From positions 6,600-70,599 of the forward strand of contig JAGVYS010000002.1 in the NCBI GenBank assembly GCA_018303125.1: 64,000 nucleotides of DNA. The letters are read 5' to 3'. Shown piece by piece: positions 1-64,000 of this stretch. The translations under genes and the position numbers were made by a program. The notes under the pieces were generated by a model. It ran no database searches, was not told the origin of the DNA, and was given only the letters and a program-made list of their open reading frames with translations. Source of the stretch: Candidatus Woesearchaeota archaeon (GTDB lineage Archaea > Nanobdellota > Nanobdellia > Woesearchaeales > WJIZ01). How positions within the stretch are numbered: position 1 is the stretch's first letter; the number at the start of each line of letters is the position of its first letter.

Positions 1-38
1 CGAGAATCAAAGCAAGGGTCCTGGAGGTCCTTGAGTAA

Positions 39-821
39 ATGCTCCTTAAAAGAGAAGGATATCCGGAGGAAGATATTCTCGTTCTCTGTACTGTAACCAA
101 CATACATTACCATTCTGTTTTCGTAAGGCTGGACGAATACGACAAGTCCGGCCTCATACACATATCTGAGGTTGCTCCCGGAAGGATAAGGAACATAAGG
201 GATTTTGTTGTTGAGAGTAAGAAGGTAGTCTGCAAAGTTCTCAGGGTTGATGAAAGCAAGGGCCATATTGATCTCTCTCTAAGAAGAGTAAATGACAACC
301 AGAAAAGGACAAAGATAGACGAGATAAAGCAGGAGCAGAAATCAGAGAGGATAATCGAGCAGATAGCAAAAAACAACAAGATGGAGATTAAGAAGCTCTA
401 TAAGGATATCATAGGAAAGATATCCAAGAAGTACAAGGACCTGACATCATGCTTCAAGGATGCTGTAAAGAATCATTCACTTCTGGAAGAGCTTGGCATA
501 GACGCAAAGATAGCCGGCCAGCTCATAGAAATCATAAAGCTCAGGTTCAAGGAAGAGGAGATATTGATTGGAGGAATGCTTAAGCTTCAGACCTATGAGC
601 CAAATGGTATTGAGCTGATTAAAAAAAGCCTTGCAGATGCCTCCTCTGTCGATAAGAAAGTATCAATAGGCTATATTGGTGGCGGAAGCTATAAGGTAAG
701 CGTTGTCTCTGAAAGTTATAAGAAAGGGGAGAAAGTGCTTGAAGATGCCCTTTCCAAGGCAATGGCACCAATAATAGCCAACGGCAACGGGACAGCAGAG
801 TTTATAAGGAAACAGTCATGA
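39..821 (+). CDS. translation initiation factor 2 alpha subunit (aIF2-alpha), S1 domain
   Basis: 260 aa ORF with N-terminal S1 fold (GYPEEDILVLCTVTNI...GLIHISEV) and overall a/eIF2-alpha architecture; sits in the conserved archaeal aIF2a-Nop10-PAC2 neighbourhood. Confidence 0.85.
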   Translation: MLLKREGYPEEDILVLCTVTNIHYHSVFVRLDEYDKSGLIHISEVAPGRIRNIRDFVVESKKVVCKVLRVDESKGHIDLSLRRVNDNQKRTKIDEIKQEQKSERIIEQIAKNNKMEIKKLYKDIIGKISKKYKDLTSCFKDAVKNHSLLEELGIDAKIAGQLIEIIKLRFKEEEILIGGMLKLQTYEPNGIELIKKSLADASSVDKKVSIGYIGGGSYKVSVVSESYKKGEKVLEDALSKAMAPIIANGNGTAEFIRKQS

Positions 822-994
822 AACACATATACCTGTGCCATAAGTGTAATGTATTTACGATGAGCGAACTCTGCACTAAGTGTGGCTCAAAGGCCTCTAC
901 TCTAAAGCCGCCAAAGTATTCTCCTGAAGACAAATATGCTGGTTACAGGAGACAGGCAATGCAGGAAGAAAGGGAAAAAAGAGGCCTTATTTAG
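818..994 (+). CDS. nop10: H/ACA ribonucleoprotein subunit Nop10 (58 aa, absent from the ORF track because <60 aa)
   Basis: ATG overlaps the aIF2a stop (ATGA); protein MKHIYLCHKCNVFTMSELCTKCGSKASTLKPPKYSPEDKYAGYRRQ has the Nop10 zinc-ribbon CxxC..CxxC and the PxRFSPEDKY-like motif. Confidence 0.8.
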   Translation: MKHIYLCHKCNVFTMSELCTKCGSKASTLKPPKYSPEDKYAGYRRQAMQEEREKRGLI

Positions 995-1003
995 GGTGCA
1001 AAC

Positions 1004-1780
1004 ATGGGAAACTGGAGGATAAAGCAGTTTAAGGCAGTATCTCTTAAGAATGGTGTTCTCATAGAGGGCCTGCCTGGAATAGGGAATGTAGGCAAAGTTG
1101 CCGTAGATTTTCTTATAGATGAGCTTGAGGCAATAAAGCTATATGAGATAAGCTCTTTCACCTTTCCACATTCTGTCTTCATAAATGAAGATAACCTAGT
1201 TGAATTGCCTAAGATAGAGATTTTCTACAAAAAGGCAAAGGGGCAGGATTTTCTCCTTCTCAGCGGGGATGTCCAGCCAATAGATGAAGTAAGCTCTTAT
1301 GAGTTTTCCGAGAAGATAATTGATATATGCAAGAAGCACGGTTGCAGGGATATCATAACCCTTGGAGGAATAGGGCTTAGCGAGATTCCGAAAAAACCGA
1401 AGGTTTACTGCACAGGCAATACAAGCGATGCTGTTAAAAAATACAAGGATCCGATGATAAATACAAAGCTCTATGGAGTGGTTGGCCCCATAGTGGGCGT
1501 ATCAGGCCTTCTCCTTGGCCTATCTGAGCCAAGAATAAGGGCTGTGGCGCTATTGGCAGAAACATATGGCCATCCGATGTACCTGGGCATAAATGGAGCC
1601 AAGGAGATTCTTAAGTACCTTGGAAAGCGTTTTGGATTTGCAATAAACACCGAAAAGCTCGACAAGGAAGTAAAGGCTATGGAAAAAGAGACAATGAAAA
1701 GGACAGAAGAGCTTTCAAAGATAAGTAAAAAATCTGCCGGAAAAAGGCTCTTGGGCCAAGATGTCAATTATATAGGATAA
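1004..1780 (+). CDS. PAC2-family proteasome assembly chaperone
   Basis: 258 aa with the IEGLPGIGNVGKVA signature typical of archaeal PAC2/DUF75 proteins; conserved position downstream of aIF2a-Nop10. Confidence 0.65.
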   Translation: MGNWRIKQFKAVSLKNGVLIEGLPGIGNVGKVAVDFLIDELEAIKLYEISSFTFPHSVFINEDNLVELPKIEIFYKKAKGQDFLLLSGDVQPIDEVSSYEFSEKIIDICKKHGCRDIITLGGIGLSEIPKKPKVYCTGNTSDAVKKYKDPMINTKLYGVVGPIVGVSGLLLGLSEPRIRAVALLAETYGHPMYLGINGAKEILKYLGKRFGFAINTEKLDKEVKAMEKETMKRTEELSKISKKSAGKRLLGQDVNYIG

Positions 1781-2359
1781 TTATATCTCCTCGGCGCGTT
1801 TCTTGCTTACAAGTATATCTGCAATCTTGGATGGTAAATCTGCAGTATCCATCTCTCCGAAAGGGCCGTATTCCTCAAGCTCAGGGCCTATGAATTTAGG
1901 AACAGGGCTTATGAACCTTACTTTTTTCTGCTCATCCTTTGCAATTCCTTCATTTTTCTGAGGGATTTTTGCAGAAAGTTCTTTCATGACCTCCCTCTGA
2001 TTAAGGAAAATTTTTATTATTGTGTCAAACATTTCCCTTTCATGCGGAAGGAACTTGTCATAATCTGTTATTACCGACGATGTTTTGCTGCTGTTAAGTG
2101 CAAGTATTACCAGCTTCCTTGTCCTTCTGTCATCTATCTCCTCAAGTATCTTGTATATGCTCCTTACCCTGGACTCCTCTTTTTTTGAGTCAGGTGCTTG
2201 GCCTGCGGAATATATCTCTGCCTGAATAAACATGCTGACCCTTTCCATAAAATCCTGTTGGACCTCCTGCAGCTCTGCCCTCGAGCGCTCATTGCGAAGC
2301 AACTCAAATAGTGTTTCGTAGCTTATCTCCATTTCCCCATGCATATCATTAACCTGCAC
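1781..2359 (-). CDS. putative GINS subunit (Gins51/Gins15-like)
   Basis: N-terminal alpha-helical A-domain pattern (ETLFELLRNERSRAELQEVQQDF) and C-terminal B-domain-like VRFISPVPKFIGPELEEYGPFGEMDTADLP; size typical for archaeal Gins51. Confidence 0.5.
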   Translation of the reverse strand: MQVNDMHGEMEISYETLFELLRNERSRAELQEVQQDFMERVSMFIQAEIYSAGQAPDSKKEESRVRSIYKILEEIDDRRTRKLVILALNSSKTSSVITDYDKFLPHEREMFDTIIKIFLNQREVMKELSAKIPQKNEGIAKDEQKKVRFISPVPKFIGPELEEYGPFGEMDTADLPSKIADILVSKKRAEEI

Positions 2360-2393
2360 ATGTTTTTATACTTTTCCGCGAAAGGATTTTAAC

Positions 2394-3605
2394 ATGAGCC
2401 AGCATCCTGGCTTTATGGCAGAGCTAAGTTTCAATGACTTGGGCTTCGAAAACTGCGGAGACAGGGTAAAGGTAAGTTTCCTTAAGCTGTACTATTTCTT
2501 CATCTCAAAGGATGATCTGGAGAAGGCAAGCAATATCAGTGTTGAAGGCAATAAGATAACTTTCCATTCCTTAAGCCATGATAAGGCAGAAAAGCTTTTC
2601 ATGAAGCTCCTTGTCAGGAATTTTGCCAATCTTACAAACAAAGTTACAGAAAACCCTACTTTTTACATCCATAAGAATTCGGGCATTCCTCTGATAGGCA
2701 GCCTGAGCTTCGGCATAGTGGACAAAGGAACAATGTTCCTCGAGGTGAAGCCTTTCTCTGGCTGCAACGCTGACTGCATTTTCTGTTCTGTTGATGAGGG
2801 CCCTTCGTCGAAAAAAATCCTAGATATAGTTGTCGAGAAGGATTACCTTGTTGATGAAGTTTGCAAGCTCCTTGATTACAAGAAAAAGCCTGCCCATATA
2901 TACATAAATCCGCAGGGTGAGCCGTTGCTCTATCCTGAGATAATTTCGCTTGTAAAAGGTCTATCCGGCCTCAAATATGCTGAGAAAGTGATTATCATAA
3001 CAAATGGCACACTCTTGACAAGAAAGCTGGGGGATGAGCTAAACTCAGCCGGTGTTTCCTCTCTTAACATCTCCCTGCATTCTCTTGACCCTGAGAGGGC
3101 AAAGCAGCTTTTCAATATGAAAGGTTACAATGTTGGCAGGATAAAGGAAGTACTCGAATATCTGAAAGGCAAAGTGGAGATTATTCTTGCACCTGTGCTT
3201 CTGAAGGGCATGAACGAAAAGGACGTAGAGGAGATAGTTGCCTATGGGAAAACGCATGGTTTTAGCGTGAATATCCAGAATTTCCTGCATAATAATAAAG
3301 GCAGGAATCCTGTAAAGGAAATTGATTTTGATTCTTTCTACAGCTTTCTCAGGAAGCTGGAAGATAAATATTCATCAAAATTGATACTCCAGGGAGGCAT
3401 TCCCATCACAAAAGAGCTTCCTAAGCCATTCAGGAAAGGGGATATAATAGAGGTAGAAATGGCCTCAAAAGGCAGGTACAAAAATGAATTCATATGTTTT
3501 GCAAAGGGCAGGATTATCACAGTATACGGCGAAATAGGAAAGAATAGGACGAAAATAAAGATAACCAGAGATAACCATAACGTCTTTTATGGCGTGCCTG
3601 CTTGA
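2394..3605 (+). CDS. radical SAM protein with C-terminal TRAM-like domain
   Basis: CNADCIFC (CxxxCxxC) 4Fe-4S/SAM motif; C-terminus KGDIIEVEMASKGRY...GRIITVYGE resembles a TRAM domain; precise function unknown. Confidence 0.55.
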   Translation: MSQHPGFMAELSFNDLGFENCGDRVKVSFLKLYYFFISKDDLEKASNISVEGNKITFHSLSHDKAEKLFMKLLVRNFANLTNKVTENPTFYIHKNSGIPLIGSLSFGIVDKGTMFLEVKPFSGCNADCIFCSVDEGPSSKKILDIVVEKDYLVDEVCKLLDYKKKPAHIYINPQGEPLLYPEIISLVKGLSGLKYAEKVIIITNGTLLTRKLGDELNSAGVSSLNISLHSLDPERAKQLFNMKGYNVGRIKEVLEYLKGKVEIILAPVLLKGMNEKDVEEIVAYGKTHGFSVNIQNFLHNNKGRNPVKEIDFDSFYSFLRKLEDKYSSKLILQGGIPITKELPKPFRKGDIIEVEMASKGRYKNEFICFAKGRIITVYGEIGKNRTKIKITRDNHNVFYGVPA

Positions 3606-3729
3606 TAATATAAGTCGTTAATTTGGAAGTATTCTATTGGATTTCAGTTCCTTGAATAACTTCTGCAGAATATTGCCTAGATTTAGATAGAGTTAAAGAA
3701 AAAGAGAGAAATATAAAAGAAAAAAAAGA

Positions 3730-3748
3730 AAGGGAAATTAATTCCCTT
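3730..3748 (-). terminator. hairpin (AAGGGA/TCCCTT stem) overlapping the S-layer gene stop, followed by an oligo-T tract on the coding strand
   Basis: Inverted repeat aagggaaattaattccctt at the 3' end of the minus-strand S-layer ORF, then a T-rich run (plus strand shows aaagaaaaaaaag at 3708-3729). Confidence 0.4.
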
Positions 3749-6287
3749 ACTGGGTTACGTTAACAGCTGGTACTACAGGTGCATCAACTACTGGTGCTAC
3801 CACATTTGTCAGCACATCAACGCCATTGACCTTGGTTACCAACTGCTTGGTTACGCCATCAGCCAATGCCTTCAGCTTTGTTGACTCTGCAACTATTGAT
3901 GTAGCTGCCTTTGTATCTGCTGCAAGTGTTCCTGCAACAAGCAATGCTACATTTCCGTTTGCATGGTTAACAAGCTGTATCAGTGCCTCACCAGAGGTTA
4001 ATGTCCAGCCGGTACATGTTGGGAAATCTGCTGATGTCTTCTCGACAGCTGCGTTGGCGCATGGCCCTCCAACAAGTATCACGTTCATGGTGGTTTCCTT
4101 GCCGACTATCTCGCTGGCAAGCTTTGTTGCACCAACATCAATCTTGTTCAGGAATACTGCTTCTCCTGATGCATCAACTGATGTGACCTTTGTTGCTCCT
4201 GCTGTAACGAAGACATTTGCGACAGCCTCTTTCTTCGAGATGGTTATCTCCCACTTGTCCTGATTGTCTGTGCTCTTCTGGACAATTTTGTTTCCCCATG
4301 GCGTATAAGCCTGGTTCTGGTTGTCATCGCTGTCCATGGGTATCATGAAAGCGGACCTTCCAAAGCCCCATCCTGTTGTTGGGATTGTTGCTACTCCATT
4401 TTGCGTTGTGTTGATTGCAGATACATCCAGTCCATCGGCTGCAGTATATGTTACATTAAACATAAGCTCATCGATGTCTGTAGATGAATCTTCCTTTCCA
4501 TCAAGGTCCTCAGTAACATTGAAGACACCTGACCAGTTACCCTGGGCAATCTGATCAATTACTGTGGAGGAGTTTATACCATATACTGGGTTCAGACCGA
4601 TTTTCACATCGTACTGAGTCCAGATATCTGCTATTGTATCTCCAGTATCTGCAGCAATGTTTGATAGTCTCACACAATCGCCTGCTGGGTTAGAGACATC
4701 AATGGTATAGGTTGCTCCATCCATGACAACACTAGACACGTTGAAACCAGATGAGTCAGTATAGCTGTAGTCATTGCTATCTCCGGTTCCTAAGTCCTTC
4801 AGTGTCACTACCTTGTCTGTTGGGCTTACGTCTGACAATCTCAAAATCCTTGAGTTCTTGTTGGACTCAACGATAAAGAGGTCGTTTTTACATACAGTCT
4901 CGCCTTCCCTGAATCTCAGAGGGTCTGCGCCGTTATCATCTTCGCCCCAACCAATATGTGGTCCGGGTGCAGTTGCGTTGTAGTACAATATCCTCTGGTC
5001 ATACTTCACTCCCTTCCTGTTGGTGAACTCAAACTTGTAATAGTTCTTTCCAGAAGGCGTGAATTTCAGCATCTCCGTGTCACTTGCCTCTAACCCAGAG
5101 AACTGATAGTCAATTCCAAGCTTGTCAAACATAAGCTTGTAATCCTTGTTGTCGCTTACTGCTTCAGATAGCTTTCCGCCAACGGGTACAAAATAATCGT
5201 CTGTTGGTGTCCATTGTATTTGGATTTCGCTAAGCTTTCTCTCAGAGCCCGAATCACTCTGGGTTATGGTAACCGTAGCGTCGCTGATTGATTCATCTCC
5301 TACTTCCAATCTTGCATTCTGCCCGTCCAATACTAGCTTTTGTGCGCCAAGGTAGAACTCAACAAGGTTCTGCTTTACATCCCCTGCTTTTGTTGGGAAT
5401 ATCTCCTTGATGCCTATTTCAATACCATCCTTCAGCGTATAAGTCTCGTCGTTGGACAATGAGCTTGTTGACTCATCGTTTACCGTGAACTTTGTTATTG
5501 ATGTGGCACTGGTATCACCTGATACGATATCGTTGGTAACGACATATTCCTTTCCATTAAGAGTGTATGTCTTGGTCTGACCAACTTCAAGGGTATCCTG
5601 ATATGCTCCGGACATAAGGGTAAGTTTCATGTTCCCACTTGCGTTTACTGCCTTGGTAATTGTATAAGTGTTACCAAGCATAGTAATCTGCTCATCCTCA
5701 AAGTCCTTTAGCTTTGTACCATCCCAATCAGATGTTGCTGATGTTGTGAAAGACAACTTATAGTTTATTGCCCTAACTGCATTTTGGAAAGTCAGGTAAA
5801 GTGCTGGATCCTCTGGGCTTACATCTGGGTCTGTCGTAAATCCAACTGATGCAGTTGGCATGGTAAGTGTCTGTGTATAATCAACACTTGACTTAGCCCT
5901 AAATTTGCCATCTGCAAGTGCAGTAAGGTCTGCATCATCAAGAACTGAACTTACGACGCTTAAATTCTGGTATAAGTTTAAGGCATTGCCACTCTCAGAT
6001 ACTCTGAATGCATCCCCTTCAACAGAAACAGATGTAGTTGCTCCAGTGCCTGCCTTAATCTTTGCTGCAAACTGCAAACCGGCTGCAATGTCAGATACTC
6101 CCAATACATCCTGTGCAGATGCTAGGTCTCCTACAACTAGTGCTCCTGTAAACTTGCCATCCTTTATGAATGGGGACGGATAGTCGTTAAGGTCTGCTAG
6201 TGCGGTCGCTCCAAACATGGTAGCGCCAACCATTGTGCTGCCTAATCCCAAGGCAACGATCCTCTTTATTGTTTTTCTTAGTTTCAT
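3747..6287 (-). CDS. S-layer protein (S_layer_N / S_layer_C family, Methanococcales type); ORF extends to 6344 but the signal-peptide start at 6287 is preferred
   Basis: Signal peptide MKLRKTIKRIVALGLGSTMVGATMFGATALA preceded by a GAGGTG SD-like box; N-domain motif ALVVGDLASAQDVLGVSDIAAGLQFAAK; C-terminal Cys pair (GGPCANAAV...CTGW); Thr/Ser/Val-rich; GC-richer, codon-biased gene consistent with high expression. Confidence 0.75.
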   Translation of the reverse strand: MKLRKTIKRIVALGLGSTMVGATMFGATALADLNDYPSPFIKDGKFTGALVVGDLASAQDVLGVSDIAAGLQFAAKIKAGTGATTSVSVEGDAFRVSESGNALNLYQNLSVVSSVLDDADLTALADGKFRAKSSVDYTQTLTMPTASVGFTTDPDVSPEDPALYLTFQNAVRAINYKLSFTTSATSDWDGTKLKDFEDEQITMLGNTYTITKAVNASGNMKLTLMSGAYQDTLEVGQTKTYTLNGKEYVVTNDIVSGDTSATSITKFTVNDESTSSLSNDETYTLKDGIEIGIKEIFPTKAGDVKQNLVEFYLGAQKLVLDGQNARLEVGDESISDATVTITQSDSGSERKLSEIQIQWTPTDDYFVPVGGKLSEAVSDNKDYKLMFDKLGIDYQFSGLEASDTEMLKFTPSGKNYYKFEFTNRKGVKYDQRILYYNATAPGPHIGWGEDDNGADPLRFREGETVCKNDLFIVESNKNSRILRLSDVSPTDKVVTLKDLGTGDSNDYSYTDSSGFNVSSVVMDGATYTIDVSNPAGDCVRLSNIAADTGDTIADIWTQYDVKIGLNPVYGINSSTVIDQIAQGNWSGVFNVTEDLDGKEDSSTDIDELMFNVTYTAADGLDVSAINTTQNGVATIPTTGWGFGRSAFMIPMDSDDNQNQAYTPWGNKIVQKSTDNQDKWEITISKKEAVANVFVTAGATKVTSVDASGEAVFLNKIDVGATKLASEIVGKETTMNVILVGGPCANAAVEKTSADFPTCTGWTLTSGEALIQLVNHANGNVALLVAGTLAADTKAATSIVAESTKLKALADGVTKQLVTKVNGVDVLTNVVAPVVDAPVVPAVNVTQ

Positions 6288-6457
6288 TGTGTTTCCACAC
6301 CTCACTTGATATTTAATTGAGCATTTACGTGCTGGTAAACGCACAGAGTGATTGATGTAGCGAGTTCTTTATAAAGATTCTTATATTTCGCTTTATATAA
6401 AGAGGACATAAAGTTTATATCTGGAAAATTTTTAAGAATAAAACTTTAGTAACTGCA

Positions 6458-7315
6458 TCATATTTTTAGCTGTTTTGAACCGAGAACAGCATAAAAAGAA
6501 TCAAATATCGGCATACTGGTGTCTACTTGTGCAAAATTTATGCCTTTTATGCTGCACTCATGTTCTATCTCCTCTGTATGCTGCCTCATCCTCTTAACAT
6601 ACTCCTCTTTATCCCTTATGGAAAAGTAGGTCCTCATAGTTTCCCCTGATTCAGAATCTTGAAACTTGAAATTTCCTTCAAAGAAAGGCTCTTTTTCATT
6701 TCTGCTTACCACTTGTATAAATGAAGCATCAGCATGCCCGAGGTGCATTATTGTTTCCTTTATGTCATCAATAGAGGAAAAGAAGTCCGATATTACAACA
6801 ATAAGTGACCTGGAGCCTATGGAATGCCTGTATTTCCTCCCAAGACTCCTCATATCCGTTTTTCCACTTGGCTTTATGGAGTTAAGGTAGTCTATCATTG
6901 CCATAACCTGAGACATGCCCCTCTTTGGCTGGTATGCATCTATATTTTCTGAAAATGTCGCAAACTGCACTTTGTCATTGGATTTCATGCCAAGATAAGC
7001 GTAACCTACACCAAGCATCGACGCATAGTCAAATTTCCTGGCAAACCCCATTGACCTGGATTTATCGACGAGAACATGTACTGTTAAGCTTCTTTCCTCT
7101 TCATAATTTTTCATCATCAGCTCATCCGTGCGTGCATAAACTTTCCAGTCTATTGCCCTGAAATCATCTCCTGGAGAATAAATCCTATGGTCCTTGAAAA
7201 CCATTCCTCTTCCGAATGCAGTGGATTTCCTTGGGCCGGAATAATTGGACGTTACTCTTTTCCGTATTATAAGGCTGAATTTCGACATCCCGTCGAGAAA
7301 CGAAGAGTCTATCAT
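6458..7315 (-). CDS. DUF58-domain protein (MoxR-associated, vWA-like)
   Basis: Motif GDDFRAIDWKVYARTDELMMKNYEEE characteristic of DUF58; translationally coupled (overlap) with the upstream MoxR ATPase. Confidence 0.75.
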   Translation of the reverse strand: MIDSSFLDGMSKFSLIIRKRVTSNYSGPRKSTAFGRGMVFKDHRIYSPGDDFRAIDWKVYARTDELMMKNYEEERSLTVHVLVDKSRSMGFARKFDYASMLGVGYAYLGMKSNDKVQFATFSENIDAYQPKRGMSQVMAMIDYLNSIKPSGKTDMRSLGRKYRHSIGSRSLIVVISDFFSSIDDIKETIMHLGHADASFIQVVSRNEKEPFFEGNFKFQDSESGETMRTYFSIRDKEEYVKRMRQHTEEIEHECSIKGINFAQVDTSMPIFDSFYAVLGSKQLKI

Positions 7316-8247
7316 TTGACTTTTTTGATTAATTGCTCTATGACCTGGTCAGGAGTCATTCCTTTTCTCTCTGCCTCGAAATTTAGCAATATCCTGTGCC
7401 TTAGGACAGGATAAGCCAGTTTCTCTATATCCTGGACAGAGACATGGCTCCTGCCTTCTATAAGCGCAGATGCTTTTGCTGCAAGTATTAACCCTATTGA
7501 CGCTCTTGGCGAGGCGCCGTAATGAAGCATATCTTTCTCTTTCCTCGTCTGCTGGACAATCTTAACCACCCTTTGCTTGAGATCCTGGGCAATTGGCATC
7601 TCCCTTACAAGGCTCTGCATTGTGAAAATATGTGTCTTTGTGAGCATTGGCTTTAGGTTCTTTGGCTGCTCATGCTCAGAATATATGTCAGCAATCTTAA
7701 GCTCGTCCTCAAAGTTAGGGTAGTCAACAAGTATCTTTAAAAGGAACCTGTCCTGCTGTGCCTCTGGGAGGGGATATGTTCCCTCTTGCTCGATTGGGTT
7801 TTGTGTGGCAAGAACAAAGAATGGCTTGTCAAGTTCAAAAGTCTCATTCCCCACTGTAACCTGCTTTTCCTGCATTGCCTCCAGAAGAGCGCTCTGCGAT
7901 TTCGGTGTTGCCCTGTTAATCTCATCTGCAAGGACTATGTTTGAAAATACTGGGCCTTTCTGGAACTTGAATTCCCTTTTTCCGGCTTTATCGTCTATTA
8001 TGTATGTACCAGTTATGTCAGATGGCATAAGGTCTGGAGTGCTCTGTATCCTTGTGAATTTAAGGTCCATGAGCTGTGCAAGAGTCTTGACAGCCAAAGT
8101 TTTTGCCAATCCCGGGAAGCCTTCCAGAAGGGCATTTGAATTGCTCAGTATGCATATAAGTATCTGCCTTATAACCTCATCCTGTCCGACGACAACCTTG
8201 TTTACTTCCTTGAAGAGGCTGTCGAATGCTTGCTTGTAGCTTTTCAT
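7312..8247 (-). CDS. moxR: MoxR-family AAA+ ATPase
   Basis: VVGQDEVIRQILICIL...EGFPGLAKTLAVKTLAQL (Walker A-like) and overall MoxR/AAA_3 layout. Confidence 0.9.
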   Translation of the reverse strand: MKSYKQAFDSLFKEVNKVVVGQDEVIRQILICILSNSNALLEGFPGLAKTLAVKTLAQLMDLKFTRIQSTPDLMPSDITGTYIIDDKAGKREFKFQKGPVFSNIVLADEINRATPKSQSALLEAMQEKQVTVGNETFELDKPFFVLATQNPIEQEGTYPLPEAQQDRFLLKILVDYPNFEDELKIADIYSEHEQPKNLKPMLTKTHIFTMQSLVREMPIAQDLKQRVVKIVQQTRKEKDMLHYGASPRASIGLILAAKASALIEGRSHVSVQDIEKLAYPVLRHRILLNFEAERKGMTPDQVIEQLIKKVK

Positions 8248-8257
8248 GTGTCATCAC

Positions 8258-9007
8258 CTAGTTTGCTTTTTTCCTGTCAAAGTACCTTTTTATAAGTATC
8301 TGCTGTTCCTCATTAAACTCAGACTCATAAGCCGCTCCGCTCGATATTAGTATATCACTCGGGAATGATGTGCTGAAATCATAGTCACCTATTTCCCTTG
8401 CCTCTGAAAAATCAAAATCCAATCCGACAGGGTTGATTTCTACAACTATCTTCTCGTTGCCTATCTCAAGCACGGATATGTCTCCTCCTGTAAAATCTGC
8501 CTGCTCTATTTTCTCATCTTTGTCCTGGAATCTCTTCAGTGTTGATTCAACCGCAGCTGAAAAATCAAGAAGCTGTAAGTTCCTGCTTGATACATAAACT
8601 GATGAGGAAACAAGGATTATAAGCATAATTGAGAGTATGATTGCGCTCCTTTCAAAAAAGAAGCTGCTCAAGCTTACTCCCTTAAGATCATGGACAACCT
8701 CTTCCTCAAGATTCTTTAGTACAACGCTATCCTTGTTGCTGTAATCCCTCGCTGTCCTCAATTTCTCGTCTAGTTCAGGATATTTCTGCTCAACTTTCCT
8801 CACATTGTCAGACCTTGGCTCAATTACAAGGGATGAGAAAAGATAGATTATTGCCGGTATTGCTGCAAGATAAGGGTTCAGGCCTGTTATATAGAGGGAA
8901 AAGTAAAATGCCATAAGTATAACAAGGCCTTTCAGTATAACAAAAAAAATGTCAACTTTCCTAAATGAGTCGTCAATTTCGCTTATGGCTTTTTTTATCT
9001 TTTCCAT
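8258..9007 (-). CDS. membrane protein of the MoxR/vWA operon (ORF extends to 9058; internal Met at 9007 avoids overlap with the upstream gene)
   Basis: Two or more predicted TM helices, acidic C-terminal region; no recognisable catalytic motif. Confidence 0.4.
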   Translation of the reverse strand: MEKIKKAISEIDDSFRKVDIFFVILKGLVILMAFYFSLYITGLNPYLAAIPAIIYLFSSLVIEPRSDNVRKVEQKYPELDEKLRTARDYSNKDSVVLKNLEEEVVHDLKGVSLSSFFFERSAIILSIMLIILVSSSVYVSSRNLQLLDFSAAVESTLKRFQDKDEKIEQADFTGGDISVLEIGNEKIVVEINPVGLDFDFSEAREIGDYDFSTSFPSDILISSGAAYESEFNEEQQILIKRYFDRKKAN

Positions 9008-9008
9008 T

Positions 9009-9503
9009 TTAACATACAGATGTATCTCCGCTACAAACCGTATCGACTTTATCCTCATATTCCTTTATATCGTCCTTCAATGATTCGACTTCGTTTTTCA
9101 AGCTGGTAATTTCCTTTTTCTGGTCAGATATCTCTGACTGCGCCGAAAGAAGCTTGTTCGTTGATTCAAGCAATTGTGTCTTTGTCTCAGAAAGATCAGA
9201 CTCAAGCCTGCTCTTGTCTGTTTTTAGGCCATCATTCTCTGTCCTTATCTCATCATATTTTTTGCTTAGGGCGGTTTCATCCTGAGACTTATCCTGAAGG
9301 TCCTCAGCAGTCTTGTTAAGCCTTGTCTTGTAGAAAAGAAGCTGGTCTGCCACTTCTTCCAGATTGTTGAGTTTCTTGCTGTATTCATGCGATAAGGTTG
9401 TGTAATTGTGATTATAGTATAGGCCGAGAAACACAAAGCATACTGCTACCATTACTACAATTATCAGGAGCCCTACATTAACATCTTTTTTTAAAAAGCT
9501 CAT
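9009..9503 (-). CDS. N-terminally membrane-anchored coiled-coil protein
   Basis: One N-terminal TM helix (LLIIVVMVAVCFVFLGLYY) followed by ~120 aa of heptad-rich, charged sequence (LESDLSETKTQLLESTNKLLSAQSEISDQKKEITSLKNEVESLKDD). Confidence 0.4.
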   Translation of the reverse strand: MSFLKKDVNVGLLIIVVMVAVCFVFLGLYYNHNYTTLSHEYSKKLNNLEEVADQLLFYKTRLNKTAEDLQDKSQDETALSKKYDEIRTENDGLKTDKSRLESDLSETKTQLLESTNKLLSAQSEISDQKKEITSLKNEVESLKDDIKEYEDKVDTVCSGDTSVC

Positions 9504-11938
9504 TTTATAGATTGCGAATGTTCAAATATTTTCCTTATAAATACTTCGATAATGTATATTGCCAGAAGCATGGCTAAAGGATACAGCCTCAAGTCTACCC
9601 TGTCAGTTTCTGTCCTGAGGGTATAGCTCGTTAGCTCATCAGTTATGCTTTCATCCAGCTTGATTACCTTTCCCCCGGACACAGATACCATATTATATAT
9701 CTCCTTGTTTAGGCCGAGCCTGTAATATTCCTTATAATTGTTTACAGCGACAAGTGCATCGAAAAACTGGAAGTATCCTGGCCCATTTGGCCTGAATGAT
9801 GCCTTGTATATATCTTGGCCTTCTTTCACAAAAGCAATCTCTTTGGAAACTGGGTAATTCTTTGATTTCACAATAACCTCATTATCCTCTCCCAGATAGC
9901 TGTCTTTCACGTCTATTAGTATTTCCTTGTCTTTTTCAGGATTGCCGACAGCATAGTTTATCATTCTTGTAATGAGAATTGAATTTTCCTTATCCAACAA
10001 TTGCCCTGCCCATTCCCTCCCATCATCACTCGCAAATGTTACCACTCTACCTAATCCAAAATTCCAGGAATTCAGAACAGGATTTCCGTCTCCGGTGAAT
10101 ATAAGGCTCTTTGCGCCTAGCTTAGGCACAACAAAATTCACACCGGATACCCTAGCATTTATGTCTAGGGCGTTTGTTATGAAGTGATCTTTATCAACTA
10201 TGGCCAGATTGCTATTTCCTGAAAATATCTTCTCTTTGGCCTCTGGCTTACCGAAGAATATGTTCAAGTATTGGTAATCCTCTGGCTCAAAATAACTCCC
10301 GCTACCTATTGAGGCGAGCTTCTTTAGGAACTGCCGATTTATGGTTTCCTGGCCGCTTATCAAAGAATGCAAACCAACAGTGTATATCCTCACTCCATCT
10401 TTTGCCATCTTTTCTGCAACTGATTTTGGAGCAGGAGGTTCTTTTATGTTTCCCATCTTGCCATCAGAGATGAGAATAACGTTCTTTGTCCCTTTTACCT
10501 TGTCCAGTAACCTGCTTGCCCAGATAAGTCCTTGGTCTATAGCCGTGCCTTGCCCGCTGCCTATCCTCTTTATCTTGTCTATAATGACTTCCCTATTCCC
10601 CTTAAGTTCTGTTGGCTCCGCAACATTTTGTGCAAGGCTTGCAAAAGCAACCACTCCCACATTTATGTCATCCCTAAATGTCTCAACCATCTTGACTGCA
10701 ATTCCCTTCCCGAGGTCAAGGGCAGATCCTGTAGCACCTTTTTTATAGGCAAAATCGCTGAAACTGTCAGATACATCTATTATTATGATTATGTTGTGCT
10801 GTAACTGGTCTACAATCTTTCCAGAGCCCACTTTTACAGGAAGCATCGATTCAACAAGCGTCCCCTCATAGCCTCCTCTATCGAAAGAATTCCTGCCGCC
10901 TATGAAAACAATTCCTCCTCCGTTAATAAGGAACTCTATCAGCCCATCTATTTTTCCACTTATGGCGCTATAATGGACATTATCCATGACAACAGCAAAA
11001 TATTTTTCTAGATTATCAGGTATGTTCTTAGTTATGGTCAGATGATATATATCACCCAGGCTTCTTTCCAATGGACCAGGTTCAGGGGATACAAACAGCA
11101 CCTCTGGCTTTGGAACAGCATTTACTGTCTTGTAAAAAACGTTGTTCTCCACAAAATAATCTTTCAATTCTATTTTTGCGGTTATTTTATGGTATCCTTT
11201 CCCGAAAGTATGCAAAATATCTTTCTCCCTTACGTTTCCTCCTGTAAACTCAAGCTTGTCATCGATGTATATCTGCAAAGTAAACGCTGGTTCCGCCCCT
11301 ATATTACCGACCTTTATCTTAAATAGATTCGGTGTATCTTCTATTGTATCGCTAGGCCCGATTATCTCAACATAGGCATCATTTGCCTCGGGCACAATTT
11401 CAAATGCGAATAACTTTGTATCTGATATCTTGGAGTATATCCCAACATCAATAAGCGATTTTCCAAAATTGCTATTCCCGTCGCTAAGTATCAGAAGGTT
11501 ATCATTGCCTTCAATCTTCCTTAGAATTCCATCTCCAATATCTGAAACTTTGCCGGAAGATATCTGGCTAATTTCTACAGGCGCATTTTTTCCTATTTTG
11601 CTCTTAAGGCTTTCAAGCACAGAATCACCAAATACTTTCATTGACTCAGTATTGTCTACTAGAAGTTTTATCACAGGGTCTCCATGTGTTGAAACTTCCT
11701 TCGTTGTGAATGGGAAAGCAAAGGCAATCAGTAACAACAGTATCATCAAAAGCCTAAAAATTGAAAATAATATCCTGAGGAGTCTTTTTCTCCTGTGAAA
11801 TTCCTTTTTTTCCTCCTTGCTGCCAAACTTTATGAAATCGTGATAAACAAAAAAAAGAAGCACTGCGGCTGCTGGAAATATTAAAAGTAGCACATAGGGG
11901 TTTTCCAGGCAATAGTTGTTATAGCATCCAAACGTCAT
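9500..11938 (-). CDS. large membrane protein with vWA domain (BatB/BatA-like)
   Basis: N-terminal TM helices; internal vWA-like MIDAS segment IIIIIDVSDSFSDF...GTAIDQGL...ILISDGKMGN. Confidence 0.55.
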   Translation of the reverse strand: MTFGCYNNYCLENPYVLLLIFPAAAVLLFFVYHDFIKFGSKEEKKEFHRRKRLLRILFSIFRLLMILLLLIAFAFPFTTKEVSTHGDPVIKLLVDNTESMKVFGDSVLESLKSKIGKNAPVEISQISSGKVSDIGDGILRKIEGNDNLLILSDGNSNFGKSLIDVGIYSKISDTKLFAFEIVPEANDAYVEIIGPSDTIEDTPNLFKIKVGNIGAEPAFTLQIYIDDKLEFTGGNVREKDILHTFGKGYHKITAKIELKDYFVENNVFYKTVNAVPKPEVLFVSPEPGPLERSLGDIYHLTITKNIPDNLEKYFAVVMDNVHYSAISGKIDGLIEFLINGGGIVFIGGRNSFDRGGYEGTLVESMLPVKVGSGKIVDQLQHNIIIIIDVSDSFSDFAYKKGATGSALDLGKGIAVKMVETFRDDINVGVVAFASLAQNVAEPTELKGNREVIIDKIKRIGSGQGTAIDQGLIWASRLLDKVKGTKNVILISDGKMGNIKEPPAPKSVAEKMAKDGVRIYTVGLHSLISGQETINRQFLKKLASIGSGSYFEPEDYQYLNIFFGKPEAKEKIFSGNSNLAIVDKDHFITNALDINARVSGVNFVVPKLGAKSLIFTGDGNPVLNSWNFGLGRVVTFASDDGREWAGQLLDKENSILITRMINYAVGNPEKDKEILIDVKDSYLGEDNEVIVKSKNYPVSKEIAFVKEGQDIYKASFRPNGPGYFQFFDALVAVNNYKEYYRLGLNKEIYNMVSVSGGKVIKLDESITDELTSYTLRTETDRVDLRLYPLAMLLAIYIIEVFIRKIFEHSQSIK

Positions 11939-13707
11939 AAGTCCCCTCTTCTTTTTATGTAGAAAATCTCGAACAAAAATAGTGCTGCTGCAGCTAAAAG
12001 GATATAAAATCCCAGGTTGACCTCAACTGGCGCTTTATCAAGTGTCTCATTGAAATCACTGCTGTTGATAATAGCTGACTTTCTTGTTATGTCAGATTCC
12101 TGCTGATTCAGAAGGTTTACTGCTATTCTTCCGCTTTCGCTTTCAAAAAAGCCTATATTTTCAAGCACTTCCCTTCCTGACTTATTGAAGCCTAAAATTG
12201 AATCTCCGGTCTTGTAATTGAAATTAGACAGTTCCTCCCTACCTAGCATGAAATTAATGAGAGAATCCCAGAATAAAGGATATGAAACCTGCTCTTCAAA
12301 ATCTCCCTCTATTATTCCATAATAAAGAAGCCCGCCTTCTGAGATTAATAATGGATTTCCGGATTTTGAGGATGCAAGAACAATCGAATTGTTATTCTTT
12401 ACTTTTGCTTCGAGGTATTTTGAAATTGATGCAAAGCATCTTGGGCTGCTTATTCCCTTTGTAATCGCACTTACTATATCTACGCAGGCTTCGTCCTCCT
12501 TGTTAATGGCAGACCCAACTTCAAATCCGGTAAGTCCATCTGTGCTACCGAGTCCATCATATGCTGAAAGTATTACTTTGCCTCCCTTCCCAACATATTC
12601 TTTTATTTCCTTGAATGTGTTTGGCAAAATATTGCCCTTGGCTATGTCGCTGACAAATACAATATCGTGAGTTAATTCCGGAAATACAGGGGGCACAGCA
12701 ACATTAACAACAAATTGAGTATTTGCAATAAGGGCATCGAGTTTGGAGTTGCTATTCTTGTTGTTCGTTATAAATAATATATTAATTTTCTCCTTATAAG
12801 GATTTGAGAGGTATATCCTGTCATCCCTGTCAAAAATGTCCTTCTGTGCCAGCTCTAATGTGGTTTCACCCTGAGGTATGTCGAAGGATATATATTCGCT
12901 CGAACCAGGTTCTATATCCATCTTTTTCCTCTGCTTTTCAGCGCCATTGATAGACATCTTCACTTCTACTGACCTTGCTGTCTCGCCGAAATTCCTGACG
13001 TATGCCTCACCTGCTCCCCTATATATGTTGAGTTCGGTAAATCCCATATTCTGCTTCGGAGAACCTGCCTGTATGAATACAACTCTTTTGTTGTTCACCT
13101 CGGAAATTTTCTTTGCTGCCAGTATATCTTCATCAGGCACTAGCAAAAAATCAGAGTACACTAATATAGTGCCCTTTTCTGTGCCCAGTATGTCATTTGC
13201 CAAAAGGATTGAGCTGTCTATCCTTGTTGGCACATCTACAGGCGCAAGATTGGATATTATTGCCCTTGCCCGGCTTGATGAGACGTTCCTTACTACAACA
13301 ACAGGAGATTCCGCCGCAAGTATAACGCTTGCCTTGCCCTTTATTTCACTAAGAAGTTCTTTCTTGTTGCTATCAAGCCTTGTTACTGCGCCCTCCTTTA
13401 CCCACATGGAAGAACTTACATCCACAACAGCTATGGTATTAAGAGAAAAAACATCCATCGGGAAATCTATTACCGGACCTGCAGAGCTTACGGCAAGAAA
13501 AGCTATGAAAAAAAGCTGGATGAAGAATAGTGCCTTGAGCAATAGCTTCTGGAAGAAAGCATTGTATTTCCTTACGTTTTTCTGCTGCATGAAAAACATA
13601 AGTGAAGGCACATTTAGGTCAACAGGCTTGGCCTTGATAAGATAGATAATTATAAGAGGCACAATGAACCAAAGAAGGTGAAGGGCTTGGGGTGTAGTGA
13701 ATTCCAT
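11935..13707 (-). CDS. BatA-like vWA-domain membrane protein
   Basis: N-terminal two-TM aerotolerance-regulator-like segment, then IAVVDVSSSMW (DxSxS MIDAS) vWA domain; overlaps downstream gene start (operon). Confidence 0.6.
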   Translation of the reverse strand: MEFTTPQALHLLWFIVPLIIIYLIKAKPVDLNVPSLMFFMQQKNVRKYNAFFQKLLLKALFFIQLFFIAFLAVSSAGPVIDFPMDVFSLNTIAVVDVSSSMWVKEGAVTRLDSNKKELLSEIKGKASVILAAESPVVVVRNVSSSRARAIISNLAPVDVPTRIDSSILLANDILGTEKGTILVYSDFLLVPDEDILAAKKISEVNNKRVVFIQAGSPKQNMGFTELNIYRGAGEAYVRNFGETARSVEVKMSINGAEKQRKKMDIEPGSSEYISFDIPQGETTLELAQKDIFDRDDRIYLSNPYKEKINILFITNNKNSNSKLDALIANTQFVVNVAVPPVFPELTHDIVFVSDIAKGNILPNTFKEIKEYVGKGGKVILSAYDGLGSTDGLTGFEVGSAINKEDEACVDIVSAITKGISSPRCFASISKYLEAKVKNNNSIVLASSKSGNPLLISEGGLLYYGIIEGDFEEQVSYPLFWDSLINFMLGREELSNFNYKTGDSILGFNKSGREVLENIGFFESESGRIAVNLLNQQESDITRKSAIINSSDFNETLDKAPVEVNLGFYILLAAAALFLFEIFYIKRRGDL

Positions 13708-13907
13708 TATTGACCCCTCTTCCTGAGCATTTTCTTTTGAAGCTCATTTTCATTAAGAAGTTCCTTTAAAAGGACAAGAGCATCATCAATCTCATACCAG
13801 AAAAGCTCGCTCTCTGCCATTATCCCCAAGTCACTTCTGGCTTCAATAGGTATTGTTATTTGTCCCTGCTTTGTTACCTTCACCTTTGATATGAACTTTG
13901 GCCGCAT
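13707..13907 (-). CDS. AbrB/MazE/SpoVT-family DNA-binding protein
   Basis: 66 aa; KVTKQGQITIPIEARSDLGI swapped-hairpin signature. Confidence 0.55.
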   Translation of the reverse strand: MRPKFISKVKVTKQGQITIPIEARSDLGIMAESELFWYEIDDALVLLKELLNENELQKKMLRKRGQ

Positions 13908-13993
13908 TATTAATACTATTAATTTACTTAATTTTAATACTTATAAAACTTTGCAAATAGCGGGCCAATATTTTTAAATGGGGCGATAACGTT

Positions 13994-15109
13994 TTGCGTA
14001 TGATTTCAGTAATAGGCGCCGGGCCTGCGGGAAGCTTTTATGCCTATAAGGAGAAGCATGATGATGTCACAATATTCGAAGAGCACAAGACATGCGGCGA
14101 TCCGGTTGCGTGCACAGGAATACTTACCGATTCTGTGAAGCAGTTCGTAGACATACCTAGAAACCTAATTGTAAGCAAGATAAGGAAATTCAAGATGGTT
14201 TCTCCAAATGGAAAGGAGATGTATATAGACTTGAAGAAGGAAAACCTTGTTCTTGATAGGGCAAGATTCGATAGGTTTATTCTTGACAAAGCTCTTGACA
14301 AAGGTGTAAAAATAAATCTTGGAGAGAAATTTCTTGGATATAAAAAATCTGGGAAAGGGTATTCCATAAAGACAAGCAAGCGCACATACGATACAAGCAT
14401 GATAGTAGGCGCAGATGGCCCATTCAGCCAGGTAGCAAGGTCAACAGGCATATATGGAAATAGGACATTTGTAAAAGGATGGCAGGCAAGATGCAAATTC
14501 CCAAATCTTGAGCCTGGTGTGACCGAGATTCATCTCAATCTGGGTGAATTCTCATGGGTTGTGCCTGAAGATGACAAAATAGCAAGAGTTGGTGTGATAG
14601 GTATAGACAACACGAAGCTAAAGAGCGATTACAAAAAGCTTCTGGGTGCATCTAAGGTAATTGAAGACCAATCAGGGTATATTCCAGTGTATAACCCAAA
14701 GCAGAGGCTCAGGAAAGAAAACGTTTTCCTTATAGGGGACGCTGCCACGCAGGTGAAGGCAACAACATACGGGGGCATTCTTTACGGAATGATAGCGGGA
14801 AACTATCTAGCAATGGACAAAGAAGATTACATAAGCAATGTTAACAAAAAGCTCGCAAAGGATTTATGGGTGAGCCTTAAAATGAGGGAAATGATGAACA
14901 GCATGTCTGAGAAACAGGCAAACGAAATGATTGAGATATTCAGGAAGAAGAGCAATACCGATATACTTTCCAACCATGACAGGAATTTCCCCTCAAAATT
15001 CATAGTGCAGCTGCTGATGAAGGAAGCAAAGCTATGGAAGCTTGGCTTCAGCATATTCAGGAACAGGGTGTTCGGAAAAAAAGGCATGGAAGAGATGTTC
15101 ATTAAGTGA
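13994..15109 (+). CDS. geranylgeranyl reductase family FAD-dependent oxidoreductase (digeranylgeranylglycerophospholipid reductase-like)
   Basis: VIGAGPAGSFYAY dinucleotide-binding motif, DPVACTGIL, GDAA...TTYGGI motifs typical of GGR. Confidence 0.8.
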   Translation: MRMISVIGAGPAGSFYAYKEKHDDVTIFEEHKTCGDPVACTGILTDSVKQFVDIPRNLIVSKIRKFKMVSPNGKEMYIDLKKENLVLDRARFDRFILDKALDKGVKINLGEKFLGYKKSGKGYSIKTSKRTYDTSMIVGADGPFSQVARSTGIYGNRTFVKGWQARCKFPNLEPGVTEIHLNLGEFSWVVPEDDKIARVGVIGIDNTKLKSDYKKLLGASKVIEDQSGYIPVYNPKQRLRKENVFLIGDAATQVKATTYGGILYGMIAGNYLAMDKEDYISNVNKKLAKDLWVSLKMREMMNSMSEKQANEMIEIFRKKSNTDILSNHDRNFPSKFIVQLLMKEAKLWKLGFSIFRNRVFGKKGMEEMFIK

Positions 15110-15160
15110 GATGTTCTAACCCCCGAAAAGATTAAATTCTCGCATTTAATCCTAGCATCA

Positions 15161-16372
15161 ATGAAAAGGAGAGAAAGCATAGAAGTACAGGTAGGTAAGG
15201 TAGGCATTGGCGCAGATAACCCTATAAGGATACAGTCAATGACCAATACCCCAACATCAGATGTTGATGCAACCGTTTCCCAGATAATTGAGCTTATAGA
15301 GGCTGGTTCTGAGCTGGTAAGGTTCACTGTAAAAGATTTCAAGGATGCTGAGGCTGTTCCAAAGATAAAGGAAAAACTCGAGCAGGAAAAATATGATGCT
15401 CCATTGATAGGTGATTTCCACTATAATGGCCATCTTCTTCTCAAGAAATATCCAGAGGCAGCTCAAGCTTTGGACAAGCTAAGGATAAATCCAGGAAATG
15501 TCGGCTTTGGGAACAGCCATGACTCAAATTTTAAAATGATAATAGACAAGGCAATTGAATTCGGGAAGCCTGTAAGGATTGGTGTAAATTTTGGCTCAAT
15601 CGACCAGAGAATATTCATGCGTCTTATGGATGAAAACTCCAAAAAGGAGCAGGAAGAGCAGAAAAGCTCAGAGGAACTGGTTGTTGAGGCAATGTGCCAG
15701 AGTGCAGTTGAGTCTGAAAATTTAGCCAAGGAGTATGGAATGAAACCCAATAAGATAATCCTATCTGCAAAAGTCAGCGACGTCTCATCAGTTGTAAATG
15801 CATATACCGAACTTGCTAAGTTAACAAAGCAGCCCCTCCATCTTGGCCTGACTGAAGCAGGCATGGGAGAAAAGGGAATAATAGCAACAGCTGCTGCACT
15901 AAGCACGATACTGAATAAAGGCATAGGCGATACTATAAGGGTATCTTTGACACCAAGGCCAGGTGCTTCAAGGACAGAAGAAGTAAAGGTTGCCCAGCAG
16001 ATATTGCAGGCAAATGGCCTTAGGAGTTTTTTGCCATCTGTGACTAGCTGTCCGGGCTGTGGCAGGACTTCTTCTGCGCTTTTCCAGGAGATAGCAGAGG
16101 AAATAACAGAATACCTGCAGAAAAGGGCAAAGGAGTGGAAAAAAGCAGGGAAAAAAGGCTTTGAAGAGATGAGGGTAGCTGTGATGGGATGTGTTGTAAA
16201 CGGCCTTGGAGAAAGCAGAAACGCCAACATCGGACTAAGCCTGCCTGGAAGCGGGGAGGACCCTGTTTCACCAGTATACGCAGATGGAAAGGAGATAACA
16301 AGGCTGCATGGCGAAACAAGAATATCAGATTTTAAGAAACTGATTGAAGAATATGTCGAAAATCATTATTAG
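15161..16372 (+). CDS. ispG: 4-hydroxy-3-methylbut-2-en-1-yl diphosphate synthase (IspG/GcpE), bacterial type
   Basis: Conserved blocks IRIQSMTNT, RINPGNVG, QPLHLGLTEAG, GIGDTIRVSL, CPGCGRT, GCVVNGLGE align with bacterial IspG. Confidence 0.9.
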   Translation: MKRRESIEVQVGKVGIGADNPIRIQSMTNTPTSDVDATVSQIIELIEAGSELVRFTVKDFKDAEAVPKIKEKLEQEKYDAPLIGDFHYNGHLLLKKYPEAAQALDKLRINPGNVGFGNSHDSNFKMIIDKAIEFGKPVRIGVNFGSIDQRIFMRLMDENSKKEQEEQKSSEELVVEAMCQSAVESENLAKEYGMKPNKIILSAKVSDVSSVVNAYTELAKLTKQPLHLGLTEAGMGEKGIIATAAALSTILNKGIGDTIRVSLTPRPGASRTEEVKVAQQILQANGLRSFLPSVTSCPGCGRTSSALFQEIAEEITEYLQKRAKEWKKAGKKGFEEMRVAVMGCVVNGLGESRNANIGLSLPGSGEDPVSPVYADGKEITRLHGETRISDFKKLIEEYVENHY

Positions 16373-17286
16373 GGCTTTAGTTCATCAGGCATCATGAACT
16401 GTACATTTTCCTTTACTGCCTCCAGCTCCTCAACTTCGGAAGGGTAATATCCCTTGATTGCGCTCACTACCCCCTTTACAAGCACATCAGGAACAGACGC
16501 TCCAGATGTTACGCCTATGACCTGCGCATCCCTAATCCATTCATTCTTTATAGACATGCTGTCCGATATCAAGTAAGAATTTACTCCGCAATGCCTTGCG
16601 GCATCAACAAGCCTGTTTGAATTCGAGCTGGTTGGCGAGCCAACAACAAGTATTAGGTCAGCATATTTGCATAATTCCTTGACTGCATTCTGCCTATTTG
16701 TTGTTGCATAGCATATATCCTCTTTAGGAGGTGATTCTATTTTTGGAAACTTTTTTTTCAGTGCAGAGATAATTATGCTTGTGTCATCAAGCGATAATGT
16801 TGTCTGGGTGAGATAAACCATCTTTTCAGAGTCTATCTCAAGCTTCGATACATCATTCAGATTCTCGACAAGATGCATGTGAGCATAACCCATTGTTCCT
16901 TCAACCTCTATATGCCCTCTATGCCCGACTAGCACTATAGAATAGCCATTGCGGCTATATCTCCTTGCCTCAACATGTACTTTTGTCACAAGAGGGCAGA
17001 CAGCATCTATTACCTCAAGTCCCATGGTTTTTGCATCTGCCTTTACAGATGGGGAAGTCCCATGTGCGCTGAATATAGCCCTGCTACCAGAAGGTATCTC
17101 TGACAAATTCTCGACAAAAATTGCGCCCTTCTTTTCGAGATCACGTACCACATAAACATTATGGACTATATGATGCTTTACATAAATAGGTCTGCCAAAT
17201 TTTTCAAGGGCTGCTTCCACTATATCCACTGCCCTTGTAACGCCGGCGCAATACCCTCTTGGGTTAGCCAGAAGTATCTTTTTCAT
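16369..17286 (-). CDS. ispH: 4-hydroxy-3-methylbut-2-enyl diphosphate reductase (IspH/LytB), bacterial type
   Basis: Near-colinear match to bacterial IspH: ILLANPRGYCAGVTRA, IYVKHHIVHN, CPLVTKVH, LTQTTLS.DDT, DICYATTNRQ, SSNSNRL. Confidence 0.85.
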   Translation of the reverse strand: MKKILLANPRGYCAGVTRAVDIVEAALEKFGRPIYVKHHIVHNVYVVRDLEKKGAIFVENLSEIPSGSRAIFSAHGTSPSVKADAKTMGLEVIDAVCPLVTKVHVEARRYSRNGYSIVLVGHRGHIEVEGTMGYAHMHLVENLNDVSKLEIDSEKMVYLTQTTLSLDDTSIIISALKKKFPKIESPPKEDICYATTNRQNAVKELCKYADLILVVGSPTSSNSNRLVDAARHCGVNSYLISDSMSIKNEWIRDAQVIGVTSGASVPDVLVKGVVSAIKGYYPSEVEELEAVKENVQFMMPDELKP

Positions 17287-17319
17287 ATTCAGAGAGAGCG
17301 AAAAGAATGCATAAAAAGC

Positions 17320-18609
17320 TTACGACTCCCTTAAGTATCCCCAGGTATTGAGCTTGTCCGAATCCTCGAACCACCTATCACCTATGTCTGTCCTGTAATA
17401 CATATGGGGGATTATAATATTCCTAATCCTGCTGTAAACTTGGCTTTGAGTCTGCCTCATGGTCTGGCCTGTGCCGCATACTATCAACGCAACACCAACC
17501 GTTCCTGTTATGACCCACTCACCATTGACAAGCTTCATATCCTCGATATGCACTCCATCCATAGGTTTCTTGAAGTAAACTAATGAATCCTTTGATTTAA
17601 CCTCAAATGTCTCCTTGTCATTAAATGGGAACGGGGGAACAACAATCCTGACGCCTATCTGGAACCCGCTCTTGAACTTGAGCTTTGGCAAATTGCCATG
17701 CGCTATTTCGTAAAGGAACTCCCCTATAGGAGTGTTCATCCCTTCCTGCTGTATACTGATTGTTGGATATCCGAATCTTGTCGTGAATTCCAATGGATAT
17801 ATTCCATAGCTGTTGACAATGCAGTTAATGTCTATGTATCCGACATATTTCTCCTCGGCAAGCTTTTGCTCCATTTTCTTTAGGGTATTGTTGAATATCT
17901 TGTTTGGCACGGACCAGAACATTGTGCATCCCATCTCACCTGTAGATGGGCCAAGGTTTCCGGGAAACAATTTCTTGTGCTCAAAGTTAACATTTATTGG
18001 GTAGATGAACTCATTGCCATTGAAGAAAGCTCCCACAGCAACCTCAACTCCGCTTATCGCCTTTTGCAGCTGGAAAACTGGTATTTTCTTTGACCATGAT
18101 TTCTTATAATCGCCAAGAACCTGAATGACATCCTTGCCGTCCTCCTCCTCGCCAACGAAAAGAAGGCCTTTTATGTTCTGAGACTGGCCACTTGGCTTTA
18201 TGACATACTTTCCTGGATTCTGCTTGACAAACTCTATGGCCTCATCAAAAGAAGTAAAGTCCTTATAAGGTATTATTGGCACTCCGAATCTCTTCAGCTC
18301 TTCCTGCCCAAATGCCCTGTCATCTTCAAGGCTATCAGTATATGGAGTGCCTCCTATTACAAATTTCCCCTTGTTTCGCAGCTTCTTGGCTTTTGTCCCC
18401 TGCCCTAGGACATCATCAAATACTATTATATCTGCCCATTCTGTTTCCTTTTCCCAGTCGCTGATTTTAGGTACGAAACCATCTCCGACTTCCGATTCTT
18501 CCTTGTTCTGGACATAATATTTTACCTGATTCCCTTCTTTGATTATCTGCCATGCTAAGTCTACACTTAATGCATCAAGAGAAACAAAAAGAAATTTTTT
18601 TGGCTCCAC
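17320..18609 (-). CDS. ATP-grasp enzyme of the PurD (phosphoribosylamine--glycine ligase) family
   Basis: Blocks YVIKPSGQSQNIKG, GPSTGEMG, IDINCIVNSYGIYPLEFTTRFGYP parallel PurD motifs; N-terminal region divergent. Confidence 0.5.
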   Translation of the reverse strand: MEPKKFLFVSLDALSVDLAWQIIKEGNQVKYYVQNKEESEVGDGFVPKISDWEKETEWADIIVFDDVLGQGTKAKKLRNKGKFVIGGTPYTDSLEDDRAFGQEELKRFGVPIIPYKDFTSFDEAIEFVKQNPGKYVIKPSGQSQNIKGLLFVGEEEDGKDVIQVLGDYKKSWSKKIPVFQLQKAISGVEVAVGAFFNGNEFIYPINVNFEHKKLFPGNLGPSTGEMGCTMFWSVPNKIFNNTLKKMEQKLAEEKYVGYIDINCIVNSYGIYPLEFTTRFGYPTISIQQEGMNTPIGEFLYEIAHGNLPKLKFKSGFQIGVRIVVPPFPFNDKETFEVKSKDSLVYFKKPMDGVHIEDMKLVNGEWVITGTVGVALIVCGTGQTMRQTQSQVYSRIRNIIIPHMYYRTDIGDRWFEDSDKLNTWGYLRES

Positions 18610-18704
18610 GAGAGCAGCTTATGCAGTGTATATTTAATTCTTATCATTTATTTTTTAGGCAGAAAAACGAAACTAATAAAAATAAAGTATGAATATGCCA
18701 TACC

Positions 18705-19769
18705 ATGGATATAGAGCCCATACTTGCATATTCCTTTTTAGGAAATACCGTGAAGCAGTACGCTATTTCAGCAGGGATTTTCATAATCACATATGTTGTT
18801 CTGAGCTTGTTCAAATTTGGGGTTATAAAGAAACTTAAGAAACTAGCATTAAAGACAAAAACAGAGATAGATGACCTATTGGTGCAAATTCTAGACAATA
18901 TACACTGGCCTTTCTACTCTTTTATGTCTTTGTTCGTTGCCTCCCAATATCTGCAGCTGCATCCTTTTGCAAGCAGGATATTGTCCTACATTTTTATCAT
19001 AGTCTCAGGCTACTATGTTGTAAAGGCACTCCAGGACCTGATTAAATACGGGACAAGCAGTATAATAAAAAAGCAGCAGGAGACAGACAAGAATTTTGAC
19101 AGCACTGCGCTGGAATTGCTTAGCAAAATAGCAAAGATAATCCTATGGGTCCTTGCCGGAATACTTATACTCTCCAATCTTGGATATAATGTTTCTACAT
19201 TGCTTGCCGGCGTTGGAATAGGCGGCATAGCCATAGCCTTTGCATTGCAGAATATCCTCTCGGATATATTCTCCTCATTCTCAATCTACTTCGACAAGCC
19301 GTTCCAGAAAGGCGACCTCATAGTGATAGGCCCTGATAAGGGCTATGTCAGGAAGATAGGCATAAAATCCACCAGAATACAGACAATGGAAGGCCAGGAA
19401 TTGGTTGTCCCGAACAAGGAGCTTACGAGCATAAGAATAAACAATTTCAAGAAAATGGAGAAAAGGAGGGCCATATTTAGGTTTAGTGTTGTTTATGAAA
19501 CTTCATTATCAAAGATGAAAAAGATTCCTGAGATAGTAAACAAGATTATTGCTTCAACAGAGAATGCTGAGTTCGAAAGGGTCCATTTCAAAGAATTCGG
19601 TGATTTCAGCCTCAACTATGAGGCTGCATATTTCCTTAACTCAAACAAAGAGAATATTTACAGGGATGCGCAGCATAAGATAAACCTTGCACTTAAGGAG
19701 GCTTTTGAGAAGGATGGTATTTCTTTAGCCTATCCAACCCAGAAACTCTACCTTGCTAAGGAATCCTGA
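18705..19769 (+). CDS. MscS-family small-conductance mechanosensitive channel
   Basis: TM3-like LLAGVGIGGIAIAFALQNILSDI followed by beta-domain FDKPFQKGDLIVIG...GYVRKIGIKSTRIQT. Confidence 0.8.
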   Translation: MDIEPILAYSFLGNTVKQYAISAGIFIITYVVLSLFKFGVIKKLKKLALKTKTEIDDLLVQILDNIHWPFYSFMSLFVASQYLQLHPFASRILSYIFIIVSGYYVVKALQDLIKYGTSSIIKKQQETDKNFDSTALELLSKIAKIILWVLAGILILSNLGYNVSTLLAGVGIGGIAIAFALQNILSDIFSSFSIYFDKPFQKGDLIVIGPDKGYVRKIGIKSTRIQTMEGQELVVPNKELTSIRINNFKKMEKRRAIFRFSVVYETSLSKMKKIPEIVNKIIASTENAEFERVHFKEFGDFSLNYEAAYFLNSNKENIYRDAQHKINLALKEAFEKDGISLAYPTQKLYLAKES

Positions 19770-19770
19770 T

Positions 19771-20202
19771 TCACATCTCTTCCTTTATTGTCGCTGTTAC
19801 AACCATTGTATGTGTGGTCTCTACCTTTTCCCCTTTCCTGAACTTTAGGAGATAATCATTGAATTCGACAACATCCTTGAACTTGAGCTTCATGAGTAAA
19901 TCATGTTCTCCGGTAATGCCGAATACTTCCTTGACGTGCGGGTTCTCAAGTATGCCGGTCCCTAAATTTACAGAAGGCTTTGTTTTAACGAACATGAACA
20001 CAATGAAACCTTCATCTGCCTTGTTGTTGTCGAGCTTTACTGTGAATCTTTCTATTACCCTTTCATGCCTGAGTTTCTGTATCCTCTGATGGACTGTTGA
20101 TGGCCTTAATCCTGTTCCTCTTGCAATCTCCCTTACAGATAACCTGCTGTCCTCCTTAAGCTTCCCTATTATAGCACTGTCTTTTTTATCCATTATCCAC
20201 AA
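19771..20202 (-). CDS. Lrp/AsnC-family transcriptional regulator
   Basis: HTH_AsnC (SAIIGKLKEDSRLSVREIARGTGLRPSTVHQRIQKL) plus C-terminal RAM domain; real start may be the Met at 20193. Confidence 0.8.
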   Translation of the reverse strand: MWIMDKKDSAIIGKLKEDSRLSVREIARGTGLRPSTVHQRIQKLRHERVIERFTVKLDNNKADEGFIVFMFVKTKPSVNLGTGILENPHVKEVFGITGEHDLLMKLKFKDVVEFNDYLLKFRKGEKVETTHTMVVTATIKEEM

Positions 20203-20287
20203 TTGTACATAAAACTATTTAAAAATTTCTATTATGTCTATTTTATTATAATTTTATTGGACAATTTACACAAAAAAGAGGAAAATT

Positions 20288-20307
20288 TATATTAATATGT
20301 TAATATA
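20288..20307. promoter_or_regulatory. perfect 8-4-8 AT-rich inverted repeat TATATTAA-tatg-TTAATATA between divergent lrp and ahcY
   Basis: Read directly from sequence; lies ~25-40 nt upstream of the ahcY ATG (20331); could be TATA box and/or Lrp operator. Confidence 0.35.
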
Positions 20308-20330
20308 AGATATAGAAAGGTGAATTTGAA

Positions 20331-21596
20331 ATGGACAAAGGAATAAATTATGAAGTAAAGGATATCAGGCTTGCGGAACAGGGAAGGAGAAATCTGGATT
20401 TTGCAGAGATGCACATGGGAGCTTTGCTCAGGATAAGGGAAAGATTTGAGAGGGAAATGCCTTTCAAAGGGATAATGATAGGATTAGCATTGCACGTTAC
20501 CAAAGAAACAGGCATTCTTGTAAGGACGCTGAAATCAGGTGGAGCTGACGTTGCAATAACAGGCTGCAATCCATTGTCAACGCAGGATGATATAGCTGCT
20601 GCCTTGGCTGAAGAAGGAGTAAAAATATGGGCCTATAAGGGCGAGACAAAAGAGGACTATTATAGGTATCTTGAGTATGTAATAAAGACGAAGCCGAATA
20701 TAACCATAGACGACGGCTGCGACCTTGTATCAGAGATTCATAAAAAGCATCCTGAGATAATAAAGGAAGTAGTTTGCGGCTGCGAGGAGACAACAACAGG
20801 CGTAATAAGGCTAAAGGCTATGGAGAGGGACAATGCATTGAGGTACCCTATGATAGCCGTGAATGACAACAAGACAAAGCACCTTCTTGACAATTACTTG
20901 GGGACAGGCGAGTCAACATGGGACGGCATCAAAAGAGGAACAAACATATTGGTATCTGGCAAAACAGTGGTTATAGCAGGATACGGAAGCTGTGGCAAGG
21001 GTGTTGCTCTCAGGGCAAAAGGCATGGGTGCCAGAGTGATAGTTACCGAAGTGGACCATTTTAGGGCCTTGCAGGCTGTTTATGATGGCTGCAACATCAT
21101 GAAAATGGCAGATGCTGCCAAAGTAGGGGATATTTTTATTACAGTAACTGGCAATCTTAGAGTTATAAGGAAGGAGCATTTCCTAACCATGAAGAACGGT
21201 GCGATTCTGGCCAATTCAGGCCATTTTGATGCTGAAATAGACTATGCGGCATTAAAAAGCACAGCTAAGAGCGTCAGGGAAATAAGGCCGCTTGTAGAGG
21301 AGTTTACCCTTGGCAATGGGAAGAAGCTAATCTGCCTCGGGCAGGCAAGGCTTGTAAATCTTGCTCTTGCAGAAGGCCATCCCAGCGAAGTGATGGATAC
21401 ATCATTCTGCGGCCAGGCTCTTGCGTGTGAGTATGGTGTACAGAACAGAGGCAAGCTGCCTAACAAGGTGATAACCCTTCCAGAGGATATAGACAAGAAA
21501 ATTGCAGAACTGAAGCTCGAAGACTATGGGCTAAGCATAGACGAGCTTAACGAAGAGCAATTAAAGTACCTTAGCAGCTGGACAGAAGGGACATAA
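20331..21596 (+). CDS. ahcY: adenosylhomocysteinase
   Basis: Full-length match to SAHH family: NAD-binding GYGSCGKGVALRAKGMGARV, CNPLSTQDDIAAAL, HFDAEID blocks. Confidence 0.95.
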   Translation: MDKGINYEVKDIRLAEQGRRNLDFAEMHMGALLRIRERFEREMPFKGIMIGLALHVTKETGILVRTLKSGGADVAITGCNPLSTQDDIAAALAEEGVKIWAYKGETKEDYYRYLEYVIKTKPNITIDDGCDLVSEIHKKHPEIIKEVVCGCEETTTGVIRLKAMERDNALRYPMIAVNDNKTKHLLDNYLGTGESTWDGIKRGTNILVSGKTVVIAGYGSCGKGVALRAKGMGARVIVTEVDHFRALQAVYDGCNIMKMADAAKVGDIFITVTGNLRVIRKEHFLTMKNGAILANSGHFDAEIDYAALKSTAKSVREIRPLVEEFTLGNGKKLICLGQARLVNLALAEGHPSEVMDTSFCGQALACEYGVQNRGKLPNKVITLPEDIDKKIAELKLEDYGLSIDELNEEQLKYLSSWTEGT

Positions 21597-21641
21597 TTTC
21601 CAGAATATTTAAATAAGTCATTTTAAGAATATTCACCTGAA

Positions 21642-23198
21642 TTGAATATGAAAGGGGTGATAATCTTATTTTGGCTCTTTGCACTATGCTATTCTGTAAC
21701 TGGCCTGGAATATGAAAGTGTTTTTGAAGGCGAAATAAGCAACAATGCCATCGTTTCTGCAGATAACCAGAGCTTCAAGGTATCTGCATTTTCAGGAGGA
21801 AAAGCAGTAGTGGATTTCCCTAATGGGGTATCGCGCTTCATGGATACAGGAGAATGCGAAACAGTCGAGGCATACAGGCTCTGCATTCTCAGCATAACTA
21901 TGAGTGAAAAGTTTAACATAACAAAACAGGAGTACCCGATAATTCCTAAGATAAAGATAGAAAAAAAGAAAAACATAGTTGGATTAAACAGGACTTTCGA
22001 AAAAAACAGCATACTTCTTGAGGAAAGGATAAAGGTGAGCGTCGTTATGGTAAATGAGGGAGAGGAAAACATTGTTGGAGCCATTTACCAAGACAAATAC
22101 CCTAAAGAAATTGCCGCTGCCTTATGTGAAGGCTGCATAATAAGCGACAACGAGGTGAGTTGGATAGGAAACCTGAATATCGGCAAGAAGCAGGAATTCT
22201 CATACTTCATTATAGGCAAAAATTCCACTGGCTTTGAGTCAAACGCCACGTTGCTATATGGCGGGATGAAAGTCACTGAAAAACATTCCATAAGTGTGAA
22301 TGCTAACCGGCCATTGATTATTAACTACTCTGTACCGGATAGCGCTGACCTCGGAGAAGAGATAAAAATATTTTTCCGCTTGATAAACAACAATTCAGAA
22401 AGCATAGAAAACATAAGATTCAGGCTTGTTTTTCCTCAAGGGATGAAATTTATAGGTAAAACAGGAAGAATAAGCGAGGAAGGGAATTTCTGGGTCTATA
22501 GGGGCAAGTTGAGTGGAAGTGGGAATGGAAGTATTGAAGAGGATAATATCACGTTCCAATTGGCAGCAAACAGGCTTGGAAAGGCAGGTATAGCCCAGTC
22601 AGTATTCTATAGCTACAGGGGTAGCAACTATAATGAAGATAGTAATTACACCATTGATGTAGATACAGAAGGAATGTATATGGAAGCAAAAACAATAGAA
22701 GCACATGAGCCAAGTACAAAAGCAGTTATTCCCATTATACTGACAAATACTAATTATAGGCATTCATTCAAGAACATAAAGATTGAGGTAGTATCAAATG
22801 GGGTAAAAAGGCCTTATTCTGCATTCAACTCTATCCCACCTAGAGAAATCAAAGAATTGGAGGTTAACATTACTGTGCCGGATGAACAGCAAGAAGTGGA
22901 GATTCTGCTTTCATATGAAACGAATTTTGGGCAGATTATCACAAAAAAGAGCATTGTCACTGTTGGTGTTGGCACAGCCAAAGGAAACATAACCGAAACA
23001 GGCATTAATGTGAATAACAGCATCGGTAACAAAAGCCTTGATTCTGCTGTCACAGAAGACGAGCTTGTTGGATCAGACAACAAGATTTGGATTTATGCTA
23101 TAATCATTACCATTATTGTGATAATAGTCATAATGCTTCTCCTTTCAAAACTCAAGAAGGACAGGGAAGAGGAAAAACTCATGCAGCTTTTGAAGTAA
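21642..23198 (+). CDS. secreted surface protein with C-terminal TM anchor
   Basis: N-terminal signal peptide, many N-x-S/T sequons, C-terminal hydrophobic helix IWIYAIIITIIVIIVIMLLL followed by a KLKKDREEEK tail. Confidence 0.4.
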   Translation: MNMKGVIILFWLFALCYSVTGLEYESVFEGEISNNAIVSADNQSFKVSAFSGGKAVVDFPNGVSRFMDTGECETVEAYRLCILSITMSEKFNITKQEYPIIPKIKIEKKKNIVGLNRTFEKNSILLEERIKVSVVMVNEGEENIVGAIYQDKYPKEIAAALCEGCIISDNEVSWIGNLNIGKKQEFSYFIIGKNSTGFESNATLLYGGMKVTEKHSISVNANRPLIINYSVPDSADLGEEIKIFFRLINNNSESIENIRFRLVFPQGMKFIGKTGRISEEGNFWVYRGKLSGSGNGSIEEDNITFQLAANRLGKAGIAQSVFYSYRGSNYNEDSNYTIDVDTEGMYMEAKTIEAHEPSTKAVIPIILTNTNYRHSFKNIKIEVVSNGVKRPYSAFNSIPPREIKELEVNITVPDEQQEVEILLSYETNFGQIITKKSIVTVGVGTAKGNITETGINVNNSIGNKSLDSAVTEDELVGSDNKIWIYAIIITIIVIIVIMLLLSKLKKDREEEKLMQLLK

Positions 23199-24150
23199 AA
23201 ACACCCTCTGGAAGAAAATTTCCAGTTATTTCCTCATAAAATAACGATATGTCCTTAATCTTTATCATCTCGGGAAATGAATTTCTCAGTTCCTGGATAA
23301 AGCTCCTTAGCTCTCCAGGATCCTTTACAAAAACCCCGAACTCTACAACCAAAGCTGATATGGGATAATGCACAAAGGACACTGAGGCATGCTGCCTGAG
23401 GTATCCCCCAAGTTTTCTTTCTTTTTCCTCTGTTGTATTCTCCAGATTGACCTGGATATTGTAATGTGTAAACCCAAATTTTGAAATATCAGAGACAATA
23501 TAGAAAGAAGTTATAATTCCAGATGCTTTAAGCAACTTTATCCTCCTGCTTACAGCTTCAGGGGTTATTTTCGCTTTTTTTGAGAGCGACACGCAGTCAA
23601 GTCTGGCATTGTTCCTAAGCAAGCTCATTATAAGAAGATCTGTTTCATCTATGCCATAGCTGTTAATCCTGATTTCTTTGGCGTTTATTGTCTTGGAAAA
23701 GAATTTTGAGCGAAAATAATGGCATCGTTCCAGAGTCACCACCTCATATTTCCCAAGATTTTTTCCCAGGCTCTGCCTTAGCTCTCTCAGCAGGCTGCCC
23801 AAATGCGTGGTGTTTCTGGAATAAATGTCGAAAATAAAGCTCCATTTTCCTGCTGATGCAGTAAGCCAGCCTACAAGCTTGTTTTCTGCCAAGCGCTCTA
23901 TTATCTGCTCTTCCATGCTTTTGCCTGCGCTATTTATTTCCAGATAAACAACGTTCTTGGTATACCCTAATTCCTCAAGGCTTATATCCGCGCAGAAGGC
24001 ACTAATAATCCCTGATTTCAAAAGCCTCTTGATGCGGTAATCTGCAACCTCCCGAGATATTCCTGCTGATTTTGCAATCCTTGTGACAGAGAGCCTGCAA
24101 TCTGACGAAAGCTCTTCCAAGATTCTCTTATCCTTGACATCCATATACAT
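23179..24150 (-). CDS. tandem (duplicated) Lrp/AsnC-family transcriptional regulator
   Basis: Two HTH_AsnC-like modules in one polypeptide (DKRILEELSSDCRLSVTRIAKSAGISREVADYRIKRL and DETDLLIMSLLRNNARLDCVSLSKKAKITPEAVSRRIKLL), each followed by a RAM-like region. Confidence 0.65.
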   Translation of the reverse strand: MYMDVKDKRILEELSSDCRLSVTRIAKSAGISREVADYRIKRLLKSGIISAFCADISLEELGYTKNVVYLEINSAGKSMEEQIIERLAENKLVGWLTASAGKWSFIFDIYSRNTTHLGSLLRELRQSLGKNLGKYEVVTLERCHYFRSKFFSKTINAKEIRINSYGIDETDLLIMSLLRNNARLDCVSLSKKAKITPEAVSRRIKLLKASGIITSFYIVSDISKFGFTHYNIQVNLENTTEEKERKLGGYLRQHASVSFVHYPISALVVEFGVFVKDPGELRSFIQELRNSFPEMIKIKDISLFYEEITGNFLPEGVFTSKAA

Positions 24151-24256
24151 TATTTGCTATACCTGACTAAAAATATAAAAATATTTTGTTTTTGTAAATT
24201 TTTGTATATAAAGATTTATATTAATTTATAGACTCTTACCACTTAAAGGTTACAAA

Positions 24257-25282
24257 ATGACAGGAAAAACAATTGATACCGCACTTGGGAAATTCAGCAA
24301 GGAGAAATTCAGGGCCCTTGTAAACGTGCGTGAAACTGCGCTGCACGGCCTAAGGGAAGCATTAAAGGAAGCTGGATACACTGAAGTGACTACTTCTACT
24401 TTAGTGAACATTGCAGGCTCATGCGAAAATCCTCATGCGTCTTTCCCTGTGGATTACTATGGAAGGGAAGCACATCTTTCCCAGAGCGCCCAGATACAGC
24501 TTGAGGCACTTGTTATAAGGCTAAAGAGCGGCTTTTTTACTGTGAATAACAGTTTCAGGGAGGAAAACTATGACGACCCTGAAGCTGCCGGAAGAAGGCT
24601 CTCTGAGTTCACTCTGGTTGAACCTGAAAGGCCATACAAAGGGATGCATCCTGGAAAAGCACTAGACAGGATAATAGAGGAGCAGTGCAGGGTGGTAAAA
24701 CACGCCACTAAGAAAGTCCTTGACAGCCACGCTGCTGATATCTCATTGCTTGGGGGCAATGCAAATTATCTCTGCAATACAATTGATTCCCCATTTCAAA
24801 GGATAAGCTATGAAAATACATTGAGGATCCTAAACAGGAACAGCAACAGGTATAGATTTGGTGATGACCTTGGGATCAAGGAAGAGAAGAAGATATTAGC
24901 GTATTTTGGAAATATTCCCACATTCGTTACGCATTACCCTGCCTCGATAAAATTCTTCAACATGAAAAGGATGCCTGACAGGAGAAAGGTTTACAACGTG
25001 GATCTCCTGATGCCAAGGCTTGGCGAGACTAGCGGAGGTGCTGTAAGAGAGGAAAACGGAGCAAGATTGAAGAAGCAACTGGTAAATTCCAGAATAGGAA
25101 AGTACATCTCCGAAAAAGGCCAGAATCCTGTCGCAGTATTCGGGGAATACTTAAGCCTCTTCAAGCAGGAAAGACCGCTTTTAAGAGGCGGTTATGGAAT
25201 TGGGTTTGAGAGATATGTCGGCTTTCTCCTTCAGTCCAACGATATATTAGCAACCATAGCTTACAGAACACTAAAACCGTAA
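24257..25282 (+). CDS. asnA: archaeal asparagine synthetase A-like protein (AsnRS/AspRS catalytic core without anticodon-binding domain)
   Basis: Class II aaRS motif 2 (SFREENYDDPEAAGRRLSEFTLVE) and motif 3 (GGYGIGFERYVGFLL) present; no N-terminal OB/anticodon-binding domain. Confidence 0.6.
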   Translation: MTGKTIDTALGKFSKEKFRALVNVRETALHGLREALKEAGYTEVTTSTLVNIAGSCENPHASFPVDYYGREAHLSQSAQIQLEALVIRLKSGFFTVNNSFREENYDDPEAAGRRLSEFTLVEPERPYKGMHPGKALDRIIEEQCRVVKHATKKVLDSHAADISLLGGNANYLCNTIDSPFQRISYENTLRILNRNSNRYRFGDDLGIKEEKKILAYFGNIPTFVTHYPASIKFFNMKRMPDRRKVYNVDLLMPRLGETSGGAVREENGARLKKQLVNSRIGKYISEKGQNPVAVFGEYLSLFKQERPLLRGGYGIGFERYVGFLLQSNDILATIAYRTLKP

Positions 25283-25299
25283 AGAATAAAGATAAAATC

Positions 25300-26280
25300 T
25301 TATTGCTTCTTGCCCTTGCTCATGGAGTATACAAGGAATCCTGCCACAGCAAGTATTACTATTCCAAGGAATATCCATTTCAGCAGTGAGGATTTTTCAA
25401 CAGCTTCTTCAGGCACAACCTCGCCGCCTTTAGCTTCATCAGTTTTCTCTTCAGCTTTTTCTCCCTGATCCTGTGAAACAGGAGCACTTGGCTTCTCTCC
25501 TTTTATCGCGAAATAGCTGAAGCCTGGAGTCTTTGCCTCGAAATAAGCATAGGTACTATCTGCCCTTGTTTCCTTTGTTTCTAGTTCAGTCCATTCGGTA
25601 GTATATCTCATAAGCTTAACGGTATCACGCTGGATATTGTTTGTATTGAACCATGAAAAGGGTATCTTGAACTCAATGGCTGCACTGCTTATTCCTGAAT
25701 CAGGCAAGTTCTTTGCATCTATATCAAGGTACTGGAATATCTCGCCAGCCGGGGCACTAACACTGGATGGCTTGTTGATGCTCTTTACATCAAGTTCTAC
25801 ATTGTTACGATCTGAATTCACAGTTATTTTAACGGAATCAACAGCTATTGCGCTGTTTGCAATATCCATCTTCACTTCTTCATCCTTCTTTACAGTTGCC
25901 CATGCCTTTGTGACAGAGGCTTTTACTGTATCACCTGCTGGTGTTGAGCCGACAACACCGCCACTTGAGCTAGATGATGAAGAGCTCGATGAGGAGGAAC
26001 TGGCAGCGCTATAATGTAATGTTACATTAGCTAAATGAGTTGAAGGTATTGTGCTTATTGTTATATTCTGGTTGTCGGCATCATCTATAGTCGTCACAAT
26101 AAATGTATAACGGCAGATGGTTGAACAAGTAGAGGGAATACTGAATGTCGTTGAGTTTGTAGTTACATTGGAATTAGGAATCTCTGTAAGATTGTTTGCA
26201 GTTATATTATTGCTTAAGTTTATTCTGTCAGTAGTAAGATTATACCAAATCCTATACCTTAAGCCACACAGCCGACCATC
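25300..26280 (-). CDS. C-terminal portion of a large surface protein: sequon-rich linker, poly-Ser tract, PGF-pre-PGF-like domain, C-terminal TM anchor; probably continuous with the upstream ORF via a +1 frameshift. The ORF-track call 25300..26097 uses a GTG start
   Basis: Reading frame stays open upstream of the GTG to a TAA at 26281-26283 and encodes NLT/NLS/NIT/NVT/NST sequons; no signal peptide or ATG/SD; C-terminus has YFEAKTPGFSYFAIKG (pre-PGF-like) then TM LGIVILAVAGFLVY plus basic tail. Confidence 0.45.
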   Translation of the reverse strand, partial: DGRLCGLRYRIWYNLTTDRINLSNNITANNLTEIPNSNVTTNSTTFSIPSTCSTICRYTFIVTTIDDADNQNITISTIPSTHLANVTLHYSAASSSSSSSSSSSSSGGVVGSTPAGDTVKASVTKAWATVKKDEEVKMDIANSAIAVDSVKITVNSDRNNVELDVKSINKPSSVSAPAGEIFQYLDIDAKNLPDSGISSAAIEFKIPFSWFNTNNIQRDTVKLMRYTTEWTELETKETRADSTYAYFEAKTPGFSYFAIKGEKPSAPVSQDQGEKAEEKTDEAKGGEVVPEEAVEKSSLLKWIFLGIVILAVAGFLVYSMSKGKKQ

Positions 26281-28651
26281 TTATCGTCGCGACATTGCTT
26301 GCATTTGTTACTGTAATATTTGACGGGTGTTTTGGATTTATCGTGTCGCTTGGTGTCCTGTTCAAGAAAGTTTGGTTTCCGTATACATCCAATCTTTCAT
26401 TGCCTGAATGGTCTATGTAGGTTACAGTATACCAATAAGTAATTCCTTGCTTTGTTGTATTATCCACATAGCTATTAGAGCCTGATAAATTTGCAATCCT
26501 TGTTATATTAGATGTGCCTGCATACAATGAAGCGTTTGTCTGGTTAGTTGCTGACCTGAATAGCCCATATTTGGCAGCGCTTGGATGAGGAACCCATGTT
26601 ATGTTTATATTTCCATCACCGCCATTCACTGTATTATTCAAGTTGCTTATGTTTACTCCATCAGCTATGGGTATAGTATCTAAAGTGAACATATAGGTTA
26701 ATGAAGTGTTTACATTGCTGCTATAATCACTGCAAGTAACATTCCAAATATAATTGTTATTTCCAAGGCTTGGAGAGACATTGATTTCTGGGATTCCTGA
26801 ACTTGCATTTATGTTTGTAATGTTCACAGTTGCATTAATCGAAATGTTGCAGATCATATCATGAGCTATATTATCCGTTGCTGTGAAATTGAACGTAACA
26901 GAAGTTCTACTGAGATTTGAATTGTTAGCTGGGCTTGTTACAACAAAGGTTGGCGCACGCGCATCTGTTACAGTAATAGTTATGTTCTCGCTCTCGGCCT
27001 CATTGCCTGAGGTATCATTCGCAGAAACCCATAATTTAAAGTTTCCTGATATATTTAAACTGAGGTTATATGATGCATTGACTGCTGCTATGCCTGACCT
27101 TGTCTCAACTACCTTTACAGGATATGCTGAGGAGTTAATCCAAAGCTTAACGAACGCTATATTTGTGTGATTGTCAGTCCAGTTAGACAATATGCCTATT
27201 CCGCTTCCTGCTGTGGCTGTCATTGTGCTTATGTTAGCTGCCCTGAAAGATACCAAGTCTAAGCCAGGATCCCTAGTATCAACAGTGAAGGTCCTGTTTA
27301 TTGACCTGTTAAGGTTATTAGCTGCATCATCACAATAAACAGTCCAATTATAGGTACCACTGTTAAATCCGGCTGTTGTATTTAGCTGTGTTGTCCCTGA
27401 TGCTGTAGATACGTTAATCTCTGAGATATTTACAGCATATGTTCCTGCATTTTGTATTGAAACATTGCACCTTGCAGTTGCATCAAAATCAGATACGCTG
27501 AAATTGAACGAAACACTCGTTGAAGTGGTATTGAATCCATTAACTGGTGCAATAAAATCAATATTTGGAGCCTGTGTATCAGCTACAGTTAGAGTTATAT
27601 TTTCAGTTTCGCCTTCATTCCCAGCTGAGTCAACGGCTGAAGCCCAGACTTTATAGTTTCCTGCTGAAACAGCTGGTAATAAATATGAAACATTCAGTAC
27701 TGCACCCGTTACTCCACCTGTCTGATTGGCAAATGTCGCAGAAGTATTAATCCATAGCCTTACCAAGGATATGTTGGTGCCATTATCATTCCATTTTGTG
27801 CTTATGTTTATCCACGAACCGGCGTTAGGTGTTAGTGTGCTTACATTTGTTACCCTAAAATAGGTTAAATCTATCTGTGGGTCAGTTGTATCAATATGGA
27901 CGGTGATATTTGCCATTGTTACATTGAGGTTGCTTAGTGTATCATTGCATTCTGGCCTTACTATATAGTCGCCGTCACCCAAGTTGCTGAAGAGGAAATC
28001 AAATCTGGTAGAAGCTCTTGTATACAGTGTTTGGTTCGTTATATTCAAACCACCCACAAAAGTTGTTCCTGGCTTGTTACCTATAGTTAAGTTTCTCCAT
28101 ATATGCACATTGCATGCGCTCAAATTAAACTGGTCAAAAGCAGTAAAACTGAGATTTATTGAATTGGTAGAGCTATTGCTGCCATTGACAAGTGAACTTA
28201 AAAGTGAAACTTCTGGATAAAGAGTATCTACCGTGACTACCCTTGTAGGAATCGAGAAATTGGCAATCTTTGTGGAATTTTCGAAGATAGAGAAGTTCAG
28301 AGTTACAGAGCCATTAATTGTTGGGTTCCAACTGCATGAGTAAAGAGAAAGGTTTGTCAGGCCAACTCCGCCCGAGTTATCGGTTTGGTTGCCGCACGCA
28401 AAAGTCCATGTTGTGGTGCCTGAAAGCTGGTAAGTCACATTAAAACTGGTGACGTTTGCCAACTGTTCTGTATAATTCACGCTTACGTTGATTTTAAATG
28501 GAACGCTTGTAGCACTTATATTCTCGCCTATCGCTGGAGCTAGAACAGCAGTCAATCCTCCGATTTCAGCATAAACAAAAATAGCAAGTGATGTTAATAT
28601 TAGGGATGCTAGAAGAACAACGCTTAAATCGAATCTACCCCCTTTTTTCAT
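26252..28651 (-). CDS. large secreted repeat-containing surface (glyco)protein, N-terminal portion (ORF-track start 28693; Met at 28651 preferred)
   Basis: Signal peptide MKKGGRFDLSVVLLASLILTSLAIFVYA preceded by a GAGG SD-like box; at least three ~190-aa internal repeats (TDPQIDLTYFRVTNVSTLTPNAGSWINIS... / RDPGLDLVSFRAANISTMTATAGSGIGILS...); very high N-x-S/T density; ends in a TAG with no membrane anchor. Confidence 0.5.
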   Translation of the reverse strand: MKKGGRFDLSVVLLASLILTSLAIFVYAEIGGLTAVLAPAIGENISATSVPFKINVSVNYTEQLANVTSFNVTYQLSGTTTWTFACGNQTDNSGGVGLTNLSLYSCSWNPTINGSVTLNFSIFENSTKIANFSIPTRVVTVDTLYPEVSLLSSLVNGSNSSTNSINLSFTAFDQFNLSACNVHIWRNLTIGNKPGTTFVGGLNITNQTLYTRASTRFDFLFSNLGDGDYIVRPECNDTLSNLNVTMANITVHIDTTDPQIDLTYFRVTNVSTLTPNAGSWINISTKWNDNGTNISLVRLWINTSATFANQTGGVTGAVLNVSYLLPAVSAGNYKVWASAVDSAGNEGETENITLTVADTQAPNIDFIAPVNGFNTTSTSVSFNFSVSDFDATARCNVSIQNAGTYAVNISEINVSTASGTTQLNTTAGFNSGTYNWTVYCDDAANNLNRSINRTFTVDTRDPGLDLVSFRAANISTMTATAGSGIGILSNWTDNHTNIAFVKLWINSSAYPVKVVETRSGIAAVNASYNLSLNISGNFKLWVSANDTSGNEAESENITITVTDARAPTFVVTSPANNSNLSRTSVTFNFTATDNIAHDMICNISINATVNITNINASSGIPEINVSPSLGNNNYIWNVTCSDYSSNVNTSLTYMFTLDTIPIADGVNISNLNNTVNGGDGNINITWVPHPSAAKYGLFRSATNQTNASLYAGTSNITRIANLSGSNSYVDNTTKQGITYWYTVTYIDHSGNERLDVYGNQTFLNRTPSDTINPKHPSNITVTNASNVATIRWSAVWLKV

Positions 28652-28825
28652 GTTTTTTATTCCTCGAATCGCAAAAACTCGACGATAAACCAAATTATTC
28701 TATCAATTATGAAAGAACGCCTATTTAAACATTTCTTTTTATATTCATTTCCATTGTTTTATCGCCGACAATAACCTGAAAAAATCGACAAAACAATTAT
28801 ATATTGCCGTTCAAAATAAAACCAA

Positions 28826-29521
28826 ATGAGAGCAATAGTTCTTGCAGGCGGGCTTGGAACAAGACTGAAGGGGTACATAGAAAAGATTCCCAAAGCCCTC
28901 GTGCCTCTCAACGGAAAGCCGCTGATAGAGCATGTCCTTGGCATTCTGAAACGAAATGGAGTAAAAGACATAATGATAAGCGTAGCATACATGAAGGAAA
29001 AGATTACAGAAGCGCTCGGAGACGGAAAAAGATTAGGGCTAAACATATCTTATATCGAGGAGCCTGAGCCTTTAGGGACAGCCGGCCCGCTCATAATACT
29101 TGCAAAGGAAAAAAAGCAGATTAATGAAAGCTTTTTTGTTGTAAACTCTGACAACCTCCTTGAGATTGACATGAAAAAAATGATTCATTTCCATAAAAGC
29201 AGGAAAGCGTCCTGCACTATAGCACTTGTTGAAGTTGAAAAGCCAGAAAGCTATGGTGGTGCTGTGCTTGAAGGAGACAAAATAATCGAATTTGTTGAGA
29301 AACCGAAAGAAAAGGTATCCAATTTTATAAATTCAGGGTATTATATAATGGAGCCGGAAGTTTTCGGCATAGTAGAAGGAATGGAAAAGGCAATGATTGA
29401 AAAGGATGTATTTCCTGTCCTTGCGAAAAAAGGAAAGTTATATGGATTTATGTGTCATGGAAAATGGTTTGATGTTGGCACTCCAGAAAGATATGCGATG
29501 GCTGAGAGCGAGTGGAGATAA
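28826..29521 (+). CDS. sugar-phosphate nucleotidyltransferase (NTP_transferase family)
   Basis: MRAIVLAGGLGTRLKGYIEKIPKALVPLNGKPLIEH signature G-loop; overall RmlA/ManC-like fold. Confidence 0.75.
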   Translation: MRAIVLAGGLGTRLKGYIEKIPKALVPLNGKPLIEHVLGILKRNGVKDIMISVAYMKEKITEALGDGKRLGLNISYIEEPEPLGTAGPLIILAKEKKQINESFFVVNSDNLLEIDMKKMIHFHKSRKASCTIALVEVEKPESYGGAVLEGDKIIEFVEKPKEKVSNFINSGYYIMEPEVFGIVEGMEKAMIEKDVFPVLAKKGKLYGFMCHGKWFDVGTPERYAMAESEWR

Positions 29522-29844
29522 GGAACGAAACAAATGGAAAGGGAATAAGTGATTCCTATAAAATCTGCCAAAGTTCCTTTTCAAAATTTCTTGGGCTGAT
29601 GTTCTCCAGAAAGAAAAACCTCTTATTTGTTTTTGAGAAGGAATCAAGGGCATCGTTGCATATGCTTTTTGTATTCTTCCCTATATGGGCAATTTACCTT
29701 AATGAAAGAAAGGAAACATTGGTTGTAAAGAAGCTTTTCCCTTTCATCTCATATTTCAGGCCGAAGCAGAAAGCTAAGTATATAATCGAGCTTGTAGAAG
29801 AACCGAAAATAAATATAGGAGACAAAATCAGGTGGAAAGAATGA
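29512..29844 (+). CDS. hypothetical protein
   Basis: 110 aa ORF, no recognisable motif; overlaps the neighbouring genes by a few codons. Confidence 0.3.
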   Translation: MEIRNETNGKGISDSYKICQSSFSKFLGLMFSRKKNLLFVFEKESRASLHMLFVFFPIWAIYLNERKETLVVKKLFPFISYFRPKQKAKYIIELVEEPKINIGDKIRWKE

Positions 29845-30275
29845 TGCTCTGGCAGCATTTCCTTGCAAGCGCGCTTCTTGCAGCAGCATTATATCCTCTT
29901 ACAGGAAATGCTGCTTTTCTTGTCTTTATTGGTGGTTTCCTGATAGATATAGACCATATTATTTACTATTTATTCAGGTTCAGGAGCTTTGGCGTGAAAA
30001 AAGTCTATGAGTACTGCCTAAGCATTGGAAGAGAGAGAAAATTCGAAGAGCACATGAGAATGGTGAAGTGCTTCCATTTCATTGAGATTCCTCTTCTGCT
30101 TTTCTTCCTTGGCTTCATTGATGTGGCATTTCTGGTTGCTTCGGCAGGGTTTGTATTGCATTTAACAATGGACATTGTTTACGAGAAAAGGCTGATGGGA
30201 AAAGCCATCATGCATTCGATAATCTTGCTCATTTTCAGGAACAGCCAAACAAAAAGCCTTTTAAAAAGGCAATAA
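29832..30275 (+). CDS. membrane protein, possibly DUF457-like metal-dependent hydrolase
   Basis: Four hydrophobic segments and His-containing motifs (IDIDHIIYY, HLTMD) reminiscent of the YdjM/DUF457 family; weak. Confidence 0.3.
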   Translation: MERMMLWQHFLASALLAAALYPLTGNAAFLVFIGGFLIDIDHIIYYLFRFRSFGVKKVYEYCLSIGRERKFEEHMRMVKCFHFIEIPLLLFFLGFIDVAFLVASAGFVLHLTMDIVYEKRLMGKAIMHSIILLIFRNSQTKSLLKRQ

Positions 30276-30289
30276 TCCCTGACCATTAA

Positions 30290-30429
30290 GGGGCTGTGGT
30301 ATAACCTGGCCAGATGTTTCAATGAAACTGGCAAACGAGTGGCTCCAGTATTGGAGATATGAGCGAAAGCCGTGAATGATGCTTCAGTGAAGGCACCACT
30401 AAATCTGCGTTCAAATCGCAGCAGCCCCA
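30290..30429 (+). tRNA. tRNA-Trp (anticodon CCA) interrupted by a canonical 37/38 intron (30349-30394) and probably a second ~19-nt non-canonical intron near positions 25-27 (about 30318-30337)
   Basis: 7/7 Watson-Crick acceptor stem GGGGCUG/CAGCCCC with discriminator A; T-arm CUGCG-UUCAAAU-CGCAG; anticodon stem AGUGG/CCACU (5/5) with loop C-U-CCA-G...A; the anticodon pairs with intron segment UGGAG (CUCCA/UGGAG), as expected for a BHB substrate; the D-arm needs two G-U pairs, so the second intron call is tentative. Confidence 0.6.
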
Positions 30430-30474
30430 TATTTCTTGGCAATATTTTAATAGCAGTGATATCAAAGCAAAACA

Positions 30475-31272
30475 ATGAAGCTATATTTCATGATATTTGC
30501 ACTGCTTCTCCTGGCTGGCTGTTCTGGAGAAAAGGGAGAAAAATCAGTCATTGCAGAAGAAAGCATACCTGCAGGAGAAAACGCGATGGACTATAGCCTT
30601 GCAGTTGCTGATGCGTATCTTGCTTCGCGAGAAAACGGCTCAGTGGAATTTGTAAGAGCCGATGCATTGGATTGCAATATGTGCTGGAATTTCACATATA
30701 ATATAACAGGAAAGGGTAAGGCGATAGTCTCTGTAAAAGCTGGAAATGTCACAGAGTCAGTATTCATACAAAATACCATTGCAAGCTTCGAAGAATGTGA
30801 GAGCGACGGAAACCAGATAAAAGAGTATTATCCAAGAGTGTGCATTATAGATGATAAGAATTTTACAGAAACTGCCATTTCCCTGATAAATGACACAAGC
30901 AATTCAACAAAGGCATTGGCGGTAAGCACGATATGCATAAATGGTGAAAAGAGGGGCGAAATATACTTCAGGACAAAAAATCCAATGAAAGGAGTTGAAT
31001 ACCAGTTCAAGATACATGGCAAAGATTACACTCCTTTATTGAAATACAATGAAAGTATAATAGAGAAAACTGTCAGGTTTATGATATGCGAAGATTGCAA
31101 GACAAGCAGATACTCGGATTTCACTCTCAAGCCTGATAAAGTCTACATATTCAGGCTATTTTTCAGAAGTGATGGAATAGGCTCAGGAGAGTATCTTATT
31201 GACACTAGGGAGGATTCTGAACTCATGAAAAAAGAATGCAAAAACGAGAAGATTAAGCTGGAGAAATGGTAG
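30475..31272 (+). CDS. secreted Cys-rich lipoprotein-like protein
   Basis: Signal peptide with lipobox-like LLAGC; 265 aa, multiple Cys; no homology recognised. Confidence 0.4.
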   Translation: MKLYFMIFALLLLAGCSGEKGEKSVIAEESIPAGENAMDYSLAVADAYLASRENGSVEFVRADALDCNMCWNFTYNITGKGKAIVSVKAGNVTESVFIQNTIASFEECESDGNQIKEYYPRVCIIDDKNFTETAISLINDTSNSTKALAVSTICINGEKRGEIYFRTKNPMKGVEYQFKIHGKDYTPLLKYNESIIEKTVRFMICEDCKTSRYSDFTLKPDKVYIFRLFFRSDGIGSGEYLIDTREDSELMKKECKNEKIKLEKW

Positions 31273-33306
31273 TTATTTTTTCTCTGCCTTATTCATAAAA
31301 TAAAGCACTATTGCAAGGATGACAAATCCTGCTATCATGTACCAGAGGTATTCTGCAGCAAATCCCAGCAAAAAAGAAAATATGCTTCCTACTCCCTGCA
31401 TTATTGCAAAATAGCTTGCAGCTGCCACTGCTGCCAAAAGGAGAATGATTCCGAGGGCTAAAAGGAGCTTATTCTTTATCATAACTTTGCCATTGGTCTT
31501 GGCGGTGCGCTTTATGAGCCTTCTTATTTTCCATACTTTGATTTTTTCTTTTGCGTAAAATCCTGCAATGACTAATAATATGATTACAAAAGCAAATGAA
31601 ATCAGCCAGAATCTATTATAGAAAACAGCATTGTACAGATTATCCATGAAGGAGGGGGAATCTGAGAGTCTCAGCTTTATTGTTTTCTTGTATACAACGT
31701 TTTCAGATTGAACCAGTATATTGGCATAATAAGTGCCACTGCTTGCATTCCCTGGATTTGCCAAAAGAAGGAAAGAATGCTGTTCGCCTGGAGAGAGCCT
31801 GAAACTATATGTACTAGCCCTTATCCAGCTCTCTGCTTCGATTTTTACAGAATAGTTTGCTGCCTTGCTTCCCTTGTGCAAAATATGTATTGGTATCTCA
31901 TTCTTGCCATATCCTATAGACAAAGGTCCCTGCGCATTAATGTCCAGGCTATAACATGCCTCTATTGGCTTGACCTCGATAGGTATATCAGCAGCTGCAT
32001 GTGCCTTGCCATTCCCTAAATCTGCAATTAATGTTACTTTAGTATTTCCTGAAAAATCGCATGGAGGGTTAACTCTCAGGAATGCACTTGATGAATTCCC
32101 TGAGTTAATTGAAAGTGAATTTTGCAGCAGGCTTGCATAGCTGCCAGTTGCATTAAGAATTACGTTCTCCTTGAAGGAGCCTGTATTTGTTATGTTCAGA
32201 GGAATATCAGATGCCAGGCAACTGCATATTTCCGCGGGCCTTGCATCTATAATTAGGCCATGGCAGCTGTTTACATCAATGTTTATGGTCTTCTGTAATC
32301 TCTCCTTTCCAAAGCCTGACTCGGCAGAAAGCAATAGCTTGTGCTGTCCTGCTGCATCAAGAGAAGGGCTTGTCTCAAGGAAAAACGCTCCTGAACTGTA
32401 TCCCTCGATTACCGAGCTGTTTATGTTCAGCCTGACCCATTCAGGACCGACAAGTGAATAAGCAAAACTATTGCCTATATACCCAGGATTCTCTGTCCTT
32501 ACTTGTATATATTTCTGGTCTCCTGCGCACATTTCATAGCTTCCTTGAGAGGGAACAAAGGCATCTGCCTTTGGACTGTCAAGGATTTTACCAGTATCAA
32601 TGGAGTAACCATAGCATTTATTTATGTTAAGCAGGATAGGTGCACTGGCCTTTATTCCTGACGCCAATGCGTTGGAGAAGACATTTACAATGTATTCCCC
32701 ATATATGTCGCATGATGGATTTATTGTAAGCGTAAGATCTTTGCTCTCGCCAGGTGCAAGGAAAACAGGATTCATTGTTATATTGGCATACTCAGAGAAA
32801 GCATCAAGCCCCAAAACATAAGTCTCATCTATCTCCCCTGAATTGTATATTGTTAGGTTGTATGGCAAACCTATGCATGGGCATGCGGTCTGGTTAAAAT
32901 TATAGAGAAGCAAGGTATTGTCATTGCATAAGTTTGCACTGATTCTCTTTGTAATATATTTCTGAATCCCAAAAAAAGTGCTTATATCTATGCTTATATC
33001 GTGCTCGCCTTCAGCTCCATTAGGAAAGCTGTAAATTATGCCAACGGTCTTTTCCTCTCCTGGTTCCAGGGAAAACTCTCTTGGCGCTGCAGCAGCATAC
33101 AATGCGCCGTCTCCTGAAAAAGATATTTTATAGTCACTTAAGAAATCGCCTGTATTGAATACAACTATCTCATCGCTGTAGGAGGATAGAGTACATAAGC
33201 TTATTGCAGAATCTGTTGAAGCAGCTATGAAATCTTCCTCAGGGTATACAGATGGAAGTATTAAAATAAAGATTAAAAAAAAGCTGGCTACAGTATTAAT
33301 GTGCAT
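31273..33306 (-). CDS. large surface protein with C-terminal TM anchors
   Basis: N-terminal signal peptide, repeated beta-rich segments with N-x-S/T sequons, two C-terminal hydrophobic helices separated by a basic stretch. Confidence 0.4.
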   Translation of the reverse strand: MHINTVASFFLIFILILPSVYPEEDFIAASTDSAISLCTLSSYSDEIVVFNTGDFLSDYKISFSGDGALYAAAAPREFSLEPGEEKTVGIIYSFPNGAEGEHDISIDISTFFGIQKYITKRISANLCNDNTLLLYNFNQTACPCIGLPYNLTIYNSGEIDETYVLGLDAFSEYANITMNPVFLAPGESKDLTLTINPSCDIYGEYIVNVFSNALASGIKASAPILLNINKCYGYSIDTGKILDSPKADAFVPSQGSYEMCAGDQKYIQVRTENPGYIGNSFAYSLVGPEWVRLNINSSVIEGYSSGAFFLETSPSLDAAGQHKLLLSAESGFGKERLQKTINIDVNSCHGLIIDARPAEICSCLASDIPLNITNTGSFKENVILNATGSYASLLQNSLSINSGNSSSAFLRVNPPCDFSGNTKVTLIADLGNGKAHAAADIPIEVKPIEACYSLDINAQGPLSIGYGKNEIPIHILHKGSKAANYSVKIEAESWIRASTYSFRLSPGEQHSFLLLANPGNASSGTYYANILVQSENVVYKKTIKLRLSDSPSFMDNLYNAVFYNRFWLISFAFVIILLVIAGFYAKEKIKVWKIRRLIKRTAKTNGKVMIKNKLLLALGIILLLAAVAAASYFAIMQGVGSIFSFLLGFAAEYLWYMIAGFVILAIVLYFMNKAEKK

Positions 33307-33335
33307 TTTCTGTATTCTCCCCTATAAGGCTGATA

Positions 33336-33376
33336 AAACAAATAAAAAAGAAAAAGGAGCTGCACGCGGGCAGTGC
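33336..33376 (-). terminator. short GC hairpin (GCAC-n7-GUGC) directly after the stop of the 33377..34657 gene, followed by an oligo-T tract on the coding strand
   Basis: Plus strand shows gctgcacgcgggcagtgc preceded by an A-run (33336-33356), i.e. hairpin followed by TTTTTCTTTTTTATTTGTTTT on the minus strand. Confidence 0.35.
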
Positions 33377-34657
33377 CTAATAGTAGCTCTGCTCTTCGTT
33401 CTTTCCTTCGTCGTCTTTCCTTAGCTTGCTGAATCCAAGCACTATTGCCAGTATAACAAGGATGACAACGAGAACCATAAGCCCCACTTCAACTATTCTC
33501 TGAAGGTTTACTTTCTCCTCTCCCTTGGTTACATTGGCTGTGAATGTCAGATTCTTAAGCGTCTTATCCCCTAGCTTGATGCTTATGCCGAAAACCTGAG
33601 GTCCGGCGGCTGTTGAGTCCTTTGGAATTACCTGGACATAGACTACCTGGCTGTCTCCCTTTCCGACAGTAACTATGTTGCTCGGAGTTATCCTGAAAGT
33701 ACCCCATTCTCCCCCTGTAACGCTAACAACAAAGGACTTGGAGTCTCCTGAGTTGGTTATGGTAATGGGATATATTGCTCCTGTGCCCTTTGGAACTTCC
33801 TGTGCAGTAGGCCCGGGTGTTATTGTGACCTTCTCATCCTTTTCAGTTGTCTCGCCAGGAGTTGCCCCTCTAGCGCATGTTTCGTCAGCTATTACTTCAA
33901 TCTCCATCTCCTTCTTGACTGACTTTTCCATGTCATCAAACTGAACTAGCACTTCTGCATCATATGTACCTGGCTTCTCGCATGGAGGAATCCTAACATA
34001 AAGCTCCTCTGTCGATTTCTGGTCATCGTCTTCGCCGTCTGCCTCTATAGTATCTATGTAATCAGTTGCTGAAACATCCAGCTCTGGAATGGAGAACGTA
34101 ACCTTTACGTCATCCTCATCCCCTGCTCCATAGTTCTGGATCCTTACAGTTGAAAGCAATGCTCTTCCTGCCTTTATTTCTGCACTAGGTGAAAGAACAA
34201 CATCCTTTATTACTAATGTATGCCTTGAAGTCTCTATATTCAACTCAAAGTTGCTTATTGCTGAAACAGTATTCCTGTCTGCAACCTCAATTCTCAGCTT
34301 ATACCTGTCCTGATCCATTTTCTGGGGCAGCTGCAGCTTCAGCTTCTTCACATAAGTTGTGCCATTTTTAACATCAAAAACATCTGAGGTATCGCTTACT
34401 CTTTCATCAGTGTCAATGCCTGCCAGTCTGGCAGAAATCTCAACATCATTATAGTCAAAAAATGAGGTAATCTCAATCTTGATTTCCATCTCATCTCCTT
34501 TATCAAATGATGTCAATGTATTTGTGCGTAGTGCGTTTAATTCAACATTGTCTACCAATACCCTATCAATATATATTGGGACTGCGCTTGCAATTCCGCT
34601 CAAAGAAATAACAGACATTATAAAAATCCCCAACAGCAACACACTTCTTATCTTCAT
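33377..34657 (-). CDS. surface protein with signal peptide and C-terminal TM anchor
   Basis: Signal peptide MKIRSVLLLGIFIMSVISLSGIASA; acidic beta-rich repeats; C-terminal TM LMVLVVILVILAIVLGF plus charged tail. Confidence 0.4.
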   Translation of the reverse strand: MKIRSVLLLGIFIMSVISLSGIASAVPIYIDRVLVDNVELNALRTNTLTSFDKGDEMEIKIEITSFFDYNDVEISARLAGIDTDERVSDTSDVFDVKNGTTYVKKLKLQLPQKMDQDRYKLRIEVADRNTVSAISNFELNIETSRHTLVIKDVVLSPSAEIKAGRALLSTVRIQNYGAGDEDDVKVTFSIPELDVSATDYIDTIEADGEDDDQKSTEELYVRIPPCEKPGTYDAEVLVQFDDMEKSVKKEMEIEVIADETCARGATPGETTEKDEKVTITPGPTAQEVPKGTGAIYPITITNSGDSKSFVVSVTGGEWGTFRITPSNIVTVGKGDSQVVYVQVIPKDSTAAGPQVFGISIKLGDKTLKNLTFTANVTKGEEKVNLQRIVEVGLMVLVVILVILAIVLGFSKLRKDDEGKNEEQSYY

Positions 34658-35070
34658 TTTATCTTGACCCCCATGTTTTGTGAATATCCCGAGCTTAAAC
34701 CCGGTGATGTTCCTTTTACGAGTGTAGATTTACATTTATATTTAAAGTTTTCGATTATTGAGTATACCGGAGTAGTTAAACAGATAAACTATCTTATAGT
34801 AAAAATTATTTCTCCATATAATCTCCCATCCAGTTCATATTCAATGTTCATGCTCCATTCTGTATTCCTGCCAAAATATATTGTCTACTAAAGCAACAAA
34901 GCTGCTCGTCACTAGAGTACATAAATTACGGAATTCTTGTTTTAATTGGCTAACTGTAAACTTACAAATATTCACAAATAATTGCAATTTCTCCTCTCAG
35001 CTTGCATTTTTGCGCATGAAATAGTCATTCAAAAACTTTATATAGTGTCCTCTTACCCTGCAGCTATTCG

Positions 35071-38000
35071 TTGGTGAGTTTTAAATTGGAAAAGAAAGAT
35101 GATGACTTGGTTCTGGACTTCACAAGGGTGAAGAATTTTTTCAAGAAGTCAGACAAAACCGATTCTCCTGCAAAAGAGGGCAGCAATGACAAAGTTTCGC
35201 ACCAGGATGAAGAGATATCATTCAATTTTTCCAAGGTAAAGGGATTCTTCAAAGGCCTTGGCAAAAAAAAAGAAGATGAGAAGCAAAATGATGATTTGTC
35301 ATTTGATGCTAAAAAGGCACTTATCTGGATAATGAAATACCGTACGCTCTTGCTCCTCATCATACCATTATTTCTTGCAATATCAATAAGATGGGTGCCT
35401 GCATATTTGCCAATAACAGATGACTGGGCTGAAAACGCTATAGCCAACAGCATAAGGCAGCAGATTTCAAATGAAATTAACGCAAAGTATCCAAACCTGC
35501 CTGAGGCCAACAAGGCAACCCTTATCAATGGCCAATTGCAGCAGTTCATCAAGGCGAATGAGAAGTCAATAAACGACCAGAAAAAAGAAGTTTCTCAGCA
35601 GTTCAAGTCGCAATTACAGAAGGGAGACCAATCTTACCCGACAGATATTGACCAGTTTTTTTGGCTAAGGTATGCTGAAAACATTATCGAGAGAGGGCAT
35701 CCTGGCGACGAGCTTAGAAACCCTCAGACAAGAGAGATATGCGAAAAAATCAGTAAGAACTGTGTGCCATGGGATAACCATATGTATGCCCCTATGGGAG
35801 GGGAAGTCTCCAAGGACATGTTCAACGCTTATGTTATTGCTTATTGGCATAAGGCATGGACTGTGTTTGAGCCTGGCGCAGACCTCCTGCGCTCTGCATT
35901 TGCAGTGCCAATAATTTTTTCTGCCTTGGCAATAATTCCTGTTTTCTTCATAGCTAGGCGTGCATGCGGGAATTTTGGGGCTTTTGTCGCCTCCATAATA
36001 GTCGCTGTGCATCCAGCATTTTTGATAAGGACTTTCGGCGGCTCTGCAGACACCGACCCCTATAATGTATTTTTGCCGCTCATTATAACCTGGCTTTTCC
36101 TTGAGTCATTTGAATCAAAGAGCCTGAAGAAGAATATCGCATTAAGCTTTGTTGCAGGGATATGCGTTGCAATCTATAGTATAACCTGGGGGGGATGGTG
36201 GTACATTTTTGATTTTCTTGTAATCTCTCTTTTGCTATTCATGGTTATATATGTTTTCCTGCATAGGGACCAGTTAAATAACATACTTGCCCAAAGGACT
36301 ATCAGGCTCTCTGCCATGACACTGGCTGTATTCTTTTTTACCTCGCTTATATTCACGACAATGTTTACAAGCTACTCTACATTTGAAAACGCAATAAATG
36401 GCCCAATTGGATTCACCAAGTTTAAGGAAGTTGCAGTATCAACAATCTGGCCAAATGTATTCACAACAGTAGCAGAGCAGAACCCTGCATCACTTGAGGG
36501 TGTAATAAATCAGGCAGGCATAGGCAGCATCTTGCTCTTCTTGTTATCAATAGTGGGGATATCAATCAGCCTGATAAAGCCTAGAAGTTCGAAAGCAGCA
36601 GATGGGCTTTATTTTACCATAACTCTGGTTTGGTGCTGGTTTGTCCTCTGGCTCAAGCCAGATAGCCTGATGTTCTTCCTTTTCCTGATAAGCCTTCCAA
36701 TCATTGGCAGGATTGCTCTTGCCGTATATAAAAAGGAGATGGATCTGGATTTCAAACTGGCAATCATACTGATGATATGGTTTGGCTCAACCATATACGC
36801 AAGCACTAAAGGGATAAGATACACATTGCTTATTGCTCCTATAGCTGGCATAGGGATAGGCATAGCCCTTGGTTTCATCTATAATTTTGCTAGCTATTAT
36901 GCTGCTAAATATATGAATACTGGCAAAGTAGTTACTAAAATAATAGCAATGGCCGTCATACTTGCAATATTCATTCCTGGGCCATACAGCAAAGCAACCG
37001 ACTTGGCAAAGCAGCAGGTACCAATAATGAATGATGCATGGTATGATTCTTTGGACAAGATAAAGCAGGAGTCGGCGCAGAATGCCATCATAAATTCCTG
37101 GTGGGATTATGGGCACTGGTTTAAGGCCGTGAGCGACAGGGCAGTAACATTTGATGGAACATCTCAGGATACTCCGATGGCACACTGGATAGGAAATGCA
37201 TTGCTTACAAATGATGAAGATCTTGCTGTTGGAATACTTAGGATGCTTGACTGCGGCTCTGTAATGGCATTCTGGAAGCTTAATAGTGAAATAAATGACG
37301 GAACTAGATCTGTTGACATCCTCTATAAGGTATTAGTGATGGACAAAGAAAGCGCAAGAAAAGAGCTACTGGGGCATATAGGCCAAAGCACAGCTGAAGA
37401 AGTATTGAAATATACCCACTGTGAGCCCCCGGAGAACTACTTCATAACATCAGATGATATGATATCAAAATCTGGTGTGTGGGCTCATTTTGGAAGCTGG
37501 AATTTTGATAAGGCATTTATCTATAATACGCTAAAGAGCAAGGAGTATGTTAACAACAAGCAACGCGGTGTTGAATTCCTCAAAGATAGGTTTAATTACA
37601 CTGACAAGGATGCTGAAAATGTATACAGGGAAGTGAGTTTCATAACAAACAGTAACGATGCAAACTCATGGATAGCCCCATGGCCATCATATGGGTCAAG
37701 GCTTTCTGGGTGCTCAACAAGGGAAGATAATATTATCTGCCCTCTTCAGACAGAGAATGGAGGAATTGCAAACGTTGACATAAACCTGAAAAACAGGACA
37801 GCCAACATAATGTCCTCAAATGGGATTGTCCATCCTAAAGCAGTTGTTTTCCCTACCAAGGATGGCATAGATAAGATAGAGTATCCTGACAGCCCTGTTG
37901 GTTTTACAATGACGCTTATCCCATCAGGAGATTCATGGAGCTACATAATGATGTCTGCGCCGCTTGAAGACGGTATTTTCACAAGGCTGTATTTCCTGGA

Positions 38001-38175
38001 TGGCCATGGCCTGACAAAGTTCAGGAAATTCTCTGATATGACCTCATTTACAGGCAATAGGATAGTTATCTGGAAAATTGATTGGAATGGAACCAATAAG
38101 AACCTCGTTTACTTCAATGAAGAAGCCCCTAGTTTGCAAGAGAATATATCTGATGTTAATGCCTCAAACCAATGA
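35071..38175 (+). CDS. aglB: oligosaccharyltransferase AglB (STT3 family)
   Basis: Catalytic WWDYGHW motif (INSWWDYGHWFKAV), EL1 acidic motif ITDDWAEN after TM1, 13-TM N-terminal half plus ~450-aa C-terminal periplasmic domain; ~85-aa N-terminal extension with two copies of an LxFxxVKxFFK motif. Confidence 0.9.
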   Translation: MVSFKLEKKDDDLVLDFTRVKNFFKKSDKTDSPAKEGSNDKVSHQDEEISFNFSKVKGFFKGLGKKKEDEKQNDDLSFDAKKALIWIMKYRTLLLLIIPLFLAISIRWVPAYLPITDDWAENAIANSIRQQISNEINAKYPNLPEANKATLINGQLQQFIKANEKSINDQKKEVSQQFKSQLQKGDQSYPTDIDQFFWLRYAENIIERGHPGDELRNPQTREICEKISKNCVPWDNHMYAPMGGEVSKDMFNAYVIAYWHKAWTVFEPGADLLRSAFAVPIIFSALAIIPVFFIARRACGNFGAFVASIIVAVHPAFLIRTFGGSADTDPYNVFLPLIITWLFLESFESKSLKKNIALSFVAGICVAIYSITWGGWWYIFDFLVISLLLFMVIYVFLHRDQLNNILAQRTIRLSAMTLAVFFFTSLIFTTMFTSYSTFENAINGPIGFTKFKEVAVSTIWPNVFTTVAEQNPASLEGVINQAGIGSILLFLLSIVGISISLIKPRSSKAADGLYFTITLVWCWFVLWLKPDSLMFFLFLISLPIIGRIALAVYKKEMDLDFKLAIILMIWFGSTIYASTKGIRYTLLIAPIAGIGIGIALGFIYNFASYYAAKYMNTGKVVTKIIAMAVILAIFIPGPYSKATDLAKQQVPIMNDAWYDSLDKIKQESAQNAIINSWWDYGHWFKAVSDRAVTFDGTSQDTPMAHWIGNALLTNDEDLAVGILRMLDCGSVMAFWKLNSEINDGTRSVDILYKVLVMDKESARKELLGHIGQSTAEEVLKYTHCEPPENYFITSDDMISKSGVWAHFGSWNFDKAFIYNTLKSKEYVNNKQRGVEFLKDRFNYTDKDAENVYREVSFITNSNDANSWIAPWPSYGSRLSGCSTREDNIICPLQTENGGIANVDINLKNRTANIMSSNGIVHPKAVVFPTKDGIDKIEYPDSPVGFTMTLIPSGDSWSYIMMSAPLEDGIFTRLYFLDGHGLTKFRKFSDMTSFTGNRIVIWKIDWNGTNKNLVYFNEEAPSLQENISDVNASNQ

Positions 38176-38834
38176 AAGATTCTATATGGGCAGTCATAGC
38201 TGCCAAGAATGAGGGGAAAAATGTTACTTCTGTCATAAAGAAGGCATCTAAGTATGTAGATAACATAATTGTTGTTGATGATGGTTCCACGGATAATACA
38301 AAGGTTGCCTCAAAAAGGTCAGGAGCCATAGTTCTCAGCCATATAGTCAACCTTGGAAAAGGTGCTGCCATAAAGACAGGCTGCGAATATGCCATAGGAA
38401 AAGGCGCCACTATAATAGTGCTTGTTGACGGAGACGGTCAGCATGAGCCAAAGGAGATTCCCCGATTCATAGAGGCACTGAGGAACAGCCAAGTAGCATT
38501 AGGTGTCAGGACAAAAAGAGGTAGCATGCCTACAGTGCTCAAGTTCGGAAATTCTTTCATTAACAATGCCGCGAGAGCATTATATGGGATAAATATAGAT
38601 GACACACAGTGCGGATTCAGGGCTTTCAGGGCTGATGTGTATAATTCTATCGTATGGAGAAGTTCTGATTATAGCATGGAATCAGAGATGATTGCCAACA
38701 TAGGAAAGAAAAGATTAAAATATGCAATAGTTCCGATAAGCACAATTTATGCAGACAAGTATAAAGGAACAACTGTAATTGACGGCATAAAGATTGTATT
38801 CAATATGGTATGGTGGAGAATATCGAGGTTTTAG
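38172..38834 (+). CDS. GT2 glycosyltransferase, dolichyl-phosphate-sugar synthase-like (DPM1/AglJ/AglD-type)
   Basis: AVIAAKNEGKN...IIVVDDGSTDNT...VDGDGQHEP (DxD) GT-A signature; translationally coupled to aglB (ATGA overlap). Confidence 0.8.
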   Translation: MKDSIWAVIAAKNEGKNVTSVIKKASKYVDNIIVVDDGSTDNTKVASKRSGAIVLSHIVNLGKGAAIKTGCEYAIGKGATIIVLVDGDGQHEPKEIPRFIEALRNSQVALGVRTKRGSMPTVLKFGNSFINNAARALYGINIDDTQCGFRAFRADVYNSIVWRSSDYSMESEMIANIGKKRLKYAIVPISTIYADKYKGTTVIDGIKIVFNMVWWRISRF

Positions 38835-38835
38835 T

Positions 38836-39162
38836 ATGGTACTAGGAATACAGGTAGCTGGGCTTTGTTTTGGCCTTTTTATGATATACTATTCTTTCCT
38901 GCATTACAAGAGGAAAGAATTCACAATAAAAGAATTTAGCTTCTGGCTCGTACTATGGACTGCCTTTTCTTTTGTCTCACTGTTTCCGCAGAGCCTTGAT
39001 TTCTTTGTAGAAAGGCTCAACCTGAACAGGACAATGGACCTCTTCACAATAGCTGGCTTCATGACTCTTCTTGCTATCTTTATTTACACCTATAGCCTTG
39101 TCAGGCAAAACCAAAGAAAACTTGAGATGATAGTCAGGAAGTTCGCAAAGGAAAAGAGATAA
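38836..39162 (+). CDS. small 3-4 TM membrane protein, DUF2304-like partner of Dol-P-sugar synthases
   Basis: Start immediately after the GT2 stop; ~108 aa, hydrophobic, basic C-terminus; architecture typical of DUF2304 proteins encoded next to DPM1-like GT2s. Confidence 0.35.
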   Translation: MVLGIQVAGLCFGLFMIYYSFLHYKRKEFTIKEFSFWLVLWTAFSFVSLFPQSLDFFVERLNLNRTMDLFTIAGFMTLLAIFIYTYSLVRQNQRKLEMIVRKFAKEKR

Positions 39163-39222
39163 AGCAGTATTCTACCAATAATCAACAAAAGGTTATTATA
39201 CCTTTGTAAGGACTTTTCCTCT

Positions 39223-40320
39223 GTGGTAATGCTGGTCAAGGTCTTGGACAAGTATATTGGTGCAGTAATGTGCCTACTGCTCTCTCCTATATCCATTGCC
39301 ATAAAAAACAAGTTTCCTGAAAAAGCAAGAAAAATTTTGCTCATACAGCTATGGGGGGTAGGGGAAAGCATTCTAACTCTCCCTGCGATAACTGAATTAA
39401 AAAAGAAGTACAAAGGAAGAAGCATAGCAGTACTCTGTACTGAAAGGAACAAGGCAGTATACTATAATCAGGGCGTAGAAATAATAGAATTATCGATGAA
39501 TCCTTTACTTATAGCTTTTTTCCTCCTGAAAAATATGAGGAAATTTGATATAGTGGTTGATTTTGAGGAATATTTGAAAATATCTGCAATAATTTCTTTC
39601 CTTTTAGGGAAGTACTCGATAGGGTACTCCCACGGAATAAGAAGCAAACTATATTCTGTCAAAGTCAGGTACAACGACGTACAGCATGTTTCGCAGACAT
39701 TTGCAGATTTGTTAAATCCTCTATGTATATCAGCAAAAATACAGGAGTTAACAAAGCTGAAGTATGGAAAAGAGGATATGGACCATATTAACAAGCTTCT
39801 AAATAAGATAAAGATGAAAAATGGAAAGATTGCCGCGATATCTGCAGGGGCCGCAGAATCAGCAAAATGCAGGATGTGGCCAAAAGAAAAATGGGCAGAG
39901 CTCATTGACAGGATACCATACGAAAATGTTCTCCTTATAGGTGGAAAAGATGTCTACAGGGAGAATGAAGAAATACTAGGTATGCTAAAAAGCAGGAAGC
40001 ACGTCTGTAATATAGCTGGGATGACAAGCCAAAATGAGCTTTTCGCGCTTATGGAAAAAGTAAGCCTTGTTATTTCAATAGACTCAGGCCCGATGCATGT
40101 TGCAGCAGCCCAGAGAATAAAGACTGTAGGCTTATTCTGCCCAAATACTCCTGTAAGGTTTGGGCCTCTTGGCAAAGGCAATATCTCAATATACAAGCCT
40201 GTCCTTCCTAAACCGTGCATAAATGTACACAAGGGTGAAGTTCCAAACTGCGGCAGGCATAACCATATGAGCAAAATAGCTGTTGAAGATGTCTTTCAGG
40301 CAGCCCGCAAATCAATTTGA
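39223..40320 (+). CDS. GT9-family glycosyltransferase (heptosyltransferase-like)
   Basis: KILLIQLWGVGESILTLPAI N-terminal Gly loop and the GT9 C-terminal block DSGPMHVAAAQRIKTVGLFCPNTPVRFGPL. Confidence 0.75.
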   Translation: MVMLVKVLDKYIGAVMCLLLSPISIAIKNKFPEKARKILLIQLWGVGESILTLPAITELKKKYKGRSIAVLCTERNKAVYYNQGVEIIELSMNPLLIAFFLLKNMRKFDIVVDFEEYLKISAIISFLLGKYSIGYSHGIRSKLYSVKVRYNDVQHVSQTFADLLNPLCISAKIQELTKLKYGKEDMDHINKLLNKIKMKNGKIAAISAGAAESAKCRMWPKEKWAELIDRIPYENVLLIGGKDVYRENEEILGMLKSRKHVCNIAGMTSQNELFALMEKVSLVISIDSGPMHVAAAQRIKTVGLFCPNTPVRFGPLGKGNISIYKPVLPKPCINVHKGEVPNCGRHNHMSKIAVEDVFQAARKSI

Positions 40321-40329
40321 CAGAATATC

Positions 40330-41064
40330 CTATCCGAAATGCTCATACTCTCCGTAAGTAAAAAAACCAACGAGCTCCTTAATTCTTGCAAGCAATGGGA
40401 ACAGGTCCTTCTCAAGCGAAGGCTTATTTATCAGCTCAAATATTTCAGGCTTGAATATGTATATGCCCGCATTAACAATGTGGGAACTCATTTCCCTTGT
40501 CTTCTCGCTAAAGTCAACTATAAGATCGCCATCTAGGATAGCTGTCCCATATTCATCAGGCTTTTCCCTGGTCATAAGCCCCATGGTAGCTAGCTTGTTC
40601 AACTGAATATGTTTGCTTATCATCCTGGATATGTCAAAGTTGTTGTATGTATCTCCTGACATCACAACGAAATTTCCCCTGACCCTTTCCTTAAAAGTCA
40701 TCAATGACAGAGAATTGCCTCTAGAATTTGACTCAATTATTTCTATTGGCATACCTATAAGCGATTCTCTTAGCTCCTTATTTGGCTGTTCTGTGATAAG
40801 ATATATTTTGCTGATTCCGTTTTTAATGAAAAATTCCGCTTGGCTGCCTATTAGGCTCTTCCCCTTAAATTGCTTCAATGCTATATCCTGATGTGACCTC
40901 TTAAGCAGAAGTACTGCCTCTCCGACAGAATTTGAGGACATGCCCTTTCTTAGGTAATACTCTATAGCCTGGCTCCTTGACCTAAGCATCGTACCATCTA
41001 CTCCCGAGTCTATGAGTTTTAGAAGTGAATTATCTATTGAAATTGCAATTTTTTCTTTTAACAA
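40330..41064 (-). CDS. fusion of an N-terminal ribbon-helix-helix-like segment with a degenerate sugar-nucleotidyltransferase domain (candidate regulator)
   Basis: N-terminus KIAISIDNSLLKLIDSG...RSRSQAIEYYLRKGM resembles CopG/Arc RHH; remainder aligns with the NTP_transferase ORF at 28826 (GKSLIG..., YGTAILDGDLIVDFSEK, NAGIYIFKPEIFE, EKDLFPLLA) but lacks the catalytic LAGGxGTRL loop. Confidence 0.45.
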   Translation of the reverse strand: MLKEKIAISIDNSLLKLIDSGVDGTMLRSRSQAIEYYLRKGMSSNSVGEAVLLLKRSHQDIALKQFKGKSLIGSQAEFFIKNGISKIYLITEQPNKELRESLIGMPIEIIESNSRGNSLSLMTFKERVRGNFVVMSGDTYNNFDISRMISKHIQLNKLATMGLMTREKPDEYGTAILDGDLIVDFSEKTREMSSHIVNAGIYIFKPEIFELINKPSLEKDLFPLLARIKELVGFFTYGEYEHFG

Positions 41065-41161
41065 GGTAATACCTAGTATTACTAAATTATATTTAAATCT
41101 TTCTCTAAACTATGAAAAGGTTTATATATGATAAAGAGATAAGTATGAGAAAGTATTACCA

Positions 41162-41728
41162 ATGATAAAAATGGAAAAAATAGAAAAAATGATTGATGAG
41201 AGCATTGAAGCAAAAAGGCACCTGTACAATGAATCCGGCAGTATAAAAAAGGCTGTAGAGGCCATAAAGCACTGCTTCAGGAGCGGCAACAAAGTGCTCA
41301 TTTTTGGAAACGGCGGCTCTGCTGCTGACTCTCAGCACATGGCAGCTGAATTTGTGGGCAGATACAAAAAGGAGAGGAAAGGCCTCCCTGCCATAGCTCT
41401 TACCACAGATAGCTCCATATTGACAGCATGGTCAAATGATTACACCTATGAGACTATATTCGAAAGGCAAGTTGAAAGCTTGGCCAAAAAAGGAGACGTA
41501 CTTATCGGCCTTTCAACATCTGGAAACTCAAAAAACGTAATAAAAGCGATGGAAAAAGGAAAGGAGTTGGGAACAATAAACATATCACTCACAGGAAAAA
41601 AAGGAGGAAAGTTAAAAGAGACCAGCGACATTAATATAAATGTAGAATCGGATAATACGCCCAGAATACAGGAATGTCATCTTCTGGCTTACCATATAAT
41701 TTGCGAACTTGTGGAGGAAGACCTATGA
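41162..41728 (+). CDS. gmhA: D-sedoheptulose 7-phosphate isomerase (SIS domain)
   Basis: SIS-domain motifs KVLIFGNGGSAADSQH, IGLSTSGNS, EC...LLAYHI characteristic of GmhA. Confidence 0.85.
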   Translation: MIKMEKIEKMIDESIEAKRHLYNESGSIKKAVEAIKHCFRSGNKVLIFGNGGSAADSQHMAAEFVGRYKKERKGLPAIALTTDSSILTAWSNDYTYETIFERQVESLAKKGDVLIGLSTSGNSKNVIKAMEKGKELGTINISLTGKKGGKLKETSDININVESDNTPRIQECHLLAYHIICELVEEDL

Positions 41729-42609
41729 GATGCGTAGTAACAGGTGGCGCAGGTTTCATTGGATCAAATCTTGCGTTGCATCTTGAAAATGAAGGCGAAG
41801 AGGTCGTGATAGTTGATAATTTCAAGACAGGTAAAGAGGAAAACTTAGCCGGATTCAGGGGAGAAATAATAAAGGCAGATGTATCAGGAAAGTTCGATGT
41901 GAATGGAAAAGTAGATGTAATATTCCATCAGGCTGCAATAACTGACCCAAGACACGAGAATGATGATGAGACAATAAGAGATAACTTATCTGGATTCAGG
42001 AACATATTAAGCATGGCCATGGATAAAAAAGCAAAACTCATCTATGCTTCATCGGCTAGCATGTATGGCAATGGTCCCGCACCGCAAAAAGAAGACCAAG
42101 AAAAAGAACTATTCACAGCTTATTCTAAATCAAAACTTATGATCGATAATTTAGCTAAGGAATATCTCAGGAAGATTCACATTGTAGGGCTAAGATACTT
42201 CAATGTTTTCGGTCCGAGGGAGAAATACAAAGGCAGGGCAGCATCAATGATTTATCATCTTGCAAGGCAAATGAAAAGCGGCAAAAATCCGAGGATATTC
42301 AAAATGGGCGAGCAGAGAAGGGACCATATATATGTAAAAGACTGCGTTACAGCTAATATTAAGGCCATTAATGGGGAGCCCGGAGTGTATAATGTCGGGA
42401 CTGGGATTTGCACGTCATTCAATGATCTTATTGCCATGATAAACAAATCACTAGGCACTAATCTAAAGCCCGAGTACATTGACAATCCATACGAGAAAAC
42501 TTACCAGAAGAATACACAGGCAGATACGTCAAAAACAGAGAAGCATCTAGGATTTAAGGCAAGATACGGGCTCCAGAAAGCCATAAACGAGTATGTGGTA
42601 GAATTATGA
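41725..42609 (+). CDS. hldD: ADP-L-glycero-D-manno-heptose 6-epimerase (ORF-track start 41674; Met at 41725 with GGAGGA SD and ATGA overlap preferred)
   Basis: MRCVVTGGAGFIGSN, YASSASMYG, LRYFNVFGPRE, YQKNTQAD blocks match HldD/RfaD. Confidence 0.85.
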   Translation: MRCVVTGGAGFIGSNLALHLENEGEEVVIVDNFKTGKEENLAGFRGEIIKADVSGKFDVNGKVDVIFHQAAITDPRHENDDETIRDNLSGFRNILSMAMDKKAKLIYASSASMYGNGPAPQKEDQEKELFTAYSKSKLMIDNLAKEYLRKIHIVGLRYFNVFGPREKYKGRAASMIYHLARQMKSGKNPRIFKMGEQRRDHIYVKDCVTANIKAINGEPGVYNVGTGICTSFNDLIAMINKSLGTNLKPEYIDNPYEKTYQKNTQADTSKTEKHLGFKARYGLQKAINEYVVEL

Positions 42610-43577
42610 AGGATTTCAAAAAATGCCTGGAAGATTTCAGGAATAAGAAGATAGTAATACTTGGCGACCTGATGCTTGACAAGTATATATTCGGGAAAGT
42701 AGACAGGATATCACCTGAGGCACCAGTCCCAATAGTTAGAGTAGAGAGTGAAAAATATGTGCCAGGAGGCGCAGCAAATGCTGCTGCCAACGTATCCGCA
42801 CTTGGAGGGGAAGCCCATCTGTTCGGGATAGTAGGCAATGATTCTGCAAAGGACATATTTATGGATGTGGCAAAATCAAGTTTCATCAAAACAGATGGGG
42901 TGATAATTGACAAAAAGAAGCCGACCATACAAAAAATAAGGGTGCTTGGACCTATTCAACAGTTGCTCAGGATTGACTATGAGGATGTAGACTATATCAG
43001 CAAGGATATCCATGAGGCCATTTTAAGAAAGATAATGGTTTTAAGAAACGTTGACGCTATTATAATATCAGACTATGCGAAGGGAACAATAACAAAGGAT
43101 CTATTGGGAAAAGTAATCGCATATGCAAAGGAAAGGAATATTCCTGTAATAATAGACCCAAAGCCGAAACATGCAGAGTTGTACGTGGGGGCTACAATCA
43201 TAACACCCAACAAAAAAGAGGCAGAAGAAATAGTAAAGCACAGTATAGACACCATGGAAGATGTTGAAAAAGCAGGAAAGAGCATTTCTGAGAAGTTTGA
43301 TTGCTCTGTTTTGCTGACGTTAGGAGAGAAAGGAGTTGCCTTATTCGAAAAGGGAAAAAATGCAGTGCATATACCAGCAATAGCAAGGGAAGTTTTTGAC
43401 GTTTCAGGGGCAGGAGACACAGTTATAGCTACACTAAGCCTTGCGTTATCTTCAGGAGCATCATTGAGTGATGCTTCTATAATCGCAAACCATGCTGCCG
43501 GAATAAAGGTAGGAAAGATCGGGACAGCGCCAGTTTATCTTAACGAGCTTTCAAGAAGCTTAGAGAAATCATTATGA
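42606..43577 (+). CDS. hldE: D-beta-D-heptose 7-phosphate kinase (stand-alone HldE domain I, pfkB family)
   Basis: ILGDLMLDKYIFGKVDRISPEAPVPIV, PGGAANAAANVSALG, DVSGAGDTVIATLSLAL match the HldE N-terminal kinase domain. Confidence 0.85.
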   Translation: MKDFKKCLEDFRNKKIVILGDLMLDKYIFGKVDRISPEAPVPIVRVESEKYVPGGAANAAANVSALGGEAHLFGIVGNDSAKDIFMDVAKSSFIKTDGVIIDKKKPTIQKIRVLGPIQQLLRIDYEDVDYISKDIHEAILRKIMVLRNVDAIIISDYAKGTITKDLLGKVIAYAKERNIPVIIDPKPKHAELYVGATIITPNKKEAEEIVKHSIDTMEDVEKAGKSISEKFDCSVLLTLGEKGVALFEKGKNAVHIPAIAREVFDVSGAGDTVIATLSLALSSGASLSDASIIANHAAGIKVGKIGTAPVYLNELSRSLEKSL

Positions 43578-44566
43578 TGCCAAAAGCAATATTTCTTGAC
43601 AGGGATGGCACACTGGTTTTTGACCCTGGATATGTCCACAGGATAGAGGATTTCAAGCTCCAGGAAAACACTGACAAAGCGCTGAAAAAGATAAAAGGCT
43701 ATTTGCTTTTTATAGTGACAAATCAGTCAGGAATAGGCAGGGGCATATTCAGTGAAGAGGATATGCACAAGTTCAACAAATTGCTTATAGAAACATTAGC
43801 AAAAAGCGGAGTGTCAATAGAAAAAATATATTTCTGCCCACATAAACCTGAAGACAACTGCAAGTGCAGGAAGCCGGAAACAATGATGATTAAAGAAGCG
43901 ACAAAAGATTACAGCATAGACATTAAAGATTCTTATATGATAGGAGACGATGTGTGTGACATTGAACTCTCATCTAGGGTAGGCTGTAAAGGCATACTCG
44001 TACTAACTGGTTTTGGAAAGAAAAGCTTGAAGGAAGCAAGGATGTTCTCCCCTCATTATATATCTGCAAATCTTGAGCAGGCGTGTGACTTCATAATGTT
44101 GCAGAAGCCAGATAAGATTATAGCTAGGAAAGACATTCCGTCAATTGTCAGAAAAATAAGGGGAGAAGGCAAGAAAATAGCAACTCTAAACGGGACATTT
44201 GACATATTGCACAAAGGACATTCAAAAATAATAAATGAGGCAAGGAAAACTGCTGATGCGCTTATTGTTGGCATCAACTCTGACAGCTCTGTTAAGGGAA
44301 ACAAGGGAAAAGAAAGGCCGTTCAACAGCGATACAAAAAGAGCGCTGATGCTTTCAGTGTTCAAGGATATTGATTATGTGACGATTTTCGATGAAAAGAC
44401 ACCCATTGAAATGCTTGAAATTATAAAGCCTGATGTTCATGTCAATGGCTCTGAGTATGGCGAGGAATGCATAGAAGCAGAAACTGTAAGAAAAAACGGC
44501 GGGAGGATATGCATAGTAAAGCTTGTGCCGGGCTTTTCAACCACAGATCTTGTCAAGGAGCGATAA
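43574..44566 (+). CDS. gmhB: bifunctional D,D-heptose 1,7-bisphosphate phosphatase (GmhB, HAD) / D-beta-D-heptose 1-phosphate adenylyltransferase (HldE domain II) fusion
   Basis: N-terminus AIFLDRDGTLV...VTNQSGIGRG...CPHKPEDNCKCRKP (GmhB, including the Cys-x-Cys zinc site); C-terminus ATLNGTFDILHKGH...NSDSSVKGNKG (cytidylyltransferase-like HldE-II). Confidence 0.85.
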   Translation: MMPKAIFLDRDGTLVFDPGYVHRIEDFKLQENTDKALKKIKGYLLFIVTNQSGIGRGIFSEEDMHKFNKLLIETLAKSGVSIEKIYFCPHKPEDNCKCRKPETMMIKEATKDYSIDIKDSYMIGDDVCDIELSSRVGCKGILVLTGFGKKSLKEARMFSPHYISANLEQACDFIMLQKPDKIIARKDIPSIVRKIRGEGKKIATLNGTFDILHKGHSKIINEARKTADALIVGINSDSSVKGNKGKERPFNSDTKRALMLSVFKDIDYVTIFDEKTPIEMLEIIKPDVHVNGSEYGEECIEAETVRKNGGRICIVKLVPGFSTTDLVKER

Positions 44567-44593
44567 TCAGGCAATTTTATATAATGCCATTAA

Positions 44594-45286
44594 ATGTCTT
44601 CTAAAATGCCAGTAAAGCTATCAATTATCATACCAGTATATAACGAGAAAAACACAATACTTGAAGTCCTGAAAAGGGTTGAGAAAATAAAATTAAAAGG
44701 GATTATCAAGGAAATAATAATAGTGGATGACTGCTCAACTGATGGGACAAAGGAGATTCTAAAAAAGTTAAAGAGGCATAAGGTTTATTTTCATGAAAAA
44801 AATCTTGGGAAAGGCGCTGCATTAAGGAAAGGATTCATGCATGCTAGTGGCGAAATAATCATAACACAGGATGCTGACCTTGAATATAATCCTGAAGACT
44901 ATCCAATTATATTAGAGCCTTTGATGAGCAACAAGTCAGACATAGTTTATGGCTCAAGATTCCTTGGAAAGCACAACCCAAGGTACAGGCTATTCTACTA
45001 TGGAAACAAAATTCTTAGTCTTTTTACATCGGTGATATATGGCAAGAAAGTAACTGACATGGAGACCGGATATAAGGCATTCAGAAGAAGTATTCTTAAG
45101 GGGATAAACATAATATCAAATGGATTCGGTTTTGAGCCTGAGTTTACAGCCAAAGTGTTAAATAAGGGTTACAAAATTATAGAAGTTCCGGTAAGATATA
45201 AGTGCAGGGAATTTAGTGAAGGAAAAAAGATAAGCTGGAAAGACGGAGTAATGGCAATTTATTACCTGATTAGGTTCAAAAAATGA
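44594..45286 (+). CDS. GT2 glycosyltransferase (GtrB/DPM1-like polyprenyl-phosphate sugar synthase)
   Basis: LSIIIPVYNEKNTI, IIVDDCSTDGT, TQDADLEY GT-A/DxD motifs. Confidence 0.8.
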   Translation: MSSKMPVKLSIIIPVYNEKNTILEVLKRVEKIKLKGIIKEIIIVDDCSTDGTKEILKKLKRHKVYFHEKNLGKGAALRKGFMHASGEIIITQDADLEYNPEDYPIILEPLMSNKSDIVYGSRFLGKHNPRYRLFYYGNKILSLFTSVIYGKKVTDMETGYKAFRRSILKGINIISNGFGFEPEFTAKVLNKGYKIIEVPVRYKCREFSEGKKISWKDGVMAIYYLIRFKK

Positions 45287-46944
45287 ATTATTCAAAATGG
45301 GAAATAAGCCCTGAATGGGTGATAGTGGTAATATTCTCTCTTTGTTTTCTTATAATAGGACCTGCCAATATTCTTGACAAGCGAATTTCTCATGAGCACC
45401 CTTATAACATACTTGCCTCAGATGCTGCAGGGGAATTAGCGTTTGTATCCGCCCTGAATGAAAGAGGAGGTTACCAATACATGGCTCCCCATATATGCGC
45501 AGGCTATGATGATTGCATTGGCTTCCACCCTTATTTATTCCAGCATCTTGCAGCGGTATTTTCAAATGTTTCTGGACTGGAAGTGCATAATGTAAATATT
45601 TTCTTCTCAAGCATTTTTCTGCTGATTAGCTCGATAATAATGTTCCTCTTCATAAGAAAATGGAATGCATCAATTGCATACCTATCCATGCCATTGATGA
45701 TATTTGCGCTTATGCCTCAGTTCAGGATAGGGTTATTCTGGGGATACTATGATGCCATAATCGCCTCAGTATTCGCCATGGTGGCTATATTCATGCTTGA
45801 TGATGAGAAAGAAAAAAAGTGGATATTGTTATCAATAATCATTTCCGCGGCCTTTATAGCGCACGTCTCAGAAGCTGTATACATCGTAGCAGTATATGCT
45901 ATTTCCTATATCATAAAATGGGTAAAAGAGAGAAAAATAAGCAAAAAAGAAGTATACTTTATCATAAAAACAGGGTTGCTCTCATTTACAATTGTCCTGT
46001 ATTTCGGAGTTATTTTCAAGTTGCTATGGTATTCAGGAGATACCAAGGGCCCATTGTTTGGGGCTCCGCCAAAAGCAGAATGGTATGACCCGGTTATTTC
46101 CAATTTCAGTATTGAAGGCCTTGGAATGCTCTCCGGCTTGCCGCTCTATTTTATCATTGCAGGCGCCGCAATATCTCTTTTTGCCTTCAGAAAACACTTC
46201 CAGATATTGTTTGCCTGGATTATGCTGCTCTTTGGGTTCAATCCAATTGGCTTTGAGGCGATAAGGACTTTCCAAATAAGGTATCTCTGGCCGCTTTACC
46301 TATCTGTATTCTTCGGAGTAGCTTTGTTTTTCATAATGAGTTTAATTCATGCAAGAAAAAAGGAGTTATCCCTAGCTGTAGGTGCAATACTCCTTATAGC
46401 AATAAGCTACGCAAATTACGAGCCGTCTGGAAGCGCAGGAATGATTGATAATGACCATTGGAGTGCCTTGAACTGGCTCAGACAAAACACTTCGGAAAAA
46501 TCAATAATAACGGTAATGTATGGTGATGTATACAACCAAGACGCGATATTATGGAATTCCTTCAGGACATCATTCAGGATACTTGAAAACTCTTTTATCA
46601 AAAATCTCCAAGACGGGAAAATAACAAAATACTTCAGTGGCCGCGTAGTAGGACCAAGCGATGTTGGCTATGCTTACTGGAAAGGTTTTCTCCAGGTTGG
46701 AAGGCACAAGTTTGAAGAAGAAGGGAAGCTTGGTGGTGAAAGAAACATCTGCCTTTCCGAACATATAATGTTTGACAAAGTCTCCAGACAAGAAGTGCTT
46801 GCACAGTACAACATGGTTATAGCGCAAAAACTTACGGAAAAAGGCCAATTTGAAGTTGCCTACCAAAATGGAGCTGTGTTAATTATTAAAAACAAGGCAT
46901 TCAACAAAGATTGTATGGAAGAAGGTGAACTGAATGTCAGCTGA
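45283..46944 (+). CDS. polytopic membrane protein, putative GT-C-fold glycosyltransferase acting with the upstream GT2
   Basis: ~12 predicted TM helices in the N-terminal two thirds plus a soluble C-terminal domain; gene overlap with the GT2 mirrors GtrB/GtrC-type pairs. Confidence 0.4.
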   Translation: MNYSKWEISPEWVIVVIFSLCFLIIGPANILDKRISHEHPYNILASDAAGELAFVSALNERGGYQYMAPHICAGYDDCIGFHPYLFQHLAAVFSNVSGLEVHNVNIFFSSIFLLISSIIMFLFIRKWNASIAYLSMPLMIFALMPQFRIGLFWGYYDAIIASVFAMVAIFMLDDEKEKKWILLSIIISAAFIAHVSEAVYIVAVYAISYIIKWVKERKISKKEVYFIIKTGLLSFTIVLYFGVIFKLLWYSGDTKGPLFGAPPKAEWYDPVISNFSIEGLGMLSGLPLYFIIAGAAISLFAFRKHFQILFAWIMLLFGFNPIGFEAIRTFQIRYLWPLYLSVFFGVALFFIMSLIHARKKELSLAVGAILLIAISYANYEPSGSAGMIDNDHWSALNWLRQNTSEKSIITVMYGDVYNQDAILWNSFRTSFRILENSFIKNLQDGKITKYFSGRVVGPSDVGYAYWKGFLQVGRHKFEEEGKLGGERNICLSEHIMFDKVSRQEVLAQYNMVIAQKLTEKGQFEVAYQNGAVLIIKNKAFNKDCMEEGELNVS

Positions 46945-47311
46945 TGTTTTGCAAACAGCAAAAAAGGACCTTGCAAATATTGGAATAGTTTTCATTGCAT
47001 TATGCATAATTTTTAAAATATCATTCATAAACGAGCCTTTGCTTTCAATAGCTAGGATAGCTTTCTCTTTTCTGTGGATGTTTGTAATTCCTGGAATAAG
47101 CATATCCTACTTTTTTTTCATGAAATCAAAATTTATTGTAAGATTTTTCCTAGGATTTGGTATAGGAGCCGCCGTAATAGGCATAGAAAGTTACTATGCT
47201 GGCATGCTCGGGTTACACATAAAATACCATGGGATAATCCTGCCTGTCTTAACAACCATAATAACATGGCTCCTGATATTCATTAAGAAGCCTTCTGATT
47301 CTTCTTCCTGA
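46934..47311 (+). CDS. small hydrophobic membrane protein
   Basis: 125 aa, 3-4 TM segments; no motif. Confidence 0.3.
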   Translation: MSADVLQTAKKDLANIGIVFIALCIIFKISFINEPLLSIARIAFSFLWMFVIPGISISYFFFMKSKFIVRFFLGFGIGAAVIGIESYYAGMLGLHIKYHGIILPVLTTIITWLLIFIKKPSDSSS

Positions 47312-47630
47312 TATAAAGCAGAAACAGAGCTAAGGAATAGAATAGTATTGCAGAAATTCCTATACTGAGTTTTAAGCTGCTGAAGATTCTATCCAAATAC
47401 CATAAGAGAAGCGCTCCGATAATAATGCCCAAGAATACTGAGAGCAACACTCTTTCCATATTATCAATGTTGGCCAAGCCTAGGAAAAGGTATGCTGGGA
47501 ATACAAGCACAACAAAAAACCCTAGAAAAGTTGTAAAGCCTGTAAAGCCGAAAAAAAAGGAGGGAAAAATCAATATAAGGGCAATTATGCCATAATTTAA
47601 GTATTCCTTCTTAAGAGTTATTTTATCCAT
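47283..47630 (-). CDS. small hydrophobic membrane protein
   Basis: 115 aa, 3-4 TM segments; translationally coupled to the upstream 549-aa membrane protein. Confidence 0.3.
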   Translation of the reverse strand: MDKITLKKEYLNYGIIALILIFPSFFFGFTGFTTFLGFFVVLVFPAYLFLGLANIDNMERVLLSVFLGIIIGALLLWYLDRIFSSLKLSIGISAILFYSLALFLLYIRKKNQKAS

Positions 47631-49272
47631 TGTATTTGTACACCCTTATGTTATCTTTGTTATATACAAGAGTTGAATTATTCTGCATGGACTCTTCCAT
47701 TTTCATGAAGTTCCCTATTTTCTCCCTATCGCCTATAAGGACTAGGTCAGAATAATCAAAAACAACATAGTCTAGGGATATAGCCATATCCGATCCCTTA
47801 ACTAAATTAGAGGGAATGTTGAATTTTCCAAGGTCCTTTTCGACTATCTCCCTCCAGCCAGGAGGCTCGTCAGATCTTAAAATAACCCGTCTGCTAAGCA
47901 CTTGTATGAATGCCTTTTTTGGATAAGTGAGAGTGCCTATAAGATGGACAGATGAATCTTCAGCTACATTTTCCTCTATCCATCCTGACAAGGCGTATTG
48001 TGCAGGGGTAATCCTAAGTATTGGTGGATAGCTCCCGCTCAATTGTTTGTATGCCTGGACACCCTGAGTAAAGATAAGGAGGGCTACCGCTGCTACGACA
48101 ATAGCGTTCCTTGACATTTCCCTTTGTTTTCCTGAGATTGGTAATAAAGAGGGTATTGCAAGAAGCCCAACTGCCATGGTAATGTAGAAAAAGTAGCTCT
48201 CTACAACCACAAAGCGACCCACACGATAATTTCCTGGCTCAATAAGGCCAAATGCTGGCAAGTGAAAAAGTATGTAGAGTGTTAAAAGAGCAGACATCAT
48301 CAATATATCTTCCTTATTTCTTCTCCACAAAAGAACAAATGCTCCGAATATCAGGATTGGAATAGTCCAATAGTTTATGTAACTTGATGAATAATCCGTA
48401 TAGGCCGGGTTCATATCATACTTATTTTGAGGGAGCTTATGCCATAGGAATAAGCTGCCCAAATCCTTGATACCTGCATCTGTCTCGACATTTGTCGGCC
48501 CAAAATATATCCAATAGAAGGGGGAAACAACTATTGCAGCGATAATGCACATTATGCCGTAGTGCTTTAGGCTTTTGGCTGATATTGGAAGCTTCCTATT
48601 CATGACAGCCATTATCAATACAAATATTATTGAAAATATAGCCAAAAAAACAGTTGATGAGAGATGTATGAGAAACGTTGAAAGCAAAAGCAGGAAAAAA
48701 ATGTAAAGGTACTTTATCTTCTCTTCCCCACTATAGTATGAGTCAATATACTTGTATAGGAAGTAAATTGTTATAGGTATAAAGGCATAGGCAGTTACAT
48801 TGTGCCTCTGCCCCCAAAGGTACATCAATATCTCCCTGAAGGAAAATAGAAGGGCAGAAGATGAAACCAAGGCTACACTGAAACCATATAGTTTTCTTGC
48901 CAGAAAATACACTGAAAAAACAGATAGAAAGCAGGTTACTGCCACAAATATGTAAGGCGGCACAATTCTTCCTGAGCCGAATATCTGAGCCAAGGCATAT
49001 CCAAGGTTATATGGTGGAGGGTATTGCAACCCTGTTGGCCCTAGAACTGGATTGTATCCTGCATACCAGAAAAGAGTCGAGAGAGGAGTATCACCAGTAA
49101 TATCAAAAGACTTGTCCCTGAATGACATTTCGTCCCCATATGCAAAAATGTAGGCAGCATCATGCTCACCAAAAGGCATCTGGCTATTTTGAAGCGGGAT
49201 TGTCCACAACCAGAAAGCAGCTATAAATAACACTGCCAGTGCAATCTTGTCCTTTAACTGGAAAGAATCCAT
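47623..49272 (-). CDS. polytopic membrane protein, putative GT-C / glycan-processing enzyme
   Basis: 549 aa, >10 TM helices, periplasmic C-terminal domain; shares short N-terminal loop similarity (aromatic/Gly/Asp-rich first loop) with ORF 45283..46944. Confidence 0.35.
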   Translation of the reverse strand: MDSFQLKDKIALAVLFIAAFWLWTIPLQNSQMPFGEHDAAYIFAYGDEMSFRDKSFDITGDTPLSTLFWYAGYNPVLGPTGLQYPPPYNLGYALAQIFGSGRIVPPYIFVAVTCFLSVFSVYFLARKLYGFSVALVSSSALLFSFREILMYLWGQRHNVTAYAFIPITIYFLYKYIDSYYSGEEKIKYLYIFFLLLLSTFLIHLSSTVFLAIFSIIFVLIMAVMNRKLPISAKSLKHYGIMCIIAAIVVSPFYWIYFGPTNVETDAGIKDLGSLFLWHKLPQNKYDMNPAYTDYSSSYINYWTIPILIFGAFVLLWRRNKEDILMMSALLTLYILFHLPAFGLIEPGNYRVGRFVVVESYFFYITMAVGLLAIPSLLPISGKQREMSRNAIVVAAVALLIFTQGVQAYKQLSGSYPPILRITPAQYALSGWIEENVAEDSSVHLIGTLTYPKKAFIQVLSRRVILRSDEPPGWREIVEKDLGKFNIPSNLVKGSDMAISLDYVVFDYSDLVLIGDREKIGNFMKMEESMQNNSTLVYNKDNIRVYKYNG

Positions 49273-49325
49273 ACTCCAGAAACCCCATCGCTAATTATTT
49301 AAATATATTTCTGTGGCTCACTTAG

Positions 49326-50360
49326 ATGACTAAGGAGATTCTTATAATTAAAGTTGGGGCATTGGGAGATGTCCTCCGTACTACTTTCCTCCCTCCATTG
49401 CTGAAAAGAAAGTATCAGGAATGTAAAATTAGCTGGGTGACAAGCATAAAGGCAGTAGAGCTCCTAAAAAATAATCCGCATATAGACGAAATATATGCCA
49501 TAGAAGGTAAAGCAAAGATAAATGGAAGATTTGACATTATTCTCTGCCTGGATGATGAGCATGAATCTGCTGAGCTGGCAACCCGTTTAAGTGGCGGTAA
49601 AATAATAGGATCATATGCAGATGGAAATAAAGTTAGGTATACTAATAGCTCAGCGCCTTGGTTCGGCATGGGCCTGCTAAGGCCTGAAGAAGAAGGTGGT
49701 CTTGAAAGAGCAAATGAATTCAAGAAAATGAACAGTAAAAGCTATTTCCAATTGATAGCCAATATAGTAAACATACAATATAACGGAGAAAAGCCAAATC
49801 TATTTCTTACAGAGGCTGAGATAGCATATGGAAAAGAGTTTGCAAAGAGGTACGGAATATCAAAAAATGATTTTGTTGTTGGTGTGAACACAGGTGCAGG
49901 AAAAAGATGGCAAAGCAAGCAATGGAGTGTGGAAAAGACAGTAGACACTATAGACATTCTTGCTGGAAAGCTCGGCTTCAAGGTCATTCTTTTTGGAGGC
50001 GAAGATGAGGAAGGTAGAAACAATAGTATAAAGGCCAGATGCAAAAGCAAAATAATTGACTCTGGAACAAAGAACAGCCTGAGGGGGTTTGCTTCAATAA
50101 TAAGCATATGCTCTCTTGTCATATGCTCTGACACTCTTGCTTTGCATATAGCAACATCCCTTGACAAGAAAGTTATAGCGCTTATTGGACCTACAAGTGC
50201 AAGCGAGATATATCTGTTTGGAAAAGGAATAAAAATATGCCCTGAAATGGAATGCGAATGCTTTTATAAGAGCAAATGTACCGCAAAAAAATGCTGCATG
50301 GATACAATAATCCCGGAAAAGGTTTCTTTGGCTGCGAAGGAGCTCCATGAAAAATCATAA
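49326..50360 (+). CDS. GT9-family glycosyltransferase (heptosyltransferase-like)
   Basis: ILIIKVGALGDVLRTTFLPPLL N-terminal signature and C-terminal SDTLALHIATSL...ALIGPTS block. Confidence 0.75.
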   Translation: MTKEILIIKVGALGDVLRTTFLPPLLKRKYQECKISWVTSIKAVELLKNNPHIDEIYAIEGKAKINGRFDIILCLDDEHESAELATRLSGGKIIGSYADGNKVRYTNSSAPWFGMGLLRPEEEGGLERANEFKKMNSKSYFQLIANIVNIQYNGEKPNLFLTEAEIAYGKEFAKRYGISKNDFVVGVNTGAGKRWQSKQWSVEKTVDTIDILAGKLGFKVILFGGEDEEGRNNSIKARCKSKIIDSGTKNSLRGFASIISICSLVICSDTLALHIATSLDKKVIALIGPTSASEIYLFGKGIKICPEMECECFYKSKCTAKKCCMDTIIPEKVSLAAKELHEKS

Positions 50361-51072
50361 GACTGTTGTGGTTATACCGACATATAATGAGAAAGAAAAC
50401 ATAAGAAAGCTTATTGATAGCATACTCTCTCTTAAAATAGATGGGCTTAATGTCCTTGTAGTAGATGATAACAGCCCTGACGGAACATCAAATGAAGTAA
50501 AGGCGTTCAAGGACAAAAAAGTGCATCTGCTATTGCGCGAAGGCAATAGGGGAAGAGGCTTGGCAGGCAAGGATGGCTTCAGTTGGGCGATGGCTTCCAA
50601 TGCGGATTACATAATAGAGATGGATGCTGATTTTTCTCATGACCCCGAGTACATACCTGAAATGCTAAGAAGAATAAAGAACTGCGATGTAGTCCTTGGT
50701 TCCAGGCTTGTTAAGGGAGGTAGGGATATAGGAAGAGGGTTATGGAGAAGGATGATAACCAGAATTGCCAACCTTTATATCGGAATTATACTTGGCTTGC
50801 CTATATTGGACTGTAATTCAGGTTTCAGGTGCTTCAGAAGCGATGTCTTTAAGAAAATAAAGACAGACAATATTTTCTCTGAAGGGCCTGCCATAGTGCA
50901 GGAGGTGCTTTACAAGTGCCATATTGCAGGATTCAAATTATGCGAGATGCCGATAGTTTTTAGGGAAAGAGTCAGGGGAAAATCAAGCCTTACTTTGTCA
51001 AAATTGATAAAGGGGTACATTACAATAATAGAACTGAAATGGAAAAAAATGAACAATAAACTAAAGATGTGA
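50347..51072 (+). CDS. GT2 glycosyltransferase (DPM1-like polyprenyl-phosphate mannosyl/glycosyl transferase)
   Basis: VVVIPTYNEKENI, VVDDNSPDGT, EMDADFSHDP motifs. Confidence 0.8.
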   Translation: MKNHKTVVVIPTYNEKENIRKLIDSILSLKIDGLNVLVVDDNSPDGTSNEVKAFKDKKVHLLLREGNRGRGLAGKDGFSWAMASNADYIIEMDADFSHDPEYIPEMLRRIKNCDVVLGSRLVKGGRDIGRGLWRRMITRIANLYIGIILGLPILDCNSGFRCFRSDVFKKIKTDNIFSEGPAIVQEVLYKCHIAGFKLCEMPIVFRERVRGKSSLTLSKLIKGYITIIELKWKKMNNKLKM

Positions 51073-51073
51073 T

Positions 51074-51637
51074 ATGAAACTCATAAACAAGTTCAGGGAG
51101 AAGCACCACTATGGCAGGTACAAGATAGTGAAAGGCCTGATAGAAGGAAAAAACAAAGAGCTCTTGGATATAGGCTGTGGCCCGCCGTCCGATTCAATGC
51201 TGCCAGGCAGTTTTTTGAGGTATATTGGTTATGGAACAGGCATGGATATAGTTGATAGGGAGATTCCTTTTCCATTCATATTGGGGAACATGGAAAAGAT
51301 ACCGTTCAAGGACAAATCATTTGGAGTTATTTCATGCCTTGAGGTTATAGAGCATGTCCATGACCCAGAAAAAGCATTAAACGAGCTGTCAAGGGTCCTG
51401 AAGGATGACGGCATAGCAATTGTTACCACTCCCAATAATCATCTCTTCTTCAAGGTCTTCTGGTTTCTCTGGGAAAGAATTATAGGTGGGCAGTGGGCGC
51501 ATACGCATATATACAGCTTCAATAGGAAGGGCTGGCTCAATTTCATAAACAAAAACGGAAATTTCAAGGTTACATATCTTAAGAATTACTGGGGTGTTAA
51601 TATTATAATGAGGCTAGAAAAGGTAAAAATGCCATAG
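51074..51637 (+). CDS. class I SAM-dependent methyltransferase
   Basis: LLDIGCGPPS motif I; Methyltransf_11-like. Confidence 0.7.
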   Translation: MKLINKFREKHHYGRYKIVKGLIEGKNKELLDIGCGPPSDSMLPGSFLRYIGYGTGMDIVDREIPFPFILGNMEKIPFKDKSFGVISCLEVIEHVHDPEKALNELSRVLKDDGIAIVTTPNNHLFFKVFWFLWERIIGGQWAHTHIYSFNRKGWLNFINKNGNFKVTYLKNYWGVNIIMRLEKVKMP

Positions 51638-51644
51638 CTAAAAA

Positions 51645-52643
51645 ATGAAAATTCTCGTGATAAGGTCTGGAGCTGTCGGTGATGTCATAATGGCTACTCC
51701 ATTCCTTAGAAACCTCAGGGAAGCATACCCGAACTCAAGAATATCCTTTCTTGTTGGTAAATGGTCAAAGGAAGTACTCAGGAACAACAAAAATATTGAT
51801 GAAATAATATCTTTTGATGATAAAATAATAGCAAGGAAAAAGTTTCTTGAAGTATTGGCATTGTCACGCAAAATAAAGATAATGAATTTTGATAGGTGCT
51901 TCATTCTTGACAAGTCCTGGGCATGGAGCCTTTTTGCTTTCATTTGCGGCATAAGGAAAAGGATAGGATTTTCTAGGGGAACAGAAGCTTCATTCAACAC
52001 CATATCAATAAATTTTGATGGAAAAAAACAAGAGTCAGAGTATAACAATGATCTGCTAAAAGTAGCAGGAATCAAAGCTAAGAACTACCAGCCAGAGATA
52101 TTTTCTACAGAAAAAGATATCGAATTCGCTGAAAAGCTCATAAAGGGCATAGGGAAAAAGAGCATAATTGGTATCGCTCCTGGAGGAGCTGTAAATCCTG
52201 GCCAGAGTGCAATCTTGAAAAGATGGCCTATTGATAGGTACAAGGAATTCGTAGGGAAGATAGGCGTGCCCTGCATACTTTTAGGTAATTCTAATGATAA
52301 AGTGGTATGTAAGGAGATAATGGCTAGCCATGAGACAGGAACATACGATGCAACTGGCATCTCAATACAGAAAGCAAAGGAGATAATGGAAAGATGCGCT
52401 GCCGTAATAACTCATGATTCTGGCGCAATGCATATTGCCTCTGCTACAAGCACAAAGATAATTGCTTTGTTCGGGCCTACCCCGGCAGAAAGGTTTGCGC
52501 CTAAAAATGCAGTAGTGATTAGGACAAAATCCTGGCCATGCTATACAATAAGGGGTAAGTTTGCAGGATGTGCAAAAAACCAAATGATGGAAATAAATGT
52601 TGAAAGTGTAATTTACGCCTTGAAGAAGGCTTTATCGAAATAA
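51645..52643 (+). CDS. GT9-family glycosyltransferase (heptosyltransferase-like)
   Basis: MKILVIRSGAVGDVIMATPFLRNL and HDSGAMHIASATSTKIIALFGPT blocks. Confidence 0.75.
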   Translation: MKILVIRSGAVGDVIMATPFLRNLREAYPNSRISFLVGKWSKEVLRNNKNIDEIISFDDKIIARKKFLEVLALSRKIKIMNFDRCFILDKSWAWSLFAFICGIRKRIGFSRGTEASFNTISINFDGKKQESEYNNDLLKVAGIKAKNYQPEIFSTEKDIEFAEKLIKGIGKKSIIGIAPGGAVNPGQSAILKRWPIDRYKEFVGKIGVPCILLGNSNDKVVCKEIMASHETGTYDATGISIQKAKEIMERCAAVITHDSGAMHIASATSTKIIALFGPTPAERFAPKNAVVIRTKSWPCYTIRGKFAGCAKNQMMEINVESVIYALKKALSK

Positions 52644-52672
52644 TTATAAGCAATATTTCTTCCTAGAATGCC

Positions 52673-53737
52673 ATGAAACTAGGACTATTGAGCCCATTCC
52701 CGCCAAAGAAATGCGGAGTAGGCATTTACTCTTATAACCTGTACAGGAATTTGAAGGATAAGGTAGATGTAATAAGGATAGGAGACAATGAATCAGATTC
52801 AGATTTCAAAATTAATTTCTGCTCATTTAAGCTGGGAGAGCAGCTCCAGAGGATAATTGAAAGCCAGGGCATCGATATAATTCATGTAGAATATAATGCA
52901 CCGCAGTTTGGGAGGTTAAGCCTTAATGCAGGCCTTATAAGTGCATTACGCAGCATAAAGATACCCAAAGTCATAACATTGCATGAGGTCCAGTATGACA
53001 GGAAATGTGGGTTCATTGAAAAAGCCAGGCTTGGCATACTAAGGCTGATAGAAAAGAAGCTAATAAGTTATTCTGACCGGGTAATAGTACATACTCCAAA
53101 TCAGGCAGAGTTTCTTAGGAAAAAGTACAGCACAAAAAAAGTAGAATGCATATACCATGGATTGGAATTAAAGGATATAATCAAAAAAAACACTAAAAAT
53201 CTGTTATTCCTTGGGATAATAACCCCTTCCAAAGGCGTCCATTATCTTATAGGGGCTATGTCTGGCTTAAGTGAATATAACTTGACAATTGCCGGAGACA
53301 CGCCAAAAGGCATGCAGGTTTACAAGAAAAAGCTATTGTCCCTAATTTCAGAAAAAGGGCTTAAGAATGTAAAAACGGACTTTAGATGGATACCTGAAAA
53401 CGATAAAGAGGAATATTTCAGAAGTGCTGGAATTGTAGTCCTGCCTTATACTTGGGCTCCTTATCAGTCAGGAGTATTGCATAGTGCTGTGTCCTATGGA
53501 ATTCCTGTTGTTGTCACAAATACTGGCTCATTGGGGGAGATAGCTAAGGAATTTTTGATTGGAGAAGTGATAAAGCCAGGCATCTCTGAAGAAATTTCAG
53601 AGGGAATAAAGGTAGTATCAAAAAATTACAGTAAATATTCTGCAGGCATCATGAAATACAGAAAGGTTGCAAATTGGGAAACTGTGAGCAATAAGCACGC
53701 TAAATTATATGCCTCACTTCTTAAGAACATCGCATAG
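52673..53737 (+). CDS. GT4-family glycosyltransferase (GT-B fold)
   Basis: C-terminal retaining-GT4 block (VLPYTWAPYQSGVLHSAVSYGIPVVVTNTGSLGEI). Confidence 0.7.
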   Translation: MKLGLLSPFPPKKCGVGIYSYNLYRNLKDKVDVIRIGDNESDSDFKINFCSFKLGEQLQRIIESQGIDIIHVEYNAPQFGRLSLNAGLISALRSIKIPKVITLHEVQYDRKCGFIEKARLGILRLIEKKLISYSDRVIVHTPNQAEFLRKKYSTKKVECIYHGLELKDIIKKNTKNLLFLGIITPSKGVHYLIGAMSGLSEYNLTIAGDTPKGMQVYKKKLLSLISEKGLKNVKTDFRWIPENDKEEYFRSAGIVVLPYTWAPYQSGVLHSAVSYGIPVVVTNTGSLGEIAKEFLIGEVIKPGISEEISEGIKVVSKNYSKYSAGIMKYRKVANWETVSNKHAKLYASLLKNIA

Positions 53738-54898
53738 TATTGAATAGAATCTTTTTGCTGTTGCCTCTATGCTGAAATTTTCAATTACGTATTTTCTGGA
53801 GTATTCCCCCATTTTAGAGCACAAGATCTTGTCATTCAGAAGAATCCTTATCCTATCTGCCAATGCCTCCGCATTCCCGGGATTGATTACAAATCCATTT
53901 TTCCCTTCCTCTATCAGGGTGGCAGGGCCGCCGCTAAATGTGGATATTACAGGAATGCCGCATGACATGGCTTCTATGACTGGATAGCCAAACTGTTCGC
54001 GCCAGTTTTCATTTGGTATTGACGGAAAAACAAAAAAAGAGGCTGTGTTATAGGCAATGGGTACTTGTTTATTCTCAAGGTCCTCCATCAACTTTACGTT
54101 ATTCCTTGCTGCTGAAAACTTTCTTACTTCCTCAACAATCTTTTGGTCATTAGCTTTCCCGAATCCGACAATAAGCAAACTAAATTCTTCACCCTTGGCT
54201 TCAAGTATTTCAACTGCCTTAAGAATTGTCAATATTCCCTTTACATCTATAAGCCTGCCAAGGAATAGGAATGTTTTCCCCTTTTTTCCTGAGAATCCAG
54301 ACAGGCCCTTATCCAATGGCTTGTAGAAACCAATGTCTATTCCTGCTTCAGGAAGCACATACATTTTCTCTTCAATAGCGCCTTTGCCCAGATATATCTT
54401 TTTTATCTCATCTGTGCCGGGTATGAGAAAATCGGCCTTCGAGATTGTGTATCTCTCCATCCAGTTGACAAAAAAAAGATGCTTGAATATCATGTTCTCC
54501 CAGCATTGGTAGCCCAATTTTGCTTTTGTTTTTCTGGAGATATTGGCAAGATGAAAGTTCTGTAGGGCAACTGGCTCACCAAAGCCATATATGACATCTG
54601 GATTTATTCTTCTTATAGTTTCCCTTAAGGACCTAAAAATAAACTTGAACTGTGCATATGGTTTTCTGAAATCAAAGTTTAAAGTTTCAGATTTATGTAC
54701 AATAAATTTTTCTGTGCTATACTTGTCAATGTCAGGAAAAGAATAGCCATTCCAATTATTGGGAGTGATTATATCCACCCTTAAGTCGTATTCAGTGCTA
54801 AGATGGGAAAGGAACTTGAAAAGCCTTCCTGCTGTAGGATAATTGAACGGGAAGCCGATGCAACATAGCCTTATTTGGCGAGGTAGTTTTTGTACCAT
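53714..54898 (-). CDS. GT4-family glycosyltransferase (GT-B fold)
   Basis: EX7E-type motif region EQFGYPVIEAMSCGIPVISTFSGGPATLIEEGKNGFVINPGN. Confidence 0.75.
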   Translation of the reverse strand: MVQKLPRQIRLCCIGFPFNYPTAGRLFKFLSHLSTEYDLRVDIITPNNWNGYSFPDIDKYSTEKFIVHKSETLNFDFRKPYAQFKFIFRSLRETIRRINPDVIYGFGEPVALQNFHLANISRKTKAKLGYQCWENMIFKHLFFVNWMERYTISKADFLIPGTDEIKKIYLGKGAIEEKMYVLPEAGIDIGFYKPLDKGLSGFSGKKGKTFLFLGRLIDVKGILTILKAVEILEAKGEEFSLLIVGFGKANDQKIVEEVRKFSAARNNVKLMEDLENKQVPIAYNTASFFVFPSIPNENWREQFGYPVIEAMSCGIPVISTFSGGPATLIEEGKNGFVINPGNAEALADRIRILLNDKILCSKMGEYSRKYVIENFSIEATAKRFYSILCDVLKK

Positions 54899-55845
54899 AG
54901 AAATGCCTTCTTAAGGCCATTCTCCAGTGTATATCTTGGCTTCCACCCAAGCATTCTCATTGCTTTCTCAGATGATAAGTATTGGTCCTTTATCTCTGTC
55001 TTGGCCTGATTAAGAATCTTCGGCTTAAGTCCTTTTCTCCCAGATATGTCTATTATTTTTTTCACCAAGTCTATTACTGATATTTGTGTGCCTGAACCAA
55101 AATTGAATGCCTCTCCATTTAATGAATTGCTCTCATTCTCGACCAAGGACATATAAGCATATACTGCATCCTCTACATAGAGGTAGTCCCTCTTGAATGT
55201 GCCGTCACTCCTTATTATTGGCTCCTCATTGTTGAGAACTGACTGGATAGTTCCAGGAATTATTCTGCTAAAGTTTAAATCACCGCCACCATACAGATTT
55301 CCGCATCTTACTACCCTGACAGGAAGATTATAGGTATGAAAGAATGCCTGGCTTATAAGGTCAGCGCATGACTTTGAAACCTCATAAGGTGCCATGCCTT
55401 GGAGAGGGAATGATTCAAGATATGGGAGTTTTTCATGTGTTCCATAAGCCTTATCGCTGGAAGCTACAATAATCCTTTTGATGGAGCCCAATCTTCTGCA
55501 TGCCTCTAGCACATTACATGTACCTATTATATTCGTATTCAGCGTGCCCAATGGAGACTTATTTGCTATACCTACTATTGATTGGGCCGCAAGATGAAAA
55601 ACAACCTCTATGCCATATTCATTTATGATTCTCTCCACAAGCGCGTAGTCCAGAACATCGCCCCTAATAAGGTTATAACTGCTTACCTCAAGCAATTTAA
55701 GGCTAGATTTATGGACTTCGTCCCGAAGAAGAAGCGTTAATTCAGAGCCATTCTCTATAAGGCTTTTTGCGAGCCATGGCCCAAGAAACCCTGCGCCTCC
55801 GGTAATGAATACCTTTCTGCCATGCCAAAAATTTTTTTCCGACAT
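54871..55845 (-). CDS. NDP-sugar 4,6-dehydratase of the extended SDR family, RfbG-like paralog (ORF-track start 55914; Met at 55845 preferred)
   Basis: MSEKNFWHGRKVFITGGAGFLGPWL parallels the RfbG N-terminus; YxxxK catalytic pair present (YEVSK). Confidence 0.65.
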   Translation of the reverse strand: MSEKNFWHGRKVFITGGAGFLGPWLAKSLIENGSELTLLLRDEVHKSSLKLLEVSSYNLIRGDVLDYALVERIINEYGIEVVFHLAAQSIVGIANKSPLGTLNTNIIGTCNVLEACRRLGSIKRIIVASSDKAYGTHEKLPYLESFPLQGMAPYEVSKSCADLISQAFFHTYNLPVRVVRCGNLYGGGDLNFSRIIPGTIQSVLNNEEPIIRSDGTFKRDYLYVEDAVYAYMSLVENESNSLNGEAFNFGSGTQISVIDLVKKIIDISGRKGLKPKILNQAKTEIKDQYLSSEKAMRMLGWKPRYTLENGLKKAFLWYKNYLAK

Positions 55846-55925
55846 AAATAACCTTTCAAGTCTCCTTAAAAAAGGATTAATCCTAAAATTTATAAAAGTT
55901 ACTGTACATTTCAAGCTTTATCAAT

Positions 55926-57065
55926 ATGAGAATTCTTCTATTGAATGACCAGGAGGAGAAAAGAGGAGGTGCAGAGGAGTACTTCTACAGCTTAAAATCT
56001 CTGATGGAAGATAATGGCCATGAAGTTCATGTGTATTTCTCAAGTAAGAACACAAAATTGAGCGTTTTTGGGAGCATTTTCAGCATAAAAAACCTCGTAA
56101 AAACTTTCAGGGCCATTAAGAAAGTAAATCCGGACATAATCCATATACACAAATACAATCTCTCGCTTTCTGCCTCACCTGCAATATCAGCAAAGTTGCT
56201 TGGAAAAAAGTTTGTTGTGACATTCCATGATTTTGGCCTGTTGTGCAGCAATGGCTGGTGTGTTGACAAAAATGGGAAGGCATGTGACAATCCGACATGG
56301 ATAAAATGGGTCTTCAGTAAAAGCTTAAGCAGGAAGGGCTTTTTTAGGAAAGCATATGACTATGTAAAGAACAAAGTGCACCTAAAAATGTTCCAAATTA
56401 CATCAGATGGGTACTTTGGTCCATCAAAGGAGATGTCAAAGTATTTGCTCGATATATTTGACAAGAAAAAAGTGCATCATGTGCCCTATTTCATACCAGG
56501 CAAATGGAAATTCATGAAAAAGAGGGAAATAAGCAATAAACTGCTCTACGTTGGAAGACTTGAGAGAGAGAAAGGAGTTGATAGGCTTATAGATGCCATG
56601 TGCTTGCTTCCTGAAAAGACAGCACTCGACATTGTAGGGGATGGAAAAGAAAAAAATGCCCTTATGGAACAGGCAAAGCATATCCGCAACAAGGTGACAT
56701 TTGCAGGCAGCATCCCGAGAGAAAACATAGAAAAGTATTATCATGACTCAGATATGCTCATAATGCCTTCTTTATGGATGGAACAATTCGGGATAGTGGG
56801 AATAGAGGCTATGGCGTCTGGAACTCCTGTTATTGCAGCAAAAATAGGTGGGACTGGTGACTGGCTGAAAGACTGTTGGAATGGCATCTCTTTGGAAAGT
56901 ATTAGGCCGGAAGAATTGGCAAAGGCTATACGCAAAATGCAAAGCACCAAATTATTGTCTAAATACGGACTAAACGGAAGGAGAACATATGAAAAAGGGT
57001 TTACTGAAAAAGTCCATTATAAGTACATACTGGATGCATATAGAAATGTGCTTAAGAATGATTGA
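55926..57065 (+). CDS. GT4-family glycosyltransferase (GT-B fold)
   Basis: EQFGIVGIEAMASGTPVIAAKIGGTGDWL EX7E motif. Confidence 0.75.
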   Translation: MRILLLNDQEEKRGGAEEYFYSLKSLMEDNGHEVHVYFSSKNTKLSVFGSIFSIKNLVKTFRAIKKVNPDIIHIHKYNLSLSASPAISAKLLGKKFVVTFHDFGLLCSNGWCVDKNGKACDNPTWIKWVFSKSLSRKGFFRKAYDYVKNKVHLKMFQITSDGYFGPSKEMSKYLLDIFDKKKVHHVPYFIPGKWKFMKKREISNKLLYVGRLEREKGVDRLIDAMCLLPEKTALDIVGDGKEKNALMEQAKHIRNKVTFAGSIPRENIEKYYHDSDMLIMPSLWMEQFGIVGIEAMASGTPVIAAKIGGTGDWLKDCWNGISLESIRPEELAKAIRKMQSTKLLSKYGLNGRRTYEKGFTEKVHYKYILDAYRNVLKND

Positions 57066-57168
57066 TTTTTATTCATATGATTCATTGCAGATTGCTCCGC
57101 AATAAAACATTCTAAGAAAGTATAAGGAAATATTTATATATCGCCGAAGAGGACGAAACATCTGTTTC

Positions 57169-57954
57169 ATGGGAAAATACAAAGTCGTCATTTTATGCGG
57201 TGGAATGGGAACTAGGCTAAGGGAAGAGACAGAATTCAGGCCAAAGCCCATGGTCGAGATAAATGAAAAGCCAATTTTGTGGCACATCATGAAACATTAT
57301 GCATATCATGGCTATAACGATTTTATACTATGTTCGGGCTATAAAGGCGAGATGATAAAAGAATACTTCCTTAACTACAAATGGAAAAGCAATAATTTTA
57401 CGCTCCACATGAAAACCGGAGAACTGGATAGGAAAAACCACAAGAACGACATAGAAGATTGGCACATTACATTTGTTGATACTGGCAAGGAAACTCCCAC
57501 AGGAGGAAGGATAAAGAAAATAGAGAAGTACATAAATGAGGATAATTTCCTTGCGACTTACGGTGATGGTGTTTCAGACGTAGACATAAAAAAAGTAGTG
57601 AAGTTCCATCAGGATAACGGAAAAATAGCTACAATAACAGGATTGCACCCATGGTCGAAATATGGAACTGTGCATATAGACAGTAACAGTCATGTTGTGA
57701 GATTCGTTGAGAAGCCTGTCCTGAAAGACCTAATTAATGGTGGATTTTTCGTTTTTAAGAAGGATATTTTTAAGTATTTAGATGAGGATAGCCTACTAGA
57801 GAAGGAGCCATTCGAAAATCTTGCCAAGGATGGCGAAATAGCCCTATACAGGCATGATGGATTCTGGCATTGCATGGACACTTATAAAGACGTTCTTGAC
57901 CTTAACAAGATGTGTGAAGGAAAGGACCCCCCATGGAAAGTCTGGAAAGAATAA
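57169..57954 (+). CDS. rfbF: glucose-1-phosphate cytidylyltransferase
   Basis: MGKYKVVILCGGMGTRLREETEFRPKPMVEINEKPILWHIMKHY is near-identical in pattern to RfbF/DdhA. Confidence 0.85.
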   Translation: MGKYKVVILCGGMGTRLREETEFRPKPMVEINEKPILWHIMKHYAYHGYNDFILCSGYKGEMIKEYFLNYKWKSNNFTLHMKTGELDRKNHKNDIEDWHITFVDTGKETPTGGRIKKIEKYINEDNFLATYGDGVSDVDIKKVVKFHQDNGKIATITGLHPWSKYGTVHIDSNSHVVRFVEKPVLKDLINGGFFVFKKDIFKYLDEDSLLEKEPFENLAKDGEIALYRHDGFWHCMDTYKDVLDLNKMCEGKDPPWKVWKE

Positions 57955-57981
57955 GGCTATGCTGGCTGAGATGTTGGATAG

Positions 57982-59028
57982 ATGAAATTTGATAATTTTT
58001 TTAGCGGAAAAAAAGTATTGATAACAGGACATACAGGCTTCAAAGGCTCATGGTTGACGATATGGCTTCTGGAGATGGGTGCAAAGGTAATAGGATACAG
58101 TCTTGACCCCTACAAAAATGGGGTGTTTGACAAAGCTAACCTGAAAGAAAAAATAGTGGATATTAGGGCAGATATAAGGGATTTCTCGAAACTTGAAAAT
58201 GTATTTGTTGAGCATAAGCCAGACATAGTGATACATATGGCTGCACAGGCCATAACAAGGCATTCTTATGATGAGCCAAGAGAGACATTTGAAACTAACA
58301 TAATGGGAAGCGTTAATATCCTTGAATGCATAAGAATGCATCCTGTAAAATCTGCTGTGATTATAACAAGCGACAAATGCTACAAGAATAAGGAGATAAA
58401 AAACGGCTACATTGAATCTGATGAAATGAGTGACAAAGATCCTTACAGTTGCAGCAAAGGCTGCACAGAGCTTATTGTCGGGTCATATAGGAACTCATTT
58501 GGTATAAAAATTCCATCAGCAAGAGCAGGCAATGTAATTGGCGGAGGGGATTGGGGAATGGACAGGCTTGTGCCTGACATAGTAAGGTCATTGAAAAACA
58601 ATGAAGAGATTGCTATAAGGAACCCTGACTCCGTAAGGCCGTGGCAGTTTGTTCTTGAGCCATTATCAGGCTACCTGCTTTTGGCGAAAATGCAGTATAA
58701 TGGTAAAAGTGTAAGCGAAGGATGGAATTTTGGCCCTGAACATGATTCAATGGTGTCTGTGAAGGAGCTTGCAAGGATGATTATAAAGGAGTGGAGATAT
58801 GGAAAGATAAAATATTATCATGATGCATCCAAAAAAAAGGAAGCCGGATTGCTTTATCTCAACTGTGGCAAATCCAAAAAAAATCTAGGATGGAAACCTA
58901 GCGTGGATATTGCCAAGACTGTTTCATGGATTGTTGAATGGTACAAAAACTATGAAAAAAAGGATGCGTATGCGTTGTGTGTGAAGCAGATTAAGGAATA
59001 TGAAAAATCTGGAACAGGTAAAGATTAG
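57982..59028 (+). CDS. rfbG: CDP-glucose 4,6-dehydratase
   Basis: FFSGKKVLITGHTGFKGSWLTIWL N-terminus and SDR YxxxK (YSCSK) match RfbG/DdhB. Confidence 0.85.
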   Translation: MKFDNFFSGKKVLITGHTGFKGSWLTIWLLEMGAKVIGYSLDPYKNGVFDKANLKEKIVDIRADIRDFSKLENVFVEHKPDIVIHMAAQAITRHSYDEPRETFETNIMGSVNILECIRMHPVKSAVIITSDKCYKNKEIKNGYIESDEMSDKDPYSCSKGCTELIVGSYRNSFGIKIPSARAGNVIGGGDWGMDRLVPDIVRSLKNNEEIAIRNPDSVRPWQFVLEPLSGYLLLAKMQYNGKSVSEGWNFGPEHDSMVSVKELARMIIKEWRYGKIKYYHDASKKKEAGLLYLNCGKSKKNLGWKPSVDIAKTVSWIVEWYKNYEKKDAYALCVKQIKEYEKSGTGKD

Positions 59029-59029
59029 C

Positions 59030-59944
59030 ATGAAAACTGTGCTTGTTACAGGTGGACTTGGTTATTTAGGAAGTAAGGTATGTGAAAGATTGAAGAAAGA
59101 GGGTTATGAAGTCAGGATATTCTGCCATCGCACAAGGAATGCAGGGCTTGATGGGTTTAAGCATTTCTATGGGGATGTTCTTGAAATGGATTCTATATTA
59201 AAAGCGAGCAGAAATTGCGAATTTATAGTCCATTGTGCAGCATTGAATGAGGTAGAGTGCAGGAAAAATCCGAATAGGGCTCTTGAGATTAATGCTATTG
59301 GCACAAGGAATATGCTAGAAGCAGCATTAAGGATGGGCGTAAGAAGGTTTATCTATATCTCAACATTTCACGTTTATGGCAAGGCAAATGGCAGGATAGA
59401 TGAAAAAACATTGCCAGAGCCAAGAGATGATTACAGCATAAGCCATTATGCTGCCGAGCAATATTGTAGGCAATACAACGGACTTGGACTTGAATGTGTG
59501 ATTTTAAGGGTATCAAATGCTTACGGAGCACCGGTGAACAAAAACATCAAAAGATGGACGCTGCTTATTAACAACCTATGCATGCAGTGTGTAAACAACA
59601 ATTCAATTATTCTGAAGTCGCCAGGATGTCAAAAACGGGATTTTATCTCATTATCCGATATATCTAGTGGAGTATCTTTAGTTATGAAGAAGCCTAAGAA
59701 TGCACTTTCCGGCAGGGTCTATAACCTCGGAGGAGAAAACGCGCTCAGCCTTGTTGAAGTGGCCAAAGAAGTAGCGAGCACATATAGCCAAATGCACGGA
59801 AAGCCTATCAAGGTTGAATCACCACATAAAGGAAAGTCTGAAAAACTTTTTTTCGACATATCAATGATAAAAAAGATTGGCTACCGCCCGAAATCTAATT
59901 TTAGGGAAGAAATAAGGAAAACTTTGGAGGCTTGCTCTGAATAA
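59030..59944 (+). CDS. NAD(P)-dependent sugar epimerase/reductase of the extended SDR family (RfbJ/RfbS/CDP-tyvelose epimerase-like; ORF-track start 59000)
   Basis: MKTVLVTGGLGYLGS Rossmann motif and YxxxK (YAAEQ..., SHYAAEQYCRQY); start immediately after the rfbG stop. Confidence 0.7.
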   Translation: MKTVLVTGGLGYLGSKVCERLKKEGYEVRIFCHRTRNAGLDGFKHFYGDVLEMDSILKASRNCEFIVHCAALNEVECRKNPNRALEINAIGTRNMLEAALRMGVRRFIYISTFHVYGKANGRIDEKTLPEPRDDYSISHYAAEQYCRQYNGLGLECVILRVSNAYGAPVNKNIKRWTLLINNLCMQCVNNNSIILKSPGCQKRDFISLSDISSGVSLVMKKPKNALSGRVYNLGGENALSLVEVAKEVASTYSQMHGKPIKVESPHKGKSEKLFFDISMIKKIGYRPKSNFREEIRKTLEACSE

Positions 59945-59945
59945 G

Positions 59946-60713
59946 ATGAAACTAATGCTATTCATTCCGGCATACAAAACAGAGCATGCAATAATCTCTG
60001 TCCTTGAGAGGATTCCTGAAAACATAAGGAAAAAGGCAGCAGAGATAGTTGTAATGGACAACAGCAGCCCTGACAATCTCTTTGACAGGGTCATGGAGTA
60101 CAAAAAGAAGAAGAAAATGGCCAAGCTCAAGATATATAGGCACAGTAAAAACCTCCTATACGGCGGCAATGAAAAAGCAGGATGCGAATATGCTGTAAAG
60201 CATGGAATGGACATTGTTGTTGTTGTGCATTCTGATGGCCAGTATCCTCCAGAGCACATTGCCCAGCTTATCATGCCAATAGAGGAAGAAAAAGCAGACA
60301 CTGTCTTCGGCTCGAGGATATCTGGGAGAGGCGCACTCCGTGGTGGTATGCCTATTTGGAGGTTTTCAGGCAACATATTGCTTACTTTTGTGGAGAATTT
60401 AATAACTGGGACAAGATTCTCCGAATGGCATTCTGGCTTCAGGGCATACAGCTGCAAGGCTTTGAGAGTTCTTCCGTTCAAGGAATGCGTATCTGGGTAT
60501 GAGTGGACAACAGACATTTACCTTCTTTTCCTTGCAAACCGGTTCAGGATTGCAGAAATTCCAATCCCTACCCATTATGGTAAGGAATCTACAAGCCCTT
60601 CAATTAAAACTACTTTCCTCTACTTCTGCACATCAACTGCACTTGCGCTGAACTACCTGTTGACAAGGTTTAGGATAAGGAATATACACAAATATAGGCC
60701 AGTCAGGAAATGA
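59946..60713 (+). CDS. GT2 glycosyltransferase
   Basis: MLFIPAYKTEHAI, VVMDNSSPDN, VVVVHSDGQYPPE GT-A motifs. Confidence 0.75.
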   Translation: MKLMLFIPAYKTEHAIISVLERIPENIRKKAAEIVVMDNSSPDNLFDRVMEYKKKKKMAKLKIYRHSKNLLYGGNEKAGCEYAVKHGMDIVVVVHSDGQYPPEHIAQLIMPIEEEKADTVFGSRISGRGALRGGMPIWRFSGNILLTFVENLITGTRFSEWHSGFRAYSCKALRVLPFKECVSGYEWTTDIYLLFLANRFRIAEIPIPTHYGKESTSPSIKTTFLYFCTSTALALNYLLTRFRIRNIHKYRPVRK

Positions 60714-60715
60714 TT

Positions 60716-62527
60716 TTATTGCAATTTGTAGAATACGACCTTTTCTGTGCTGTAGATTACAGTAGAATTATCGAATACTCCATTAAAAAGGCTCTTTGCC
60801 TTTTCTGAGTAAACATAGTCTGATTTTACGCCTTCAATTATATGTGAGACATTTAGAGCTAAAATTGCTTTCCTGAGAGAATCTGGGCTGTCGAATGACT
60901 CGATATCAAGGTAAAGCTGGGTTGGTTTCGCAGATATTACAGGGTAATCTAAATAGTAGTATACTGGCTTGTTATATAGAAGAATTGTTGATATGTTAAC
61001 GACTTTGCTGTTGATGTATTTAAATTCATGAAAAGTATGGTCTGTGCTTATTTTATTAAAAAAATCATCTTCAGACTCAAGCAAGAGTCCTGGCTTAACT
61101 AGTTTCCCGTTAACGCCTGCCCAAAGCACAGAAGCAAAAACAAGGTAAGTAATCATAAGAACGGAGATTATACTCTTTGATTTCATTTCCATAATCCTAT
61201 CCAATGCAAAGCCTGCTGCCAAAGATAGGAATGGAAGAAGAAATATAGTTAGCCTCAGCTGTTGGGTATAGGTAAACCATAGCATGAATGACAATAATGT
61301 AAACACAAGGGAATAATTTAACGCTTTGTTCCGCCTGAAGAACAGGGCTATCGGAACCAGTGCCAGGAAGAAAGGGCCATAACCCAGGGTTTCTCCGAAC
61401 TTTTGTGCCATAAAGGTAAAATAAATAGGAGCCATCATAAATCCTGATATAGAATGGTCTCCCATGCCATAATTATAGAGCTTTAAAAAAATTTCATTGT
61501 ATATCTCAATGCTGAAATACTCCCCGCCGAATATATTGTAAAGTGCTGGATAAACTGGATTGCCTGTCCAGACATAATTCCTAATAAGCCAAGGAGACAT
61601 TACAGCAGCCATCACAATTCCGAATGTCATGCCTGAAAAAAATATCTTGCGGATAGAAAGTTTCCTTTCATAAAAAGAGTATCTATAAACAATGCCAAGG
61701 AACAGTATAAACATGGGAACTGCTCCATTTATCTTCACGCTACCGGCTGTGCCGGCAAAAATTCCTGCGATTAAAAGCCATGATAATTTCTGATTATCAA
61801 ACCACATGAAAAAGCTATAGCATGCTAGGAAAACAAATAATGCCAGGCTTATGTCAACAAGCGCTGCCGGAGTAAACTGCATTACTATGGGCACTGCGTA
61901 AAAAATAATAGCTGGAAAAATAGCTGATTTGGCTGATATGTGCCTGCTAAAGAAGGAGTATATTGCCAAGACGAGAAGCACTCCGATAAACCAGGAAAAA
62001 ATCTGGGATAATATACCATTTTTAAGGATATGCCCGAAAAGGAAAAGCATTTCTGTGAAAAGTGGAAAATTGTCAGTGAACATATAAGGTATGTCATCAA
62101 TGCCGTGATTCATTATGTAGGTCTTGGGTATTGACAGATGGTATGCAAGAGTATCTATCTCCCATGGAGGAGCCAAGGAAGCTATTAGGTTCATAACGAT
62201 AAGCAAGGCCAATGCAAGATGAAGAATAGAATTAAGGTCATGCCCGATTCTAAGCCTTGTAACTTTCTTTAAAAGCTCATTGATAAACTTGGTTATTCTC
62301 CCTGAAAAAATGACTAGGCCGACAACAACCATTGTGAAGAAAATCCACCTGTAAAGCAAATGCATGAATCCTAGAAAAAGTGTGGTATAGGAAATGCAAA
62401 AAAGTCCCATTGCCGTAAAGAACACATATCTCTCAAGATCGAAGCCAAATTCCACTTTCTTAAGCAAGAAAGACCCAAGGCCATATGCAAAAAGTGCGAT
62501 AGGGATGAAATATAGTATCTCTATCAT
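60716..62527 (-). CDS. polytopic membrane protein, putative GT-C-fold glycosyltransferase (ORF extends to 62734; Met at 62527 preferred)
   Basis: >12 TM helices; first periplasmic loop with acidic/aromatic motif (APPWEIDTLAYH); C-terminal soluble domain; the N-terminal 69 codons of the ORF are non-hydrophobic and probably untranslated. Confidence 0.4.
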   Translation of the reverse strand: MIEILYFIPIALFAYGLGSFLLKKVEFGFDLERYVFFTAMGLFCISYTTLFLGFMHLLYRWIFFTMVVVGLVIFSGRITKFINELLKKVTRLRIGHDLNSILHLALALLIVMNLIASLAPPWEIDTLAYHLSIPKTYIMNHGIDDIPYMFTDNFPLFTEMLFLFGHILKNGILSQIFSWFIGVLLVLAIYSFFSRHISAKSAIFPAIIFYAVPIVMQFTPAALVDISLALFVFLACYSFFMWFDNQKLSWLLIAGIFAGTAGSVKINGAVPMFILFLGIVYRYSFYERKLSIRKIFFSGMTFGIVMAAVMSPWLIRNYVWTGNPVYPALYNIFGGEYFSIEIYNEIFLKLYNYGMGDHSISGFMMAPIYFTFMAQKFGETLGYGPFFLALVPIALFFRRNKALNYSLVFTLLSFMLWFTYTQQLRLTIFLLPFLSLAAGFALDRIMEMKSKSIISVLMITYLVFASVLWAGVNGKLVKPGLLLESEDDFFNKISTDHTFHEFKYINSKVVNISTILLYNKPVYYYLDYPVISAKPTQLYLDIESFDSPDSLRKAILALNVSHIIEGVKSDYVYSEKAKSLFNGVFDNSTVIYSTEKVVFYKLQ

Positions 62528-62663
62528 TTTATGGCCCCTATGGAAAGTGCGAGTGTGTATGTGGTGGCAAGATAGTAAATAATGAAAATAGATATCGCCC
62601 AAATGATAAACATAGCTTCCTTTCTCATATTGAGCATACAAAGAGGTGATGTTAATAAAAAAC

Positions 62664-62674
62664 TTTTTATAGGC
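62664..62674 (+). promoter_or_regulatory. TATA-box-like element (CTTTTTATAGG) ~25 nt upstream of the cupin gene start, preceded by an A-rich BRE-like stretch
   Basis: Read from sequence; spacing consistent with an archaeal promoter driving a leaderless or short-leader transcript. Confidence 0.35.
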
Positions 62675-62693
62675 TCCTATAACTAGAATTAGT

Positions 62694-63152
62694 ATGAACG
62701 GCAATATTGATGGGGTTGTAGTGACACCACTCAAAAGAATCCCTGATGAGAGGGGAGCAGTCTATCATATGCTCAGAAAAGACGATTCTGTGTTTAAGCA
62801 GTTCGGTGAGGTATATTTCTCGATTGTCCATCCAGGTGCAATAAAAGCATGGCATATGCACAAGCTGATGACGCTGAACTATGCAGTTGTGGCAGGAAAG
62901 ATAAAGATGGTATTGTATGATGGAAGGAAAGACTCTAAAACTAAGGAAAACATAATGGAGATTTTTTTGGGAAAGGACAACTATTGCCTCGTTACAGTGC
63001 CTCCGGGGATTGTGAACGGTTTTAAGGGCCTGGGAAAGGAAGATTCAATTGTTGTAAACTGCGCCACACATCCACATGACCCCAATGAGATAAAAAGGAT
63101 TGACCCGTTTACGAAGGACATACCATATAACTGGGATATCAGGCATGGGTAG
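62694..63152 (+). CDS. cupin-fold NDP-4-keto-6-deoxyhexose 3,5-epimerase / ketoisomerase-like protein (RmlC/FdtA family)
   Basis: 152 aa with RmlC-like beta-barrel features (His dyad HMHK, FSIVHPGAIKAWH); sits inside the CDP-deoxysugar module. Confidence 0.5.
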   Translation: MNGNIDGVVVTPLKRIPDERGAVYHMLRKDDSVFKQFGEVYFSIVHPGAIKAWHMHKLMTLNYAVVAGKIKMVLYDGRKDSKTKENIMEIFLGKDNYCLVTVPPGIVNGFKGLGKEDSIVVNCATHPHDPNEIKRIDPFTKDIPYNWDIRHG

Positions 63153-63179
63153 GTATAGGTATTCAAACTTCTCATTCAT

Positions 63180-64000
63180 ATGAAAGATGAAATAATTAAA
63201 AAGATAATAGAGCTTGTTTCTGAGTACTATAAGGCATATCTTGCTGAGAGCAAATTCATAGCTGGTGAATCAAGGATTGACCCATCCGGAAAAATGTTCG
63301 ATGAAGAAGAATTGAAAAATGGAGTCATGGCTGTTCTTGACGGTTGGTGGACAGAAGGCAGATTCTCAGCAGAGTTCCAGGCAGAATTCAGTAAATATCT
63401 TGGAGTAAAGCATACTATACTGACAAATTCTGGTTCATCCGCGAACTTGCTTGCTTTTCATGCCCTGACATCAAAGCAGCTTGGAGAAAGAAGGATAGTT
63501 CCTGGAGATGAGGTTATAGCTGTCGCGTCATGTTTCCCAACAACAGTAAATCCCATTGTGCAATACGGCTGCATGCCTGTATTTCTTGATATAATGGACA
63601 TAAATTCTGGGCAGTACAACATAGACTGTACTCTTTTGGAGAATGCTATAACAAAAAAGACAAAAGCAATATTCCTTGCGCACACGCTTGGCAATCCATT
63701 CGATATAGGTAAGATAACAGAAATCTGCAGGAAAAATAAACTATGGCTCATAGAGGATTGCTGTGATTCTTTAGGCTCAACGTATAATGGCAAAAAAGTA
63801 GGCACTTTTGGCGATTTGGCGACATTCAGTTTCTATCCGGCACACCATATAACAATGGGAGAAGGTGGCGCTATTGTGACTAACAGCCATTTGCTCAAAA
63901 AGCTCGTAACATCATTCAGAAACTGGGGAAGGGACTGCTGGTGTGACCCTGGCAAGGACAACACATGCGGCATGAGATTCGGATGGGAGCTTGGAAAATT
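63180..64000 (+). CDS. rfbH: CDP-6-deoxy-D-xylo-4-hexulose 3-dehydrase (E1; DegT/DnrJ/EryC1 family), 5' partial running off the window
   Basis: Open frame from ATG 63180 to window end (not in the ORF track because no stop); blocks [80 protein letters not shown] colinear with Salmonella/Yersinia RfbH. Confidence 0.85.

Follow-up and report, generated by a model that had tools for sequence, protein, structure and literature searches.

Bacterial-type IspG and IspH in a Woesearchaeal genome: probably an old acquisition kept in a module with a geranylgeranyl reductase-family gene

Introduction

The mevalonate pathway is the textbook route to isoprenoid precursors in archaea. Why, then, does a 64-kb stretch of DNA from a Candidatus Woesearchaeota archaeon (64,000 nucleotides, referred to here as the window) encode IspG and IspH, which catalyze the final two steps of the bacterial MEP pathway, how long have these enzymes been there, and do they act alone or as the end of a complete pathway?

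The bacterial MEP/DOXP pathway has been described in Woesearchaeota and DPANN archaea, with a bacterial origin inferred (Hoshino and Gaucher 2018, PMC6107057; Castelle et al. 2021, PMC8204110; Huang et al. 2021, PMC8421398; mBio 2024, PMC10936187), and Castelle and Banfield 2018, as cited in PMC8204110, is a further source. Within one clade of 52 genomes the pathway is widespread (PMC8204110), and in Woesearchaeota it is the sole isoprenoid-precursor pathway found (PMC8421398). The original prediction had presented the gene pair as noteworthy for this lineage; that novelty is lost, since MEP enzymes in Woesearchaeota and DPANN were published in 2018, 2021 (when they received close study) and 2024, and the exact proteins of the window are in NCBI. 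MEP enzymes in this archaeon are thus already known, and their presence adds no new biology. We examined the identity, arrangement, age and pathway partners of the pair.

Results

The ispG (gcpE) gene occupies positions 15161..16372 on the + strand and encodes a 403-aa putative HMBPP synthase of the long two-domain "Thermus-type" form (NCBI MBS3135465.1), while ispH (lytB) lies at 16369..17286 on the − strand and encodes a 305-aa putative HMBPP reductase (NCBI MBS3135466.1). The two genes are convergent, and their stop codons overlap in the tetranucleotide TTAG at 16369-16372. Just upstream of ispG, across a 51-nt spacer, is a gene for a GGR-family FAD-dependent oxidoreductase (14000..15109, + strand; 369 aa from the ATG at 14000), for which the mechanical call opens at a TTG at 13994 (13994..15109, +) and the public gene calls start at the ATG at 14000. 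On the other side, 33 nt separate ispH from the preceding PurD-like gene. The convergent pair beside a GGR gene had been predicted, and the open reading frames were found where they had been placed. Reading of the sequence also revealed A/T-rich elements before all three genes, which are possible archaeal TATA boxes: ATTTTTAAAT at 13970..13979 (+), some 25 nt before the ATG of the GGR-like gene; GATTAAAT at 15130..15137 (+), within the GGR-ispG spacer and some 27 nt before the ATG of ispG; and TTTTTAT at 17311..17317 (−), in the spacer after the PurD-like gene and some 28 nt before the ATG of ispH.

The window IspG matched the Pfam GcpE model over residues 8-397 of 403 (E 1.2e-109) and cleared the NCBIfam equivalog cut-offs of NF001540 (424.4 bits, cut-off 345) and TIGR00612 (374.5 bits, cut-off 280.25). 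It aligned over its full length with Thermus thermophilus IspG (PDB 4s38/2y0f; 3-402 to 5-401, 488 bits), a two-domain bacterial form whose long inserts it shares, and the ligand motifs of that enzyme (Cys-x-x-Cys ... Cys ... Glu) aligned with CPGCGRT and GCVVNGLGES in the window protein. The corresponding [4Fe-4S] ligands, C297, C300, C344 and E351, are invariant in an alignment of 20 sequences of the clade (alignment A2). Apart from its archaeal host, the protein differs from the T. thermophilus enzyme in having Leu in place of Pro in the GCVVNG(P/L)GES motif. A flavodoxin or ferredoxin gene that could provide electrons to IspG was not identified adjoining the locus. As judged by these models and motifs, the protein is a member of the IspG/GcpE family (HMBPP synthase, EC 1.17.7.x).

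For IspH, the Pfam LYTB model matched residues 4-278 (E 1.8e-91), and the equivalog cut-offs of NF002188 (436.2 bits, cut-off 420) and TIGR00216 (308.6 bits, cut-off 187.85) were exceeded. The identity to E. coli K-12 IspH was 53.9% over 308 residues, in line with the earlier estimate of "roughly half identical", and the E. coli structures (PDB 3ke8, 3zgl and others) aligned over the full length with 349 bits. All three cluster cysteines and the His, Glu, Thr, Ser and Asn substrate-binding residues of the E. coli enzyme were aligned in the window protein, in which the matching motifs are PRGYCAGV, DAVCPLVTKVH, DICYATTNRQ, VHN, SAHG, GHRGHIEVEGT, TQTT, SSNSNR and GAS. The protein is accordingly classed, on profile and residue matches, as a member of the IspH/LytB family (HMBPP reductase, EC 1.17.7.4). 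The gene context differs from that of E. coli, where ispH lies in an fkpB-ispH context, whereas in this archaeal host it is convergent with, and overlaps, ispG.

The product of the neighboring gene exceeded the cut-off of a single model, that of the superfamily (TIGR02032, GG-red-SF; 165.3 bits, cut-off 158.8), which places it by profile score in the geranylgeranyl reductase superfamily. Its sole PDB match was the digeranylgeranylglycerophospholipid (DGGGPL) reductase of Thermoplasma acidophilum, 3oz2 (E 5.8e-13, 51.5 bits, residues 5-280), with which the FAD-binding GxGxxG, the GDAA and [FY]xWxxP motifs (FSWVVP in the window) and a conserved Cys that follows the first beta-alpha-beta unit aligned. 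Assignment as a GGR sensu stricto, i.e., a DGGGPL reductase, was rejected, the protein being far under both equivalog cut-offs (NF041080, 61.5 versus 580 bits; NF041160, 42.9 versus 780 bits). Because of these low scores and the match of only 51.5 bits to 3oz2, the candidate substrates are left broad and include polyprenols, dolichols, squalene-like chains and lipids.

By its gene content, the contig that carries these genes is unmistakably archaeal (DPANN/Woesearchaeota). The window encodes aIF2alpha, PAC2, Gins51, an S-layer outer domain (S_layer_C) and STT3/AglB, Nop10 and the ribosomal proteins L44e and S27e are found at or beside its left end, and L10e also lies beside it; NCBI labels the exact IspG and IspH proteins (MBS3135465.1 and MBS3135466.1) "Candidatus Woesearchaeota archaeon". 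Among the archaeal markers of the original prediction, aIF2a, Nop10 and AglB stood, and the tRNA intron did not, as neither ARAGORN nor Rfam (gathering score and E ≤ 0.1) detected a tRNA in the window. With the equivalog cut-offs passed and these markers present, its central observation, bacterial-type IspG and IspH on a Woesearchaeal contig, was upheld.

The order GGR-like, IspG, a variable gene and IspH recurs in three further Woesearchaeota/Nanoarchaeota contigs (L016, L017 and L020). The identities to the window proteins in these contigs were, respectively, 77, 71 and 69% for the GGR-like protein encoded directly upstream of ispG, 79, 68 and 71% for IspG, and 62, 59 and 60% for IspH. As judged from these values, the three proteins have diverged in parallel across the contigs that bear the module (59-79% identity). 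The middle gene in relatives often belongs to the squalene/phytoene-synthase family (SQS_PSY), and at L019 a cis-prenyltransferase gene is linked to the pair. No SQS_PSY remnant was found in the window, where the only match, a weak one of 47 residues, falls inside aglB.

This module is distinct from the published Woesearchaeal cluster, of the type seen in L021, YT1_182 and Yap2000.bin4.8, where a short IspG is co-located with Dxr, IspD/F, IspE, IspH and a polyprenyl synthase. The window module has a GGR-family gene and lacks upstream MEP genes nearby, and its enzymes share only 36% (IspG) and 33% (IspH) identity with their L021 counterparts, with 35% for IspG of YT1_182. On these identities (33-36%) and the lack of an adjoining dxr-ispD/F-ispE, the window pair was not assigned to the co-located cluster. 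The evidence favors two unrelated lineages of terminal MEP enzymes in Woesearchaeota, one co-located with dxr-ispD/F-ispE and the other, that of the window, linked to a GGR-family reductase and often to a squalene/phytoene-synthase gene. Two such lineages would imply that the terminal steps were displaced or acquired a second time.

Neither dxs, dxr, ispD, ispE nor ispF was found in the 64-kb window, in 10 kb past each of its ends, or within ±10 kb of the homologue at six related loci (about 230 kb in total), and tblastn with Dxr, IspD/F and IspE gave no match in the window. This count of zero is uninformative, since only about one match would be expected in 230 kb of partly syntenic sequence if the four or five genes were scattered over a genome of roughly 1 Mb. 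A relative is more telling. The Woesearchaeal MAG UBA9638 (85% complete, with a binning error being possible) encodes Dxs_00146, Dxr_00145, IspD/F_01192 and IspE_01193 at loci apart from its IspG, which is 66.4% identical to the window IspG and falls into the same 9-member clade in a neighbor-joining (NJ) tree (bootstrap 100/200). The IspG alignment of Huang et al. (PMC8421398) includes this clade member as UBA9638_00236. Non-co-location is therefore normal for this type of IspG and says nothing on absence. In a search with a Woesearchaeal Dxr profile, the best 120 matches all shared 62-80% identity with the sequence that headed the query, and all named ones were archaeal; ten NCBI Woesearchaeal Dxr entries were checked, and no accession lay near MBS31354xx.

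Composition and phylogeny bear on the age of the acquisition. Relative to the window, the ispG/ispH pair showed codon-fit z values of +1.7 and +1.3, GC3 z values of −0.4 and −0.7, and a typical tetranucleotide distance, i.e., both genes match their host. The nearest named homologues of IspG and IspH are mainly from Woesearchaeota, Nanoarchaeota and DPANN. IspG is 63-79% identical to its nearest named archaeal homologues versus 62% or less for the best named bacterium, and IspH is 57-61% identical to the former versus 55-56% for named bacteria; overall, the closest archaeal relatives reached 79% (IspG) and 66% (IspH), and no bacterial homologue exceeded 62%. Scanning of contigs of GTDB representative genomes with the window IspG yielded only five loci, all bacterial and of 52-56% identity, and a metagenome contig scan with the 20-sequence archaeal IspG-clade alignment yielded at least 80 loci, all of 53-57% identity and probably bacterial. 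The same partner genomes were nearest to the window sequences in both NJ trees, in which clade support was modest, with about 50% at the inner clade of IspG. Because the IspH tree lost all resolution when rooted with the 33%-identical L021 IspH (bootstraps 6-65 of 200), monophyly of archaeal IspH is not claimed.

Discussion

We consider it quite probable that the IspG and IspH of the window are an old bacterial acquisition, kept vertically as a linked module and catalyzing the last two steps of a complete but dispersed MEP pathway. Direct support comes from the identity of the enzymes and their intact catalytic residues, the archaeal context, the host-like composition, the conserved synteny and the complete, though scattered, pathway of UBA9638, whose IspG belongs to the same clade. 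Both proteins would be functional [4Fe-4S] enzymes of bacterial origin, with IspG predicted to convert MEcPP to HMBPP and IspH to convert HMBPP to IPP and DMAPP. Their ancestors would have been gained from bacteria long ago and then inherited in a Woesearchaeota/Nanoarchaeota clade as a module of GGR-family reductase, IspG, a variable middle gene and IspH. The dxs, dxr, ispD/F and ispE genes of this organism would reside elsewhere in its genome, most likely completing a MEP pathway that may supply C5 units for isoprenoids, which the adjoining GGR-family enzyme may partly saturate. Expression would proceed from archaeal-type promoters.

The best-surviving alternative, which we nevertheless regard as unlikely, is that the organism lacks all genes from dxs to ispF and takes MEcPP or HMBPP from a bacterial host for conversion into IPP and DMAPP. 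It draws on the empty search of about 230 kb, on the general host dependence of DPANN archaea, among which some Woesearchaeota have been proposed as episymbionts of bacteria (PMC8204110), and on the table of Huang et al. (PMC8421398), where ispH is somewhat more common than the other MEP genes and stands alone in several subgroups. Yet about one match was expected in the area searched, patchy presence tables are explained by MAG incompleteness, and UBA9638 holds the full upstream set at other loci. Moreover, no transporter is known for the charged diphosphates MEcPP and HMBPP. We thus give only a slim chance to a GGR-like-long IspG-IspH module that may work on host-derived MEcPP or HMBPP without upstream MEP enzymes; if true, it would be a salvage route of two enzymes without a described precedent in any organism. 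Salvage by the terminal steps had been put forward in the original prediction together with the possibility that the earlier genes lie outside the window, and the dispersed set of UBA9638 favors the latter. "Terminal steps only" is probably not a correct description of this organism.

More doubtful still is a reading in which the two genes are relics or have a function outside precursor synthesis, and IPP is made by a mevalonate pathway whose genes lie elsewhere. Some bacteria, e.g., Listeria (PMC13001223), do have incomplete MEP pathways that are probably non-isoprenogenic, and our view of the upstream genes is limited to the window, its flanks and the related loci. Against this, the catalytic residues are all intact and invariant across the clade, the genes are tightly linked to others that handle isoprenoids (GGR-like, SQS_PSY and, in L019, cis-prenyltransferase), and MEP is the only pathway reported in Woesearchaeota by Huang et al. 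(PMC8421398).

The original prediction had also read the similarity of IspH to the E. coli enzyme as a sign that the genes had recently moved by horizontal transfer from bacteria. The 54% identity to E. coli IspH and the scores of named bacterial IspH proteins, barely below those of named archaeal ones, could be read this way, but such an event is very improbable given the host-like codon usage and composition, the lower identity of bacterial than of archaeal homologues, the DPANN origin of the nearest ones and the retention of the three-gene module in diverged archaeal genomes. Finally, contamination in the form of a bacterial fragment fused to an archaeal contig by assembly or binning is excluded for practical purposes. 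Nothing was found in its favor, three assemblies made separately from different samples (ENA ERZ27254845, Logan SRR3989338 and Logan SRR2090155) show identical gene order across both junctions, there is no compositional break, and other genomes show the same arrangement within archaeal neighborhoods.

What the module adds is modest: a second, unrelated IspG/IspH lineage in Woesearchaeota, set in a conserved GGR module, and pathway partners that are scattered rather than clustered. As a consequence of this scatter, such genomes will tend to be wrongly scored as "partial MEP" when pathway completeness is called from fragmentary MAGs. More broadly, the occurrence of bacterial MEP enzymes in an archaeon is relevant to the "lipid divide" and to the isoprenoid supply of reduced DPANN symbionts.

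Results

The isoprenoid locus comprises, in the ORF list, ispG (15161-16372, plus strand, 403 aa) and ispH (16369-17286, minus strand, 305 aa), a convergent pair whose stop codons share the tetranucleotide TTAG, and a geranylgeranyl reductase (GGR)-like ORF 51 nt 5′ of ispG (13994-15109, plus strand, 371 codons; public gene calls begin with the ATG at 14000 and yield 369 aa). IspG matched Pfam GcpE at 1.2e-109, exceeded the NCBIfam equivalog cutoff of NF001540 (424 versus 345 bits) and passed TIGR00612, while IspH matched LYTB at 1.8e-91, exceeded the cutoff of NF002188 (436 versus 420 bits) and passed TIGR00216. These coordinates and scores agree with the original prediction of bacterial-type ispG and ispH beside a GGR-family gene. 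The upstream protein passed only the superfamily model TIGR02032 (165.3 bits; cutoff, 158.8) and fell far below both archaeal lipid-reductase equivalogs in NCBIfam scoring, and the alignment to its sole solved relative, the Thermoplasma reductase 3oz2 (E 5.8e-13), matched the FAD-binding and catalytic motifs. Judged from its sequence, this protein should be labeled GGR-family, with no narrower substrate assignment. A/T-rich boxes lie 25 to 28 nt 5′ of all three start codons, and these candidate boxes would fit archaeal TATA-driven, near-leaderless expression.

Window IspG aligned over its full length with that of Thermus thermophilus (4s38/2y0f; 488 bits), and the match took in the cluster ligands CPGCGRT and GCVVNG-GE, which were invariant across the closest IspG relatives in a 20-sequence alignment. 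IspH aligned end to end with the Escherichia coli IspH structures (349 bits), retaining all three cysteines and the HMBPP-holding His/Glu/Thr/Ser/Asn residues, and its identity to E. coli K-12 IspH, estimated by eye as roughly half, measured 53.9% over 308 residues.

The gene order was retained in three diverged relatives, the Woesearchaeota/Nanoarchaeota contigs L016 (FAD/GGR-like, one ORF, IspG, SQS_PSY, IspH), L017 (GCA_018221205.1; GGR-like, IspG, SQS_PSY, IspH) and L020 (GCA_030647105.1; GGR-like, IspG, 555-aa ORF, IspH), where it is surrounded by archaeal genes, such as those encoding primase and RadA and those of diphthamide and wyosine synthesis. Identities to the window proteins in L016, L017 and L020 were 77, 71 and 69% for GGR, 79, 68 and 71% for IspG, and 62, 59 and 60% for IspH, respectively, a parallel divergence that vertical descent of a linked module would predict. 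What lies between ispG and ispH varies. L016 (6624-7604, minus strand) and L017 (11232-12209, plus strand) each have a squalene/phytoene-synthase-family gene there, and these two share only 40% identity; L020 has an unrelated ORF of 555 aa (11285-12952, plus strand), and the window has no intervening gene, ispG and ispH overlapping at 16369-16372. In two more distant archaeal relatives, window-type ispH occurs without ispG nearby, adjoining a cis-prenyltransferase gene among ribosomal protein and EF genes in L019 (9189-10924; JGI 3300027896, a 223-kb contig) and a thermosome gene in L103 (10001-10927).

A different arrangement is found in the woesearchaeal locus L021 (GCA_016180235.1, 8220-16297), where a short IspG, Dxr, fused IspD/F, IspE, a 320-aa IspH (versus 305 aa in the window) and polyprenyl synthase are co-located beside ribosomal protein genes, in agreement with Castelle et al. 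2021 (PMC8204110) and Huang et al. 2021 (PMC8421398). Against their counterparts in this cluster, the window proteins reach only 36% (IspG) and 33% (IspH) identity, and window IspG is 35% identical to that of YT1_182, which has the same cluster type. Whereas the L021 pair lies beside dxr, ispD/F, ispE and polyprenyl synthase, the window pair is linked to a GGR-family gene (14000-17286). Woesearchaeota thus have two unrelated lineages of terminal MEP enzymes, the window pair being a second one.

The original prediction also held that having only the terminal MEP steps could mean salvage of MEcPP or HMBPP from a bacterial host, or a partial pathway with earlier genes outside the window. No dxs, dxr, ispD, ispE or ispF was found in the window or 10 kb past either end, nor in the 10 kb to each side of the homologue at six related loci (~230 kb examined overall). 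With 4 to 5 scattered genes per ~1-Mb genome, about one match is expected in 230 kb, and the zero therefore carries little weight. Moreover, UBA9638 (GCA_013329175.1), a groundwater MAG that is 85% complete and included in the source alignments of Huang et al., encodes an IspG of the window's long type (UBA9638_00236; 66.4% identical) inside the query's innermost 9-member clade, and is also present in the alignments of Dxs (_00146), Dxr (_00145), IspD/F (_01192) and IspE (_01193). The pathway is therefore complete but scattered over at least three loci in at least one member of this clade, so that absent neighbors in the window are expected and are not evidence of salvage. Terminal steps alone are thus unlikely, and the organism of the window probably carries the upstream genes.

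Recent transfer from bacteria, as first proposed, was not supported. GC was 0.435 for ispG and 0.429 for ispH (window mean, 0.404; SD, 0.022), GC3 was 0.406 and 0.392 against 0.422 (z −0.4 and −0.7), and codon usage fitted the other 54 genes better than average (z +1.7 and +1.3). In tetranucleotide profile the ispG/ispH segment was closer to the window as a whole than were 77% of the other 2.1-kb segments. NCBI holds both exact proteins (MBS3135465.1 and MBS3135466.1) as Candidatus Woesearchaeota archaeon, and the named next-best matches were mainly Woesearchaeota, Nanoarchaeota or "DPANN archaeon." Relatives of IspG were 79, 71 and 63 to 70% identical, and no named bacterium exceeded 62%; those of IspH were 66 and 62% identical, with named archaeal sequences at 57 to 61% and named bacterial ones at 55 to 56%. 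In neighbor-joining trees the two query proteins had the same partner genomes as nearest neighbors, with modest support, and the IspH tree fell apart once a distant outgroup was added; the case against recent transfer rests on synteny in diverged relatives and composition, not on trees. IspG and IspH are of bacterial origin but were not recently transferred.

A chimeric assembly is excluded: three contigs, each assembled separately from a different sample (ENA ERZ27254845, Logan SRR3989338, Logan SRR2090155), carry the identical IspH flanked left and right by the same neighbors. The 104.7-kb ENA contig with the locus stops, by coordinate mapping, at ~6336 of the window, at the start of an S-layer-like gene (3747-6344); other assemblies bridge this point, and the break may reflect strain variation in that gene. 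The archaeal nature of the contig was confirmed by aIF2alpha, Nop10 (~818-994) and STT3/AglB (1,034 aa), along with a PAC2 proteasome-assembly protein, Gins51, an S-layer outer domain, and ribosomal proteins L44e, S27e and L10e just outside the left end. No tRNA was detected in the window (ARAGORN; Rfam at gathering score and E ≤ 0.1), nor any rRNA or other Rfam family in its 64 kb even at E ≤ 0.1; the archaeal assignment stands without the tRNA intron once cited for it.

Immediately 5′ of the isoprenoid genes, the other strand carries an operon similar to the aerotolerance (Bat) system of bacteria (6458-13707, minus strand), with DUF58, a MoxR-type AAA ATPase, DUF7502, a 164-aa ORF, an 812-aa VWA protein and a 590-aa BatA/DUF7407/DUF7408 protein. 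Between the BatA-like and GGR-like genes is a 66-aa ORF (13707-13907, minus strand) with a weak MazE-antitoxin (SpoVT/AbrB) Pfam match, called as a gene in public assemblies. On the other side, an ATP-grasp protein with GARS_A and GARS_C domains (17320-18609, minus strand) scored far below the purD equivalog cutoff (110 versus 288 bits). The end of its gene is separated by 33 nt from ispH, which is on that strand too, and the two may therefore be co-transcribed; in relatives this gene is not adjacent to ispH.

A gene set like that for bacterial ADP-heptose synthesis (39223-52643) lies inside an archaeal glycosylation cluster next to AglB/STT3 (35071-38175). By Pfam, it includes three GT9 (family 9) "heptosyltransferase" genes (39223-40320, 49326-50360 and 51645-52643), a GmhA-like SIS gene (41162-41728), an HldD-like epimerase (41674-42609), a PfkB kinase like the HldE kinase part (42606-43577), and a HAD plus CTP_transf_like gene (43574-44566) resembling the GmhB phosphatase and HldE adenylyltransferase part. 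With roles assigned from Pfam domains, this set may represent a further bacterial-type pathway of the archaeon.

Discussion

Bacterial-type MEP enzymes in Woesearchaeota are already known, since they were reported in DPANN archaea by Hoshino and Gaucher 2018 (PMC6107057) and Castelle and Banfield 2018 (as cited in PMC8204110), called widespread across a woesearchaeal clade with 52 members (PMC8204110), analyzed by gene-by-gene trees including a sequence of the window's IspG clade (Huang et al. 2021, PMC8421398), and reported again in marine DPANN in 2024 (PMC10936187). In the accessible text of these papers we found no discussion of two IspG/IspH lineages or of a conserved GGR-IspG-X-IspH module, which are minor refinements. 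For bacteria, partial MEP pathways have been documented, but the reviews describing them (PMC10663253, PMC13001223) do not include an IspG-plus-IspH-only pattern; salvage therefore stays an interesting idea, though unsupported.

With upstream enzymes encoded elsewhere in the genome, Dxs to IspF would make MEcPP, which IspG would reduce to HMBPP and IspH would reduce further to IPP and DMAPP; prenyltransferases would build longer chains from these, and the GGR-family flavoenzyme inherited together with the pair would saturate some double bonds of the product. The squalene/phytoene-synthase genes in the L016 and L017 modules and the cis-prenyltransferase of L019 point to a role in downstream isoprenoid chemistry. 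Because Woesearchaeota are reported to lack GGGP and DGGGP synthases (Huang et al., PMC8421398) and the window is rich in N-glycosylation genes, AglB among them, we speculate that a reasonable candidate product would be a polyprenol or dolichol-type carrier.

Follow-up and report, generated by a model that had tools for sequence, protein, structure and literature searches.

The gene at 40330–41064 (minus strand) of the window, by which we mean the whole 64,000-nucleotide stretch of Candidatus Woesearchaeota DNA analysed here, encodes a 244-residue fusion of an N-terminal RHH domain to a nucleotidyltransferase fold that has lost catalytic motifs. Judged from its sequence and its genomic setting, the protein is probably an autoregulated repressor of heptose-nucleotide synthesis that uses a pseudoenzyme as its sensor, and this is the reading we favor. 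The analysis, done in silico, shows both domains, the missing catalytic motifs, the synteny, and an operator motif with its placement. The host belongs to a large group of tiny, uncultured archaea. To our knowledge, gene regulation in DPANN archaea is almost unknown, and very few transcription factors can be recognized in them.

The coding sequence, taken from the open reading frame list and the sequence, begins with TTG, and this start is supported by the N-termini (M-x-K-x-K-I-A-I-S) of more than 120 full-length homologs that are 57–70% identical to it. The product is 100% identical to a protein (P0001) deposited as “hypothetical protein” of a Candidatus Woesearchaeota MAG, and full-length orthologs at 55–70% identity occur in ~80 species of Woesearchaeota and Nanoarchaeota. 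Family members carry the public names NDP-sugar pyrophosphorylase, mannose-1-phosphate guanylyltransferase or hypothetical protein, and the enzyme labels are a systematic annotation error. No paper describing an RHH–nucleotidyltransferase fusion was found in the literature searched.

The RHH domain and the nucleotidyltransferase-fold domain

Residues 1–47 (40924–41064, minus strand) form the RHH domain, made up of the strand KIAISID and of helices at about residues 12–21 and 30–43, the helices being supported by AF2 secondary structure. The sequence-only reading had likened the first ~45 residues to CopG/Arc repressors, and these residues are indeed a separate RHH domain: a profile of family N-termini matches the RHH of E. 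coli NikR (1q5v) with E=2e-9, residues 4–44 against 2–42, and also matches CopG (E=1e-3). Pfam RHH_1 (PF01402) is matched by 28 of 30 family N-termini, the best at 1.4e-7. The window protein alone scores 15.6 bits against RHH_1, under the 20.5 cut-off, and the NCBIfam NikR models match it at residues 5–47 only, weakly and far under their cut-offs. The AF2 monomer model has low confidence for residues 1–45 (pLDDT 40–54) and 166–199; in the former stretch it has the helices at 12–21 and 30–43 and no strand, as expected for an RHH missing its partner. The N-terminus is not simply the first beta-alpha-beta unit of the Rossmann-like fold, as AF2 puts beta1 of the nucleotidyltransferase at residue 49, after the two helices. 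The strand, K-x-K-I-A-I-S, is invariant across the Woesearchaeota set, so testing for covariation between strand and DNA heptad is uninformative.

Residues 49–244 (40333–40920, minus strand) form a degenerate sugar-1-phosphate nucleotidyltransferase fold, recognized by Pfam, Foldseek and alignment, which we propose to be an effector-binding and oligomerization domain. Pfam NTP_transferase (PF00483) matches residues 67–218 with E=1.2e-16 and 61.5 bits (cut-off 21.2), and since the match begins only at profile position 28, the signature loop is missing. The top Foldseek matches of the domain are GDP-mannose pyrophosphorylases and RmlA (E ~1e-12), with the GMPPA/GMPPB structures 7d72–7d74 among the best, and heptose-specific HddC matches the domain no better than other nucleotidyltransferases do. 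The previously noted alignment with the nucleotidyltransferase encoded at 28826–29521 was reproduced (residues 62–244 against 24–218, 32% identity, E=3e-30), as was the replacement of the catalytic loop, where a multiple alignment has AVLLLKRSHQ in place of AIVLAGGLGTRLKGYIEKIPK. In the alignments a shortened loop, KRSHQD (residues 55–60; 40885–40902, minus strand), stands for GGxGTRLxxxxxxPK; it is 9 residues shorter than in intact-loop relatives and in the enzyme encoded at 28826, and both GxGTRL and the PK lysine fall within this deletion. The second metal-binding Asp (W-x-D-x-G-T) is also lost: its position aligns to Y240-E241-H242, so WxD now reads YEH, and H242 is invariant in the subfamily, with the protein ending two residues after it. 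Given the lost loop, lysine and aspartate, the C-terminal domain is most likely catalytically inactive.

The fold has kept its sugar-phosphate pocket. G116, D138, Y172-G173, E187-K188, N198 and G200 are invariant across 28 orthologs, and the pocket motifs (G-D, Y-G, E-K-P and N-x-G-x-Y) are common to intact enzymes. Conservation of the catalytic Lys and Asp residues had earlier been named as grounds for refuting the regulator reading, and here the outcome is divided: D138 and K188, which belong to product and sugar-phosphate binding, are kept, whereas the Arg and Lys that bind the NTP phosphates are gone, as is the second Asp. Because D138 and K188 are part of the catalytic apparatus, residual or altered chemistry may be possible.

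The pocket bears on two alternatives. The protein could be a ligand-independent autoregulator in which the dead enzyme domain is an oligomerization scaffold for RHH dimers on adjacent heptads. Nucleotidyltransferase folds are commonly dimers or tetramers, the ligand is only a guess, and the lid over the sugar pocket (residues 166–199) falls in the low-confidence part of the model; a scaffold alone, however, would not predict the invariance of the pocket residues, and we regard this alternative as unlikely. Alternatively, the protein could be a bifunctional “trigger enzyme”, making an NDP-sugar through an unusual active site and also binding DNA, as PutA does. The invariance of D138, E187-K188 and the sugar pocket is consistent with this, and ~9 of 128 family representatives have an intact GGxGxRL...PK loop together with an RHH, so enzyme-plus-RHH fusions do exist in the family. 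However, the Woesearchaeota subfamily lacks the entire signature loop, its Arg included, and the PK Lys, and has a His where the second metal-binding Asp was, and an HldC-type adenylyltransferase is already encoded in the neighboring operon and an intact paralog at 28826 in the window, so a trigger enzyme is quite unlikely here. For the window protein we prefer a repressor with a pseudoenzyme sensor.

The heptose locus and its predicted operators

The regulator gene lies, as the sequence-only reading had it, on the opposite strand between a GT9 gene and gmhA. The GT9 heptosyltransferase gene (39223–40320, plus strand; PF01075, E=5.5e-31) is the last of an AglB-GT2-DUF2304-GT9 operon and is convergent with the regulator gene; positions 40320–40330 are the gap between the two convergent stop codons. 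The predicted target operon, on the plus strand, starts with gmhA, encoding sedoheptulose-7-phosphate isomerase (41162–41728, likely true start the ATG at 41171; TIGR00441 223 bits, cut-off 209; Pfam SIS_2). It continues with genes for an ADP-glycero-manno-heptose 6-epimerase-like protein (41674–42609, likely start 41725; TIGR02197 269.5 bits, just below the cut-off of 274.6), a heptose-7-phosphate kinase of the HldE domain I type (42606–43577; TIGR02198 375 bits, cut-off 345) and a fusion of a GmhB phosphatase to an HldC-type heptose-1-phosphate adenylyltransferase (43574–44566; PRK08942 165.6 bits, TIGR02199 151.9 bits; Pfam HAD and CTP_transf_like). These genes amount to a complete beta-type ADP-heptose pathway, including its own adenylyltransferase, which is unrelated to the regulator. 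Of 79 loci, 70 have heptose genes divergent from the regulator gene, and 59 have a convergent GT9 gene directly after it, the remaining loci mostly stopping at a contig edge.

Between the divergent genes of the window lie predicted operators and two TATA-like boxes, the latter read from the sequence by eye and assigned putative functions. Operator B (41066–41082, no strand assigned), identified by a pattern scan and its homologous position in other loci, is a perfect palindrome of two heptads, GTAATAC-TAG-GTATTAC, that ends 1 nt before the regulator's start codon. The TATA-like boxes are those of the regulator (TTTAAATA, 41090–41097, minus strand) and of the heptose operon (TTTATATA, 41121–41128, plus strand, with AAAGG before it). 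Operator A (41143–41159, no strand assigned), from the pattern scan and its conserved position, is another pair of heptads, GTATGAG-AAA-GTATTAC, placed between the heptose TATA box and gmhA. The heptad-pair pattern has three matches in the whole 64 kb, all of them inside the regulator/gmhA intergenic region. The family consensus of operator A is GTATGAA-N3-TTCATAC (consensus operator sequence GTATGAACTTTTCATAC), from which the window's copy departs at 2 of 12 positions, and it is not palindromic.

Across loci the motif is far more regular. GTATGA-N5-TCATAC occurs with two or fewer mismatches in 67 of 80 loci, and the consensus palindrome is perfect at the same place in 59 of the 80. Perfect copies of GTATGA-N5-TCATAC number 59 in 23.4 kb of upstream DNA versus 9 in 862 kb elsewhere, and these nine are likewise upstream of the gene, only farther away (−436 to −2744). 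Leaving aside A/T-rich, TATA-like positions of loose conservation, the intergenic alignment has the palindrome as its sole conserved block. The palindrome comes after the TATA box of the heptose operon and before its start codon, and the position of the TATA box is conserved relative to it (66 aligned sites). At the regulator's promoter the order in most loci is TATA, then an array of two to three heptads, then ATG; TAC chains at exact 10-bp phase precede this ATG in 52 of 80 loci versus 0.85% of control windows, and end 1–2 nt before it in 24 of 44 loci. A constant helical phase of operator A relative to operator B was considered and rejected, as their spacing scatters over 55–94 bp (mostly 64–88, with one outlier of 137), so we make no claim of phasing.

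Heptad arrays, present at both divergent promoters in most of the 80 loci, are also found in two other phyla. Four such heptads accompany an Aenigmarchaeota member of the family (31% identity), whose gene is divergent from that of a real NTP_transferase. In Micrarchaeota, GTATGAG-GCG-GTATGAA overlaps the ATG of a member that shares an operon with genes for an epimerase and an NTP_transferase. Two further distant members that were examined had no recognizable heptads. The heptad motif travels with the regulator protein, not with the heptose genes. The suggestion that this gene encodes a transcription factor is thereby much strengthened from two sides: in ~80 species an operator-like motif is conserved at the two divergent promoters, and the same heptads lie beside distant members in other phyla.

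The suggested scope of the regulator, the glycan island, has to be narrowed. Its predicted targets are the heptose operon and its own gene; the island as a whole was rejected as a target, with no conserved heptad site upstream of AglB in the loci L001, L002 and L004 and no counterpart of the window's weak match at 35014–35030. The MscS gene is at most a tentative second regulon member: the site at 18687–18703, which abuts its ATG, is the window's best consensus match, at a chance expectation of 0.38, and is absent upstream of two MscS homologs. A metagenome-wide scan with GTATGAANNNTTCATAC was set aside as a definition of the regulon, with ~110 of 120 matches in contigs that are unrelated and range over all GC contents, and ~10 at heptose loci; the low-GC matches had no informative neighboring genes.

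The placement of the operators also bears on the direction of control. An activator or dual regulator would use the same sites to stimulate the heptose operon when its effector is bound, and in some loci the palindrome directly adjoins the TATA box, a geometry in which some archaeal factors assist TBP/TFB. Each operator, however, follows its TATA box and overlaps the predicted start point of transcription, and the regulator's own site adjoins its start codon. Archaeal repressors such as MDR1, NrpR and TrmB classically bind in this position, and we find activation or dual control rather improbable. It is very improbable that the palindrome is not this regulator's site at all, being instead a hairpin in the 5' leader RNA or the site of another factor, with the RHH serving the contacts of an antitoxin-like protein: GTATGAA-N3-TTCATAC could pair as a 7-bp hairpin and RHH domains do occur in antitoxins (Rv0298 is among the profile matches, E=7.5e-7), but the arms are invariant and show no covariation, site A of the window and the arrays at the regulator's own promoters, being direct repeats, could not fold into hairpins, heptads occur with family members from other phyla whose neighbor genes differ, and no conserved toxin partner was seen near the regulator across the loci compared.

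Proposed control of heptose supply

For the reading we prefer, an autoregulated repressor with a pseudoenzyme sensor, we infer that the regulator binds DNA, in which direction it acts and what its ligand is. The protein would be a one-component regulator whose NikR-like RHH dimerizes and binds 7-bp heptads (TTCATAC or GTAATAC) spaced 10 bp apart. At the divergent ADP-heptose operon one heptad pair (GTATGAA-N3-TTCATAC) would form the site, behind the TATA box and ahead of the operon's start; at the regulator's own promoter two or three further heptads would do so, between TATA box and start codon. Because occupancy of these sites would cover the predicted transcription start points, repression of both promoters is the most likely outcome. 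The C-terminal domain descends from a sugar-1-phosphate nucleotidyltransferase that lost the NTP-phosphate loop and kept the sugar-phosphate/product pocket, and its probable ligand is a sugar nucleotide or a sugar-1-phosphate, with NDP-heptose, the end product of the pathway, as the best guess. Occupancy of the pocket would affect cooperative DNA binding, so that the heptose supply for the N-glycan would be under feedback control.

This suggests that these archaea control how much activated heptose is made available for the AglB-linked glycan. A broader claim, which we put forward tentatively and hold to be possible though somewhat against the odds, is that this is the first known transcription factor to sense NDP-heptose (or heptose-1-phosphate), and that it represents a DPANN-wide RHH class with a fossil NDP-sugar pyrophosphorylase as sensor and with living intermediates ranging from active enzyme–repressor fusions to pure pseudoenzyme sensors. 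If true, activated heptose would have just two dedicated receptors, this regulator and the animal kinase ALPK1, and a heptose-sensing regulator could be used as a biosensor. RHH regulators would gain a new sensor fold, and the family would offer a natural series for the evolution of enzymes into receptors. The regulator, an operator predicted at the base-pair level, the target operon and the candidate ligands can all be tested in vitro without cultivation.

Comparison with known regulators

Metabolic enzyme folds are known as effector-binding domains of transcription factors, as in NagC and Mlc, which use the ROK kinase fold, and in BirA. The window protein shares with these the concept of an enzyme-fold effector domain, but they have HTH DNA-binding domains and other enzyme folds, and none has an NDP-sugar pyrophosphorylase fold. 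That fold is found in a regulatory role in GMPPA, a catalytically inactive paralog of GDP-mannose pyrophosphorylase that binds GDP-mannose as a feedback sensor. GMPPA, like eIF2B gamma and epsilon, thus shares the nucleotidyltransferase fold with the window protein and no longer uses it for catalysis but for regulation or product sensing; GMPPA differs in acting allosterically on a partner enzyme and in having a C-terminal left-handed beta-helix and no DNA-binding domain, whereas the output proposed here is transcriptional.

Among RHH proteins, PutA is fused to proline-catabolic enzyme domains and regulates divergent genes of the same pathway. It combines an RHH with an enzyme fold and is the best analog for the minority of the family with an intact catalytic loop, but PutA is an active enzyme that switches between membrane and DNA, while the window protein lacks the catalytic motifs and its enzyme fold is unrelated. 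In Arc, MetJ, CopG and omega, several RHH dimers bind tandem short sub-sites cooperatively, and omega accepts direct or inverted heptads. The tandem heptads found here are also direct or inverted; those proteins, however, are small and single-domain (in MetJ, SAM binds on the RHH itself), and here there is an extra domain of 195 residues.

The closest solved RHH is that of NikR, a protein that likewise carries its RHH at the N-terminus and an effector domain at the C-terminus. The E. coli NikR operator is GTATGA-N16-TCATAC (PMC7055735). Its hexamers, GTATGA and TCATAC, are identical to those of the operator described here, and the proposed logic, an effector domain that controls operator binding, is also alike. 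The half-sites, however, are 16 bp apart in NikR, and here they are 5 bp apart (adjacent major grooves) and accompanied by direct-repeat arrays. The ACT-like, metal-binding tetramerization domain of NikR, with its His/Cys nickel site, is absent from the window protein, whose C-terminus is the nucleotidyltransferase fold, and where NikR responds to a metal, the effector proposed here is a sugar metabolite.

Domain architecture of the proposed regulator

The open reading frame at 40330-41064 (minus strand, TTG start) encodes a 244-residue protein identical to a deposited 'hypothetical protein' from a Candidatus Woesearchaeota MAG, and everything the sequence-only reading had described there is found in it. 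Its N-terminus is a ribbon-helix-helix (RHH) domain, as that reading had surmised. The window protein alone scores 15.6 bits against Pfam RHH_1, under the 20.5 cut-off; the same model is matched by 28 of 30 N-termini in the family of its homologues (best 1.4e-7), and NCBIfam gives a weak NikR match at residues 5-47. In a profile of the family N-termini, positions 4-44 match 2-42 of E. coli NikR, within its DNA-binding domain (1q5v; E=2e-9); the profile also matches Pyrococcus NikR, Helicobacter NikR, CopG (1e-3) and an RHH antitoxin. Were the N-terminus simply a divergent first beta-alpha-beta unit of the enzyme fold, this should be visible in structure prediction, but the AlphaFold2 monomer (mean pLDDT 72.7) has helices at 12-21 and 30-43 and places strand 1 of the nucleotidyltransferase fold after them, at 49-54. 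The low confidence of residues 1-45 in this monomer is expected of a domain whose folding requires dimerisation.

The remainder matches Pfam PF00483 (NTP_transferase) at residues 67-218 (E=1.2e-16), starting at position 28 of the 245-position profile; the window's intact sugar-1-phosphate nucleotidyltransferase (28826-29521) matches PF00483 over its full length. The proposed alignment of the two holds over regulator residues 62-244 (32% identity, E=3e-30 in pairwise comparison), and Foldseek matches of the regulator model are GDP-mannose pyrophosphorylases, RmlA, glucose-1-P cytidylyltransferase, MurU and GlmU (E ~1e-12 to 1e-9). When the regulator is aligned with intact relatives and the 28826 enzyme, 'AVLLLKRSHQ--DIAL' stands where the intact enzyme has 'AIVLAGGLGTRLKGYIEKIPKAL', and the catalytic loop said to be replaced proves to be removed by a 9-residue deletion that takes out G-x-G-T-R-L, including its Arg, and the P-K lysine. 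His242 stands in place of the W-x-D-x-G-T aspartate, two residues before the chain ends, and the G-T-A motif has become G-N-S or G-N-A. Across 28 orthologues, G116, D138, Y172-G173, E187-K188, N198 and G200 are invariant, positions that in RmlA-type enzymes contact the base/ribose edge, the first metal and the sugar phosphate. Judged by this alignment, the NTP-phosphate and catalytic half of the active site is lost and the product/sugar half retained, a pattern that would be expected of a ligand-binding pseudoenzyme. With three defining catalytic features failed, the protein should, on its sequence, not be filed as an enzyme despite its nucleotidyltransferase fold.

Family and genomic setting

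A word-indexed search returned 671 hits, the best 120 of which are all full-length (241-289 aa, 57-70% identity) and come from Woesearchaeota/Nanoarchaeota MAGs and metagenomes. An exhaustive search of 50%-identity representatives gave 339 clusters at E<1e-10, with alignments typically running from residue 1-3 to ~240 at identities down to 27%. Named members come from Aenigmarchaeota, Micrarchaeota, Nanohaloarchaea and Nanoarchaeota, several reaching the RHH_1 threshold. Proteins of the family carry public names such as NDP-sugar pyrophosphorylase, mannose-1-phosphate guanylyltransferase, sugar phosphate nucleotidyltransferase or hypothetical protein. The GGxGxRL...PK loop is lost in ~119 of 128 full-length representatives and intact behind the RHH domain in ~9, which implies that the fusion predates the loss of catalysis; enzyme-RHH fusions complete by sequence apparently still exist. 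One intact-loop protein, P0253 (L086, 6378-7873), lies on a contig that also carries trigger factor, ClpP and UvrC and looks bacterial. Its gene is divergent from a dTDP-sugar isomerase gene, with ATCCTAC-TTT-TTCCTAC ahead of its ATG, so the family may reach beyond archaea and may include active enzyme-repressor fusions.

In the window the regulator is, as first described, convergent with a GT9 gene (39223-40320), the last of AglB(35071)-GT2-DUF2304-GT9, and divergent from the heptose operon: gmhA, a heptose 6-epimerase-like gene, a heptose-7-P kinase and a GmhB/HldC-type adenylyltransferase fusion. This operon is a complete beta-type ADP-heptose pathway, with its own nucleotidyltransferase of unrelated fold. 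GTDB species representatives supplied 79 distinct loci: in 70 of them divergent heptose genes lie upstream of the regulator, and in 59 the next gene downstream is a convergent GT9; most exceptions run out at a contig edge. In most of these loci the heptose genes have AglB(STT3)-GT2-DUF2304-GT9 (window 35071-40320) beside them in the same order; by implication, an AglB-dependent glycan that contains heptose is a core trait of the group.

The heptose genes themselves vary. The first is an SIS-type GmhA in 28 of the 79 loci, the window (41162-41728) among them, and in 35 a 122-136-aa Cupin_2 protein with faint lyxose-isomerase matches (L001, 7507-7875(-); L004, 7457-7867(-)), possibly a cupin isomerase standing in for sedoheptulose-7-phosphate isomerase by non-orthologous replacement. 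The window encodes GmhB phosphatase and HldC-type heptose-1-P adenylyltransferase in one 330-aa ORF (43574-44566); in L001, L002 and L004 their genes are separate and adjacent. By homologue N-termini, gmhA probably starts at ATG 41171 (MEKIEKMIDE...) rather than at 41162 of the mechanical ORF list, and the epimerase at ATG 41725 (MRCVVTGGAGFIGS) rather than 41674, overlapping the gmhA stop by 4 nt.

Predicted operators and proposed repression

The divergent intergenic regions have little in common apart from one motif, a 17-bp palindrome, GTATGAA-N3-TTCATAC. A BRE/TATA-like element (AAAGnTTTAAATA or TTTATATA) precedes it and the first heptose gene's start codon follows, the position at which transcription should begin. 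In 67 of 80 loci the 300 nt upstream of the regulator contain GTATGA-N5-TCATAC with <=2 mismatches. An exact match occurs 59 times in 23.4 kb of this upstream DNA and 9 times in the other 862 kb, all 9 lying farther upstream of the gene (-436 to -2744). Beside the regulator's own start is a second site, straight after the TATA box, of two to three heptads nTnnTAC (GTAATAC, CTACTAC, TTCATAC) repeating at exactly 10 bp; 52 of 80 loci contain two or more TAC triplets in this phase, compared with 0.85% of random windows. In 24 of 44 loci 1-2 nt separate the end of this array from the ATG; the implied mRNA is leaderless, and the site covers its start. In the window, the heptose-operon TATA box (41121-41128, plus strand, TTTATATA) is followed by predicted operator A (41143-41159, GTATGAG-AAA-GTATTAC), off consensus and a direct rather than inverted pair, and the regulator's TATA box (41090-41097, minus strand, TTTAAATA) by predicted operator B (41066-41082, GTAATAC-TAG-GTATTAC).

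The heptads could in principle belong with the heptose genes or with an RNA structure. The palindrome arms are invariant, with no covariation, and many sites are direct repeats, features that speak against an RNA hairpin. Next to an Aenigmarchaeota member (31% identity) whose gene diverges from that of a genuine NTP_transferase, the heptads read ATCATAC-TTT-TTCATAC-TTA-ATATGAT-TTC-GTATGAA. A Micrarchaeota member, first in an operon that also encodes a UDP-GlcNAc-2-epimerase-like protein and an NTP_transferase, has GTATGAG-GCG-GTATGAA over its ATG, and the heptads given above for intact-loop P0253 are a third such case; two other distant members show no clear heptad motif. The family hexamers are those of the E. 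coli operator of NikR, the closest solved RHH protein (GTATGA-N16-TCATAC; PMC7055735). Together, the distant members, shared hexamers and invariant arms place the heptads with the regulator protein.

Beyond these promoters, the window's best match to the family consensus, GTATGAATATGCCATAC (18687-18703), stops 1 nt short of the ATG of an MscS mechanosensitive-channel gene (18705-19769); the match is within chance expectation (0.38) and has no counterpart upstream of two MscS homologues. A weak match, GCATGAAATAGTCATTC (35014-35030), abuts a TATA-like CTTTATATA downstream, ~40 nt before the AglB start, and is probably due to chance; comparison of the window with three other loci found no conserved site before AglB. 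The proposed regulation of a 'glycan island' is thereby narrowed to the heptose-nucleotide operon and the regulator itself. Random matches dominate a metagenome-wide palindrome scan; contig L188 (185-830) carries eight copies of GTATGAAnnnTTCATAC, several at a 42-bp period, and L113 (3246-3285) a pair spaced 23 bp apart, ahead of a 261-aa ORF.

In the NikR-DNA complex, each hexamer is bound by one RHH dimer. One regulator dimer would likewise occupy each heptad, dimers 10 bp apart would share a DNA face as on Arc-type operators, and the nucleotidyltransferase-fold domains, usually oligomerising, would bridge them. We infer that the regulator probably binds these heptads. Both sites lie downstream of TATA boxes and over predicted starts, the classical archaeal repressor position, which makes repression of the heptose operon and autorepression the most likely outputs, though a role as repressor is somewhat less certain than DNA binding. 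The conserved half-pocket suggests an effector. In the simplest feedback design the pathway product, NDP-heptose, would act as corepressor, with heptose-1-phosphate as the alternative; a heptose-derived ligand is a tentative proposal. The transcription-factor interpretation as such is considerably strengthened by the comparative evidence.

Relation to known systems

We found no description of an RHH-nucleotidyltransferase regulator in the literature searched. A commentary (PMC11461863) points to a 2024 Science study reporting NDP-heptose biosynthetic enzymes across kingdoms; the present protein is not mentioned there. The regulator shows good conservation across an archaeal radiation that is little understood, and its proposed function is directly testable. 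Its proposed working principle, RHH plus effector, is that of NikR and MetJ, but it is not a NikR family member, as the ACT-like nickel domain is absent. The closest concepts are ROK-type repressors and PutA, in which an RHH domain is also fused to an enzyme, and GMPPA, an inactive pyrophosphorylase paralogue that serves as a product sensor and whose structures are among the regulator's best matches. Against these systems, the protein would be a one-component regulator of the RHH kind whose sensor fold is without precedent.

Follow-up and report, generated by a model that had tools for sequence, protein, structure and literature searches.

The pathway to ADP-L-glycero-β-D-manno-heptose was defined in bacteria for the inner core of lipopolysaccharide (LPS) and is exemplified by GmhA, HldE, GmhB, and HldD of E. 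coli and Helicobacter pylori. Gram-positive bacteria and Campylobacter supply their S-layer glycans and capsules through another pathway, composed of GmhA, HddA, GmhB, and HddC; it yields GDP-D-glycero-α-D-manno-heptose, with which surface glycoproteins are decorated. Archaeal NDP-heptose enzymes were already known before the locus described here, functional examples having been reported by Tang et al. (Science 2024; via PMC11461863 and PMC11573728). As outlined in these two commentaries, the nucleotidyltransferases of that study have mono-domain, kinase/nucleotidyltransferase, and isomerase/kinase/nucleotidyltransferase architectures; the archaeon that PMC11573728 mentions by name is Methanococcus maripaludis S2, and both commentaries state the purpose of archaeal heptose as unknown. 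The only heptose so far reported from an archaeal N-linked glycan is that of Thermoplasma acidophilum (excerpted text of PMC11407970, which gives no genetic basis for it).

The window analyzed here, a 64-kb stretch of a contig labeled Candidatus Woesearchaeota at NCBI, contains four heptose genes at 41162-44566. They probably form one operon with translational coupling, in a small uncultured archaeon of the Woesearchaeota (DPANN), and their predicted products cover all five activities leading from sedoheptulose-7-phosphate (S7P) to ADP-L-glycero-β-D-manno-heptose. The features considered below are the following.

39-821, aIF2-alpha, archaeal marker
1004-1780, PAC2, archaeal marker
1781-2359, Gins51, archaeal marker
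3747-6344, S-layer-like protein, listed among the archaeal markers
35071-38175, plus strand, AglB, STT3-type oligosaccharyltransferase (PF02516, 126 bits)
38172-38834, plus strand, GT2 between AglB and GT9 a (PF00535)
38794-39162, plus strand, DUF2304 small membrane protein between AglB and GT9 a (PF10066)
39223-40320, plus strand, GT9 a (PF01075, 108 bits)
40330-41064, minus strand, RHH/NT-like gene divergent from the operon (PF00483 and a weak RHH_1 match)
41122-41129, plus strand, putative archaeal promoter TTTATATA, read from the sequence
41143-41160, plus strand, conserved element AGTATGA-N4-GTATTACC directly before the gmhA ATG, read from the sequence
41162-41728, plus strand, gmhA, ORF of 188 aa
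41725-42609, plus strand, hldD, ORF of 294 aa
42606-43577, plus strand, stand-alone HldA/HldE-I pfkB kinase gene, ORF of 323 aa
43574-44566, plus strand, GmhB::HldC fusion gene, ORF of 330 aa
43574-44101, plus strand, GmhB domain (HAD-IIIA) of the fusion protein
44141-44566, plus strand, HldC domain (RfaE domain II) of the fusion protein
44594-45286, plus strand, GT2 3' of the operon (PF00535, 128 bits)
45283-46944, plus strand, polytopic membrane protein of 553 aa (sub-threshold GtrII/DUF6541 matches only)
46934-47311, plus strand, membrane protein of 125 aa
49326-50360, plus strand, GT9 b (PF01075, 68 bits)
51645-52643, plus strand, GT9 c (PF01075, 80 bits)

The initial annotation described the four heptose genes as co-oriented and overlapping, and the coordinates bear this out: all lie on the plus strand and are joined by three 4-base ATGA start/stop overlaps. 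Three further assemblies of this sequence, with genes called independently, show the same four genes; a longer hldD ORF starting at 41674 is also possible, and there too the 294-aa start was chosen. The motifs at 41122-41160 have a counterpart in two related loci (L086 and L088), where a TATA-like box and then AGTATGA-N4-GTAWTAC precede the first operon gene. Downstream, a 27-base gap separates the fusion gene from the next GT2 gene, after which further ORFs overlap. The order of this GT2 gene and the genes for the 553- and 125-aa membrane proteins is kept in L088 and in many metagenome loci, and the genes at 44594-47311 possibly share the transcription unit of the operon.

Enzymes were assigned by comparing NCBIfam profile scores with the model cut-offs, by Pfam domains, and by alignment to solved PDB enzymes. 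The top NCBIfam family of every operon protein was the one predicted (GmhA, HldD, stand-alone kinase, and GmhB::adenylyltransferase fusion), with three of the five profile matches (HldD, GmhB, and HldC) falling slightly to moderately short of the equivalog cut-offs. Pfam assigns SIS_2, Epimerase, PfkB, and Hydrolase_like together with CTP_transf_like; the catalytic and metal-binding residues are conserved. The claim of a full pathway is supported, the five predicted activities being covered by family scores and intact catalytic motifs. GmhA (TIGR00441, 223.1 bits; cut-off 209.45) shares 53% identity with its C. jejuni counterpart (1tk9), and its His59, Glu63, Gln170, and His178 align with the zinc/catalytic His/Glu/Gln/His residues of the B. 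pseudomallei enzyme (2xbl). HldD scores 269.5 bits with TIGR02197, 5 bits below the cut-off of 274.6, the next family being GalE (106 bits); among solved structures it comes closest to HldD of H. pylori (3sxp; 42% identity, 206 bits) and that of E. coli (1eq2). The epimerase signature was found within 41725-42609, with GGAGFIGS at residues 7-14 and the SDR Ser/Tyr/Lys residues plus a second catalytic Lys (Ser110, Tyr133, Lys137, and Lys169, aligned with E. coli Ser116, Tyr140, Lys144, and Lys178). The kinase reaches 375 bits with TIGR02198 (cut-off 345) and 111 bits with the ribokinase model, shares 43% identity with HldA of B. cenocepacia (4e84), and carries GDLMLD at 20-25 and the GAGD anion-hole/catalytic Asp motif at 268-271. 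By the NCBIfam scores, the kinase is not a ribokinase, and the isomerase is neither KdsD nor DiaA.

The GmhB domain of the fusion protein (residues 2-175; NF006506, 165.6 bits, cut-off 178; TIGR00213, 141.1 bits, cut-off 149.6) shares 43% identity with the E. coli enzyme (3l8e). It contains the motifs DxDGT (9-13), TNQSG (49-53), Lys100, and GDxxxD (124-129), and a zinc loop, Cys88-x-His90...Cys96-x-Cys98, that aligns with E. coli Cys92/His94/Cys107/Cys109. The HldC domain (residues 191-328; TIGR02199, 151.9 bits, cut-off 181.5; glycerol-3-phosphate cytidylyltransferase, 35 bits) shares 40% identity with HldC of B. pseudomallei (5x9q) and has H213-x-G-H216. In its C-terminal motif, LVPGFSTT (317-324), position 5 is occupied by Phe instead of the Arg that marks CTP/UTP promiscuity (STTR5); among the best 120 matches of the fusion family, position 5 of (F/L)xxGxSTT is mostly Tyr or Phe, with Arg in only three motif matches. 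Phosphatase::nucleotidyltransferase fusions occur in both domain orders, and an NCBI entry from Candidatus Woesearchaeota matches the present protein with 100% identity.

In the proposed pathway, GmhA (SIS fold) would convert S7P to D-glycero-D-manno-heptose-7-phosphate, which the stand-alone HldA-type kinase would phosphorylate at O1 to the β-1,7-bisphosphate. The 7-phosphate would be removed by the GmhB domain at the N terminus of the fusion, and the C-terminal HldC domain would adenylylate the β-1-phosphate, the two consecutive steps being physically coupled in one polypeptide; HldD would finally epimerize C6. Since the STTR5 arginine is absent, we infer ATP as the nucleotide, although the arginine is no strict requirement for CTP or UTP use (Tang et al., as relayed in PMC11461863).

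The "unusually high similarity to bacterial enzymes" noted initially was only moderately true. For each of the five activities, the top PDB match is a bacterial enzyme with just that activity (40-53% identity), but the closest relatives of the operon proteins come from other DPANN archaea (50-63%), with the operon of a bacterial metagenome-assembled genome (L087) nearly as close (47-60%). In most relatives, a small phosphomannose-isomerase-like cupin occupies the place of gmhA and no SIS gene was seen within the few kb of sequence around the operon, which suggests that the cupin is a non-orthologous S7P isomerase. The HldD-HldA-GmhB::HldC core is found in dozens of DPANN contigs.

Three GT9 genes had been predicted nearby and are indeed present. 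None of their products reached the NCBIfam cut-offs for LPS heptosyltransferases I, II, or III, GT9 c coming to 113.9 bits with TIGR02195 (cut-off 134.6); the closest solved structures for GT9 a and c are 3tov and WaaF (1psw). All three appear to be heptosyltransferase-family enzymes, with ADP-heptose as their presumed donor. Orthologs of GT9 a (42-48% identity) hold the same position in related loci, and GT9 b has a 52% identical ortholog in L088. AglB, with WWDYG at residue 677, is probably where the completed glycan is finally used. Similar bacterial pairs of a GT2 and a small membrane protein are polyprenol-phosphate-sugar synthases, and by analogy the GT2 (56-64% identical orthologs in related loci) and DUF2304 proteins next to AglB may form such a pair. 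Related DPANN contigs share the block AglB-GT2-DUF2304-GT9-(RHH/NT-like gene)-heptose operon-GT2, which suggests that N-glycans or other surface glycans carry heptose. In the model considered here, the three cytoplasmic GT9 enzymes would add heptose to a lipid-linked oligosaccharide, and AglB would then move the heptose-bearing glycan onto surface proteins. The sequons for N-glycosylation are not enriched in the S-layer-like protein (10 observed, 8.7 expected).

The divergent NT-like protein has a sugar-1-phosphate nucleotidyltransferase-like domain that matches PF00483 over residues 67-218, beginning at profile position 28, with K-G-x-H-Q in place of the G-G-x-G-T-R loop, and a weak N-terminal RHH_1 match below the cut-off (E 0.027). 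Its AF2 model (pLDDT 80) has a GDP-mannose pyrophosphorylase-like fold, and its match to the HddC model is weak (27.5 bits; cut-off 300). All 670 homologs (57-70% identity) have DPANN source names, and the gene adjoins the operon in 26 of the 55 related loci with upstream sequence. The protein is a candidate sensor or regulator of the heptose operon; a unique palindrome, GTAATACCTAGTATTAC, lies at 41066-41082.

An N-glycan as the specific fate of the heptose has about an even chance, the main alternatives being another surface glycoconjugate and direct protein heptosylation. Bacterial autotransporter heptosyltransferases heptosylate proteins directly in the cytoplasm, and it is possible, if less probable than the N-glycan, that the GT9 enzymes act likewise or build another surface polymer or glycolipid. 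They are not orthologs of any characterized heptosyltransferase, and several GT-C-like membrane proteins in the window (the 553-aa protein, DUF6541, and PMT_2) suggest additional AglB-independent routes of glycosylation. In the archaeon GW2011_AR15 lineage, a SIS-epimerase-PfkB-HAD::CTP_transf operon of the same make-up lies next to a GT9 gene, accompanied by a Wzx-type flippase, DegT, and GT4, with AglB/STT3 absent within 10 kb; of the 27 cupin-type relatives with at least 5.5 kb of upstream sequence, only 6 showed linkage to AglB. Against this stands the collinearity of AglB, GT2, DUF2304, GT9, the NT-like gene, and the operon in at least nine independent related contigs (L088, L103, L110, L113, L119, L122, L130, L135, and L137), a pattern that would be difficult to account for if these genes did not work together. 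Synthesis of CDP- or UDP-heptose, instead of or besides ADP-heptose, is unlikely: the HldD and GT9 enzymes characterized to date take an ADP-linked sugar, and position 5 of the motif is Phe, even though the HldC domain scores under its cut-off. Many heptose nucleotidyltransferases, archaeal ones included, are promiscuous, and the STTR5 arginine is not strictly required (Tang et al., in the account of PMC11461863).

That the ORFs serve other pathways, as a ribokinase, KdsD/DiaA, GalE, histidinol-phosphatase, and glycerol-3-phosphate cytidylyltransferase/RibL, is very improbable. All belong to paralogous families with secondary matches, and GmhB and HisB-N are evolutionarily close (abstract of PMC9798254), but the heptose models in every case far outscore the paralogous ones (375/111, 223/136, 269/106, 166/109, and 152/35 bits), and the five activities stand together in one operon adjoining GT9 genes. 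Equally hard to credit is a mis-assembled or mis-binned contig carrying bacterial genes. All five domains have many bacterial relatives, L087 has a GmhA-HldA-GmhB::HldC operon (flanked there by genes for a histidine kinase and an SBP_bac_5 protein), and bacterial-type IspG/IspH genes lie within the window. The contig is nevertheless archaeal, as initially proposed: aIF2-alpha, PAC2, Gins51, and AglB are encoded on the same 64 kb, GC content is uniform (0.37-0.44), identical junctions recur in independent assemblies from different samples, and the arrangement with AglB is common to dozens of DPANN contigs. Shuffled sequence gives more sigma-70-like promoter matches than the actual sequence does, and each of the two divergent genes is preceded by a TATA-box-like element.

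Compared with the bacterial LPS pathway, the operon shares the same five activities, families, and catalytic motifs, with GT9 transferases as presumed consumers in both. It differs in that the kinase is unfused and the phosphatase, not the kinase, is joined to the adenylyltransferase. The LPS inner core invoked in the initial annotation is where the pathway was defined but not its use here: the archaeal host lacks an outer membrane and LPS, no lipid A/Kdo genes were seen within the window, and the neighbors are of the AglB/N-glycosylation type. The split system of Burkholderia and Neisseria likewise has a stand-alone pfkB kinase, whereas HldC is here the C-terminal domain of a GmhB fusion and the Burkholderia enzyme has the STTR5 arginine (FEHDRSTT). 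The GDP-heptose pathway also starts from S7P with GmhA and uses GmhB, but proceeds through a GHMP kinase and an NTP_transferase-fold guanylyltransferase to the α anomer; the pfkB kinase and cytidylyltransferase-fold transferase mark the β/ADP route. T. acidophilum belongs to a different archaeal phylum, and we know of no link between its heptose and GT9 or an hld operon. The archaeal enzymes of Tang et al., as presented in the commentaries, similarly comprise isomerase, kinase, phosphatase, and nucleotidyltransferase homologs making ADP-heptose; the Woesearchaeota locus goes further, combining them with HldD, AglB, and three GT9 genes in conserved synteny. With its conserved surface-glycosylation island of AglB and GT9 genes, the locus also suggests a reason, open to testing, for heptose synthesis in some archaea. 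Relative to that study as summarized there, three advances can be named: the phosphatase::nucleotidyltransferase fusion, which goes beyond the three architectures described, the conserved AglB block, and the cupin replacing gmhA.

The heptose genes lie in a single four-gene operon (41162-44566), arranged as follows:

41162-41728, forward strand, gmhA
41725-42609, forward strand, hldD
42606-43577, forward strand, stand-alone HldA-type kinase gene
43574-44566, forward strand, gmhB::hldC fusion gene

A longer reading of the second frame is possible from 41674. At each junction, start and stop codons share a 4-base ATGA overlap, the usual mark of translational coupling, and the four genes, including the 294-aa second gene, are identically called in three independent assemblies of this sequence (ENA, 75.5 kb; Logan, 9.5 kb and 4.3 kb). 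The window also carries archaeal markers, namely aIF2-alpha, STT3/AglB, Gins51, a PAC2 proteasome-assembly protein, and an S-layer-like protein. NCBI lists an identical fusion protein under Candidatus Woesearchaeota, and on these grounds the operon is archaeal (DPANN). A bacterial or chimeric contig is very unlikely; GC content is even throughout the window (0.37-0.44), with no island signature. Neither tRNA genes nor Rfam matches were found in the window, and scans for sigma-70 promoters (15 promoter-like sites, where 23 would be expected) and intrinsic terminators (terminator-like sites at chance level) are uninformative for an archaeon.

For every operon protein the predicted family is the top NCBIfam match, and Pfam concurs. 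GmhA scores 223.1 bits against TIGR00441, over the curated equivalog cut-off of 209.45, and the kinase scores 375 bits against TIGR02198 (cut-off 345; ribokinase, 111). HldD, with 269.5 bits against TIGR02197, is 5 bits short of the cut-off of 274.6, the second family being GalE at 106. Residues His59, Glu63, Gln170, and His178 of GmhA, which we take to be the active-site (zinc) positions, align with their counterparts in 2xbl and 1tk9; the SIS phosphate-binding loop is present (GNGGSAAD, 49-56; STSGNS, 118-123), and the closest solved structures are GmhA of C. jejuni (53% identity over the aligned region) and of B. pseudomallei. HldD has the SDR motif GGAGFIGS at 7-14, and in the 1eq2 alignment its Ser110, Tyr133, Lys137, and Lys169 match Ser116, Tyr140, Lys144, and the second catalytic lysine Lys178 of E. 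coli HldD; its closest solved structures are HldD of H. pylori (42% identity) and E. coli (36%). The kinase carries the pfkB motif GAGD at 268-271 and matches B. cenocepacia HldA (4e84) with 218 bits and 43% identity. The co-oriented, overlapping heptose operon that the initial annotation had described in an archaeon is thus borne out by ORF coordinates, profile scores, and host markers: none of the proteins was assigned to another sugar-phosphate enzyme, and the epimerase signature is in place.

The fourth protein unites two enzymes. Its GmhB part (residues 2-175) falls below the cut-offs of NF006506 (165.6 bits against 178) and TIGR00213 (141.1 against 149.6) and exceeds those of the broader HAD-IIIA/histidinol-phosphatase-like models TIGR01656 (139.9 against 84.15) and TIGR01662 (118.4 against 44.6), GmhB being the best-scoring specific family, far over the paralogous ones. 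HAD motifs I-IV are present (DRDGT, 9-13; TNQSG, 49-53; Lys100; GDDVCD, 124-129), as is a zinc loop of the form Cys-x-His...Cys-x-Cys (Cys88/His90/Cys96/Cys98) that aligns with E. coli GmhB, to which the domain is 43% identical. The HldC part (residues 191-328) reaches 151.9 bits against TIGR02199, under the cut-off of 181.5, and this family leads other cytidylyltransferase-fold families by more than 100 bits. The domain contains the motifs FDILHKGH (209-216, including H213-x-G-H216) and LVPGFSTT (317-324), and its closest solved structure is B. pseudomallei HldC (40% identity). In the available commentary, heptose nucleotidyltransferases with the C-terminal motif (F/L)xxGRSTT and arginine at position 5 are termed the STTR5 type (PMC11573728). 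The STTR5 arginine is absent here, position 5 being Phe321, and across the fusion family this position is mostly Tyr or Phe.

The GmhB::HldC architecture is widespread. Of the 120 top database matches to the fusion protein, approximately 86 run GmhB-HldC and 32 run HldC-GmhB; the source names of the matches are mostly Woesearchaeota/Nanoarchaeota, with Nealsonbacteria and 'Deltaproteobacteria' also represented. Both orders are seen in this set (P0001-P0120) and in eight loci (L017, L021, L024, L025, L034, L035, L049, and L077), GmhB-HldC mainly in DPANN and HldC-GmhB in CPR, other bacteria, and a Methanosarcinales MAG. When GTDB genomes were scanned with an alignment of the fusion, at least 600 matches were obtained; among the matches listed, which do not include the source genome, GmhB-HldC occurs in Micrarchaeota and Nanoarchaeota, HldC-GmhB in several bacteria and one Methanosarcinales MAG, and Methanocaldococcus has GmhB and HldC as separate genes. 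The two domain orders suggest separate fusion events uniting the third and fourth pathway steps, and fusion of consecutive steps in either order suggests repeated selection for their coupling.

The canonical beta/ADP heptose route is the best-supported reading of these four genes, as judged from family membership and conserved residues. GmhA would convert sedoheptulose-7-phosphate (S7P) to heptose-7-phosphate, the kinase would form the beta-1,7-bisphosphate, the GmhB domain would release the beta-1-phosphate, the HldC domain would convert this to ADP-D,D-heptose, and HldD would epimerize the product to ADP-L,D-heptose. In Gram-negative bacteria, L,D-heptose is the hallmark sugar of the LPS inner core. 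The nucleotide is predicted to be ATP, since motif position 5 is Phe and not the Arg marking CTP/UTP-promiscuous enzymes, a rule that the commentaries, as far as available, describe as not absolute (PMC11461863; PMC11573728). Elsewhere in the window, GcpE/IspG (367 bits) and LytB/IspH (306 bits) are encoded at 15161-16372 (forward strand) and 16369-17286 (reverse strand). These enzymes are the last pair in the MEP route of isoprenoid synthesis, which is of bacterial type; with both encoded on the same archaeal contig, this is the second such pathway in the DPANN genome.

The operon is located within a glycosylation island that starts near 35 kb and reaches 63 kb or beyond, in the following order:

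35071-38175, forward strand, AglB, an STT3-type oligosaccharyltransferase
38172-39162, forward strand, GT2 and DUF2304 pair adjoining AglB
39223-40320, forward strand, GT9a
40330-41064, reverse strand, divergent RHH/NTP_transferase-like gene, transcribed away from the heptose operon
41162-44566, forward strand, heptose operon, followed by a GT2 gene
45283-46944, forward strand, 553-aa membrane protein without family match
47623-49272, reverse strand, DUF6541 membrane protein
49326-50360, forward strand, GT9b, followed by a GT2 gene and a methyltransferase gene
51645-52643, forward strand, GT9c, followed by three GT4 genes
54871-55914, reverse strand, and 57169-59944, forward strand, SDR enzymes and the CDP-glucose route, with glucose-1-P cytidylyltransferase (TIGR02623, 311.7 bits) and CDP-glucose 4,6-dehydratase (TIGR02622, 442 bits), followed by another GT2 gene
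60716-62734, reverse strand, PMT_2 membrane protein

The three GT9 genes noted earlier near the operon were confirmed as members of Pfam GT9 (PF01075) only. None attains the LPS heptosyltransferase equivalog level (TIGR02193/02195/02201, i.e., WaaC/WaaF/WaaQ), the best score being that of GT9c (113.9 against 134.6), followed by GT9a (81.7) and GT9b (71.9); their closest solved structures are 3tov and WaaF. Families for biosynthesis of a lipid A or Kdo acceptor were absent from the Pfam/NCBIfam matches of window ORFs of at least 150 aa. AglB (1034 aa) matches PF02516 with 126 bits, has WWDYG at residue 677, and is clustered with glycosyltransferases; against the subfamily model TIGR04154 it scores 61, under the cut-off of 450. 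The CDP-glucose route suggests CDP-linked deoxyhexoses comparable to those of bacterial O-antigens. The GT2/DUF2304 pair and the three large polytopic membrane proteins (553-aa, DUF6541, and PMT_2) resemble a polyprenol-phosphate-sugar synthase together with extracytoplasmic transferases of GT-C type, which would continue glycosylation on the outside of the cell membrane. An S-layer-like protein is encoded at the other end of the window:

3747-6344, reverse strand, S-layer-like protein (865 aa, PF05124 outer domain, signal-like N-terminus)

Sequons, examined in this protein as possible support for N-glycosylation, are not enriched (10 N-x-S/T observed, 8.7 expected by chance). Upstream of it, genes for a MoxR-type AAA_3 ATPase, DUF58, VWA, BatA-like, DUF7502, DUF7408, and DUF7407 proteins occupy 6458-13707 on the reverse strand.

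The association of heptose and glycosylation genes recurs in related loci. In the archaeal GW2011_AR15 lineage, GT9 precedes an operon of the same composition, SIS-HldD-HldA-fusion. A bacterial MAG (L087), in which the neighbors are a histidine kinase and SBP_bac_5, has a SIS-HldA-fusion set (47-60% identity) from which HldD is missing. The closest of the loci examined in detail (L088; AglB, 54%; HldD, 61.5%; HldA, 62% identity) shows the gene order of the window from AglB through DUF6541, and the order AglB-GT2-GT9-NT-like gene-first gene-HldD-HldA-fusion-GT2 was found again in eight or more additional metagenome contigs. The GT9 enzymes presumably consume ADP-heptose, and because the operon linkage to AglB is conserved, a heptose-bearing lipid-linked oligosaccharide and N-glycan is our leading hypothesis for the fate of the product. 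One heptose-containing archaeal N-glycan is already known (PMC11407970).

The first gene of the operon varies among the relatives. In four related loci, a 120-128-aa cupin with a His-x-His...Glu...His metal motif stands in place of the gmhA of the window:

7764-8129 in L086, cupin
7759-8121 in L088, cupin
7517-7903 in L002, cupin
1515-1844 in L003, cupin

A metagenome scan with the cupin yielded 80 loci (L089-L168); HldD or HldA lies immediately 3' of the cupin in 35 of the 58 loci with 1 kb or more of sequence downstream, and a SIS GmhA match was found in none of the 80 within approximately 6-10 kb either side. No cupin homologue occurs in the window. Many family members match, in precomputed annotations, the Pfam families of type II mannose-6-P isomerase and lyxose isomerase, and the confident structural model (pLDDT 88) is closest to Thermococcus mono-cupin phosphomannose isomerases (TM 0.74-0.80), bearing in mind that cupins generally look alike. 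Turning S7P into D-glycero-D-manno-heptose-7-P corresponds, with seven carbons, to the conversion of fructose-6-P to mannose-6-P, and owing to this analogy it is a reasonable hypothesis that the cupin, as a candidate S7P isomerase, has displaced GmhA in situ without being its orthologue. Alternatively, the cupin could epimerize NDP-heptose, in which case gmhA would lie elsewhere in the genome. For a cupin-type S7P isomerase, the literature searched contained nothing relevant, the search being of limited reach and no proof of novelty. The displacement of GmhA would, if true, bring a new enzyme family into a pathway considered for antibiotic targeting.

The divergent gene 5' of the operon is a member of a strongly conserved family in DPANN, with 670 or more proteins at 57-70% identity. 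The N-terminus of its product is ribbon-helix-helix-like, with a weak Pfam match (E 0.027), and its modeled fold is GDP-mannose-pyrophosphorylase-like, i.e., that of a sugar-1-P nucleotidyltransferase, with K-G-x-H-Q in place of the nucleotide-binding GxGTR loop. The 97-base spacer (41065-41161) has TATA-like boxes on both sides, a unique palindrome, GTAATACCTAGTATTAC, at 41066-41082, and the element AGTATGA-N4-GTAWTAC, which is conserved in L088 and L086. With these spacer features, it is plausible, if speculative, that the protein is a sugar-nucleotide-sensing regulator of the operon. As a candidate HddC of a GDP-heptose route, the protein was rejected (27.5 bits against a cut-off of 300, nucleotide-binding loop missing, no GHMP kinase).

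A more far-reaching reading of these observations, which we hold to be less likely than not, is that Woesearchaeota and related DPANN place L,D-heptose on their own surface N-glycans via a conserved supra-operon (AglB, GT2/DUF2304, GT9, RHH/NT-like sensor, heptose operon, GT2, and GT-C-like proteins), that the first enzyme is interchangeable, with either SIS GmhA (window) or a previously unrecognised phosphomannose-isomerase-like mono-cupin (most relatives) as S7P isomerase, and that the phosphatase::adenylyltransferase fusion would add a fourth architecture to those of the heptose nucleotidyltransferases. Surface chemistry is central to the biology of DPANN cells, which are attached to hosts, and the neighborhood link permits a concrete search for heptosylated surface glycoproteins in these archaea. 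ADP-heptose is a potent ALPK1 agonist; therefore, environmental and host-associated archaeal producers are relevant to innate immunity. In the literature searched, a limited search and no proof of novelty, no paper was found on heptose with Woesearchaeota, Nanoarchaeota, or Pacearchaeota, or on GT9 in archaeal N-glycosylation.

An archaeal ADP-heptose pathway is already known in kind, since functional NDP-heptose enzymes of archaea were described by Tang et al. (Science 2024), as reported in two commentaries (PMC11461863; PMC11573728, the latter by the authors themselves). As far as these commentaries present that work, it distinguishes three nucleotidyltransferase architectures, a phosphatase fusion not among them, whereas the window encodes a phosphatase::nucleotidyltransferase and, in addition, HldD. 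Why archaea make manno-heptose 'remains elusive' according to the authors, who recommend gene-neighborhood analysis (PMC11573728). The window and its relatives provide such neighborhood evidence, with heptose synthesis, 6-epimerase included, genetically tied to GT9 and AglB. Where Tang et al. regarded the purpose of archaeal heptose as unknown, the locus offers a specific conserved genetic link, and the operon is notable for its non-canonical fusion architecture and its informative conserved glycosylation context.
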